DNA of 64,000 nucleotides from Antedon mediterranea (lineage: Eukaryota > Animalia > Echinodermata), in the NCBI RefSeq assembly GCF_964355755.1, contig NC_092674.1, positions 12,028,001 through 12,092,000 on the forward strand, read 5' to 3'. The position numbers were made by a program, and so were the translations under genes. Position 1 is the stretch's first letter. Each line of letters starts with the position of its first letter. A model generated the notes under the pieces. That model searched no databases. It worked only from the letters and a program-made list of their open reading frames with translations, and was not told the origin of the DNA. Positions 1 through 64,000 of the stretch are shown here, in pieces.

Positions 1-3000
1 GCGATGTTTTCTTGAGATTGTAAAATGACTCTAGAATGATCATCTGAAATGATAATTATTGTAAATAATAATAAAATAGCTTTTATATTGTTGTTTTAAA
101 ACTTAGTTATTGAAATGAAGTGTTTAAAATAAGTGTAGGCCTACATTCATTGAACTGGTTAATGGATTGATATCTGTACAAAGACGAATTGATATGATTT
201 AACCAAATACAAGGCTGAATAAAATAAAGGAGGCCAAATACAGATACAAAATGAAACATTCATATTAGGTCAAACCAAAAATAAAACAAACATATTCAAT
301 ATTATTTACTTTCAAAATTTACCAATTTAATATAAAATATAACTTACATGGAATAACATTAGCATATCTGTTTTTATAATGGTTGACAGAGCTCTTTGCT
401 TCTTTCCATGGATGGAGTGGACGATTGCCAAGGTCCTTGGAAGAAAATATTGTTATAAAAAAGTGACTGTATGGTACTATAAAATAGCTTGTAAAGTGTT
501 AAAATAATATCCCACAATTATAGCTGACCCGAAAGTCAATGAAAATCATTCTCAAAGATAACACGTTATATTTAGAAGGAACTCGCCAACGGTGGTTGAT
601 GAATAGGCATACATGGTAAGGTTGGCAGAAAAATCCGGAGACGGTAACAGAATCGTAATCATATTGTTAACTTTTAATTTTCATTATACATAAAAAACAT
701 TTCTAATACATATGTATAACAATCTTTTCCGCGACAATTTTTGATCGTAGATAGAATGTGAACATTAATATATAAACATGTTTATTCTGGCTTGGTCCTA
801 AATTTTAAACTATATGGCCTACCTCAAACTCTTTCTCAAAATTTTGCACTGAGTCAACATGTTTTAACAAGACATATGAGTGAAGATCAGAAATAGCAAT
901 TGGTTGTTGTGTATCCTTATGTAAACTTGCGTTGGTATATATTGGTTCTAGCTCTTTGTTTGGTATCTCACTGTTAGCGTTGGCATTGTTATCTGTGTCT
1001 GACATACTTTCCGATGCATCAGCTTGCGACTGACCTGTAAAACAATAACTTACAGAATTGTGTTACCTTTATTGGTTAACTACTTATTTTTCTGATGTTC
1101 AAATTTAAATTTTAAATTAACATAGTCAATGAAAGTAATCAACGAACGATTGATATCTATATGCCTTCCACTATGTTCCACACTGTAAATATTCTTAAAC
1201 AAATTAAGAGGAAGTTATAAATAATTGTAATATGCCCATTTACACTAGGACGATAACGATCGACGATAAATAGATACAAATGTGCATTTTCCATACATAA
1301 AACAAAGGGATTCTAAAATGTTTTATCCTAGAACTACTAACATAACCATCTATGCTGACTTTGGTGGAAATAACAATTTCACACGAGCAATACTATTGTG
1401 ACGATACATTGATTGTATTGTTCTTAGTGATCATAACATCATTTTATTGGATTAAAAAAAAAATTCTATAAGAGACAACATAAATGGTTATACTGTAATA
1501 GTTCAAGAATGAAACCTTTTCTAATTTCTTTTGTGTTATGTGAGAACAATTATGCTTATCTATTATTTATCGTCGATCTGTATCTTCCTAGTGTGTAGAA
1601 GCCTTAACGTCCAAATGTATATTCAACATATTGATCCACAATATTTCAGATCCCTGAAAATATGTATTTCCTATTATAATTATGATGGAAGACAAAAGCT
1701 CATAATTATTTGAAATAATAAATGAATCTTAATTGATAACCTGGATTTTCTTGAATTTCGTTCAAAACCGGGTCAAGATTATTCCATGATTCTCCTTTGT
1801 TGAAATGTAGTTGTTTTCTGAAGTTTATAAAAAGGAGACGAACAAAAAATAAATGTAAAGAACATCAATTTTCGAGAATGAACGTGGTTGAAAAAGAAGG
1901 ATAAATAGAAGTGACGAGGCGAAACAAATATATATTTGTACATGTTTGTTATGTTATAAATTGTATTATGTAGTGGTGTAAAAACAAAATTGTTTTCTGA
2001 TATATGATTTGTTTATATGGATAATATATGCCTTAATAATGATTATTATTTTGTTTGTATAATTAACTGTATACTATTCTTAAAAATATAAAACAGTAGA
2101 CATGAAAGGTAGCTTATAATTCTCATTAAATAGCGAGAAATTCTAGGCACAGTACAGTTGTGAAACCAACATACTTCTGTATGAACAAATGAATAATTGT
2201 ATTATTCAAACCATTATTATTCAAACATACCTTTTCATTAGGAAATAAATCACAAAAACTATGGCGGTCACCAAAGCTATAGATCCAGTAACTGATCCTA
2301 CAATAGCACCTACATTCAATCAAATACATTTATTATAATAACTTGGTGTCATTTATGTTTCATGATTCTAAATTTGAAACCTAAGAGAAATGCTGAAGAT
2401 TACTGATTACTAATGCAGACGTTTACCTTATTTATTTATTATCTTATACATTATTTGAAATGTTACATTAGGCTATAATTAATTTGACTACTTGCCAACA
2501 TTTGAAATGGAGCTTGGACACATTTCTGATTACTGGTTACGAGTAAAATGGATAAATTGACCTTACTGTAACTATGTTGTAACTAAATATCAATTATTTA
2601 ACATTGTCACAAACCTGTGTTTGGTTTGTTTACATGTTGTAGTGTTGCTATAGTTATTCCTTGAGAAAAATTGCCAAATCCTTTGGATGTCTTCGCTGCT
2701 ACCTAAAACATAAATAATAATGATAATAGTAATTTAAAAAGCAGACTGAACAAGGGAAGAGAAATCTTAAGTAGTACTTTTCATTGTTTTGGAAATATAA
2801 AACTCACAATCAGGTCTCATGTATTTCCTCTCACATTTACTTAAGGTAAGAATCACATTCCTACTGTTTAGCAATGCGTTAAGATCTCGTGCTGATGGAA
2901 AATAGATTTAAATTTATACAAATGTGTTGAAATCGTACCTTCACTACATAACTAGTATTGGGATAAATATTAGCATGTACGTCTATTTCTATATCTTTAG

Positions 3001-6000
3001 TTGTAATGAACATCTCATCACTATCCTCCGCCATTATAGAAACGTTGTATAATTCAATGTGACAAAGATTCTCAGGCGATGGAAACCATTCTAAATGAAT
3101 GGAAGTGTCTGTAGCTGACGATTTGGTTATGTTTGGTAGGCCTGGATCTGTAAAACCGAAATCACATTACTAAAATTAAATAATCTTACAAAAAGCGTAT
3201 GCTTTCATATGAAACTCAATTTTACAAATTTTCGAAATGATGTCATTTATTACCAAAAAATACCTTTTTTTTAGAAATTTCACCAATCAATATAGGCCTA
3301 CTAAATTGAAATGGTATTAAATAAAATGAAATATAGTATATTCAGTAACATATGTAATGAAACGAGGATTCAGATTTGAGGTCTCATTTATACACAATGT
3401 AGCTATACAATTTTGTCCTGCATAGTATCCCAGTGAAGGTACTTACAGGCAACCATTGTCCTGATTGTTGTATTGTCAGTTGACCCGTTGACGTTTTGAA
3501 ATGATGCAGATACTTCAAATGTATAAGTAGTACATGGTTGTATATCGTTGTCAAATAGAAGCTGAGTTTCTTCAGTAGATCCTATTTGATTATTACCATT
3601 GTCTGTGCTGAGTGAGTAATGATACACTATTTTGCTATCTTCTTGGCTACATCTTGATTCATCCCATGATATAAAAATGGATCGTTCCTCAATTGATGTA
3701 TGTTTTGGTCGTATTTTAACATCTATGAAAATGTTAACTAATATTAATTTCTTTAATGCTATTAATGATAATATCATTAGTAAGATTACGATTACTTGCC
3801 ACATTTAATTCATGATATTCATATACCACAGCTCATTGGCTGTAATATAAAATTACCAACCAACACTATGGTATGCCAATTAAAATACACTCCATCGCAA
3901 CTCGTTATTTAAATTGTATTATTAATTAGCAAGTAAACTGTAATCAAGATAGCAACATACCGGATGGTGCTGTTTGTTGAATATAATCTTCACTCCATGG
4001 TCCGATATACTTCATATTATTAAATATTCTTGTATTCAAACGGTATTCAGTGCATTCAGATAAATCTTGCACATTATAAATAGTATTTGTTGTATTGAAA
4101 TAGTTTACATCCACATTGCTTAAGGTAGTTTTAACTTGATAAAGTAGAATATCATCACATTGAATGTTGTAAGTACTGTCATCAACCACCTGTAATGAAG
4201 AAGCAGTACGTCCGGTAAAGTAATTTTTATTCAAAAAATGATCTTCATTAATTCTAATTCTTACACTATCTACTGTAGCAAAATAAAAAATAACTAAAAT
4301 ATGGCTAATATTGACGAAACATAAATACAACTAGTTAAAGTTTAGTATACAATTTAGGTATCGCTTCATGTTGAATATCAACACATACAGTAAAATGAAT
4401 GTAATTGAATGTCCGTAGTTAAGCTAGATGTTATTCAAATAATAGTTTAAGACATCTTTACACATTCACAGTTTTTATTAAAATATTTCCGTTTACCTGA
4501 ATATCAAGCCTCAATTCTTGTCCAGAGACAGAGATAACTTCTAAACTCGGTGAAATTAGCGGTTCTATACAAAAAATGAAAGGTAAACAGTTTCCAAAAT
4601 AAAATGTAAGTAGGACAAAAAAGCTAATTAATAAATTTGAACCTCAAAATGGCAAACGGATCTAGAAAAAGTAAAAGCAATTGCATAAAAAAAAGTTGAA
4701 TGGAGAGATATTGTCTAGCTGAAGAACGGCGACGAAGCTGTAAATTATAGTGTAGGTAATATTGATAGCCGACGAATTGTAACGTGTACACGAATGTATA
4801 CAATATAATACTAACTCAGCCACATGTTATTTACATTTTTAAGAAACGAAAACCTAAATGTTCGATATTAAAATAGAAGCAGAAAGTGAAAAGTACACAT
4901 CCGGGTTACTTTCTCACACGATCTTTCTAATAAAATAAATATAAAGTTATAGCTCCATGATAATACGTTCTAAAACTAACTTCAGAATTTGATAACTATA
5001 TGTAAATAGTATGAAAGTACATATATAAGCCCACCTATGTTATGGTAGTATAATAGATTTTTGTTTTTGTCATCATTTCATACATTCAGCTATCATCAAT
5101 AATAGTTATAAATAAATAAGTAACAACATTCCTAGTGTCGAGATTAAAGATATCACACAAATGTGTAATGAGGAAATGTTATCTAAATTAAAAAGTATTT
5201 TAGCTGATGAATCTCATATTCTCAACATTAAGTTAGTAGTTACCAGATCTGGAAGATTAACAACAATTACAATTAAAACAAATAGACATACATTTTCATT
5301 CTTACCTAGCGCTGAATGACTTAATAAATCGAATTTGAATCTGAATAATAATGATAATAATAATAATCTAAATATACTATTTTCTGCAGGAAATATAAAA
5401 CAATACCCTACTGAGTGTGCCTAATGTCTAATATCGTCGGAGCTTCCTCGACCACTTGACGGCTCCAGAATGGATGCTAGATTTGCGGAGCTGCTACCAC
5501 TGTTTGGTAAGTTTGAGTAAATTTATATGAATAAGAAACGAGTATGTTGAATATCACATGATGGATATTACACACGCAGAGTAAAAGTAGACATGTAGAG
5601 CGAACTGGTTACCTGAGCAAACTGTCTGTGTTTCTCCTAGTGAACTTGGCGGACCAGTAGATTCTGTATCATGAACGTCTCTAGAATGTCGAGCGTAAAT
5701 GTGAATTGTATCATGAAGTTCAAGACCAGTTACATTCACAATATCATCTCGGCTACTGACAACTAACCATTTGCTATCTGTACTCAATCTGTACCAAAGT
5801 TGATGTTCTGTGATGATTCCTGTTCCATAATCTTCACCATAGATCCAGTTTACGTCAAAAGAAATGGATGTTGCCATCTGTTTAATGACTCTTGGTGGTT
5901 CTCTCAAGTAAGGCAAAGCTTAATAACATTCAGAAGGTTACAATTAGTTAGTAATATCCATTATTTAAAATGTCTTAATATTGAATAAACACTCAATAGA

Positions 6001-9000
6001 TATTTAATTATCTATAGTACCCATTTTTATTTAACGCGATTTACTAAATGGAATTTATTTCATTGGTTTTAAAGGTAAATGTAAATACCATCACTTATTT
6101 GATTACCGTATGTGACAGAAAGCGTATAATTTAAAACTAATAACATTTTCCATTAAGTCTTGTTTCTGCAACAATTAGTGATATTTAAAACTAATAGGCC
6201 TAAAAGTCACGTTAAACCTATTTAAAAATAAATAGACGTACCGATACTACAGTTTGGTCCATCCCATGCTTCATCACATCCATTATCACAGCTTCCGTCC
6301 TCCCGATTACAACTATCAGAGTTGTTGCAATGGCATGGGTAGTTACATAATTCGCCGAAATAACCCATCGGACATGTGCCATTTTGCAATACTGTAGTTA
6401 AATAATAAGAACATCTTTCGATGATTCTGTTTTAAAACTAATTAAATCTAACACTGCGATAGTACAGTTTAAAAAAAAAAAAAAATAGTTTTATTTTATT
6501 CTCTCCTAATGTCACAGGCCTAAAATAGATTTAAAAAAAAAAAGAGGTTAACCAGTACACACACCGAATATTGTTTATAATACTGATTTTACCTCACTTT
6601 AAAGGGGTAAATGTATGGTAGGACCTAAATGTTAGAATTAGGAAAGATTGGTATAACAATTTATTTCAATGAAGTATAATTTATTGATCGATGCTGTTAT
6701 ATAAATTAAAATAATTCTACAACATTTAAGATGAGAAAAGAGAGTAGTACTAAAAGCAAAATAAATTTAACTTTGACTAAAAAATATTTGCCACGAGATG
6801 AATGTTATACCTTGGCATTGTGGGCCTTCGTATCCCTCAAAGCAACTAGAAGGAGAACAACCTTTTGCATTGTCACAATTGTTACAATTACATTTAATTT
6901 GACATCCGGCACCATAATATCCGTCATCACAATCTTAAAACAAACATCAGTACGTATAACCTACCATTGTTATGAATGCACATAGTGTTAGGCCTATATT
7001 TCCAAATCTTTTTTTTTCGCACACAAACCTCGAAATTAATTCAAATTTGTATTATGTTTGTAATTATAAGCAGCCTTCACAATTTTGTATTATTAAACAT
7101 GTACATAACTTCAATTAAATTTTAAGCGAAACCATATTTTTTTATAATACAATTTTATATCAATTTTTAATAACACACTTATTTATTGTTTACCATCTTT
7201 GCAATCCAATCCTTGGTATCCAGCAGTACAACTGCAGCCGACAGGATCTGGAGGACAGACCAATTTACCTCTACAACTATCTCTATTGCCAGAACATTTA
7301 TTTGGACAATCACGGCCCAATTTATTAAAGCCACACGCTATAAATAGAGTAACTTCTAAGTGTGATTATCATTCAAACAATTTTTAGTAGTAATAATTTT
7401 AATTTATTTGACTTGATATATTTGCATCAACATTTCAAGATTCACTGAAAGATTCTAAAAATGTATAAATACAAACAATTCTATCATGCAGCATTTCCAA
7501 TAATTCTAAAACAAATGTATATAAAATCAGTAGAGTATTATCATACTATGTATTTAAATAAATCTCAAAATTTGAGATTTAATACCTATTTCACATTGTG
7601 TTCCTTTGAATCCAGAAGTACAAATACACAACCCCGTTTTGTCATCACAAACTCCACCATTGTAACAAACTGGACAATCCATTTCACAAGCTGGTGGATT
7701 CCACTTTGGGGATGGGCAATCTGGAATTTGTATTTGTGCAAGTATTATTTCAAATTACTTTCTGATTGCTACATCGGCCCAATTAAAAACTTGAAACTAT
7801 TGATAAATGTAATTTCGTTGGACTTATTATGGTTTTTAATTTTAAAAAGGGTTACGGATTATATATTCTCAAATGTTTCCACCTCAGCCGAAACAATTAT
7901 GGTGGTTTTTATTGTGGTTGTTAGTGTAAGGGTACAATTTCTAGGGAAGTATAAGTTCATATTTATTTACCGAACGAACAACAAAAAGAAAAACATAACA
8001 AATAACCTGGCATATATAAAAGCAAACAAAGAAAAGCGTACTGTTTCCTACTGAGCGGTGAAATAATTTCTAGTCCATCACACAGTGGTTGCAATGTTAC
8101 TGTTCTCTCGTACACATTCGTACATTTTTGTAGTAGGCCTCCATAATTATAACACAATATACGATTGAGCCAACAATATCGCTACGATACTGAAACTATG
8201 CATTTCGTGCATTTCACTTACAACACGTCCCTATTATCGGATGCACTCTTAGTAATATTCCAATTTTTTCCGAACACAAACCAAACTCTCATCAATATAT
8301 CAAATCTACTATTAGAAAGTGGTGATAAATATACTTATAAATCTATGTTTACCTCTTACAATCAGTCTCATTATACCGTTATTACCGTCAGGTTCATCGC
8401 CATGGAAACATTCATATACGCCGCCATCTTGTGCTCGTAAATTATCGATCTTGATTGAATGTATGTTGGTCCATGTGATATTGTCATAATTGTGTCTCCA
8501 TTTGAGGTCACCAGTCTGATTCACACTAACATTCAACGTAACTGATTCTCCAACGCCAACTGTCACTGTTTTCTTTAAAAAAGTGATAGTGGCTAGAAAC
8601 AAAAAAAGGTTGATATTAATCCTTCAGTATTCTATCAATAATATTCTGAATCACAAAAAAAACACATTTATTTTATAGTCAACATTATTTATATTTGCCC
8701 AACCAAATTTAAACTAGAGAATACATGTTTAATAGAACATGTATCCAGTCAGCCATTATTCATATTATTCATCCTTCACATTTACTTCTATTATTGTATT
8801 GGCAATAACTGGGGTCTGAAAAAAAGTTGGTGGCGTTTTGAACGTATAAGTACGTCAAAGTTACCAGTATTAAACACTTAATTTTTTGCACTGATTCTGG
8901 AATAAAAACCGCAATCGAGTTTAATAGTAATCTATATTAGTGATTGATAAACGTGATTCAACCAGTAAGTGCTGTATTTATAACTTCAGATCGCTTTTTG

Positions 9001-12000
9001 AGCCCGGTTTTGAGTTAGGCTAGCAAGTGCTTTGGGAGTTAGCTGATCGGATTACGAACGACACAGGTAAATAATCTCCGGTTAGACCCTTTGTTATTAC
9101 CTAGCAACCGATCAAACACTTATTGCACAAGTTACGCCTCATTGAACAAGAAGTATACATATTGTTCGACGAACCGCTTGTAACTATGGATACAGCAGAT
9201 AAAGTCAATATAACAGTTAAACCGGTTTTCGCAAAAGATGACGAAATTCGAAATAATCATGAAGAATATCTAAAAGAAAAAGAAATATACTTTGCTCTAA
9301 GCAAAATAATCAATTGTGAGCACTTAGTTGGTGTACAAAAAGTAAAGAACCTTTGGCGAATATACATAAATGATCATAACCAACGGGTGAAAGTTATAAC
9401 TACGGGTCTAAACATCAAGGGTAGACACGTAAACATATATGACACTAATCCATATCTCAACCGCACTGATAATGCAATCAGAATCTTGATAAAAGATGTA
9501 CCTTTATCAGTAAGGAATGAGGAAATACTCGACACTCTGAAAAAAATGGGCTGCAAAATTGTAAGTACTGTACAATACATAAAGTTTAGAATCGATGGGA
9601 AACTATCACGTTTTCTTAATGGAGACCGAGCGATAGTTGTTGAACCGTTTAAAAACAGTTTGCCAAGATTCTGCAAAATTAATAACTTTAATGCCAGGTT
9701 ATTCCACAAAGAACAAGTAGTTGACTTCAAATGTTTCGAATGTGGTATGCTTGGACATAAGGTAAACGCGTGTCCGAAGAAGCTAGCCATAGTCGTAAGT
9801 CATCTTTGCAACAAACCCGGGCATACCGCCAACAATTGCGACAACAAAGTTTTTGATGATGAAAACGAGATAGAGAGAAAGAAGCAAGAAGTTACTACTA
9901 TTATAAGTAGTGATGAAGGGAAAGATGAAAGCGAAAGCGAAGAAGAACAAGAAACCATTGTTGATGACAGTGACACAGAAAATGTAGGTAAAAAAGTTCC
10001 AACTAAAGCAGAATATGTGATCGAAGTGCTGACAGATTTGCTTAACAAACCGGCAAACCCAGAAAATGCATCAGATTCCTTGGAACTAGACGGAAAAGTT
10101 CAAGAAATTGTGGAAGAAGCCTATCCAAACGGAAATTTGAGTCAAGAGGATAAGACACCACAAGATTCACAAGAAGTTAAAAAAACCAAACAAGAAAAGG
10201 AAAAACAAAAGAAACAACAGAAAAAAAAGGTAAAAAAGCAACAAGTGTCGACAGTTGAACAAAAAGGAGAAAGAAGCTGCAATAAAACAGTGAAGGGAAT
10301 GCGACCAATAACAGACTTTGCTACTACAGGAAAAGCTGATTTAGCCAGTGCAGACGCTGTGGTAGCAGCCAGACAAAACTTTGCAGCTAGTAAAAGAAAG
10401 AAGCTCACAGAAAGTGGAGAGAAAAATGCAGAAAAAAAAGAAAAAAGGTCAGATTCTGTAAATAAGGTGTAAATTTTTTTGAAAATTAACTGTATGAAAA
10501 AGAATATTTAAGGTAATAAATATGTGTATAAAATCAAGATGTAACTAAAAAAACACTATTATGAATTGGCTTCATTGTATCACCCTCAACGTTAGAGGGA
10601 TTAGATCAAAAGATAAAGTGAAAAAAGTATTTCAATGGTGTAAAGACCAAAAAACAGATATAATTCTTTTACAGGAAACACATTTAACAAATGAATTAAT
10701 CAATAAGTCTTTTTTTAATTGGGAAGGAGAAGCCATACACAGTGTTGGTAGTTCACATAGTAGAGGTGTTTCTGTTCTAATTAGAAAAGATTTAGAATGT
10801 AGCGTTATTAAATCTTTAATTGATAAAGACGGAAGATATATTTTTATAAAATTGGTTGTACATGGAAAGCCACTTATTATTATTAACGTATATGCGCCAA
10901 ATGAATGTAAAAATAGAAGTACATTCTTCAGAAATATTCATAAAATTTATAAAGATTTTAATGATGAGAGTTGTAAAAAGGTTATCATGGGAGGAGACAT
11001 GAACTGTATTTTAGATATAGATGTAGACCAAAAAGGAAGTGTAAATAAAATAGATAAATCTGTAATTACGCTTAAAAATCTAATAAAAAATGTAAAGTTG
11101 ATAGATGGTTGGAGAACAATAAATCCAAACAAAAGGCAGTTCACATGGCGACAAAAACTAAAACATATTTATCGTAGGTTAGATTACTGGTTTATATCAG
11201 AAGATTTAGTAATAAATGGGGATATTATGTTTTGTGATATACGCCCGACGTTCTTTTCTGACCACCAAGCGGTCTCTATTAAGTTACATATGCATGAACC
11301 AAGACATGGTCCAGGGCTCTGGAAATGTAATAATAGTTATCTGCAAGATAAGACATACACAAATTCAATAAATAACATAATTGAAAAAACATTAGCGAAC
11401 AAGGCAAATAACTGGAGTTCAGTCATGAAATTGGAAATTATAAAAACGAAAGTTAAAGAATTTTCAATTCAATACGGTAAAGCAAAAAGTAAAAAACAAA
11501 ATATAAAAAAAGAAAAATTACAAAAAGAAATAAAAATTCTAGATCAAAACATTATTAATGATTCTAAGTATAATGTAGATGTTGAAACTATTATGGAAAA
11601 CAAAAAAAAATGAATTAGAAAATATTTATGATGTTGAGGCCAGAGGTGCTCAGATAAGATCGAGGGCTAAATGGATTGAAGAAGGTGAACGTAGTACATC
11701 TTTTTTTCTTGGTCGTGAAAAATCAAACTGTAAAAATAAACAAATTAAGAGCCTGTTAAACAATAATGGAAAGATTGTAACAAAACCAGAAGATATACTT
11801 GATGTTCAAGTAAAACATTTTAAAAGTTTGTATGAAAATGTTAAAATATGCCCCAAAAAAATTGATGAATACCTGAAAAAAACAAAAGTGAATACACTCA
11901 CTGATAAAGAGAAAGAGTTATGTGAAGGTAAAATCACTATTGAGGAATGTAAAGGGGCTCTTTTAAGTATGAAGAAAAATAAATCGCCTGGCTCAGATGG

Positions 12001-15000
12001 ACTAGGTGTAGAATTTAACATTTTCTTTTGGGACGGTGTTGGACAACTGTTATGTGATGCGTTAAATGAATCATTTGATTCAAAGGAACTTTCAAACTCA
12101 CAAAGAATAGGTGTTATTACCCTTTTATTTAAAAGTGGTGAAAAACAAAATTTAAATAACTGGCGTCCAATTACACTCCTAAATACTGATTATAAAATTC
12201 TTGCCCATGTGTTAAGTTATAGACTACGCAGGGTCATTAAGTCACTAATTGATTCAGACCAAAAGGGTTATATTAAAGATAGGTTTGCGGGTGAAAATAT
12301 ACGTTTAGCTAAAGATCTACTTTATTATACGGAAGAAAATGATATTGAAGGGGCTATGATGGTTTTTGACTTTAAAAAGGCTTTTGACTCGGTTAGTAGA
12401 GAGTTTATGTTTGCGGTATTAGCAAAATTAAAATTTGGTAATGTGTTTTGTGAATGGGTAAAAATTCTGTATAACAGAGTAGAGAGTGTCACAATTAATA
12501 ATGGATGGGTATCAGAAAACATCAGAATGGAAAGAGGCGTTCGGCAAGGGTGTCCGCTATCGGCACTTTTATTTATTCTTGTGGTCGAAATAATGGCTTC
12601 TAATATAAGAAATAGTAATATTTACAAGGGAATTAAATTACCAAATGTAAATGTCGAAGCTAGAATAAGTCAGTTTTAGCTGATGACACAATACTTTATG
12701 TTGGTAATGAAAAGAGTCTTCATACAGCGGTTAAAACTGTGGAAGAATTTTGTGAAATGTCAGGCTTGAAATTAAACAAACATAAATCAAAAGCTATGTG
12801 GATGGGTAAATGGAAAAATAGAAGTGATAAACCACTTGATTTATGTTGGGAAAAAAAGCCGATAAAGATATTAGGAATATATGTGGGATATGATTACAAG
12901 ACTTGTGAAACAAAAAATTGGAGTGATAAACTGGTTGATTTTGAAAAGATTTTGAAATTATGGAGTTCTAGAAATTTAACACTTTATGGGAAAGTAATTA
13001 TATTGAAGTCACTTGCACTAGCAAAACTTACATACAATGCAAATATTATTACTGTTCCAAATTATGTTTATGACATAGTTAACAAACAAAGTTATACATT
13101 TTTATGGAGTAACAAATCTGAAAAAATAAAAAGGAAAACCTTAATTGGAAACCTAAACGAAGGTGGAATTAAAATGCCAGATTTTAAATTGCATACAAAA
13201 GCACTTAATGTCACATGGCTAAAAAGGTTGTTACATGAAGATGAAGCAAAATGGAAATTTATTCCAAAATGTTATATTAATAATTTATGTTCAGAAAATA
13301 TTCTTTTTAACATGTCAGATGAAAACCACTTGATACATAAAATTCCTATGTTTTATGAGAGTATGTTGAAAGCATGCATAAAGTATAATAATTGCAATAA
13401 AAGAAGTGTAGACACATATGATGATATAATGAATGAACAGTTGTGGGGTAATAAGTTAATACAACTTAAAAAGCAATCACTATGTTATAAACGTTGGATT
13501 GAATGTGGCATTATTTTAGTGAAGGATATTATAAACGAAAATAGATTCATAACTTCAAAAGAATTGTTGGTAAAATTAAAGTACAAAGCAAACTGGTTAA
13601 ATGAATACATGTGCTTATTAAAAGCGATACCAATACAATGGAAAACTATAATCAAATACGAGGAAAATTGTTATTATAATATAACAGAAAATGTCATTAA
13701 GAATAGATATAAGGACATCACAACAAAGAGTATTTATCTCTGTTTTGTGGAGGAAATTTTTGTCCCTCCGGTTTGTCAAGGAAAATGGGAAAAATATTTT
13801 CATAATTTGAATATTGATTGGAAGTGATGTTGGTTATCTAAAGTTTGTAAAATGAAAGATAAAAAATTAATACACTTTAATTACAAACTGTTAAATAGAA
13901 TCTTAGCAACAAACAAAAGGTTGTTTATCTGGAAACTAAAAGATAATAATATATGTGGTAGATGTGGAGAGGTACAAGATGAGGAGCATATATTTTTTAC
14001 TTGTAAATTTATTCAAGGTTTTTGGACAAAAATAGAGATTGTTTTAAAAGGTACCAATCATATAAACATGTCTTTTCAAAATCTGGTAATTGGAACAAGA
14101 AATATTCTTACTGATTTTATATATACATTTGCTGCTTTCACGGTTTATAAACAAAAGATACTGGCTGATGTTACAAATAAAAGTTATTTTAATTTATGGA
14201 AATCTTTTAAACAAGGAATTCTATTCAGAATGGAATGTGATATAGTGTATAAAAGAGAGGAAAGCATAAAAAAATGGGAAAAAGTAAAAAATATTATTTT
14301 AGCAATGTAAAAATGTATAATTGTTAAACAATAACAGGCTAAAAACACGAGAAAATATTATTATAACACGATACTTAGTATTCTAGTATGGCTTCTACCT
14401 TACTAGTTTTATTTACTGGTGCTATATGAGTTACAGTATATTTTATTTTGTGATGTTGTAATGGCAATTGTGAACCTATATTATGTGATGTATACTTTTA
14501 TATAACTGTTGTCTATTTTTTTAATGCTTTAACTTTTTATATATGTAAAAGACTAAAAATAAGAAAAACAAAAAAACTTTAAGCTGCAGAGATAGTTTTC
14601 TACTGAAACAAAATTGATATAGATTATTGTAACAATTGTAAAGAATGAAATAAAAGTGAGTGAATCTCACAAAAGACAAAAAAAAAATAACTGGGGTCCC
14701 TCATTTGAAGAAATTTGCCAAAGCAGCAGCTGACATAAATTATTAAAAAAAATTTAAATATTATACACCATTAAAAAAAACCATGTCAATTTATTAAATT
14801 TACTTGTTTGTACACATTTGATAAAATCAGTAGATAATGGAGAAATGTATGTATTAGGGGGATTACCACCTATCTGATAGGACAGTGATTAATTTACTAT
14901 TGGTAATCCTTGGCCACATTGCCTAAAAGTCATAACATAAAAAAAAAAAAATTGTTAGCAGGATTACTCAAAAAGTTATTGCAAGATCTTTACCAATTCT

Positions 15001-16859
15001 GGGACACTTTTTAATAATATTTTCAGATCTGCTAGCAGAAAAAAAAAGCCTTCGAGCAGTCTTAAAGTAACAAGTAAACTGAAATTGCATTTTCTCGAGA
15101 GCTACTAGACCAAACAACTTCATTTTTGTACAAGAGGCAAGAGTTATAATTTGTGATTTGTAATTTTAAAACATAATTTGATTTAATGTAAACGAGTAGT
15201 TTAAAAAAACATATTTTCCAATTCGTGTTATGTTGTTGGCTTTCTATATAAATCAATTGTGTTGCGTAGCACTGTGTAAATTATATATAAATCATACTGT
15301 CAAATTATAGAAACAGTGCTCATATTCGGAACATGATCTTATAATCGCGTCGAGCATAGCTCATCAGCGAAAGTTCCGTATTTTTAATTGTATGTAAAAA
15401 TGTGGAATTCGAACCTGTGATCTGTCGTTTACCTATCATACCATAGATCACAGAGCCAAATGTGGTATTATCACAGATATTTACCGACCAGATACATTCT
15501 CTCATACAACAAACGCCCTCACAATCAGTGGAGGCTTAACTAGTCAGAATAAATTCCAACTGTGTTGTATGAGAGAATGTTTGTTGTATGAGACAATACA
15601 CTAACATTCTTTTACCTGCTTTACGAATTATAACAATTGCCGTCCGTGTGCTTACTCCTTCAAATTTTGCCTCAATTGAAAAAACACCAACTTGTTCTGG
15701 TATATTGGCTGATTTAATGACAACACCAAGTCTAGAGAGGGACCCGGCATATTTTTGAATTAAAGAGCCAGATGGAAAAAAGTAGGAGTCGTCTTTAATT
15801 GGTGTTGGTGTGGTCCAATTTACATTTTGTTTGCCTCGTTTATCATTCAGTATTCCTAATGTAATGTCTTCAGTAACATCATCTCCAAATGTATAGCCAA
15901 TAAATTTTGAATCCTGATTTCTCATAACTTCCGGTTTCGCTGACCAGCCTACCATATTAAGTATACGACCTGTAAGCAAATATAAACAACTTTGAAGCAA
16001 ATAATCGCTTATGTCGGTATTATTATACCTTGGATGTTCTTAGATACAAAGTGTCCTGGCTGCTATCTTAACGAAATATCTACATTACTCCAGCCCCTGT
16101 GGCCAGGGTTAAGTTAAGACAACTTTGAAAAACAGAGCTGCTAGATCCTCTGAAATATGAAACAAAATAGTCTCCAGTACCTTAGACCCATCATGTGTGA
16201 ACATTTTGGAATGGAAAAACATTTTGAAAAATACAGCAGCTAAGTCAATAGAAATTGGATTTTGAAATATGAAACAACATAAGTCTTATGTAGTTCAGTT
16301 TTAAAGGTAGGAAATATATTACTGACTACCTTTATAAGGCCAAATGACGTAAGCATGCGCACGATAATTCGATAATTTAACTCTTCCCTGGTAACAGTAA
16401 ATGAGTAGTTTATTATTATGTTGAAATGCCTTATAAGGTCGATACTAATGCATATATATGCATGCAATTACAATTTCCTGTTTTCTTTCCTTACTAAATG
16501 TATCACTGAGTACTCTGGGATTGGCAATATACTATACGGCACTAGTTGATTACAGAATGTGCTACAGTACATGTCCCCGACGTTAACAGCTGGTATTTCC
16601 AGCTAGAGGCCCTAATTTTGTGAAAGTGTACTGCGATAATAATTACGATATTGAAATATATCAACATCATTGACGACGTTTATACACTGAGTAAGTACAT
16701 GCCCAGTTTATTGAGAAAAATACTATGACACTAAATGCAAATTCCAATTAAATTCTCTCAGAGTAAATTGATTAAATCATGCATTTACTTACCCTGACAT
16801 TTCAATATTAGAAGCATTAAACAAAATATTGTCAACGTATACTTAGTCAAGTACTTCAT
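1..16859 (-). CDS. Receptor-type protein tyrosine phosphatase with Tie-like ectodomain, copy 1 (multi-exon; 3' part lies outside the window)
   Basis: AG/GT-bounded exons: 16793-16859 (signal peptide MKYLTKYTLTIFCLMLLILKCQG), 15616-15969 (N-terminal domain), 8353-8592 (Ig, DGGVYEC), 7586-7720, 7194-7337, 6811-6933, 6242-6391 (EGF-like), 5613-5918, 4497-4564, 3961-4189, 3447-3722, 2939-3147, 2615-2702 (FN3), 2231-2309 (TM GAIVGSVTGSIALVTAIVFVIYFLMKR), ~1741-1817, ~823-1034, ~347-436 (KNRYANVIP), 1-43 (DDHSRVIL). The exon order matches copy 2. Confidence 0.88.
9187..10472 (+). CDS. L1/Tx1 ORF1 (gag-like, CCHC zinc knuckles)
   Basis: Open frame with CFECGMLGHKVNAC, a second degenerate knuckle (LCNKPGHTANNC) and a Lys/Glu-rich C-terminus; first ATG at 9187. 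Confidence 0.85.
10561..14310 (+). pseudogene. L1/Tx1 ORF2 (APE endonuclease, reverse transcriptase, C-terminal Cys/His motif), interrupted
   Basis: TLNVRG, LQETH, GGDMN, RLDY, SDH (APE); KSPGSDG, WRPITLLNTDYKI, DFKKAFD, GVRQGCPLS, QF/ADD (RT); CGRCGEVQDEEHIFFTC. Frameshifts near 11605 (A run) and 12677; in-frame TGA at 13825. Confidence 0.92.
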
Positions 16860-17764
16860 GTTTCGACCTGTATATTGATAGTGAAAGATAACGTGCTTTT
16901 ATCACTATATATGTGTACAAGCTACAGAAGGCAAAATCAAACAGAAACAATAGCTTGTGTAAAATGACGTAATTGATTAAATGTTAAATGTTTAACAATT
17001 TATTAAAAACTGTACATAACGAAAGAGAAAAACTAAGGCTAAAATAATGAAAGGGAAGTATATGTTGTGCTATCATCATCAATGGAAAACGCCGAGTCAA
17101 ATTGTGGTATATAAAACATTTTGAATCTATCGAAGTAATTTAGATACAAAATGAATATTCTTAGGCTAAAACAATCAGTAGGTCTATAAGTTTATTAATA
17201 TACACTTATTCTAAAAATATAAAGTTAGTATCTATTTTAATTTTCTTTTGTTCATGATAGCTTGTTTTATATTGTCAGGATCAATTTCAATAATCCATTA
17301 TATTTTTGCCTTGTGTTGATAAAAAATGTTTCGTTTTATGTTTTTTTTTTCAATCCTTTTTTTCTTTTTTTTCTTTTTATTTTGTTACATTTGTTAAAAA
17401 TTTAAAATACAGGTATTAAACTTCCTCTAAAACTGCTACTGGTATTTAAATGCTAACAGTATCATCAAGTAAATATTTGATCCAGATGAAAACCGTCGAC
17501 TCCCCCTGTTTCTGTTGTTACCCATCCCAAGCTTTGTGTACTTACATTCCTGGACACATATGCATGCACGTATCAACCTCCAAATGTTACTACTTTCTGG
17601 GTTTTGCCTCTTAATTATTTATATTTAAATTGTTATTTTGTTTACTTTGAAATGATAAGAAATAAATGTTATTATGAATGAATGGATGAACATTCCCATC
17701 TATTAATACACAAAAGTGAATTAACTCATGAAATATCAGTAACAATAGTAATATATTATATAAA

Positions 17765-19236
17765 CTAGATGGTACGCTCGCTTCGCTCGCGTACCATCTA
17801 GGTCGTGCCCACAGATGGTTCTCAAATACATAATAATTTCAGCGTTAAAGAACTGGCGATTTCAAATGTACGTACCGCAGGACAATAATACATGTCGTTT
17901 ACAGGAACGAATAAATAGACACTGTGATTTATGTACTCAACTAAAATTAGCACCCTGGGAATTACTTCCGAAAGAGAAACTTGTCACAAAATGAGACAAA
18001 TTGTTTAAGTCAAATTTAAACAAACTTAATTTGTGTTTTGTATGTAACATTAGGGTTGAGGGATGGGGAAGAGGATGGGTGCAAAGAAGAACAATTTTTA
18101 AATATATTCTTTATCCATTTAGTAACGAAATATTAATTGTTTTCATGTTTTACAAATAATATACCACTATACACAGTAAAACATTGCGATTTAATACTTT
18201 GTTGAAACTATCACCGTCGATTGAAATAGTATAGGCCCTAGTACATGTAACGATACATCACTACGACGTGTATATGTTTATATAATTTAAAACAATTTGT
18301 GAAAACCACCTCTATTCGGGTAAAATCATGAATTCGATTTAATGGTCAATAATATTAAATTATCTAACTCAACTTAATTAGTAGGCATAATGGTTTTCAA
18401 TTGTTTCTTAGAGCCAATTCATACTTAAGTTGGTTCCTATACCCTACCCTCCAAAGTTGTTCTGCGTTTAGGGCATGTGATGTACCGTAGGCCCATCCTC
18501 TACTGGTTTTACAACGCTACTCATGCCAGTGAGGGAAGGCTGGTGATGTGGGTGGTTTAACTGCAATAATAAAGATGTGTACATAATATACGGCGAGTGA
18601 AAGCGCTAGCTCATTATCTGTTTAAAAAAATGTATATCCAACCTCTGCAGCACAGATTGAAATGGTTGGGTTGGTTGAAAAAAAAAATGGATCGAATTTC
18701 TGTTATGAGTAGGCCTATACAGTACTTTCCTTTACGACGCCTGAGTGAATAGACACTTGTGGAACAGAGATTGGAATGTTCCATTCATCGCAAATCAATA
18801 CATTTTTGTATAAACGTATATTAAATCTATCAAAATGGTATTTTAAAAAAAAATCGGCCTGTCTTCAACATTATGATGCTGTACTCGAGCTTTTCAACCG
18901 GTTTTCAGCCATTAAAAACAATTATCGTAGGAGGAGATAGGAAAATGCGAAGCATCCTCGTATTATTGTCTGCGGGTATTTTTCAAGACGGACATCCATT
19001 AGACAGTGTATACCACGATCGACAAACACCCCTATTTGGGGCAAATCGTTGAACCTAAATTCGTTTTAATCGTCAATAACTAATTATCGAACTCAATTTA
19101 ATTAGTAAACAGGGTTACATCTGGTGGTTAAAATCAGTACCGAAAGTACGAACCAACTTTATATACCATCGAGTAAACATTCTAGAAATAACGCGCGATT
19201 TACCGAATTTTGCCCTTACGTAAATTTATATATAGA
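17765..19236 (-). mobile_element. Non-autonomous Helitron, family copy A
   Basis: Minus strand starts TC(TATATATAAATTTACGTAAGGGC) and ends with the hairpin CTAGATGGTACGC-GAGCGAAGCGA-GCGTACCATCTAG; inserted between A and T with no TSD; homologous to 36481, 43540 and 58391. Confidence 0.88.
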
Positions 19237-19329
19237 TATCAGTTAAAGTAATACAGCGCCAACTAGAAAAAAACGCAATGTATAGTAACTAACAACCGGA
19301 AACATTAGCAGATGAATAACTTATAATTA

Positions 19330-20196
19330 TATAGATGATTATTAGACAAGGGATCAAGCAAGTACATATATATACAGGCGGTTTAGAATTAATGTTCTTG
19401 CCTGATTTGTTTATATATATATATTTGTGGCAAACAGTACGTCGGAGAAACAAAAAACACTCTCCGTATGAGAATGACACAACATAGATCAGCTATCAAA
19501 ACATTAAAGCTTGATCAACCTGTAGCCGAACATTATAATTCAGCTGGTCACTCGATTGCAAATTTCAGAGTTATTGCAATAGACCACGATGTCAAATGGA
19601 GCGACAAAACTCGCAAAGACAAAGAAAACCACTGGGAATTACTACTTAAAACCACAAAACCTTTTGGACTTAACATTAGGAACATACTCCCAGATCGGTA
19701 AAATTATTCCATTGACTACCAAAATTTAAGTTTCAATATTAACCTCCATTTAAGCTGTTTTTTAGTCTCATTCCAAAATTGTTTATATCCCTACCAAGCT
19801 ACCTTCTTTGTTTTCCACTCTTATTCAGACTCCACCCTGGCTCCCTTTGTTATATTTCTTTTATTCCTGTCCACCCAGGCAGCACTTGCCAGCTTTATAC
19901 TATGACGTTTCATTGATTTTCAGTAATTTGCCTTTGGATTTATATATATATATATATATAAATCCAAAGGCAAATTACTGAAATAAATGACAATGCTGTG
20001 GGTATCAGTGGCTGGATCTCAATGGAGATACAAAAATAAAAAGCGAAAAGCTAAATCAAAACGATAAAGTAAACAGCCAGAAAAGTTAGCAGAGCTTTCG
20101 GGCAACACTAGCCATTCATCAGTGCAAGTGAAGGAATTTGGATAACGTCATAGTATAAAGCTGGCAAGTGCTGCAAGTGCTGTAATTTGCCTTTGG

Positions 20197-20238
<42 letters not shown>

Positions 20239-20370
20239 CCAAAGGCAAATTACTGAACAAAATGACAATGCTGTGGGTATCAATGGCTGGATCTCAATGG
20301 AGATACAAAAATAAAAAGCGAAAAGCTAAATCAAAACGATAAAGTAAACAGCCAGAAAAGTTAGCAGATA
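19330..20370 (+). mobile_element. Penelope-like element 3' remnant: GIY-YIG endonuclease C-terminus plus direct and inverted pseudo-LTR copies around (TA)n
   Basis: YVGETKNTLRMRMTQHRS...PVAEHYN...H...KENHWELLLKTTKPFGLN (to 19701); 19880-19940 recurs inverted at 19960-20175 and again at 20183-20368. Confidence 0.85.
20089..20125 (-). ncRNA. Minimal type I hammerhead ribozyme in the Penelope pseudo-LTR
   Basis: Minus strand reads GCA-CTGATGA-AT-GGC-TAGTGTT-GCC-C-GAAA-GCTC|TGC: both core boxes, a 3-bp stem I, stem II, a palindromic AGCT in place of stem III, and a CUC cleavage triplet. Confidence 0.8.
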
Positions 20371-20828
20371 TATATATATATATTACATCAAAATCCACCT
20401 AAGCAATATATGACAATAAAATAAAATTTGGTACTCATAAATTTCAGGTCCTATTTCACCATATGGCAATACAATTACGTGCGTATCGCATATAACGCAT
20501 GCGTACGCGTGCTTGAAATTGTCAAAATTTATTTTCGATGAAATTAGAGTAGTTTCAGGCAATTTTAGGCGTTTAAAAAATTGCAATGAGTGCACAGTTT
20601 TTCCAAAGCGCACTGCGCTTTAAGCCTTAATATGCACTCTTTTTGCCCGATTTCTGTTTTACAACCTTTCTTTAGTAATATCATCAAGAATCTCCATGTA
20701 GGGCTTTCTCTTTCCAGACCTTGGTTTTCTCCTCTTGCCACCTCTTCTGATAATCTATAAGATTTCCTTTGTCATCTAACACCTTCTTCTTTAAAGCAAA
20801 TTACAGCATCCACTGTAGTACTTTTCCT

Positions 20829-20925
20829 CTACTCTACAGCTCACTATGTCGGTCGGTTGGTGGGTCGGTCGGTTTATCGGTCGGTAAACACTAACTCAAA
20901 TTTGAGCACGCGACTGCATATGGCT
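20829..20925 (+). mobile_element. Short HINE/DINE-1-like (Helentron-associated) element, 5' truncated
   Basis: CTCTACAGCTCACTATGTCGG(TCGG)n...TAAACACTAAC...GAGCACGCGACTGC, shared with 26767-26905. Confidence 0.55.
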
Positions 20926-22336
20926 TTTTTTTTTCGAGACTCTTGGTTTAGGCCATTTACTTACATAATACATAGACCAGCGTCCCGTAGCATATAAACA
21001 ATAAATACAAAAATTAGATGCAATTTGAATTATTACTATTTTAAATGCACACAAAAATAAATGTATACACTTTTTTCTATTCTATTAAAATTTATTGAAG
21101 CTAATATCAGTATGAGGATGTACTCCGTAATAATATTAAACAAATTGCAGTATTATTTGTATTATTCTATAGATAGTTTCTCAATATTTTTAGATGTAAC
21201 TTCCTATTTGATAACATTATTACAAAATCTAGAACAAGAAGTTTCAAATGTAAATATTTCGCTACCACTTAAAATGTTCAAGAGTTTTTTTGATAACACA
21301 CATTTATTTATTTATACTACACTGCAGTAATGTTTTATGGTTATTTTGGTATTAATAGGCCTACAATCTTTCATTTTATGTAGCTCTAATTTTACAACCA
21401 ATTATAATAATAATATTAATTATTCATTGAAACTAAATTCCCATTTTTTTTGTTTATCATAAGAATTATTTCCTTTAGACACTTACTAACATTGTCAATA
21501 TAAAAAAAAGACGACAAAGCGTTATTGATTATCTATGTTTTGTTACAATATGCATATTTCCAGTATTCCTTATAATAAATTTAGTTTGTAATGTTTCCGT
21601 TCAAATTGCTATACAATAATGTGCATACTAATCATCAATAAAAACCATCGTGTATTTGAGTTTGTTTGTTCTTGTGTACAATAGGAGGTCTATAATATTT
21701 TTGTAGGTAAGTAATGTAGAAAATATTATTCATTATTGATATTCCTGTATTATTGAAAAGTCATTGAAAAGTTTATTATTTATAGATCGCTATCTTTGAC
21801 AATTAATGCTGAAAATAATATATATAAAAAAACGATATACATAATATATAACTACCAGTTTAGTATTATGCTCTAAAATAGTTCAGAATAAAACAAAATC
21901 CAAAAGTACCGTAGTGGATAAACAACCGTTCGGAAGATATTAGTGTACATGTTAAAGAATTTTTTAAAAGAATTTTCGCACAGTTACTTCAATCATTCTA
22001 CATAATAAAACGTTTATTATTACGCAACACACAACTTTATGATAAAATATGCTTCCTGCCTATACACTGTTAATATTTCTAATTATTTTATTGGCAGAGG
22101 TTAATATGGAGATAATTAATTTGGGTTTACTAAATATAAGTACAAGTTATGATAGTGTGACTACCCTAATAATATCCACAGTAACATACTATAAACAAAC
22201 TCGTTGAAAAAATACATATTAAATATTTTAATCGATATTGTATTTTTACGTTTTCGTAATGTTAGAAATGTTATAATTTATGATATTAAACTTTCATTTG
22301 TTGCTGGATATCAGATTGCAATGATTTTGAATTTGT

Positions 22337-25300
22337 TTAAATTTTCGTAATTTTGCGAACTAGCCAGGATGCGGCCGCATCGTAGCAAAACTTATACTGC
22401 TCCTAGAGTAAAAAATAGAAAGGAAAACAATATGAAAAAAATATACCATTCAATTCTGATAAATGTACAGAATCTAGTATTTTAGCATTAATCATGTTCT
22501 ACACATGAGTTGAGCTACGCAAAAAGCATTGTATATTATTTGGTAATATGTATTTCTCTTTCTGTGAGTTTAAATACAAGAAAAAGTTGCGTTATGGGTA
22601 TTTTAAATTATGCTATATTGAAATTTCTTTTCTTTTCTCTTTTCTTATGTACATTCTTATAATAAGAAACTACAGGCATTAACATACTGAAAAAAAACAA
22701 GCACATATAACACATGGATACGAATCAACACACTTTAAAATGTTAAAAAAGACGAATACGATACTAACCATGTTGTCAACCATATATGGACATGATTTAC
22801 GTAATGTTTTTACTGTATGGTATACATCTACTAAAGTCTCCTCTTTGATCTTCTGAATAATCGATGACACTGCACAATAAAGTCCGCAACACATTGCGCC
22901 GTCCCTTTTGGATGGATGGATGGATGGAAGAATGATTAAAACAATTACAAATAAATTAATAGGCCTACAACTGTTATGGACACTGGTGCAATATGGATTC
23001 AAATTCGTAAGTATATAATAAATTAAGGCGATTGGTGGTAGATATAATAATATTTAGGGAGTACGTCGTTGAGAACTACACCTCTCTATAATATCATTAT
23101 TTTATTATGATATTTTTTGTATTTTTACACTTCATAGAAATATTTATTTGTGTATCTATAAAACTAGACATATCGTTTATACGAGGAATGAGTGACTTGA
23201 TTCACTTTTTATCACATAATTAATGCATATTTAGATAATATTATACTGTGTGAAGTCAATATTTGTGTTTTTAAGCATACTTAAGTTACTTTAGTCTTCT
23301 GTTACCGATTATATATAAAGTTGATATAAATAACAAAATTTCAGTCTCAATCTTATTAACATTCGTTTTAAGTCATGCAATTTAATGATATAACTTAATT
23401 TATTTCAGAAAGTCTGGTTGCTTCAACATTATCCCTTTCTCTAACACACTTACAAGTGAGTAAAACAAGATAGCACAGTCTATTTTAACAATTATTTGAA
23501 CGTGTTACGTTTATCATCTTCTATATCATTTTCTGATCATCAGCACACTTTATCGTTATTTATCGTTGTTAAGACTCTTTACTGAAATAACAATTATTAC
23601 ATTCCACGACTTACTGGCAAACAATGACTGCTGGGAATCGTTTACAAGACTGTTGACGTCTCTCCACACTTGATATCAGAGATAGAAACGAATCCATGTC
23701 TGGTACGCTGCTATTCACCTGCCATTGTGTGTATACTAAACGAAATATCTGTTGTTTTGTTTTACCCTACAAAAGTAATGACATATTACTTTTAAAACGT
23801 GTAGTTCATAGAGTGCTTGATATCACAACCAAAAATAAAAAGATATGGTACTTCTGTCTTGCTATTTTAATGGAAATGTAAATCGTGGCATTCTTTTATG
23901 TTTTTTTAATTTTTAAGGTATTACTTATTGTTGTGACATTAATACAATATGAATATTCTACTGATAACAATAGAAGGTGTGATTACACGTGAAATGATGA
24001 AGATGATAATAATGATGATAATGAAGATGATGATGGTGATGATGATTTTTAATGGCACTATTTCTACTACATTTGATAAATATTATATTGTTTCTATACC
24101 TTCTGTAATTCGAGTGTCTGTTGAACGATAGCTTCATCTTTACGTTCAAACGACTTAAGTGTGACAATATACTCTCCACATTCAAGTTGTTCATTAATGT
24201 TTTCGGGTATGAAATTTGCATACGACTTGTCTTCCAACTCATTCAATGATACTATTATTTGAGACTCATAATCAAATACCATGTTCCAAAAGTCAGCATA
24301 TGTGTTTACAGAATCCGAGATCGGTGACTGAGCTGTAACGAATGCCTTTGATCTATTGTACAGCTATAAAGAGTAACATAACACAATAACACTACACATT
24401 GATTTCTTTGGGTTTCAAATACATGCAACACAATATTAGGATTGTTGACAAAGTATACAGTATATCTGATGATCATCCGCTAGTAATGTCAAAAAAGAAA
24501 CAATATTCTGTTTTTTAAACACCTAGAAATGTTCAACAAAGAAAAATTTAACTGTGCTATTGTTTATACTTTCTAGGTCTTAAGGTATTTTTATTGTATA
24601 CTTATAGTTTTTAAGCATAAGTAATAGCATACATCACATATCGATGTGATTCCAAGGTAATATCCATCAGTCGACCGGTTCAGTCGACGAGGGTAACCTA
24701 CCAGTTCCAGGTATTCTGAAATAAAATACGTAAGTGTAAACAATACGGTACAGCTTAATTATAGTACGAACATAGCAATATGCCTGTGTGTAAATGTGTT
24801 TAATTTACTTCATACAGTGAAAAATAAAAATACAAACAGCTTACCTGGTAGACCCATATACATTTTGTCTTTTCCATTCGATACAAATTCTCCTTTTGTG
24901 TTTGGTGTCATGCTTTGTAGGGTCTGTGCGATAATAAAACATCTATATATTTACAATTGTGTTATACAGCATGAAATTGAATCACATACCAGTGGAAAAA
25001 ACACACAATGAAAAGACAAGAAATGAAAATAAATAAGTAGGCATACAACATGGAAATGATCTCCTTCTTAGGAAATATTGCTGTTTCAACATGCAAGTAT
25101 CATAGGAATATCTGGTAATACAGCTTCTCATTTCTATCACATATAGTGCCTGTATCATGTAAGGTTAAGGGATATGTTAAGGTATACGGCACTAACGGAA
25201 ACATGTGAAACATAATGATTTGTATAGACAAATATTCCTATGATACAACATAACGCCAGCATATAACATACATTGTTTTTAACAGAAATATACTATTAAA

Positions 25301-28300
25301 ATGACGCTCTATTGTTTGCTATATGAAAGATGAGAAATAAGAAAAAAACAAACAATAGTGTAGTTACCGTAAATTGTTGAGATATTATGGATTCTTCATT
25401 AACTCCATTAGTTGTGAGATTACGTAAAGCATAACCCAGTTCCATTGCTGGAATTGTCGTTTGTCCGCAGAACAACATTTCAAGTAACACTTCGTAGATG
25501 AATATATACTGTTCCTACAGTAGATAAGATATGGAACTTTTATTTTACTGCTGTTAAGTAAGTACCATTTATAACTAAACGTTAAATCATTATGGTATCT
25601 TATAAGGATATAAATGTATTACACAAAACAAGAAATATAGACGCAAATTGTAAAAAATTTTCTATAAAGAGTGTTACCTTCTTTATTTTCTGCTGATAAA
25701 TGTTGATAATTTAACTTTCTATACACTTTATACTTTCTATGTATAGAATGGGTTTCAACTATCCGTGACTAGACATATTTTAATACAGAATACATAAACT
25801 TTATGATAAAAATCATGCACACTGAATATACCGTATATAACAATTAGAGAAATACTATATAACAAAACGTTTTCTATTGAATTTAAAAATACAAATAAAA
25901 AAATAAAAAAAGATAAATAAAAAAAAAACGATTAAATTCCGCCTGGCCATCGCATTGTAAATACCTAGGCCTATAACAATTTGTTCAAAATGGTAGTACA
26001 TATAATATTGATGTGAGCACAGAGTTTAATTCCTGATAATAACATATTATACTAAAATGATGTGTATTTCTTATTATATTATCATTACTTTTGTTTCGAC
26101 CATCAGTATACGTTTGTCTCTCATGCTTCGCACAAAATTAAAAACATCAACACTTCCTTCATGTTTCGCCATATCCAACATAGCGAAGATGGATATGATA
26201 GTGCCAGTTCGTCCGGCTCCAGTGCTAAATAAACAACAATAATAGTAACATATTTATAAAAATATGAAAATTAATATTTTGATGTGGAACAAACAAATTA
26301 CTTGAATTCAATATTATGAAGCACATACACTCATTTGATGATGTATTTTGTATTTTAACTTGTGATGTATAATACAAGACTGTAATTATTAAAACAATTT
26401 TAATACAAATGCATATATCAAATAGGCCTATTACCTACACCTTTATGAAATTATCAAAATTAGTATTATATAAATTATTTGTATTTATTCAAACATTTAA
26501 GATCTAACACAACCTAGTGAAAGCAATTTCTGTAACATACCTGCAATGAACAATAACAGGTCCAGTGTTTGGTGGTGCTTTTTTCTGTTCATCTTTAAAT
26601 TTGTGAATGAAATCCACGAGATGTGTCACCTCACTCGGTACACTCTTGTCTGGCCATGATATGAAGTGATAGTGCCATACACTACGGATTTCTTCACATC
26701 CAGCCTAAACACATTGAAGTAAAAGTGTCTATATTACTAGTACCATGGCATCGTATTTTAGTATAGTTTTTAGTCGCGTTCGACTCTACAGCTCACTATG
26801 TCGGTCGGTTGGTCGGTCGGTCGATTGGTCGGTCGGTCGGTTGGTCGGTCGGTCGGTAAACACTAACTTGAGCACGCGACTGCCGCCATGTATATCGCCT
26901 TGTTTATTTAGTTTTGCACTAATAATTAGAAGGAAATCCTAATTATAGGCTTGATACCAGCTATTTTCCCACAAATAGCCAAAAATTGAAAAAAAAATGT
27001 CGAAGAGAAATATAATAATGATTGTAAAAATATTATTGTCTTTCTGAAAAAAAGAAAAAAAATAACTATAGCAAGGATAAGTTAGACAATGATTGTAGGG
27101 CCGTTACTGAACGTGTAATCTTAAGCTAACAACATGGTTGCGGACCTTACGCTTTACATGCTTCCGTGATTTTGGTCCACAATAACAAAAACATTAATCA
27201 CAAAATGTCATTAATAAAACGGCCACTAAACAGTGCTAAAGTAACATTGCCAACTGCATCAGCTTGAGACTATTATCATTGTAAATAAATATCAACATTA
27301 TTTTCGAAATTACCATTTGAACTTGAAATTTTCGAATAACATAATGTTTATGTTCCTGTTCTTCAGCATTTGTTACAATGATTTTTCCATACAGATTGAC
27401 ATGAGAAAATTCTGGCCAATATTTCTCAGATTCTTTCTGAAAACACGAACACATTTATGGTTAGTGTATAATGATAGCAGTGTGCGTGTGAAACACATGT
27501 GATGTTGTATTCCGAAATATTCTATGATACTAAAGAAATATAGATACAATATCGAGAATCTGTGTTTTTGCAGTATTTACTCTAATTACTATAAAGTTTG
27601 TTTTAGCAATCTGATTTTGATGCTACTCAAATAAATACATTTTTAAATAATTTACCTTTATTCCTTCTAAAACATTTGTTACCATGACGATAACCGTAGA
27701 ATTCCCTTGCCAAACCATCCTCCACATATCATTTGCTGATGCTAAATTCGGTTCTATAATTAATAAAGGATTTATTAAATATTAAATTGTAGTTGTGCCG
27801 AAGGTAGCCTAAGGTAAATAAAATCTTATATCCTAAGTGAGTTAGTAATTTTTAAAAGGCACAAATCCCACATAGTAGGTTCATTATTCAATATAAGCAA
27901 AAAATACGATTACATTGTATAACTGTATTCTGACATACCAAGATGTGACTCGACTAGAATCTTTGACTGATTACAAACCATTCTCATGTGAAAATAGTTT
28001 TTTTGTTATCCAACCAAAAATAGATGATAAGTTACCTTCTTGACACGAATAGCAACTGTTAAGAAGGTAACTACCATTCTTACTGTTGATTTGATAAAAA
28101 GAAATGTCTATATTGATTTAGTATTACAAAACAGATGGCCATTTACAATAAGTACACCTGTGTGTAAACATTTAAAATTTTAAATATTGATTACGTGTGA
28201 GATTTTTTTTTTCAACACATAGATTAAAATAAAGATATTTGTAACGTTTCAAGTTACTCAATTATCTTCATAATATCGTACCTTGACATGCAATAAATTT

Positions 28301-31300
28301 GTTTGGTCGTTCAATTCCCTATAAACAAAAACACGAATTGTTTTGATATGTTTGTTGTGTATTGAAAAAAATAATATATATTTACATTTAAACTGATTTG
28401 CGATACTTTTGTTTTTTTCATTATACAAAGTTACAACATTGATTTGAAAAAGTATAAATGAAAAAAAAAACACTAAAACAATGACAAAAAGTGGAAGCGT
28501 CAAGTAAATCAATAAAACATGCCAAAAAAAAGAAAGAAAAACAGATTTAGGTTAAAAAACCGGTCAAAAAATAATGAATTTAATCTTAATTATACTATCT
28601 TATCTAACTGTACACGGCGTATAAACTAGGAAGTAGAAAAATATAATAACTAAATTACGAAATAACTCAGAAAAAATTGAATTTAAAAAAAAACACTTGC
28701 ATCTAGATATGAAGCATTGATATAATCGGATCCGGTAACGATTTCTACAGAATGCAAAATAACTCGGGAATGATCATCTGAAACGAGATATAATATTAAT
28801 TATTGTTATTAGTTAATGAATCCAATTGGATCTTTTATCAAGGTGATGAATAAACCGAATATTACATTAGAAAGAGTGATAAAAGTATAGATGGATGGAT
28901 TTTGGGAAAAAAAATTGGAATTTATTAAGTACTGCTAGAAAAAAAGATAATAGTACAGAAAGGATTAAGTAGAGACTTGATATAACTACCGTAATAATTC
29001 GATGGTTGGAAAATAAAGAATAAGATAAGGAAAATTGTTCTCTTTACTTTCGCTGCCGATAAAGAATATTTACATTGGTGTAGATTAGTAGGCACTAAAA
29101 TCATACATACAAAAATTACAATAAAAAATAATATAATACATGGTATGAACATTATAATCAATAATAGGTATTAAAATAGATATACACTCACATGGAATAA
29201 TGTCATCGCATCTGTTTTTTGCCTTGTTTACAGAGCTCTTAGCTTCAATCCATTTATGAAGTTGTTGATCACCAAGGTTCTTAAAAAGAAACATTGCTAT
29301 TCTTTTAGGATTATGATTGAAAGTATACGATTTATTATGATACTAATAATAATATGACAAGGTGATGTTTTATCCACCTGCCATTAGCAATGTTTTCTCT
29401 TTTTCTGTCACATGGTTAATCAATTGTATTTAAACTAACGTTTACATTCAGCAGAACTAGATTGAGATCCGCAACCAAGAAATCCAGACTATTGTTGGAT
29501 TTGTTTCCGGATACCTCAATTTGCATTTAACTGTTCATTCAGATAGAAAGGTAAACAACAAACCTCAAAATCTTTCTCAAAGCCGTTTATTGGATCAACA
29601 TTTTTTGACAAGACGTACGATGGAAGATCATGTATTGCTATTCCAAGTAGGCTTTTGTTGCTTGGTTCCAAGTCTAATGATTTGTTAAAAATATCTTCAT
29701 GATATTTTGATTTATTTGTTTTATTAGCTGAAGCTTTACCTGGAAATTGACCTTATAAAGTATAATATGTTGTTTTAAAGTTTTTCTAAATATTAATATA
29801 TTTAGTAATATAAATTGCTGGCGTCGTGCACTAAAAATATAGTACTATGGTAAGTAGAGGGTTTCTAATCTTATCCATCCATGCTGAATAATTAAAAACA
29901 CTAAAGCATAAAACGATTCTATAATAAATTAAATCTTAGTAAAATGATTTTCAAGAAAAAAAATTCCCGATCGTAACATCAGTCCTGTAGGCCTACAGTA
30001 TTGTATAAAACCAACCTAAATAATAATGTTGTGTATGGTTAAAAGCTAGGAAAAATATATATCACAATTCATAAATTCATTTTCTATTTTATTGCAGCAC
30101 TAAAAATTCGACTTACTTGGCTCGTTATAATATATGCTTTCAATCTTAGTTGCAGTGCTCTTGGTTGTTTTCGGCAGATGTAGAGGGTTATAGTTGCCAA
30201 GTTCCTTAACAAAAATCGTATAAAAGATTAAGCTTGGTTCGCACTTGTTCGCAAAGCAATGACGTATGCGCAATGCTAATGAGTTGACCAATCAGAAGCG
30301 ACAGTTCGAATAATCCAACTCATCGTGATTGGTTAATTACTAACTGCGTATGTCCTCACGTTGCTTTCAAGTGGGAACCAATCGCCATTATAATGCTAAT
30401 TGTCACAAAACATGTATGTTTTTTAATAATAAAACCAACATGTAAAATAACATTAATTAAGATTTTAGGGAGTAGAATGGTGACACGTAAAAACGCAATG
30501 TATGCAATCGAACTGGCGTTTTCCCATTTTTTTTAAAAGTAAATATATACATGGATTAAATTGCGAAAGGATACGCATCGACGGTAACATCATAAAAAGA
30601 GTTTCCAACGCGCTAGCCTATGCTAAAGCACTGCCACCAATAAACAAACATTATGTTTAAACAATAATTATTGCGTTTTCTGCGAATATACTGCTGGCAC
30701 GTAAACATAGATATATTTTTAAATATAATTACTTAAACATGAAGTCTTTATTATTATTTTCGATTGAGAAACTCAATAAACAGTTTTATTTGTAATATTT
30801 AAATGTACTATTAAATTTACTATTTTACCTCGTAAAAGTTATCAGAATCGTCGATTGTCTGATTGATAACTTCAGGTGAACGATTGCTGGGAATTGTCGG
30901 TTCCAAGTATATATCATTGTTGGAAATAACTATATCATTGTGTACAGTTCTTTCTGTCTCTTCAACAGTTGCAACTAAAAAAGTAACATACAGAACATTC
31001 TATGAATTGATGAGACGATTGTATGATTTGAAATTATCAGTGATACAATTGAGCATAGTATACAGGCCTACAGATGCCGAATAATAATTAATAAACCTAT
31101 TACTTTATGTAGTATTATCAATCTTTTCTTCATGCGCTTAGCAATTTTATACGTAAATTTTCAAATAAATTGTATCCTCGCTCGCTAATCTGGGATTAGC
31201 TGGCCAGTTTTGATACGTCACTAACCGTTCCACTAGCGCTCGTTTTTTAAGAAGACGCCTGCCATACTTCAACGTACATGCGCTCTGTCGGTAAAAAGAG

Positions 31301-34300
31301 ATGGAACATCTGATGTCAGACTGATGCATATTATTGTGCTATTTTATCCATGATTTATCTAACCTTTTCTGTTTGGTTTTTGATTTGAAATAAGTTCAAT
31401 ATCTTTCGCTGTAGCTTCTTGGTAGAAACGTGCACACAGCTGATACTTTCTGAAAAATTAGAGTAAATACATACAGTTAGGTTTATTTTAAAAGGTATAG
31501 CCGTTAAGATAATTGAATTTAGATTTTCTGTTGTCACCTTCTGTATACATAGGAATGTTCTAGTTATGTAACTATTAACCTATGACCAATAATAATACTT
31601 TATTAGTTATTAATAAATAATTCTTATAATGTTACAATGTTCACATTCACAATTCCCGTTTAATGACTTGGGCACTAACGGAAATAAATGTGTGAAGCAC
31701 AGTGTTCTGTCGTTAGATAACATTGAATCTACGAATTTGTTTAACACTGCCACTAGAATATTATGTTAAGTGCATACCTTTTCTTAATCAAAACTATCGT
31801 GATAAGTATGGCAATCAAGCAAGCTACAGATCCAGTAACTGATCCTATAATAACACCTAGGCCTACAGTAAGAAAAATATATATTGTGCTAATGACCAAT
31901 GTGTACATGTATGCTATAATATCGCATACAAATAATTTCCAGTTTAATGTACAGTGCATTCCCCGAAAATGAAATAACAATGAAAATGAATATTAATAAC
32001 AATAGTATTACACTTACCACTCCAGTAACTATATAGTATTTACACAAACTAGTTATGTAAGTTTTTAAATTATTTTACATTTTCCTATTGTTGCTCCACA
32101 AATAAATTTGTCTGCGTCAAGGATTTGACAAGAAGGTATTGCAACTATTTTTAATTTCTTCAAAATCAGACAACGGAAACTTCCCTTGCTTACGACCGTA
32201 TTTTAAAGTTGATATTAATATTTAATAAACTATGAAAACATTAAAAAAATGTAAAATTACGTTAATCTATAGAATATCTAATAATGCATTTGACCATGTA
32301 TGTCTTTACCGTGTGCGGTGGTGTGCAGTGCAAAAATGTTGTTAATTATATGGATAAAGAATGCAAACAAATTTGATTTTTTAGTTTAAAAAAATAGCAC
32401 AGTAATTAAAATCGGCACACACCTGTATTTGGTGATTCTAATGTTGTTATACTCGTTTCCTCTGAAAAGTTGCCATACCCTTTTAATGTCATTGCTGCTA
32501 CCTATTTAACAATTAAACAATATAAATTATAAAACCAATAAATGATACAAAGCCATATTTTACAATGTTTAATTTATAGTCTTACAATTCAAAATTGTAA
32601 ATAAATGTGATGTATGCTTCAGATTAACCTGGTACTGCTAATCGTATAGATAATTAATTTGGGTTAGAAACATTCTATTTTTAGAAAGAGGATGGCCTGT
32701 TTGACCTTTTGGAACTGGCATCTTTTCCCTTAATATTTCAAGTAAATGAACAGGTCTTTTTTTTTTGTCAACAGGTATGTTTCTAAATCAACTTACTTTT
32801 ACCAAGTAAATAGTATTTGGAAGAACGTCATCTTGTATTTCTATGTTCTGTGCTGTAGTTGTCTTAAACATCTCCTCAGTGTTATCCGAAGTTATAGAGA
32901 TATTGTACAACTCAACTTTACAAGAATTTATAGAAGATGGAGACCATTCTAACGTAATAGACAAGTGTGTAGATGACGTTTTAGTTATAGTTGGTATCCC
33001 TGGAACTAAAAAGAAGAATATTAATTTGATATATGCATACTGTAAATACGATAAATACTGTACATGACATTAAAAATAACAAACTATTATTATCATATCA
33101 TTATAATTTTTAAATATTTTGTATCGGAAAATAGAGTTTATAATCAATTTAGCAAGGGCGTTTTTTCTAAACATACATGCGGTCAGTGTTGTCATTTTCG
33201 TTTTGTCGGCGGGACCAGTGATGTTTTCAAATGATGCAGATACTTCAAATGTATAAGTAGTACATGGTTGTATATCGTTGTCAAATAGAAGCTGCGTTTC
33301 TTCCGTAGTTCCTATTTGATGATTTTCATTTTCTGTGCTGAGTGAGTAATGATACATTATCTTATCTTCAACTTCTTTGCTACATCTTGATTCACCCCAT
33401 GGTATAATAATTGATAGTTCCTCAACTGTGTGTTCTTGTAACTTGACATCTACATAATATGATTGTATATGTTATCATTATCCATTGTATCAATATTCTA
33501 TTCTACGATATTTCAGACTCATTCCCTCCAGATATAAAAATCAAAAATTGAAAATATAGTAGAAAGGAGACTTTATAACATGGGTGCGATCGATTACTAT
33601 ATAATAATACATAAACTTTTATTCTTAGCATAGAGAATTTGATTATCTGACTATGCTTCAATCCGTGCAACTAATCACAATTATAAACACTAATTCTGAA
33701 TAATCTATTTTATTGTGATTGGTTGTGGGGTAATGAGACAAATCAAATTTAGTGGAAAAACAGGGCTTTAAAAAAGGTATATCAACGACCAGTTATGCTT
33801 ATTAAGTGTGACCTGTGTCTTGAGATACATAGCCTACCTGACGGTGCTGTTATTTGTTTATATGCCTCACTCCATGGTCCAATAAAATGTTCATTATTAA
33901 CTAATCTTGCTTTAAAACTGTATTCAATGCATTCCGATAGATTTTGAAAATTCAAAGAAATCTCGCTATCTGTTTCATTGGATATGTTTATTTCCGCATT
34001 TGGTAATTTAACTTGAGCTTGATAAAGTATAATGTCGTCACATTGAATGTTCTCAATACTGTCATCAGCCACCTGTAATATTAATCAGAAGCCTACCGAA
34101 TAATTTTTCATTTTGCAACCATTAGTTTTCATTTGAATTTGAATAAAATGTTTTTCTGCTGCATACTTACCTATGTAAGACGATAAATGCAAACTCGTTT
34201 CTTTACGTTTTGAGGCAAGAGATTCGTAAGCGCTTATGATAAATATTTGAACTGATGTTATTTTTCTTGTTATAGTTGATGGTACTGGTACTAATTACCA

Positions 34301-37300
34301 TTTGTGTTGGTTTAAAAACAATATAAAATAAAACAGTTTACGTTTACCTGAATATTGATCCCAATTTCATTTCCAGAAACAGACGTGAATAACACGTTCG
34401 GCGAAATCATTGGTTCTATACATAAAACAATAGGCATTAAACAAATGTTACAGTATTAATACAAAAACATAAACTGCTATACTGCTTCATGCATAATGCA
34501 TAAGGCATTATTATAAGCCATTCTATTATAGATATACGTTTGTCATCAAGTCAATAATAAAATATAAATATTTATTAGTAAAAGTAAAAGGAAAAAGGCA
34601 AATGAAACTAGCCATAATCACATAATTCTCTTGTTCTTCATAGTATACCATTTTTTTATATATAATAATGTTGATCCTCATATATTTATGAAGATGAGGC
34701 TACAAAAAATATAATTAAGTAAGAAATAGATACGTTATATGTTTACCTGAGCAAACTGTTTGCGTTATCCCGTGTGGACTTGATGGACCAGTAGATTCTG
34801 TATTATAAACGTTTCTTGAATGTCGAGCGTAAAATACAATATTGTCATTGAGTTCAAGTCCGGTTAAATTCACAATGTTAGTATTTCTGCTATATACAAC
34901 TGACCATTTGCTATCTTTACTCAATCTGTACCAAAGTTGATGTTCTGTGATGATTCCTGTCCCATAATCTTCACCATAGATCCAGTTTACGTCAAAAGAA
35001 ATGGATGTAGCGATCTGTTTAATGACTCTTGGTGGTTCTCTCAGGTAAGGTAAAGCTTAATGATAATATAAAAGAAGTGGTGAAATTGCCCAAAATGAAA
35101 AATGCATTACACATACACAAAATCATTAGACTGGAAACAAATCAAATATGCGTCCATTAAAATATTTATATTATTTGTTAATTGTTTAGATCAATTATTT
35201 TAACCAAGCCAAATCGACGTTATTCTGTATATTTTTATATTTCACCATCATTTGGATTATATTAGAACTTAGTAAATAACTAAAGAATATGCATACCGAT
35301 ACTGCAGTTGGGTCCAGCCCATGCTTCATCACATCCATTATCACAACTTCCATCATCACGATTACAAGTATCAGAGTTATTGCAATGACATGGGTAGTTG
35401 CACAATTCTCCGAAGTAACCCATCGGACATGGCTTTGTTGATAATATAGCTTTAAAAAAACACGTCTACAATATCAACCAGTAAACACCCGACAAGCGAC
35501 ACAATAGTGACTAGTTCAGTTCAAATGTTAAGGTATATTGTAACGTATTAAGCTACAAAACAAAACAAACTAACTTTATCTCTTTTAAAAAGGTTCATTT
35601 CACAAAAATACAAATACCTTGGCATTGTGGTCCTTCATATCCTTCAAAGCAACTCGATGTAGAGTTACAACCTGTTGTTTTGTCACAATTGTCACAATTA
35701 CATTTCATGTTGCATCCGGAACCATAAAATCCAGCAGGACAATCTTAATACAAACACGTTAATTTACATTCGTAAGCAGAAGATAAACATGAATATAACG
35801 TTTTGTTAAACAGGGAAGAGAAGAGAGGCCTTTAAAAACAAAACAACCGAGACGCCGACATTTTCCTGAATATTCATATTAAACTTTACAGTTAAATTAA
35901 AAATTATTTGAAGTATTGATGAATTCAATTTAACTAAATTCAAGTTTATTCATCGTACAATATTAAAATAGGAAAAAATATTCAAATAGGAAAATTGATA
36001 AAAATTAAACAGACACAAACAAAGTTCAAACTTGCTTACAACAACTATTATTTTAACCCTATCTCTATTCAGGCAACACCCATGTAAAAGAGAGGGGTGC
36101 CACTTAATAGGTGTTATACTGTAATGAATTCATGATGATATGCATATAATAGGATAAATATACGGGATGTAATATCAATCTTGTTCAGAAACATATTAAT
36201 ATTTGTGTTTCAGATTATTATATGTTATCTTATGTTACTGTTCAATTTATAGCAAGCATGCATTTAATAAGATTGATATTATTGTTGCTATACATTAAAG
36301 ACATTAGAAATTACTTACCTTCACTACAATCTAATCCTTGGTATCCAGCAGTACAGCTGCAGCCAACAGGATCTGGAGGACATACCAATTTACCTCTGCA
36401 AGAGTGTATATAGCTGATAGAGCACCTAATGCCACAACCACGGCCCCACAGACTATAGCCGCATGCTATGAAGAAAAATGGTCGTGCCCACAAATGGTTC
36501 TCGAATATACAGTAATTTCAGCGTAAAAAATAAAAACTAGCGATTTCAAATGTACGTATCGCAGCACTATAATAATGTCGTTGATAGGAACGAATACATA
36601 GACACGGTGATGTTTTACACTAATCCCCAAACTGTTCAGACACACATTCTTTTAGCGTCTAATGCTATGGGTCTGAACAAGGCCTGACAGATTTGAATGT
36701 TCCATTCATCGCCAATCAATACTTTTGTATAAACTTAGGGCCTGTTCAGACATACGGAGGTATGCTTTCGTATTGTACGCAACGTACAACTCCATAGGTC
36801 TGAACCAGGAAAAGATTAGTGGAAGCCACCTCGTACGAAACTGATTACGTTACGACAGCTCAAGATACAATTTCAATTTCAATTCAACTTTATTTAAGAC
36901 AAACTGTCCATATGAAACATATAAATACAATAAAAAATAATACAAAGCATTATTTGACAACCGTCATGGAAAGAGGACTAATAAGTATTTGTTGACATAT
37001 AGTGCATCTTAAAATACATATGGATTATGTTTTGGGATTTATTGGATTTACAGGATTAGTGAACTCCGCTTACGAAACGAAAGTCATGCATCAACGATTT
37101 TGACTTGTACCCAATTAAATTTACTACTGCATACCAGATGTTCACCCAAATCGGTGACAATTCAGTTTGAAACGAAAGCATTAGGTAGGCAAATCTGAAC
37201 ACTTTGCTGTTACGCCGACGCTAATTATAATATGACATTGCTTGCGATACAAAAGCATAACTCCATGGACCCTTATGTAAATTCTATTAAAATAGCATTT

Positions 37301-40300
37301 TTTCAAATAAAGTCGATTTGTCGTCAACATTATAATGCTATACTTACTCGACCTGTTTAACCGATTTTCAGCTATTAAAAAACAATTATTGTAGAAGGAG
37401 GTAGAATGCCAAGCATCCTCGTTTTATTGTGTGTGTGTGTGTGTGTTTTTTTTTTCAAGATGGACATCCATTAGACAGTGTATACCACGATCGGAAAACA
37501 TCTTTATTTGGGGGTAAATCGTTGAACCAAAATTCTTTTTAATTGTCAATAACAAATTATCTAACTCAACATAATTAGCAAACATGGTTAAATCAGGTGG
37601 TTAAAATCAGTACCGAGATTTTAACCAACTTTATATACCATCGAGTAAACATTCTAGAAGTAACGCGCGATTTACCGAATTTTGCCCTTACGTAAATTTA
37701 TATATTAGACCATGGGCTGAACACTGAAAAATGGCTTAGTTGTTTAATATCGTGGCACCCGTCTGGCAGCTACCTCATTTTTTGCAGAATTTTTCTACAC
37801 ATATATCTTATCATAAAAACCAAACTCGCCAGTGAAAAAAGTTGCACATTAATTAATTAGAACGATTTTAAGATTATTAATAAAAAAACATGCGCCCTCT
37901 ATTGCCAAAATGTAAAACTCCCTATTCTTTTGCATTATACAATATCTATGTTTGCCAAAAGAGGGCGCATTTTTATAAATTAAATAAGCTCACAATACTG
38001 TACCTGTATCTGTATAGCAAATACAGTAGTGAGACATAGCAGTACCACAGATATTGTATTATATTACATTGGAAGTTGTTGATTTTGTATCAAAACGTTT
38101 TAAATTATAAAATAGAGTATGTATCAAAACGTTATAAATTATAAAATAGAGTATGTATCAAAATATTATAAATTATAAAATAGAGTGGAAACGTGATTGA
38201 AAAGGATTATTTTATATCAATTTTAAACAACAAACATGATTTGATTTGATTTGATTTATTTCGGCATCAGTACATAAAATATCACAGACATACAATTAAA
38301 ATTAGCAAATATAAAAATACCAAAATAAAACAAGGATGCCAAGGATAACTCATAAAAGTCCTCTACGAACTTGTTTCCAATGAGGTCCTTTGAAAGAACA
38401 GCAAAAAGACAAACAATGCAACATATAACAATTACAAAAAACAGCAAAATAGGACTATCGAAAAAAGAAGAAGCGCTTATTAAATAGTTTCTAGAGCTAG
38501 TGAACGTTCATGTAGATACTTTTTAACTTTACTTTTATGTCAATGTATTGCGTGTATAATAATTGTAAAATACTATAGACAACCTTTATTTATATACTCA
38601 TCACATTTATTAGAGACTTGGTAACATAAATACTATATACCAAGTTACAATTATCACAAAATTAATAAATTTTACTTGGATATTGCATATATTATTACAG
38701 GATATTACGAACAGTTTTTTAAAAACACCATCAAAAAGATATGTTATGTATAGCATGTTAATTTTTTATGATAATATATTTATTATTAGTAATATTTATT
38801 TCTACACAAATAAAAGAACATTATTAGGTGAATATCAATTTAACATGAGTTGCTAAAATGTATAAAGTAATCATAATTAGCTATGAAGTACAATGCATTA
38901 CTTACAATATATTGGTAAAAATGTCGTTAGTAATATTAAAGTACAAGATATATGGAAACAAAATCAATAGATATAATATTATATATATTTTTTTGTAATT
39001 TGTTAATGCTATATAATATTTCCTAATTAAATTATTTTTCCCAGCAATCAAAGGCAGAGTTAAACCATTAACTGACTGTTGATCTGAAATTTCTTAGATT
39101 GGTAGATACGGTACTTGCACTGTAAAATAAAAGACATAATGTTACGAATAAGATGACATGAGTTGTCTGTGATCAGCTGAATTGTGAACTTAACAAGTAT
39201 AGTAACAATTCACCTGATAACAAGGACTATAGTGATAATAATTTTTTATTTTGTATGAAAAATATAAAGGAAACATATAGGATAATGGAAGTACTGTAGA
39301 TCATGTTTTTATGTGAACTGTATGTACTTACACTGTACAGTAAATATAACTGCAAACTACTTTTTTTTGTCATTGTCACTGAATCTGTATTCTTCAGCTC
39401 TTTAAATTCAAGATGTTGTGGAATTCTTGTTGACTTTCTTGGAAAAAAAAAGAATAACGTTACAAAATATAGGTAGACTTAGAGGTCTAAAGCTAGTCTC
39501 AATCTGTCAATGTTGAAATCAGTCAATGTTGAATGACATGATGACCACCAACTTAGCTGTATTATAACTATTAACACCATGGCATTATTGTGATTTATTC
39601 TAGGCATACCCAAGGCCTAGAATCAATCACAATAATGCCATGCTAGTAGGCCCTAGTACTGTACCTAGGCCTACTAGAGGCTAGTTAGGTAGGCCTATAA
39701 ATAATATACATTATTATAATAACAGTATTAACATGAACAAATAGGCCTATATATAAAATAGCTGTAAAAATTACACACTCTTTTGTAGGCTTACCTAGTA
39801 GAAGGCAAATAGAGTACTGCTTGTTAACCATCTTCCAATCGAATAGGGTGCCTCTCTCTAGCAAGTAAGGTAGGATTAGCTAGGCCTAGTAGGCTAGCCC
39901 TTATCACTCTGCTGGTGGTGGCATGATGGAGTGAAGTCAAAATGCATAACATTTAGTAGGTAGCTTCCACCATGCGTAACATTTTTAAAATTTAGCGTGT
40001 GTTGCTGCTGCTAGTTTTATAAACTTTTTCACAGAGTTAGATACGTCAATACAACACTAATGTAATATAATGATATACTTTTATAATTAAGAAATTGACC
40101 TTTGTATCAGAATTCAAATAAGTTCACAAACTTAACACAGAAAGTCCAGAGGAGAGTTTTTCCAGATGTTTTAATGACCATTTAGTTTACAATCGAATCA
40201 CTAAAGAATAACTTTGTGACTGTTCCCATCGTAAAACAATTAGATATTGACAGTTTATAGCAGAGATTAGACAGGGCCAATTCATCATTGTAACCTCCCC

Positions 40301-43300
40301 AGATAAGATCAATCACTTCTTAGTTAAACACCCCTGGATCAACTTAGGACCAATCGTTACCATCACAGATTACGTAGTGACATATGCAAATGAACCAAAG
40401 CCAATATACCCCCAAGTTTCAGAAGAGCACAGACACACCTTACAGCCACCTCACGGAGCACACACCTTACAGCCACTTCACGGAGCACACACCTTACAGC
40501 CACCTCATGGAGCACACACCTTACAGCCACTTCACGGAGCACACACCTTACAGCCACCTCACGGAGCACACACCTTACAGCCACCTCACGGAGCACACAC
40601 CTTACAGCCACTTCTTCAGAAGCAGACCTACACACTTCACACCTCACCGAAAGCATCACTGATCCTCCGTTCCTTATCTATACTTATAGTTGTATATTGT
40701 ACTGAAGTATTATACTGAATAAACAATATGTGTTACGACAGTTAAGCGAGTAAGAGTCTTCATTAGTACCTCAACACAACACTATATTACACTAATTCGG
40801 CATATTATATCATAAAAGTCACAAAGATTAGGCCTACAACATGTGTGTGACCGTCTACTAGCCTAGTGTTTTTTTTTTTTTTTGATACCAAGCTAGTACC
40901 GAATAGCTATATCAGAAGGCTTCTCATTGGTCAACATTTAATAAAACTCTCCAAACGCATATGGAAGCTTATTCGTGATTGGCTTATAATTTATATTCAA
41001 CAACTCATAATTTGTTCCTAATTTGTAATTTTTTACAAAAACAGTGCCTTATTGGCGATGGCAAGTTTATGATTAATGTTGTAAATATTATTTTGAAACG
41101 TTATATGTAAAGAATATGTAGTTGCCAGAGGGGGCACCATGAAAAGTAACAATTTTGATGTTCAGCCCATGTCCTATATAGATAAATCAACACAACATTT
41201 AGTTCATTAACCAGTGGTTAAAGAATATTGGCTAATGATAAAATAAGGTTAATGTTAAACGTTTTTTTATCAATTAATTAATCTTTATTTCCATCATAAT
41301 CACCAAAGTAAAAAGAAAAACACAATATTAAGATGGAGGACGTACAACAAAAGCAAAGCCAGAAAAACACAAACAAAGAACAAAGAAAAGACAATTAAAT
41401 AAGATTGCATAGACCACCCACCCACCCCCATGCAAAGCCATAAGTAAACGGATGTGCTTAGAGATCTGCGAGTTTTTTGATTGGCAGACTATTCCAATAT
41501 TTGAGTCCTGTCGAAAATACAGATTGAATGTAGTTTTAGTTTATTCAAAAATATAAAGAAACGTCAACAAATACCTGTTTCGCATTGTGTTCCTTGAAAT
41601 CCAGGTGTACAGATACACAACCCTGTTTTGTCGTCACAAACTCCACCGTTGTAACAAACTGGACAATCCATTTCACAGGCTGGTGGATTCCACTTTGGGG
41701 ATGGGCAATCTGAAATAGTTTTTTGTTTTTTGTTTTTTGTAGCCTGTGGACACTCAAAACACATAACAAAAATATCCCACAATGAATTTACTTTTAACTC
41801 GCAACAAAAATATTGTTAAGTGGGGTGCTTATAGGCACAGGGCAATAATAATATTGTTTATACCCTTTAATAAAGAAAAACACAGAATAGACCTACCAAA
41901 CAAAGGCAATATATTGTATGATCACATAGAAGTAGATTTATGCAGAAAGGAAAATAGGTAGTATTAAAATGCCGAAAAGGTTTATAAAGGTTTTATTGAA
42001 GGATAGCTTATTAAGAATGTTTTCTAAATTTACCAGGTCTACATGGAATATATAATTTCTTTAAGTTGAAAATTGGATGGTGAGTCTACAATTTATTTGC
42101 ATAGAATCATTAAATGAGGTATTCATAAATAATAGCTATGATGAAGCTGTTGTATTTGTCACTACATACTACATAATATTTACATAAAGCAACTATTACA
42201 ATTTTTAAAATGTTAAACATTATGAAATTATAATATTTCAAACAAAATATTTGAGTGTGATATTTAAATAATATAAAGGCGAGAATGCTGATGATACGTT
42301 GTTAGCGTTTTTTCAGTCCTGCTATGCAGAATTGCTACTGGTCTACGTCCAAAAGGATATACTGTTATTAAATATATATACAAACGTCCTCTACAACCCA
42401 ACCCATCCAAGCGTCTTACCTCTTACAATCAGTCTCGTGATCCCGTTATTACCGTCAGGAGCATTACCCTGGAAACATTCGTATACGCCGCCATCTTGTG
42501 CTCGTATATTCTCAATGTTGATTGATAGTGTGTTGTTCCATATGACGTTACCATAATTACGTCTCCATTTGAGACCATCAACTTGTGCTGATGATTCAGC
42601 CTGTATGGTGACAGAATCACCAACGCTAACCGTTATTGTTTTCCTTAAAATATTGATATTAGCTAAAAATGATATTGACAAAAAACATTATCATTAATAT
42701 TATATTTTTTAATATTATTTTTTTTTAATAATTATGTTTATTACCGTACATCATGTATTTGATTATAAACTGTATTACAATAATAAGCAAAATGTATACA
42801 CAAACTGCCTGGCAACTAACATGGTGTCACATTACATTTGTAATTGTCCTACATTATATTTTTTACGGAAGCCCGTTCGGGCCACTAGTTAATTATATTT
42901 TAAGAGCTGTTATATCTGGCGGCTGCCAGTTGTCTAATGTTTATTGAAATTTGTTAATTAATTTTTTTTTGAAATAACATTCATTATCATTAATAATATT
43001 ATTATTAAGCGTTCGGTTTAACAATGCAATGGCATGTTTCACCTGCTTTACGAATTATAACAATTGCCGTTCTTGTGCATACACCTCTTAGTTTTGCTTC
43101 AATTGAAAATACACCAACTTGGTTTGGTATTTTAGTCGAGTCAATAATAACTTGAAGACGATTTAATACCACCGGTGCCATTCTTTCGTCTCTTCCAAAT
43201 CTAGTATCAGCTGGAAAAACGTTCCCATCTAGTGAGGTTGTGTTCCAAGTTATATTTTTTAGTCCTCGTTCGTCATTTAGTATTCCTATTGTAATGTCAG

Positions 43301-43396
43301 TTGTACGATCATCTCCCAGTGTATAACCATAAATTACTGATGCCTGAGTTATAACTTGTGGTCGATCTGAATAACCTGCTATGTCAAGTATAGGAT
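22337..43396 (-). CDS. Receptor-type protein tyrosine phosphatase with Tie-like ectodomain, copy 2 (Ig, EGF, FN3, TM, PTP D1, PTP D2; first exon not found)
   Basis: Exons: 43043-43396, 42420-42662 (Ig), 41575-41709, 36319-36465, 35618-35743, 35297-35449 (EGF), 34747-35055, 34348-34415, 33838-34072, 33177-33449, 32803-33005, 32423-32501 (FN3), 31778-31862 (TM), ~30829-30974, ~29564-29752, 29192-29279, 28701-28777 (DYINASY), 28282-28318, ~27657-27753, ~27315-27437 (YWP), ~26542-26703 (WPD, VIVHC), ~26089-26225 (STGAGRTG), ~25368-25515, ~24846-24923, ~24640-24715, ~24100-24363, ~23614-23766, ~22768-22903, 22337-22402 (EQYKFCY, stop). Confidence 0.92.
26767..26905 (+). mobile_element. Short HINE/DINE-1-like (Helentron-associated) element in an intron
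   Basis: T-run start, sub-terminal inverted repeat AGTCGCGT/ACGCGACT, (GGTC)n microsatellite, TTGTTT end. Confidence 0.6.
30231..30382. mobile_element. Palindromic MITE (possibly PIF/Harbinger-like)
   Basis: Imperfect terminal inverted repeats TTGGTTCGCACTTG / CAAGTGGGAACCAA and internal inverted TTGACCAATCA / TGATTGGTTAA. Confidence 0.5.
38087..38186. repeat. 34-bp tandem repeat, about 3 copies
   Basis: Unit GTATCAAAACGTTATAAATTATAAAATAGAGTAT. Confidence 0.8.
40433..40615. repeat. 27-bp minisatellite, about 7 copies
   Basis: Unit CACACACCTTACAGCCAC(C/T)TCACGGAG. Confidence 0.92.
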
Positions 43397-43539
43397 CTAT
43401 TAAAAACAGTTCCAAAAAGATAAATATTATTATTACAGTAAATTTCAATTAAAATAGTACATATGCCTAATCATTTATCACATTCTAATAATACTAATTT
43501 AAGTTGAACTTTGTTTACTATAGTTCTATTTAATAATAA

Positions 43540-43846
43540 CTAGATGGATGGATTCGAGAACCATCTAGGTCGTGCTCAAAGATGGTTCTCAAATACATAG
43601 TAATTTCAGCGTTAAAAAACTGGTGAAATTAAATTTACGTACCGAAGGACAATAATACATGTTGTTTACAGGAACGAATAAATAAACACGGTGAATTATG
43701 TACTCAACAAAAATTAGCACCTTGGGAATTACTTCCGAAAGAGAAATTTGCAAATTTGCAAATTTAAACAAACTTAATTTGTGTTTTGTATGTAACATTA
43801 GGCTTGAGGGATGGGGAAGATATTGGGTGCAAAGAGGAACAATTTT
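43540..43846 (-). mobile_element. Helitron 3' terminal segment, copy C, fused to the GC-rich island
   Basis: CTAGATGG...CCATCTAG hairpin, then about 300 bp collinear with copies A and D up to GAGGAACAATTTT, where homology stops abruptly. Confidence 0.88.
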
Positions 43847-45138
43847 GCACGCTGCACGACCCGCCTCGACGTCGATCGCGAAGAATCCGGCTTCTGCAAT
43901 TCTGCCTGCCGCAGGGATCTTCCAGCGTGCAAATGTCCGTCGTCTTTCGTACAAGTCGGCGAATTTAGGGTAGCACATTTTTAGAACCGATGACGACGAC
44001 GATGACGTTTGTTTGTTCGTGGTGCTGTCGTCGACCCGGTAGGCGTTGCAACGTGACGGCAAGTACCCGCAGTGCGGGTAAAGTCTCTCGTGTTCTTGTT
44101 CCACGTTATCTCCAGATTTCAATCCTTTCAGTCGACCGCGGCAACAGAAGCATTCAACGCAGTCGCCGACTCCGGTGTAGTAGAATCCGGAGCGAGCCAT
44201 GGAACTATAAGGCGCGACGCCGTTTTTTTTTGCCAGCCAGTTTTTGTAGGTTGCCAATCTGCTCCACAATGACGACATCCTGGCGATCTCCACCCGAGTC
44301 ACGACGGCATCGTTGCTGCTCGTGCTGCTGCGGTTTGCTTCCTTGCGTTTCTGCGACAAAAATTCGCAGGTCCGGTTGAACTTTCCGTGCTCGACGTCAG
44401 CGACGTCCCCTTCCTCCCAGCCTTTAAGACCGACCATGCAGGAGAAGCATTTGACGTGGTCATCCGTGCCGGTGTAGTAAAATCCGGAACGAGCCAAAGA
44501 GATCGACGACACAACGTTCTGGATGGGCCAATTCTTGTAATATGCCAACCGAGCAACGTAACTGGACATGGGAGGCGGGGATGTGGGAGGCGGAGACGGT
44601 AACACGGACAGAGACGACATCTTGTCGGGTAGCGACGACGTCGAAGAACGTGGAAATGGTTCGTGTGCGTTTTCAGCGTTTTGCTTTTTCGTTTTATTCT
44701 TCACGACGGCGTCGTTGCTGCCCGTGCTGCTACGGTTTGCTTTCGCGAGTTTCTGCGACAAAAATTCGCAGGTGGGAGAAAATTTTCCGTGCACGACGTC
44801 TGCGACGTCCCCTGCCTGCAACCGCTCGTGCAGGAGAAGCATTTGACGCGGTCATCCGTGCCGGTGTAGTAAAATCCGGATTGGGCCAAAGAGATCGACG
44901 ATACAGCGTTCTGGATGGGCCAATTCTTGTAAGATGCCAATTACCGAGCTACGTAACTGGACATGGGATTCGGGGACGTGGGATTCGGAGACGATAACAC
45001 GAACGGAGACGACATTTTGTCGGGTAGCGGCAACGACGACGACGACAAAGAACATGGAAATGATTCGTATGCATTTTCAGCGTGTTGCTTTTTCGTTTTA
45101 TTTTTTCTTTTTTTTTAATTATTTTTATTCTTTGACAT
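43847..45138 (-). pseudogene. iap: Inhibitor of apoptosis (IAP) with four BIR repeats; BIR1 disrupted, BIR2-3 intact, BIR4 truncated
   Basis: RLAYYKNWP...LARSGFYYTGTDDHVKCFSC-x16-H-x6-C and RLATYKNW...SGFYYTGVGDCVECFCC-x16-H-x6-C; in-frame TAA at 44941-44943 and a frameshift in BIR1; no RING domain; the frame runs on into the Helitron to 43589. Confidence 0.9.
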
Positions 45139-45200
45139 GGTTGTTTTTGAAATTAGAAAGAAATGAAGATAAAAAAATATTCGTCATGACTTTTCTTCAG

Positions 45201-46375
45201 CTAGAGGCGACTGCAAGTGCGCTCGCTTCGGTTCGCCGCCAGGGACCGTTTCGCCAAGTAAACCGTCTGTTTTCGATCGAGATTTTGTTGCCGTTTTTTT
45301 TTCGGAGGTCCTTGCAACGCACGGCTCAGCGCGGAGTTCAGGTTGATGTAGTTACGCCAAAACGACAGTTCGGCGTTGCTCGTCGGGCCTCTTGTGTCGA
45401 CCAGGTGCCTGCAAATTTTGACAAGGTCCTCGATCTTGTCGTTGTCGCCCCCTCTCTCTCTCTGCCTCTCTCGCAATTAACGTCGTAGTATTCCAACTGA
45501 GGCAAGGACGAAATCGATCGATTGTCTTCGGACAGCGTTGTGGCCACGGTCATCGTTGTACCGAACACGTCCGAAAATCTGTTGAGCATTTTCGACGGCC
45601 TGTCCGACATGACGTGACTTATGTCCCTGTAAGGAACTTTCGAAAACTTCGATCGACTCCTGACGCAGGAGTACATGGGACGAACGTCCGACATGCGGAC
45701 GAGAGTTCCCTCCGGAACGTACTTCCACGCAAAAGAACCGGCTCGAACTTTTCCGATGGCACGATGGCCTTTCTTCGTATCGACGGCAATTCCGAGCTCG
45801 GTCGCTCCCAATTTGGCGAACTCGGCTGAATCGAAGGCGACGAGCTTGAAGCGATGTTCTGTTCTGTTGTACGTCACGTTCCTCGGCGTAATGTTGTTGT
45901 GAACGATGCCGATCTTGTTCAGATAAACGACCGCTTCGCAAATGTTTGACGTCAACAAAGTCACACAAGGGACGATGCAGTGCACGTAACGCAACATTTC
46001 CAGATCGCATCCTTCGTTGCTCATCTTGATGGAAAGTACCATGCCTTTCAGGAACGTCACGTCGATAAGAAGCGGCATGTACTTTCGGTTGTTCGCGACC
46101 GTCTTTGCGTGAGCGAGTATCATCGCCTCCTTGTTGCCGGTCGGATCAGGCTTCTTTGTGTCGCCGGCGGAATTCGAGAGGAGCAAAGTCTTTTTCACCA
46201 CTCGCACATATTCCTTGCTGGACTTGACGTTTCCGAAGCGTCCGTTCTTGTCCACTCGAAAGGCCCCGTATCTGCTGACGGATTCGTCCATCTTGTCGAA
46301 AAGTATCGTGGTTATTTGCGTCGACGTGTCGTCGACGCCACCATATGCGGCGGTGGTAGGTTCAACTGCAGCCAT
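45201..46375 (-). CDS. Intronless protein-kinase-fold protein, predicted catalytically inactive; probable frameshift in a GA tract near 45460
   Basis: GRFGNV (Gly loop), VVKK, KEAMIL (alphaC Glu), VVYLNKIGIVHNNITPRNV (catalytic-loop equivalent), FKLVAFDSA (DFG equivalent), SDVFG (subdomain IX); ORF 45201-45476 looks like the displaced C-terminus. Confidence 0.75.
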
Positions 46376-46963
46376 GTCCCAAATTTACAGGTGGCAACAC
46401 GTTTCGGCGAGGAAAAGTCCCAAATCGCTTTACGAAGCTCTTGTGGCGGAACGTAAATGGGTTATCCTTGGCCCTAGAATCCTAGGCCTACTGTAGAAAG
46501 TATCGTATCGCAGTTGTGTAATCGCTTCTTGTTGCTATACGCTTGGGTGCACACGGAACAACACATTTAACTGATGAATTATTCATGTTTATTTTGTGAC
46601 GTTTCATCAGGGGGTCCCCAACTTATGTACGAAAAACAAAATCGCCGACGGGACGGTGAGCTGGAATCGATCTTCGGATTGTTTCGCTTTGTTTCGTCGG
46701 TGCGCCAGGGCTCTGCTCAAGTGCCACCCGACAACGGAATTCGTACGAAGTCCGTTACAATCCCACGGAACTTGCGTCAAAGTCATAGAACGGCTAGCTC
46801 TCGAAAGAGACGACCCTTCCAATCGATTTGCAGACGCCGACGAAGATTCCAGAGAAGACGGATTCGATTTTCCGCCCTCGAGATCGTTGCCTTGTCATCT
46901 GCCTCGGCCGTTCGACGAGCCGCGACTGCCTGCGCAGTACTCGCACGGCGGCGCTGATTACGA

Positions 46964-49900
46964 TTTTTTTTTTCATTTCATTTCATTTATTTCAATATCA
47001 TTATCGCAGCCTTAGCTGAATTACAAAGATATTTACATTTGTTCAATATTAAAATTTGTATAAAAGTATAAAACCAATGATAATTATACATAAAAAAGGA
47101 GGCAATTTACACAAGAAATACAATACAGGAACATTCAAAAAGTTTAGCTTAAAATATTAAAATACAAAAAAAAAACACCTAAAAGCATCAATAAGAATCG
47201 CAAAGCTGTACTGGGTGATATATACTGATTATTCATTTAGAAGCGAGATAAGGTATGGTATTGCACTTTTTCTATATCTTTCAACTCTGCATTTGGGTTG
47301 TTGATACTTTACACGTCTTAGTTTCATGTTACTTACATTCTTCACTGGAAACCATTTTCCAAAATGAATACTTTTTGAACAATTCAGAGCAAACTTATAG
47401 CATAGATTACGCCTTCTATCAGATAAAGTGTCTAAAGAAAGATCATTGAGTGCTTGGTCATAACATATGTAGTCATTACACAATATTATTCTGCAGGCCT
47501 TTTTTTGGACAGATTCTATCATATCACTTTGTTTCTTAGTGAGACTAGAATGCCATACTGGGACAGCATATTCAACACTTGGTCTTATGTAACTCTTAAA
47601 TACATCTACAAGATCAAATTTCGGAAGATTGAACTTTCTTAATCTACATAATATATGCAGACGTCTACTGGCTTTGGATACAATTTCTTTAACATTACGG
47701 TCCCATTTGAGGTTAGCTTGTATCCATAAACCTAGTAACTTAGTTTCATTAACGATTTCAATTGTAGCATTACCAATGAAAAGGGGTTCAAGTTCATATT
47801 GATTTCTTTGAAAGTTAAAATACATAGTTTTACATTTAGTTGGGTTAAGTTTTAGTTTGTTTTCATTAGACCATACATTCAGTAAAGCAACATCATTCTG
47901 AATTGAGGAAGTTACGTCCTTTTTTACTATCTGTCCTATGCACAAATCATCTACATATTTCCAAGTTTTACATGGCGAGTCTTGCATGGCATCATTAATT
48001 AAAGCAAGAAAGATCATAGGCCCAAGGAGCGTACCTTGAGGGACGCCACATGTTAGATTAACACTCATTGATCAGGTGGATTTATAGCGTACTTGTTGGG
48101 TTCTGTTTGACAAAAAGCTAATTAAACACGGTACAATTTCAGGTCTACAGCCAAGTGTTACTAATTTAGAAACTGCTATTGTGTGATCAACACAATCGAA
48201 TGCTTTACTAAAGTCAGTTAAAACAAACTGACCAACAGATTTGGGAATGTTACTACCTTCATAGAACACATTTAGTAGATCAACCAAATTATGGGTTGTA
48301 GAAAAGTGTTTACGGCAACCATATTGGTTGTTATCAAGATTTTTCTCGATATCTGTTAAGAGCCATTTTTTAATGAAGCCCTCAGCTACCTTAGCTAAGA
48401 TACATGTAAGTGAGATTGGTCGAAATTTGTCAACCCTAGTACAACCATTTTCTTTGGGAACCGGAGTAACAATAGCATCCTTCCACATAGTTGGGACATG
48501 ACCCTCACTGAGGGAGGCTTTTAAGATATTAGTCATAGGGATGCTTAGTTCGCATGCAAAATCTCTTATTAATCTGTTAGGCACATTATCAGGGCCCGGG
48601 GACTTATTTACTTTAACTTTTCTTAATTGATTGTACATTTCCCATTCTTTTACATTAGGGGGTTTATTAGCAGGTAAATACGTAGGGAACTTACATAAAT
48701 CAATACTAGGTCTGCTTTGGGAAGTTATAGCAAAATGGTTGTTTACAAAATCACTTATACCATGATAGTCATCCTGCGGAATATCCTCAACACTAATAAG
48801 TGGTTGGGGCTTAGTTTTATTAGCTAACATCTGCACGCCTTGGTGCCATTTATGGGGATTAGTGGCTTTTAAGTTTAATAAACGTTCATTGTAAAAGTTC
48901 ATTTTGTCTTTCTTGATCACTTTTTGTACCTTATTCCTATACTATTTCCATTCCAGCGATTTACCATGATTAGTAAAAGCGTGTTGACGTTTCATTATAT
49001 AAGATCCTTTGCTTGTTGTGAAATCCATGGCTTATCAGTTGGATGTATCTTAATGGATTTAACCGGGAAGAAAGTGTTCATAGCAGAAGTCAATGACAAA
49101 TAAAATGATTGCGTTTTCTGTTCAGTAGTACTCGCGTTAGTAACCTCGTACCAGTCATGGGTAGTTATCCAACGGCCAAATTCTTCAACACTTTTCGCTT
49201 TCATTGGTCTGATTACACGCTTTTCGATTTTGTTGCTATTCGTCCTTGTAGTTGCTGACAACAGAACACAATTATGATCGCTAGCACCCATCGGCGACAC
49301 AATTCGGGGATCGCAATAATACTGCTTCAGATTGGTGGCTATAATATCTAGTATTGCATCCCCTCGCGTTGGTTCTTTCACAATTTGTTTTAGGTTATGT
49401 GCATGGCATAGCGGGGCTAGGTCAGTTCTGTTCAGGTCCCCCATAATAATGAAGTCAGCGTCTGGGTGTTTAAGTTTAAGACTGTCAAGAGATTTAATAA
49501 TATGATCCAAAAGTAGTTGTTGGTCAGAAGAATTAGGTGGAATATATATTCCACAAACTATAATAGAGGATACAGCTCTAGGAAGCCTCTTCGGTCTTAT
49601 AAAAACCCAAACACACTCTAGCTCTTCGGGTACTACTATTTCAGGTATTCTTCGCGACAGAAATTCAGAATTAACATATACAGCCACTCCACTACCCTTC
49701 CTATGCGTTCTATGATAGGTATAAATATCATCAGTGCATCATCTGTTATTTGCGGTGTTTGCCAAGTCTCTGTGACAACTGCTAAATCAATACAATTTTG
49801 AAGTAGAAGGGTTTCTAGTTCGTCCACACGGTAGATTAACGAACGCGGGTTAGTCAGGAAAATCGATGGGAGTGATGGCTGTAACATTGTATAGTTGACT

Positions 49901-50763
49901 TTACGAAGTGAATTAGGGAATAAACTACTTAGAAAACGCCCTCGCTTGTTGTCTATATAATCAGAAGCACGTGTAACAGTGATAATAGTGGGAATTTTTC
50001 TGCGTATATTTACACCACCTCTTCTACCTCTACTTTTACGATAGATGCCAAGATTATTCAGCTTAGTGAGGGTTCCCTTAGGTAGGTATTGCACCTTATT
50101 ACGACGTTTAAAGAAGGCTGATCCAATATAAAATAGCTCATGTCTGGAATAACGAGTCATTTTGGCTTGCTCAGTGGCTTGTGTATCATTCCAATGTAAG
50201 AATTAAATCCCTTCTTGTTAAAATTTGAGAACTTATCTCACCTCAACAACAGCAGTACAGATAAAATGTTAAAAAGGAAAGTTATCTCAATCCAACACCA
50301 ACACTCAACAGTACAGTTAAAATGTTAAAAAGTGGTTCCACATCAAAAAAATGTAAAGAAAAAGTACTTGCACTAAGTTAAATTAGATCACAAACACATA
50401 AAGATCATCATGCTACAGTCGCCCAATACTTCTGAAACCGCCGATTCTGTCGGTTGGTCTGGGCCTAGGCTAGGCTGCCCACTCGGCTTGCCTGAATTCT
50501 CCGCCGACAACCGTCCGACGATAGGTCGCGGTGAGCCCAGCCAGTATCCTGGTTATAGTTTCAGTTGTGGGATTAGCAAGTTAATGTTCAGATTGCAATT
50601 TATAAACATAACATGTAGCATTCAATCCCCAGTACAATGCACAAATTTTACTACTAAAGCAACAGATGTCCACAAAACAACAAAAAACCAGTCACAAAAG
50701 AGGAATTCCAGAGCCAAAAATCTGTAAACTAATTAAGAATGGCGACAGCTATAATGCGCCCTC
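46964..50763 (-). mobile_element. Near full-length CR1/L2-group LINE (Rex1/Daphne-like; APE and RT in one disrupted ORF)
   Basis: LPSIFLTNPRSL, VTETW, GIYIPP, MGDLN, SDH; KSPGPD, FRPISLT, DFSKAFD, GVPQGTLLGP, KYVDD across ORF pieces 50160-47229; (TGAAA)n plus poly-A tail at 46964-46995. The 5' boundary is approximate. Confidence 0.88.
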
Positions 50764-50789
50764 AAGATGATGATGATGTTGATGACGAT

Positions 50790-51623
50790 TGATAAGATGT
50801 ATAAATGGTCAGTAAAGTGGCAGTTGCCCTTGAATATTAATAAATGTAAGGTTATGCATCTCGGTAAAAAATCCTTGAACACAACATACTTTATGGGAAC
50901 AGGTTCAGATAGAATTCAGTTAGGAGTTGTACCTCAGATGAGAGATCTTGGTGTTTTAGTTGATAATAAATTGAATTTTCATGATCATATTGTTGAAGTT
51001 GTTAAAAAGGCTAACTCTAGACTTGGTTTAATTAAGAGAACCTTTGAATATTTAGACAGTCATTTAGTGTCTATCCTTTATAAATCAATGGTTAGACCGA
51101 TTTTAGAATATTCAAGTACGGCTTGTCTTCTTCAGTTTGTTGGTGATTCTATTCTCTTAGAAAAAGTTCAGCAAAGAGCCACAAAACTTGCTGTGGAAAT
51201 TAAAACTCCACCATATAGTGACCGAATGAAATTTATGAAACTGCCATCATTAGCATTTCGAAGAAAGAGGTCTTGCTGCTTACAGATTTTTAGAATGATA
51301 CAAAAGTATGATAATGTTAATCTGGGTGTCTTTTTTGAATTAGCACTATCTACTGTAACTAGAGGCCACAATTTTAAAATTAAAAAAGTTCATAGTAAAT
51401 CGAAACACAGACAGAAATTCTTTTCAATATCTGCAGTAAATGATTGGAATAGTTTGCCATAGCATATAGTAAATGCATCCTCTATAAATAATTTTAAAAC
51501 CCATCTTGAAACACACTGGAAAACCCAGAACCTAAAGTTTGAGCCATATAACCAAGATGTTCAAAGAGGGACTCACAAACCTTAACAGGTTTATAGTCTA
51601 AAGGTCAAGGTAAATCAAGGTAA
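50790..51623 (+). mobile_element. 5'-truncated CR1-type LINE (RT C-terminus and 3' UTR)
   Basis: WSVKWQLPLNINKCKVMHLG, DLGVLVD, LYKSMVRPILEY, LEKVQQRATK, TRGH, WNSLP; short (CAAGGT)-type tail repeats at 51601-51622. Confidence 0.88.
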
Positions 51624-52612
51624 AAATAATTGAAAATGTAAACTTAGATGGTTGAATATCTAAAATAAAAGGAAGACCCCACCAAAAATAATGTAGCCAC
51701 AACATTGTTAAACTCTACCCTAATGCTCTGACTAATGTATAAGCTTTCTACAATTTCACACACCCCTCTCTACCCACTCCAAGACTATCGCCTTTTACGT
51801 AGATGGTCTGTAGAGCATTTGAGGAGAACGAGTAGTTCTATTTTATTTTTCATTCGCCATTTAACTCTTAATTAATTAGACATTAGTAAGAATTTTTTTA
51901 ACAATTTTTAAATTTTTTATTTATAGGTTTCTGGATTAAAAACTATTGTTTTTGGGGCATATTAACTTAGGATCCTCAACATCTAAATGAAAAAAAGAGT
52001 TATTATCTGGGTAAATATTAGCAAGAACATGAGACTAGCTTTCTTTGTTTTATAGTACACTTATTTCTTTCTTCTCATCACATACTGTATTGCATACCAT
52101 TCCCAATAATCTAACCATCTCCAAGATACAACTCTAACAGGGGCATCCAAATTAACAATTCTAAAATATTAAAGCTTCTCAATTGGACACAAGTGAGTTG
52201 ACCAATTACAAGCGTGTTGTGATTGGTACCATTACTTACAGTGAGCTTATATATCTGTGTTGTGCCAATGTGGAAGCAAGCAAATACATAAACACACCAA
52301 CAATAATGTAGCCACAACGTTGTTAAACTCTACCCTAATGCTCTGACTAATGTATAAGCTTTCTACAATTTTACACACCCCTCTCCACCCACCCCAAGAC
52401 TATCTCCTTTTACGTAGATGGTCTGTAGAGCATTTGAAGAGAACGAGTAGGTCTATTTTATTTTTCATTCGTCATTTAATTCTTAATTAGAATTTTTTTT
52501 TTTTTTTACAATTTTTTTTAATTTTATTTATGGGTTTCTGGATTAAAAAGTTTCATTGTTTATAAGTGAGATATTTCTCTTGGTTTTTAAAATTAGAATT
52601 AAAACATTTTAC

Positions 52613-55600
52613 CATATATAGTAACAACAACACAGCATGACTCCATGTTACCAGTGGAATCTTGAGCTTCGTAAGTAATTTTCGTTTCTCCAATTACAAA
52701 CACACCATTAGCAGGAAAGTCTGATGTAGTACTTAGGGTTTCTCCAGAATTATCAGACACTGTTACATTAACTGCAAAATCTTCTAGTGTGATATTTGCT
52801 TCCCCTAGTGGCGTGTTGTACGAGTATGGGCCGGGGCATATTAACTCAGGATCCTCAACATCTAAATGAAAAAAAGAGTTATTATCTGGGTAAATATTAG
52901 CAAGAACATGAGACTAGCTTTCTTTGTTTTATAGTACACTTATTTCTTTCTTCTCATCACATACTGTATTGCATACCATTCCCAATAATCTAACCATCTC
53001 CAAGATACAACTCTAACAGGGGCATCCACATTAACAATTCTAAAATATTAAAGCTTCTCAATTGGACACAAGTGAGTTGACCAATTACAAGCGTGTTGTG
53101 ATTGGTACCATTACTTACAGTGAGCTTATATATCTGTGTTGTGTCAATGTGGAACCAAGCAAATAATTATCACTTCATGAAAAATTACACATTTCATTAT
53201 TATGAACATTAAAGAATTTCAGTATCAGCATCAGTCCTACGCCTAGACTAAGCTAGGCCTGAAAATGGCGGTAGCCGGGGATTTTGTCTTTGGCAGATAG
53301 TATTAAATATACCTTGTTCACACGCAGTGCCATCATAGCCAGTTCCTGTGCAATCACAAGTTGCAACATTCATAAGAATATAACATTCACCATTCACACA
53401 TGGCTCCAACAAACAGGGATTATCTAAAAAATAAACAATATTACACTCAATCACAGATTATGACAAAAATTACATTATACAAATAAATAATGTTTAGTTT
53501 AATCGGAAGAATAGTATCACACGTTAAACGATTTACCGTTCAACGAGGCAGATTTCAGTCATGAAAATAATGCAAAACATTTATGTCTTTTAGAACACAC
53601 CTGAGTATCATTCAAATAATTTATTTCGTTATTAGTCAACAACAAATCTTATTCCGTTTCTGTCAAAGGCTAGGACACGTATAAAGCCACTTGAATTTTT
53701 GATTGGATAAATATTTTCACAACAAACAAGGTATAATATCTTTGTGTTCAACTTACAAGTTTCACATGTCGCTCCCTCATAGATACTTGTGCAATTATTA
53801 TCATATTGGAGAAATACTTCGACAACAAACAATGTATAATATCATTGTGTTCAACTTACAAGTTTCACATGTCCCACCCTCATAGACACTTGTGCAATTA
53901 TTATCATATTGGATAAATACTTCGACAACAAACAATGTATAATATCATTGTGTTCAACTTACAAGTTTCACATGTCCCACCCTCATAGACACTTGTGCAG
54001 TTACAAGTAAAGTTGCCATTTCCTAGATCTGTGCAAGTCCCACCATTCATACATGTAGCTCCAGAGCAAGGGTTAACTGAAAATTAAATACAACATACAA
54101 GTAACTTTATTTGTCAATGAACAAGACAATAATTGAAAATGTAAACTTAGATGGTTGAATATGTAAAATAAAAGGAAGACCCCACAAAAAATAAGGTAGC
54201 CACAACATTGTTAAACTCTACCCTAATGCTGTGACTAATGTATAAGCTTTCTACAATTTCACACACCCCTCTCTACCCACTCCAAGACTATCGCCTTTTA
54301 CGTAGATGGTATGTAGAGCATTTGAGGAGAACGAGTAGTTCTATTTTATTTTTCATTCGCAGTTTAACTCTTAATTAATTAGACATTAGTAAGAATTTTT
54401 TTAACAATTTTTAAATTTTTTATTTATAGGTTTCTGGATTAAAAAGTATTGTTTTCGGGGCATATTAACTTTGGATCCCCAACATCTAAATGAAAAAAAG
54501 AGTTATTATCTGGGTAAATATTAGCAAGAACATGAGACTAGCTTTCTTTGTTTTATAGTACACTTATTTCTTTCTTCTCATCAGATATTGTATTGCATAC
54601 CATTCCCAATAATCTAACCATCTCCAAGATACAACTCTAACAGGGGCATCCACATAAACAATTCTAAAATATTAAAGCTTCTCAATTGGACACAAGTGAG
54701 TCGACCAATTACAAGCATGTTGTGATTGGTACCATTACTTACAGTGAGCTTACATATCTGTGTTGTGTCAATGTGGAAGCAAGCAAATACATAAACACAC
54801 CAAAAATAATGTAGCCACAACGTTGTTAAACTCTACCCTAATGCTCTGACTAATGTATAAGCTTTCTACAATCTCACAAACCCCTCTCCACCCACCCCAA
54901 GACTATCTCCTTTTACGTAGAGGGTCTGTAGAGCATTTGAAGAGAACGAGTAGATCTATTTTATTTTTCATTCGTCATTTAATTCTTAATTAGAATTTTT
55001 TTTTTTTTAACAATTTTTTTATTTTTTATTTATGGGTTTCTGGATTAAAAAGTTTCATTGTTTGTAAGTGAGATATGTGTCTTGGTTTTTAAAATTAGAA
55101 TTAAAACATTTTACCATATATAGTAACAACAACACAGCATGACTCCATGTTACCAGTGGAATCTTGAGCTTCGTAAGTAATTTTCGTTTCTCCAATTACA
55201 AACACACCATTAGCGGGAAAGTCTGATGTAGTACTTAGGGTTTCTCCAGAATTATCAGACACTGTTACATTAACTGCAAAATCTTCTAGTGTAATATTTG
55301 CTTCCTCTAGTGGTGTGTTGTACGAGTATGGGCCGGGGCATATTAACTTGGGATCCTCAACATCTAAATGAAAAAACAGCTATTATCTGGGTAAATATTA
55401 GCAAGAACATGAGACTAGCTTTCTTTGTTTTATAGTACACTTATTTCTTTCTTCTCATCACATACTGTATTGCATACCATTCCCAATAATCTAACCATCT
55501 CCAAGATACAACTCTAACAGGGGCATCCACATTACCATTCTAAAATATAAAAGCTTCTCAATTGGACACAAGTGAGTTGACCAATTACAAGCGTGTTGTG

Positions 55601-58600
55601 ATTGGTACCATTACTTACAGTGAGCTTATATATCTGTGTTGTGTCTTTGTGGAACCAAGCAAATAATTATCACTTCATGAAAAATTAACACATAATTTGA
55701 TATTATGAGAGGTTAGGCCTCAACACATTTCATTATTATGAACATTAAAGAATTTCAGTATCAGCATCAGGCCTACGCCTAGACTAAGCTAGGCCTGACA
55801 ATGGCGGTAGCTGGTGATTTTGTCATGGGCAGATAGTATTAAATATACCTTGTTCACACGCAGTGCCATCATAGCCAGTTCCTGTGCAATTACAAGTTGC
55901 AACATGCATAAGAATATAACATTCACCATTCTCACAAGGCTCCAACAAACAGGGATTATCTAAAAAATAAATATTACAGTAAATTACTGACTATGAAACA
56001 AATTACATTATACAAATAAATATTGTTTAGTTTAATTGAAAGAATAGTATCACATGTTAAACGATTTACCGTTCAATGAGGCAGATTTGAGTCAAGAAAA
56101 TAATGCAAAACATTCATGTCTTTTAGAACACACCTGAATATCATTCAAATAATTTATTTCATTATTAGTCAACAAAAAATCTGATTCTCCGTTTCTGTCA
56201 AAGGCTAGGAAACGTATAAAGCCGCTTGGATTTTTTATTCGATATCACAACAAACAAGGTATAATATCATTGTGTTCAACTTACAAGTTTCACATGTCGC
56301 TCCCTCATAGACATCTGTGCAATTACAAGTAAAGTTGCCATTTCCTAGATCATTACAAGTCCCACCATTCATACATGCTGCTCCAGAGCAAGGGTTAACT
56401 GAAAATTAAATAAAATATATAAGAAACTTTATTTGTAAAGGAACAAGACAATAATTGAAAATGTAAACTTAGATGTTACTATCATATAGGTAGTAATCAA
56501 GGGAAAGTTTTTTGTTTTTTTTTGCAACTAGCAAAGGTTTACTAGCGGATACAAAAGTATATTTATAGATTATAGATATCAATAAATGAATGAATGCATT
56601 TAGACACTTGCAATGGTGCATTCATACAATTACAAAATTTAATTTACTTCTTTTTCGTATACACCATAATGACAGGTTTGGTTTTTATGATAATAAAAGA
56701 TCTGTATTGCTGCATACCTTCAACTGTGATAGTAAAGTTACAATAAGCAGTGTTATTAGATGAATCTGTGGCATTACACATGACCAAGATTTCACCGATT
56801 GGAAACAGTGACCCAGATAACAGAGAGCACACAGGTGGTATCACTTCATTTGAATTATCCTCTACCAACACTGTGTAGTTATACTCTGCTCCAGGTAAAC
56901 CGTCATCGGTTGTTACTGTGTCTGACGATGGACATGTGATATCTGGACTTTCCATATCTGTAAAGAACAATTGTATAACATTAGAAGGGATATATTTAGT
57001 TGAAGAAGGGTAATTTGGTTATTTATACCCTTTTCACATCTGCATAAACTGTTACAACTTGTAACAAGTTGTAACCAGGTTTGCATAGTGTGAAGGCAAT
57101 TTTGTGGAAAATCTTCTGAGATTTCACAGGGGTCCCTTGTGAAATCAAAGAAGAAAAACACACCAACAAGAGGCTTGTGTTTTTGTTCCGAGATCTTTTG
57201 AGTTCTTAATGTAATGTATTGCCCTGGTATTAACTAGTAATCAAATAGCGTGCAACTATTCTTTCCTCCTGAGATTTCACAAGGTTCGCGTATGCGTGTG
57301 TGAAAACATGTAATAAGTCGGGAGATCAAACGTGGTTACAACTTATGAGGATGTGAAAAGGTAGAATATGTAAAATAAGAGGTAGATCCTCCCAAAAAAT
57401 AATGTAGCCTCAGAATTGTTAAACTCTACCCTAATTTTGTGAAACATGTATAGGCTTTCTACAATTCCATATCGTCATTTAGTTCTTAATAAAGAATGTT
57501 TTTTTACAATTTCGTTATTTTTTATTTATGGGTTTCTGGATTAAAAAGTTTCACATTGTTTATCAGTGAGATATTTCTCTTGGTTTTTAAAACGTTTTAC
57601 CATATATAGTAACAACAACACAGCATGACTCCATGTTACCAGTGGAATCTTGAGCTTCGTAAGTAATTTTCGTTTTTCCAATTACAAACACACCATCAGC
57701 AGGAAAGTCTGATGTAGTACTTAGGGTTTCTCCAGAATTATCAGACACTGTTACATTAACTGAAAAATCTTCTAGTGTGAAATTTGCTTCCCCTAGTGGT
57801 GTGTTGTATGAGAATGGGCCGGGGCATATTAACAAAGGATCCTCAACATCTAAATGAAAATAAAAATAGTTTGTCAGTGTAAATATAACGAATAACATGA
57901 GACAGGCTTTCTTTGTTTTATAGTACACTTATTTTTTTCTCCTCATCAAAGATTGCATACCATTCCCAATACTCTAAGCATCTCAAAGATACAATTCTAA
58001 TACAGGCGTCCACACTAAAGAGTCTGAATATTAAAGCTTCCCAATTGGACGCAAGTTGATCAATCACAAGCGTGTTTTGATTGGTAACATTACTTACGGT
58101 GAACTAACAAATCTGTGTTGTGTGGAACCAAGCAAATAATAATCAGTTCATGAAAAGTTAACACATACTTTAAATCTGCTATTATGTGAGGCTAGGCCTA
58201 CACCTAGACTAAGCTAGGCCTGCCACTGTATTAAATATACCTTGTTCACACGCAGTGCCATCATAGCCAGTTCCTGTGCAATTACAAGTTGCAATATTCA
58301 CAAGAATATAACATTCACCATTCACACAAGGCTCCAACAAACAGGGATTATCTAAAAAAGAAAAATAATATTACAGTCAATTACCTATTACTAGATGGTA
58401 CGCCGGCTTCGCTCGCGTACCATCTAGGTCGTGCCCACAGATGGTTCTCGAATACACAGTAATTTCAGCGTAACAAAACTGGCGATTTCAAATGTACGTA
58501 CCGCAGGACTACAATACATTGTCGTTTACAGAAACGAATAAATAGACACGATGATTTATGTAGTCAACTAAAATTAGCACCTGGGGAATTACTTCCAAAG

Positions 58601-60109
58601 GAGAAACTTATCACAGAATGAGTCCAAATTTTTGATTTGGACTCATTTAAAGAAACCCAATTTGTGTTTTGTATGTAACATTAGGGTTGAGGGATGGGAA
58701 AGCGGATAGGTACAAAGAGGAACAATTTTTAAATATATTCTTTATCCACTCAGTAACGAAATATTTTGTTCATGTTTTATAGGCCTATAAATAATATAAC
58801 TCTAAATACAGTAAAACATTTGCGATTTAATACTTTGTTAAAACTGTCACTGTCATAATCGATTGAAATATTAAAGTACATGTCACGATACACCACTACG
58901 ACGTTTATATTATTGGTAATTATTAATTAATACAAACGTTGAGAAGGAACTGTCAGTATAAAGTTTATTTGTATATGTGTTTATATATCTAACAGTAGAG
59001 CCTAACCACAATCTCAGTAATAAAGTGTATTTGTATATATTTTTAGCTGTTCAACCAGTTTTCAGCTATTAAAAACAATTATCGTAGGAGGAGATAGGAA
59101 AATGCGAAGCCTCCTCGCATTTTTTGTGGCGGGTATTTTTCACGAATTTTGCCCTTACGTAAATTTATATATAGATGAAAAATAAAAAATATTAAATTAT
59201 ACAAATAAATAATGTTTAGTTGATTTGGAAGATTATTTTCATGTGTTGACAGATTTACCGCTCAACGAGGTGGAGTTTAGTCACGAAAATAATATAAAGT
59301 ATTACAAAACATTTATGTTTTTTATAACTAATAAATAATTATATTGGATAAATACTTCGACAACAAACAAGGTATAATATCACTGTGTTCAACTTACAAG
59401 TTCCACATGTCGCTCCCTCATAGACATCTGTGCAATTACAAGTAAAATTGCCATTTCCTAGATCATTACAAGTCCCACCATTCATACATGCTGCTCCAGA
59501 GCAAGGGTTAACTGAAAATTAAATAAAATATATAAGAAACTTAATTATGAACTTTTCAATTGCCAATGAACGAGAAAATAATTGAACATGTATAAAGTTA
59601 GGCGATCAAGCATAAAATACAAACAATAATAAAAATAATAGTTCATTCTTATATAGCACATATAGCAAGCTCTTAATGCGCTGCACATTATTACTCATTT
59701 TTTGGATCAAACACGTATAGGCCAAGTAATCAGCGTAAGATTGTGTCTTGGATCTAACTCCGTACCCATTTTAAATAAACACTAGGCTTAGGTTAATCTA
59801 TGTTTAAATTAATTGATAACAAGGCCTATGTCATTTTTTCTTCAAAATAGGCATGTTAAATTTTTTTTTAATGTTTTTTTCTGAATATTTTTATGAATGT
59901 TCAAAAAATAGGCTAGACCAAAAAAAAAAAATGCATGAGACTCACGCATACTGTACACGCATTATGCGCAAGAGATGGCAGGTAGCACTTACATGTTTCA
60001 CAATCATCACCATAGTAGTTGGTGTTACTACAATCACATGTGTAGTTGCCACCTCCTTCATCCATACATTCACCCCCATTCATACAGGGTGACGGGGAGC
60101 AAGGGTCAT
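52613..60109 (-). CDS. EGF- and HYR-repeat extracellular protein (hyalin/fibropellin-like), internal exons only
   Basis: Symmetric phase-1 exons in order: EGF 59993-60109, EGF 59398-59511, EGF 58241-58351, HYR 57601-57849, HYR 56718-56957, EGF 56285-56398, EGF 55849-55959, HYR 55115-55363, EGF 53963-54076, EGF 53313-53423, HYR 52613-52861. Motifs PCxNGGxC and DxExPxIxCP...FPIG...AxDxxxN. Confidence 0.88.
57027..57363. mobile_element. MITE-like element with terminal inverted repeats
   Basis: CCTTTTCACATC...AAGTTGTAACCA at the left and TGGTTACAACTT...GATGTGAAAAGG at the right. Confidence 0.55.
58391..59175 (-). mobile_element. Non-autonomous Helitron, copy D
   Basis: TC 5' end, hairpin and CTAG 3' end, inserted at A|T; paralogous cassettes near 53460 and 55993 show the empty site. 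Confidence 0.92.
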
Positions 60110-61339
60110 CTGTAGACAAACAAAAATTGAGATTTATTTATTTGTAGAAAAACCAGATATGGTACTAGGCCTACAAATCAAAAAACAGTACTTCCACCAA
60201 CTTTGGGTGGTACACGACCACACAATTCCACCAAGGAAAAGAGCAGGAAAAGAAACACCACATCGTAGTCGCATATTATTATGAAACAGGGGCCTAACTC
60301 TAGTGGCCACTGTATGCCAGTGACAGGTTGCATTATTATCAGTGTTTTTATTATTATTATTTTATATCTTAAATATAGCTTTCCACCAGTCCTAAACCTC
60401 TAACTAAATAAAACCTAGTCTATAAGAATGAATGTGCATTTTTGATGCAGAGATTTCTCGATGGGTTTTTGTTATTCGGTTAACCCGGTTAATACTTATG
60501 TATTGGTCTTTTGTACCACCAGTGGCACACATTGTCATTTGATGTAAACAAAATCATTTTTGCTTATATTGTCGGTTCCCAACAATTATGACAGATGTGT
60601 ATAAGGTAGGCCTAATGTCATTTGATTGATATGTATATGCGCAACATGTGTTTCGTCCTAGTGGAACCAAGCTTTTATGTCCAATGTCACCTAATTTAAA
60701 TTAACCGGTCTGCAGAAGTTCAGTACAAATCAAAAGTAACCCTCTCCATCTACAACAGATTAGATCATTCTGTCCAAGTTGTCTAGATAATATTATGTTA
60801 TGAAGACTTTTTTTGCGATACATTGCACATGGACAAACATAAGATCGGCAAAAATAATTGAAGAAAATGCCTGTCATAAAATACTAAATGTGGAAGCATT
60901 TCGGCCGCAGTGTACACACTTTTAAAACTATTTTGAGATATATTTTGAGATTAGTTACTCACACCAGGGGCCGATTGCAATAAAGGTCTTAACCGCGGTC
61001 TTAGACTTAAGCCCAAGATGAAACCCTTAGCAACGATGGTCTTAGATTTAAGACCATTGCAATAAGAAGTCTTAGCCTTGGAATTTCACCGCCGTGGTCT
61101 TAGATTCTAAGCCTCCTCCAGGCCGGCTTACGCTAACCGCGTGACGCGAGCGCTCCTAGGCTAGCTAGTAATATCATGGCGAAATTCACTTCTTGTGGCC
61201 ACTGTATGCCAGTGACATGTTGCATTATTATCAGTGTTTTTATTATTATTATTAAATATCTTAAATATAGCTTTCCACCAGTCCTAAACCTCTAACTAAA
61301 TAAAACCTAGTCTATAAGTCTGAATGTACTAACAAATAT

Positions 61340-62300
61340 TGTTAGTCAATCACTACAAACACGAAGTCTTCCAGATGACTGGATATCAGCTAATGTCTGT
61401 CCTATTTATAAGAAGGGAGATAAATCATCACCAGCAAACTATAGACCCGTTTCATGAACATCGTTATGCTGTAAGCTACTGGAACATATCCTATTTCACT
61501 ACATCATGGCTCATATTGAAAAGTTCAACATCATCAAGCCATACCAGCATGGCTTTCTGAAGAAACATTCATGTGAAACTCAACTCTTAAACACAATTGA
61601 AGAAATCATCCGCCATTTTGACCAAGGAAGTAAACGCCAAATTGATGTACAAATACTTGACTTCAGTAAAGCGTTTGACACGGTTGCGCATCAGAGACTA
61701 CTCCACAAACTCAGCAAATATGGAATATCAGGAAAAACTCTAAACTGGATCCAGTATTGGCTTACAAATAGAAACCAATGTGTCATAGTTGATGGAGAGA
61801 TATCAAAAACAGCAAAGGTAACATCAGGAGTGTCTCAAGGCACGGTACTTGGTCCGTTAATGTTTCTAGTATAATACATCAATGACATCGGAGAAGATAT
61901 TAGCACCGGTACAACCATAACATTATTTGCTGATGACTGTTTACTCTTTCGACCTGTAAATAAAAAGCAGACCAAGAACAAGTACAACATGACCTTGATC
62001 AAGTTGTCCAATGGTCTAAAAAATGGCAGATGTCTTTTAATTCATCAAAATGCTATACAATGAACATAACGAGGAGTAAAAGTCCACTTACACTTGACTA
62101 CAAGATGAAGGGAAGCAGAAAAGAGAGCAGAAAATACCTTGGAGTCTTAATAACAAATGATCTATAATTGGAACCACACATAAACCAAGTTATAAACGAT
62201 TCCAATAAGATTCTGGGCTTCCTAAGGAGAAACTTCTCTCGATGCGACACTCGTATTAAAGCAACTGCCTATCAATCACTAGTTTGTCCAAAACTTGAGA
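61340..62300 (+). mobile_element. Degraded CR1/L2-group LINE reverse transcriptase fragment
   Basis: NYRPVS, QHGFLKKHSCETQL, DFSKAFD, GVSQGTVLGP, LFADD, with several stops and frameshifts. Confidence 0.85.
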
Positions 62301-63227
62301 ATCGGGTGGTTTTAAACATGCCGTGCTTTAATACATAAATATGATATACATAAATATAATTAATACATTATGACAAAGTACTAATAAAATTGGACGGAGT
62401 TAAAACAAGCTATCCAACAATATTAGATGTTGACCCTTTGACCTTTATTGCTCACATGATTTGTTTAATTGCTAAAACTATTATAACTATACATTTTCTG
62501 ATATGAGTGTAATGGAATAAAATGTTCAGTAATGCTCTTTCCAATGACACCATGTATGCCCTTGTTTTGTGCATTACCGCTTTCACCTGAACAAATTGTG
62601 AGCAATCCTTCCATTATAGTTTGTTATACCACAATGAATAACATTTAGACTGTTATAATTTGAAGGATTTTCTTCAAGTATAAGTATCGTAACAGGTCTA
62701 ACTGATAATTGGAAGGTACGACATTGAATCAATTATATTTTGTGTCCATTTATTGCGCGCTCTATGCACGCTCCACGCGTGTCCTTTTAGTTTGTGTTGC
62801 GATTCTCTATAGTACATAGTTTTTACATTTTTTTGTTTAAAATGTTCAGTAACTATCAAGTTCAGTAACGTAATGATTTCGTTTTTATTTTAACAACAAC
62901 CTTTAAATAAATGGATTGTTTAGATATTCAATTTGATAGTCTTGTGAACCATATACATTTCTATAACAAATGATTGAACGTCATACTCTACATAGGAATA
63001 GTTGGACACAAAAATGGTCGGTTATATAAAACTTGACTTTCTAAAAAATAAAATAACTGTCGAAAATATAGCTGGAAAAATAGGGGTTTGACGACATACA
63101 CTGCTCTAAAAATCTGGAATGATAATCCCAAATTAGCATTGTTGTTAGGCCAAGAATAAGAATAAGTATTTGTTTACTATGCTTTATTTTGATATCAATA
63201 AGTTTATAATACACACATCGAGCCTAC

Positions 63228-63815
63228 GAAAGCAAGAAACCATCTGTATTACTATTAGGAAATTCGCACTTAAAAAAAGTCGAAGCAAGTCGTATTTTAC
63301 CAAAAGCAGATGTAAGCATTACACACGCATACACTAATGACCAAATTGGAAATGCACTCGATGAAATCCACGAAACACTTGACTGTATAGTAATCCACGA
63401 AATAACTAACTCTGTAAAGGAATCAGCTCCAGAAAAGTGCGCAGAAACGCTATACAACACAGTCAGTGAGTATGTCACAAAACATCCAGACACTAAATGT
63501 TTGATATCACTTGGCTTACCACGAGCAGGCCCACTAAATTTCAGAGTTGAAATAGCAAACTCATGTATAAAGCACAAGATACGCACAGACAAAATACCAA
63601 ACCTAACATTCTGCGACAATAGCAACTTCTTACGAAACGGCGAGCTGGTCGACACACTTCTAGCACCTGATTGATACCATCTATCAGATGGAGGCACCAG
63701 CCTATTGGCCAGTAACGTCAGATACAAAGTTGAAAACGTTCTAGGTCTATCTCGCAGCAGAAAAGCTAACACAGGAAGAGGTAGACCACGTTACCACACA
63801 TTTCAACAATTGTAA
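63228..63815 (+). pseudogene. CR1-type LINE ORF1 fragment with SGNH esterase-like domain
   Basis: Plus-strand frame not in the ORF track: VLLLGNSH...IVIHEITNSV...ISLGLPR...DNSNF...D*YHLSDGGTSLLA, where the DGxHL glycine has become TGA. Confidence 0.72.
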
Positions 63816-64000
63816 GGTAACACAAATTCAGAAAGTTATTGTAACTGAAATTAAGCAGTAGACATAAGCATAGTATTATAAATTATATTAATTAAAATAG
63901 TTTTTTATAGACAAATACAATCAATAGCCTAAACATACAAAATCAAAGCATGGATAACAATAAAAATAACGGTGATGAAAACGAAATATAAAATCCAATG

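Follow-up and report, generated by a model that had tools for sequence, protein, structure and literature searches.

What is the GC-rich DNA that abuts the end of a Helitron-like repeat in the genome of the crinoid Antedon mediterranea, and did the transposon carry it there? The DNA analysed here (the window) is a stretch of 64,000 nt. A preliminary description had seen in it 3.1 kb of GC- and CpG-rich DNA unlike the host (43847-46963, the island). Its GC content was 0.516 (~0.52) and its CpG o/e 1.50, an excess and not a depletion, while 109 same-size segments outside the island had a mean GC of 0.318 (sd 0.022, max 0.378) and a mean CpG o/e of 0.75 (max 1.08). The codon-usage check that the description had proposed also set the island apart, with GC3 values of 0.66 for the IAP remnant and 0.67 for the kinase remnant, whereas host exons and LINEs had 0.17-0.36. 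The island is not homogeneous, however, since a very high-copy host repeat lies inside it (Table 1).

Table 1. Features in and around the island (window coordinates)
Feature	Position	Strand	Basis
Host exon, tandemly duplicated Ig/FN3 receptor-like gene	43029..43397	-	69% DNA identity to paralogous exon 15610-15971
3′ 307 bp of ~510-bp non-autonomous Helitron-like repeat	43540..43846	-	79-86% identity to copies at 17764, 58390, 36480
Intronless IAP gene remnant	43847..45138	-	Pfam BIR E 1e-42; tblastn; GC3 0.66
Divergent Ser/Thr kinase gene remnant	45300..46375	-	44% to Anneissia XP_033096925.1; hhalign; GC3 0.67
High-copy host repeat	46471..46645	.	summed contig depth up to 2.8e5; replaces 2,014 nt of run contigs
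Further GC-rich piece of element, probable coding fragment	46646..46958	.	shares contig with kinase in X6
LINE	46964..50202	-	RT-like and endonuclease ORFs

The island lies ~150 bp upstream of the host exon (GC3 0.17), whose neighbours matched Ig and fn3. At its right end it adjoins the A-rich, TGAAA-repeat tail of the LINE, for which no duplicated 10- or 12-mer target was found; beyond this LINE the high GC and CpG do not return and the island is not resumed. No terminase, capsid (HK97), portal, triplex, protease, polymerase or integrase gene was found within the 3-kb island, and an Rfam search gave one match, at chance level. The three ORFs of the island had been described as intronless and co-oriented. 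The IAP and kinase genes do lie on the Helitron strand, but both are broken, and the strand of the ORF termed 'unknown' is not fixed because 46646-46963 contains open frames in both directions. The plus frame of 46646-46958 gave no match in Pfam, PHROGs or NCBIfam, and the minus frames gave none in Pfam.

In the IAP gene, BIR1 is broken by in-frame stops near 45115 and 44940 and a frameshift near 44820, BIR2 (~44554-44354) and BIR3 (44260-44060) are whole, and the RING-bearing C-terminal part is absent. The remnant was 93-95% identical by tblastn to A. mediterranea XP_071947530.1, XP_071948729.1 and XP_071948685.1, models with four BIRs and a RING that are annotated as host genes in RefSeq. 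BIR1 and BIR2 are a tandem duplication with 83% DNA identity. In P0004 there is a stretch, presumably UBA-like, that Pfam did not detect. The nearest relatives outside Antedon are cellular (23-38% identity; a carp cIAP gave a full-length match at 29%), and no close relative was found in Anneissia or sea urchin. The architecture of the IAP is cellular. A tree of BIRs, as had been suggested earlier, was poorly resolved (146 rows, 67 columns, built by a quick method only) and does not place the island; in it the island BIRs fell outside the viral clusters and did not group with baculovirus IAPs. Baculovirus/nudivirus IAP3, which has two BIRs and a RING and belongs with insect DIAP1 and viral IAPs, was rejected as an identification since the island IAP has four BIRs. 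Bilaterian XIAP/cIAP-type IAPs share with it several BIRs ahead of a C-terminal RING; the island gene differs in its four BIRs, with the recent BIR1/BIR2 duplication, in its GC3 and in being intronless over the part present. A host XIAP/cIAP orthologue was likewise rejected on GC3 and on the remaining part of BIR4, which is contiguous. In host IAP genes the C-terminal BIR is described as split by introns (PMC13159474); unlike these, the island BIR4 is unbroken up to the cut.

The kinase remnant has a frameshift near 45447 and is cut near 45300; the indel and the gap both show up against the run contigs described below. Alone, it scored below the Pfam cut-off, but homology shows it to be a real kinase: hhalign against five environmental members gave 99.8% over 233 columns, and the family profile scored 34.9 bits on the C-terminal half of the window kinase, compared with at most 2.1 for 200 shuffles, and also matched a second frame at 45431-45261 (E 7e-6). 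When 1.84 billion representatives were searched, seven of the nine matches, less one, were one Anneissia fragment and five unnamed proteins. These six and a second Anneissia fragment are the seven relatives considered here (eight family members with the window kinase). By sequence comparison the kinase belongs to this unnamed family of two Anneissia fragments, 51% identical to each other, and five environmental proteins. The eight stood apart from five generic kinase domains in a tree (support 98/96), and no cellular relative was found beyond subdomains VIb-VII. Scans of IMG/VR with the window kinase, P0004, P0115, P0112, the terminase piece of L001 (below), P0110, P0114 and P0116 returned nothing, as did a metagenome scan with a two-sequence kinase alignment. 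AlphaFold gave no usable model of the window kinase (pLDDT 29). For a model of the family member P0115 (pLDDT 55), all matches in BFVD, PDB and VIA-align were generic kinases, those found by Foldseek in BFVD being from giant viruses and herpesviruses at 11-16% identity; the C-terminal domain of P0115 looks GNAT-like by eye. Searches of the ESM Atlas also gave generic kinase clusters.

The gene had been called a pseudokinase, and its catalytic-loop and Mg-binding motifs are indeed non-canonical. All seven relatives keep the canonical motifs and this copy is decaying, so the term is unproven; the state may reflect decay of this copy only. A conserved, catalytically dead family was rejected, as none of the seven relatives shares the motif loss.

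Among the seven relatives, P0115, 25% identical to the window kinase, has a readable genomic context. Its contig JAAUXV010180437.1 (locus L001) is 83% ORF-covered with GC 0.52 and CpG o/e 1.37, and its dinucleotide distance to the island is 103, compared with 233-283 between the island and five host or LINE stretches. Terminase-like pieces lie at 2337-~3020 and 3654-4236 of L001. The second gave a single match to Pfam PF02499, the herpes terminase C-terminus (25.5 bits, cut-off 22.8), and the first did not; PDB, PHROGs and NCBIfam gave no support for the terminase. Inside the terminase lies a minus-strand ORF (2852-3619) with a splice donor and an acceptor site on its flanks. Herpesviruses have a spliced terminase with an opposite-strand gene within the intron, and L001, as distinct from the window, appears to fit this layout of Herpesvirales. 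Its neighbouring genes are of DED, Ig, OTU-like and BACK/Kelch types. An ORF upstream of the kinase looked portal-like, but database searches did not support a portal. The herpes link comes through this one kinase and its context, and kinases move between viruses.

The island is probably an endogenous fragment of an undescribed herpes-like large DNA virus in a crinoid, its join to the Helitron being a later deletion. Derivation from a large DNA virus of any kind is more probable still. The foreign, virus-like origin proposed earlier is upheld, because codon use is not that of the host and a member of the kinase family lies beside a herpesvirus-type terminase. The composition and the decay described below would fit equally well a large DNA virus of another kind, or a giant mobile element, in which the kinase family is shared by gene exchange. 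Such a source could be nimavirus-like, mirusvirus-like or Polinton-like, or a nucleocytovirus; endogenous nimaviruses are reported to have BIR genes and a kinase (PMC10871703), and Nucleocytoviricota kinases, at 0.97, are among the top Atlas clusters for the window kinase. We consider such a source rather unlikely, since the sole family member with a readable context adjoins a herpes-type terminase domain and the Atlas and BFVD matches are generic.

Several known systems resemble a herpes-like fragment of this kind in part. Regions related to herpesviruses within the genome of a starfish (10.1101/2025.04.19.649669) are also divergent herpes-like DNA inside an echinoderm, but as presented there they were recognised by DNA polymerase and further viral genes, whereas the island retains accessory genes only and its host is a crinoid; the words 'crinoid' and 'Antedon' are absent from the main text of that report. 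BelcheriHV-1, described as an integrated malacoherpes-like genome in lancelet (PMC12373286), is similarly low-copy, lies among interspersed repeats of an invertebrate deuterostome and has a GC content above that of its host. According to that account it is 150 kb, near-complete and found in 20% of individuals, whereas the island is decayed and 3 kb long, and the element it comes from, at least 7 kb in length, was found in all host runs examined. Majaniviruses, described as endogenous nimaviruses of shrimp (PMC10871703), are large DNA viruses in endogenous form, whose host-derived BIR genes databases annotate as belonging to the host; neither the island IAP nor the kinase matched a named nimavirus protein in our searches, nor is there a visible telomere or rDNA target. 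Teratorn, reported as a piggyBac-alloherpesvirus fusion in which the transposon mobilises the virus (PMC5601938), is a herpesvirus in an animal genome touching a transposon. Unlike in Teratorn, the transposon end is absent from other copies of the island, and contact with the Helitron is therefore likely accidental.

Of nine listed sequencing runs, we compared the window with X1, X2, X5, X6, X7 and X9, leaving out X3, X4 and X8; X5 is RNA only by guess. In all five runs that cover position 43847, island contigs continued past it into non-Helitron DNA, for 15 nt in X1 and X2 and ~970 nt in X5, X6 and X7. The run contigs carry ~520 nt (about 0.5 kb) at 45300 that the window is missing, and in X1, X5 and X6 they skip the 175 nt of the window at 46471-46645 and have 2,014 nt (~2.0 kb) instead; beyond 46958 they extend by 159-649 nt. 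These additions bring the element to about 7 kb or more in other individuals, where it links the IAP and kinase genes without the Helitron. It was present in all host runs examined, and a diverged second kinase was present in Antedon-like runs. X9, a third organism, contained island pieces 96-97% identical, with the host flank absent and the host Helitron almost absent.

The copy in the window is a low-copy fragment of this longer GC-rich element and has decayed: it shows stops, frameshifts, two internal losses and AT-ward substitutions, together with a LINE and a host repeat, and is predicted to have no function. Substitutions were classed for the 32 listed differences that lie in open frames. 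Among the 19 listed as private to the window, 13 were toward A/T and 3 toward G/C (p 0.011), 7 were CpG decay, and 7 were synonymous, compared with 0.27 expected under neutrality. The window copy is drifting toward host composition.

A host-derived cassette, namely a retroposed XIAP-type gene and a divergent kinase with few duplications in Antedon and partly pseudogenised, would account for the cellular BIR and RING architecture and the RefSeq annotation of the A. mediterranea copies. Presence in every host run examined also fits a fixed host locus, and 29 IAPs are reported in Anneissia, intronless IAP duplicates being common in animals (PMC13159474). This origin is nevertheless distinctly unlikely, in view of the GC3 values, the excess of CpG, the drift of the window copy toward the host, the lack of a close IAP in Anneissia or sea urchin and a kinase whose cellular likeness stops at subdomains VIb-VII. 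An assembly chimera, in which symbiont or viral DNA was joined to that of the host either at the junction or for the whole island at this place, is highly improbable. None of the contigs listed from the six runs bridges 43846/43847, but contigs drop minor variants, and a 102-nt contig identical to the window occurs in X2 as a minor form. Misjoining would not produce host-type decay with host repeats on three sides, and A. mediterranea copies are located on a 36-Mb sequence.

The Helitron itself remains to be considered. A hairpin, a CTRR end and insertion before T are the 3′ features of Helitrons, and the repeat appears to fit them: both full copies have CTAG|T and a hairpin (-14.6 and -14.4 kcal/mol). 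The preliminary description had counted three other copies, of which two are near-complete (17764-18275 and 58390-58910) and the third, 36480-36611, is an internal fragment without the CTAG end. It had also credited the copy beside the island with the CTAG/hairpin terminus and about 300 bp; CTAG|T survives there, but the core of the hairpin has been replaced or degraded (-5.5 kcal/mol), and the 5′ ~200 bp are missing. No 5′ TC was seen at the point where the two full copies stop aligning. As it had stated, the switch at 43846/43847 has no spacer, and no matching Helitron 5′ end is present on the far side of the island, which a LINE occupies. The junction cuts through BIR4. Helitron contigs in the runs continue as Helitron; the repeat has a summed contig depth of 1e4-1e5 in host runs, hundreds to a thousand times that of the island. 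Despite the spacer-free join on the same strand, these observations and the Helitron-free copies in 5/5 covering runs, which by the earlier description's own reasoning tell against cargo, make capture and movement by a Helitron highly improbable, a reading that is by now largely refuted. Integration at a Helitron is not supported either, and the join is likely a later deletion.

For a herpes-like virus as the source, the following course of events is proposed. The virus would have captured a host XIAP/cIAP-type mRNA and then duplicated a BIR; the resulting 4-BIR-RING protein may have kept infected cells from apoptosis, and the kinase would have been a second accessory gene. Viral DNA would have reached the germ line at a small number of sites. 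In this copy one deletion, probably microhomology-assisted, would then have taken the 3′ end of the IAP gene, whatever viral DNA followed it and the 5′ part of an adjacent Helitron copy, and the other side of the island would have been eroded by the LINE and the short repeat.

As such the locus is a dead remnant, and the idea of Helitron cargo, from which it drew its most unusual look, fails. More tentatively, crinoids may host an undescribed herpes-like lineage that still circulates, crosses species and integrates repeatedly, marked by a kinase family with an extra C-terminal domain and carrying a captured 4-BIR-RING IAP; part of the reported crinoid IAP expansion would therefore be viral. 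Hints of such a lineage are the two distinct Anneissia kinase fragments, the diverged second kinase and the X9 pieces. Among living echinoderms, crinoids are sister to all the others, and our literature search found no report of herpes-like viruses in them. If our reading is right, herpes-like viruses would extend to crinoids, and some IAP and kinase models annotated as host genes in crinoid RefSeq annotation are likely viral. The unnamed kinase family would provide a handle for finding such viruses in genomic and metagenomic data when their core genes have diverged too far to be detected.

Over 43847-46963 the island has a GC content of 0.516 and a CpG o/e of 1.50, and the maxima among 109 windows of the same size elsewhere were 0.378 and 1.08. 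This result confirms the preliminary description of the island as GC- and CpG-rich DNA unlike the host. The exons around it belong to an Ig/FN3 receptor-like host gene that has been duplicated in tandem. The right end adjoins the tail of a LINE, as had been described for that side, and no resumption of the island was found beyond this LINE.

Close relatives of the window kinase were found solely in Anneissia japonica. Nine proteins among 1.84 billion representatives matched it at E 0.001. Three of them are generic kinases and one is a further Anneissia fragment (45%); the remaining five, unnamed and 479-639 aa long, come from ENA, Logan and NCBI. Aligned to the crinoid kinases, these five reached a probability of 99.8% across 233 columns, and their profile scored 34.9 bits against the C-terminal half of the window kinase (≤2.1 in 200 shuffles) and also matched the continuation of the kinase in a second frame, 45431-45261; generic kinases show little match outside subdomains VIb-VII. 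In a tree with a small outgroup, eight family kinases split from five generic domains at 98/96; structure searches returned generic kinases only. By homology the kinase noted earlier is real. The claim of a pseudokinase fares less well: canonical catalytic-loop and Mg-binding motifs are present in 7/7 relatives and absent in the window copy, so the 'pseudokinase' state may reflect decay. XP_033096925.1 and XP_033095320.1 of Anneissia japonica, labeled plant-type lectin receptor kinase and CLK1-like, are truncated family members and look like mis-annotated viral remnants. Three of the unnamed kinases (P0112, P0115 and P0116) have an extra C-terminal alpha/beta domain of ~130 aa without Pfam match, confidently folded in the P0115 model (pLDDT 70-89) and GNAT-like by eye. 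Contigs of three sequencing runs (X2, X5 and X7) match the kinase only at 45600-45634 and 45863-45901 and then diverge, apparently encoding a second, more distant family kinase in the same animals. Alloherpesviruses carry several kinases of unclear orthology (PMC13030845).

Genomic context was read for one relative of seven, P0115, which was located at 100% on JAAUXV010180437.1. The 19.4 kb read of this contig have an ORF cover of 83%, a GC content of 0.52 and a CpG o/e of 1.37, and the dinucleotide signature distance between contig and island is 103, versus 233-283 between island and host. One ORF exceeds the cut-off for PF02499, the herpesvirus terminase C-terminal domain (25.5 versus 22.8 bits), with no confirmation of a terminase in PDB, PHROGs or NCBIfam. 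Upstream lies a piece with a Walker-B-like motif, with donor and acceptor sites and an opposite-strand gene between, a spliced terminase-like layout that we take to be that of herpesviruses. The contig also encodes two DED (vFLIP-like), Ig-membrane, OTU-like and BACK/Kelch genes, only the first DED being above cut-off; the DED, Ig, OTU-like and Kelch genes point to an animal host. Many ORFans occur on positions 1-19436. The contig is probably an undescribed animal herpes-like virus.

We believe that the island element is itself herpes-like, with somewhat better than even confidence. The large-DNA-virus origin proposed earlier agrees with the foreign composition and codon use; the type of virus is indicated by one kinase relative beside a PF02499 terminase domain, and another large DNA virus or a giant element is a possible but rather unlikely source. 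An integrated herpesvirus is known from a lancelet (PMC12373286), and BIR genes of endogenous nimaviruses carry host-gene annotation (PMC10871703). No report of endogenous viruses of crinoids or Antedon was found in the literature searched, which lay mostly outside subscription journals.

Three RefSeq models of Antedon mediterranea, all carried by a 36.19-Mb sequence, match pieces of the island IAP at 93-95% identity. Together with the Anneissia affinity of the kinase, this marks the host as a crinoid near Antedon. XP_071947530.1 (BIR1-BIR2) and XP_071948729.1 and XP_071948685.1 (both BIR3-BIR4-RING) combine into a gene that has four BIRs plus a RING; the latter two models are distinct copies with an overall identity of 82%. 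Stops and a frameshift disrupt BIR1 of the window copy. Its BIR2 and BIR3 are intact, and BIR4 is severed exactly at 43847, with the reading frame running on into Helitron sequence. BIR1 and BIR2 form a tandem duplication (83% DNA identity). Outside Antedon, the best matches were cellular IAPs (23-38%) and baculovirus IAP3 (30-34%), with an abalone herpesvirus IAP far down among the hits (87 of 627 candidates in one search, 18 of 4,657 in another). In a quickly built tree of 146 BIR rows, island BIR1-3 grouped together (96) and separately from the BIRs of viruses and sea urchins, the deeper nodes being without resolution. Anneissia has 29 IAPs (PMC13159474). The cellular best matches would suit a host cassette, which we nevertheless consider improbable because GC3 in the IAP is 0.66, compared with 0.17-0.36 in three host exons; codon usage is thus unlike that of the host. 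In three LINE ORFs GC3 is 0.23-0.31.

Repeats and other features of the window
Feature	Position	Strand	Remark
Helitron-like repeat, full copy	17764-18275	minus	
Helitron-like repeat, internal fragment	36480-36611		
Helitron-like repeat, 307-bp piece	43540-43846	minus	directly adjoins island
Helitron-like repeat, full copy	58390-58910	minus	
Ig/FN3 receptor-like gene, two tandem copies	327-16039; 29171-43448	minus	exons 69-92% identical
LINE, near-complete	9105-14310	plus	ORF1, endonuclease and RT frames, interrupted by a few frameshifts
Two adjoining palindromic elements	19879-20368		(TA)n core, 97% identical, small-MITE-like
27-bp unit in tandem	40406-40648		~7 copies
HYR-domain exons	51600-59600		tandem blocks of ~0.9 and 2.5 kb, 82-99% identical

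The HYR blocks appear to be a recent exon-array duplication. Of the three other Helitron copies described in the window, two are full and one is an internal fragment only. On the minus strand, a strong hairpin followed by CTAG/T terminates both full copies, as is typical of Helitron 3' ends; no 5' TC was seen in either. The piece at 43540 retains CTAG/T, but its hairpin core is replaced, so only part of the terminus described there stands.

Part of the window is matched in nine sequencing runs, which stem from four studies and three organisms; six of these runs were examined, all as contigs. In 5/5 runs covering 43847 (X1, X2, X5, X6 and X7) the island contig extends into non-Helitron sequence. 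The extension measures ~970 nt in X5, X6 and X7 and 15 nt in each of X1 and X2, as deduced from record coordinates with support from the loose-end table. Helitron contigs go on as Helitron. Run contigs also hold ~520 nt extra at 45300 and 2,014 nt where the window has 46471-46645, a host repeat with summed depth up to 2.8e5, and reach 159-649 nt beyond 46958. The IAP start, kinase and right-hand piece are joined on single contigs (X5 record 14, X6 record 20). Because these contigs extend beyond the island, hold extra sequence and link the genes, the full element is at least ~7 kb.

Eight of the 11 bases that end the Helitron piece are matched, with a one-base offset, by the run-contig bases before the break (by eye; chance ~0.006, three offsets allowed), which suggests that the junction at 43846/43847 stems from a microhomology-assisted deletion. 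From the run contigs and this microhomology-like break, we conclude that the junction is a scar in one copy and no cargo boundary. No contig among those listed bridges it, contigs dropping minor variants; a chimeric island or junction would account for this and is nonetheless very improbable, since the window copy has its own decay. Among the substitutions listed, 32 in open frames were classed, and 19 are window-private, 13 toward A/T and 3 toward G/C (p 0.011), with 7/19 at CpG sites and 7/19 synonymous, no different from the neutral 0.27. The spacer-free switch reported at the junction is real and could suggest Helitron cargo, but this reading is barely tenable, since the island continues without Helitron in all five covering runs and the junction cuts BIR4. 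By comparison, Teratorn is a true transposon-herpesvirus fusion (PMC5601938).

The element is low-copy, with a summed depth of 30-200 in X1, X5 and X6 versus 1e4-1e5 for the Helitron, depth not being equal to copy number. In X9, a run from a third organism, the island is represented by four short pieces (depth 4-5.5), of which two show 96-97% identity; the host flank is without cover and Helitron depth is just 14-18. In this one run of short contigs the element-to-Helitron ratio does not fit host-species contamination and hints that the element is better conserved between species than host DNA. We propose that a herpes-like virus took up a host XIAP/cIAP-type transcript, presumably by capture, and would have retained the IAP and the family kinase as accessory genes, possibly for anti-apoptotic use. 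The virus may then have integrated at a few germ-line sites, after which the window copy would have lost function as well as sequence, the latter through a deletion, a LINE and a short repeat.
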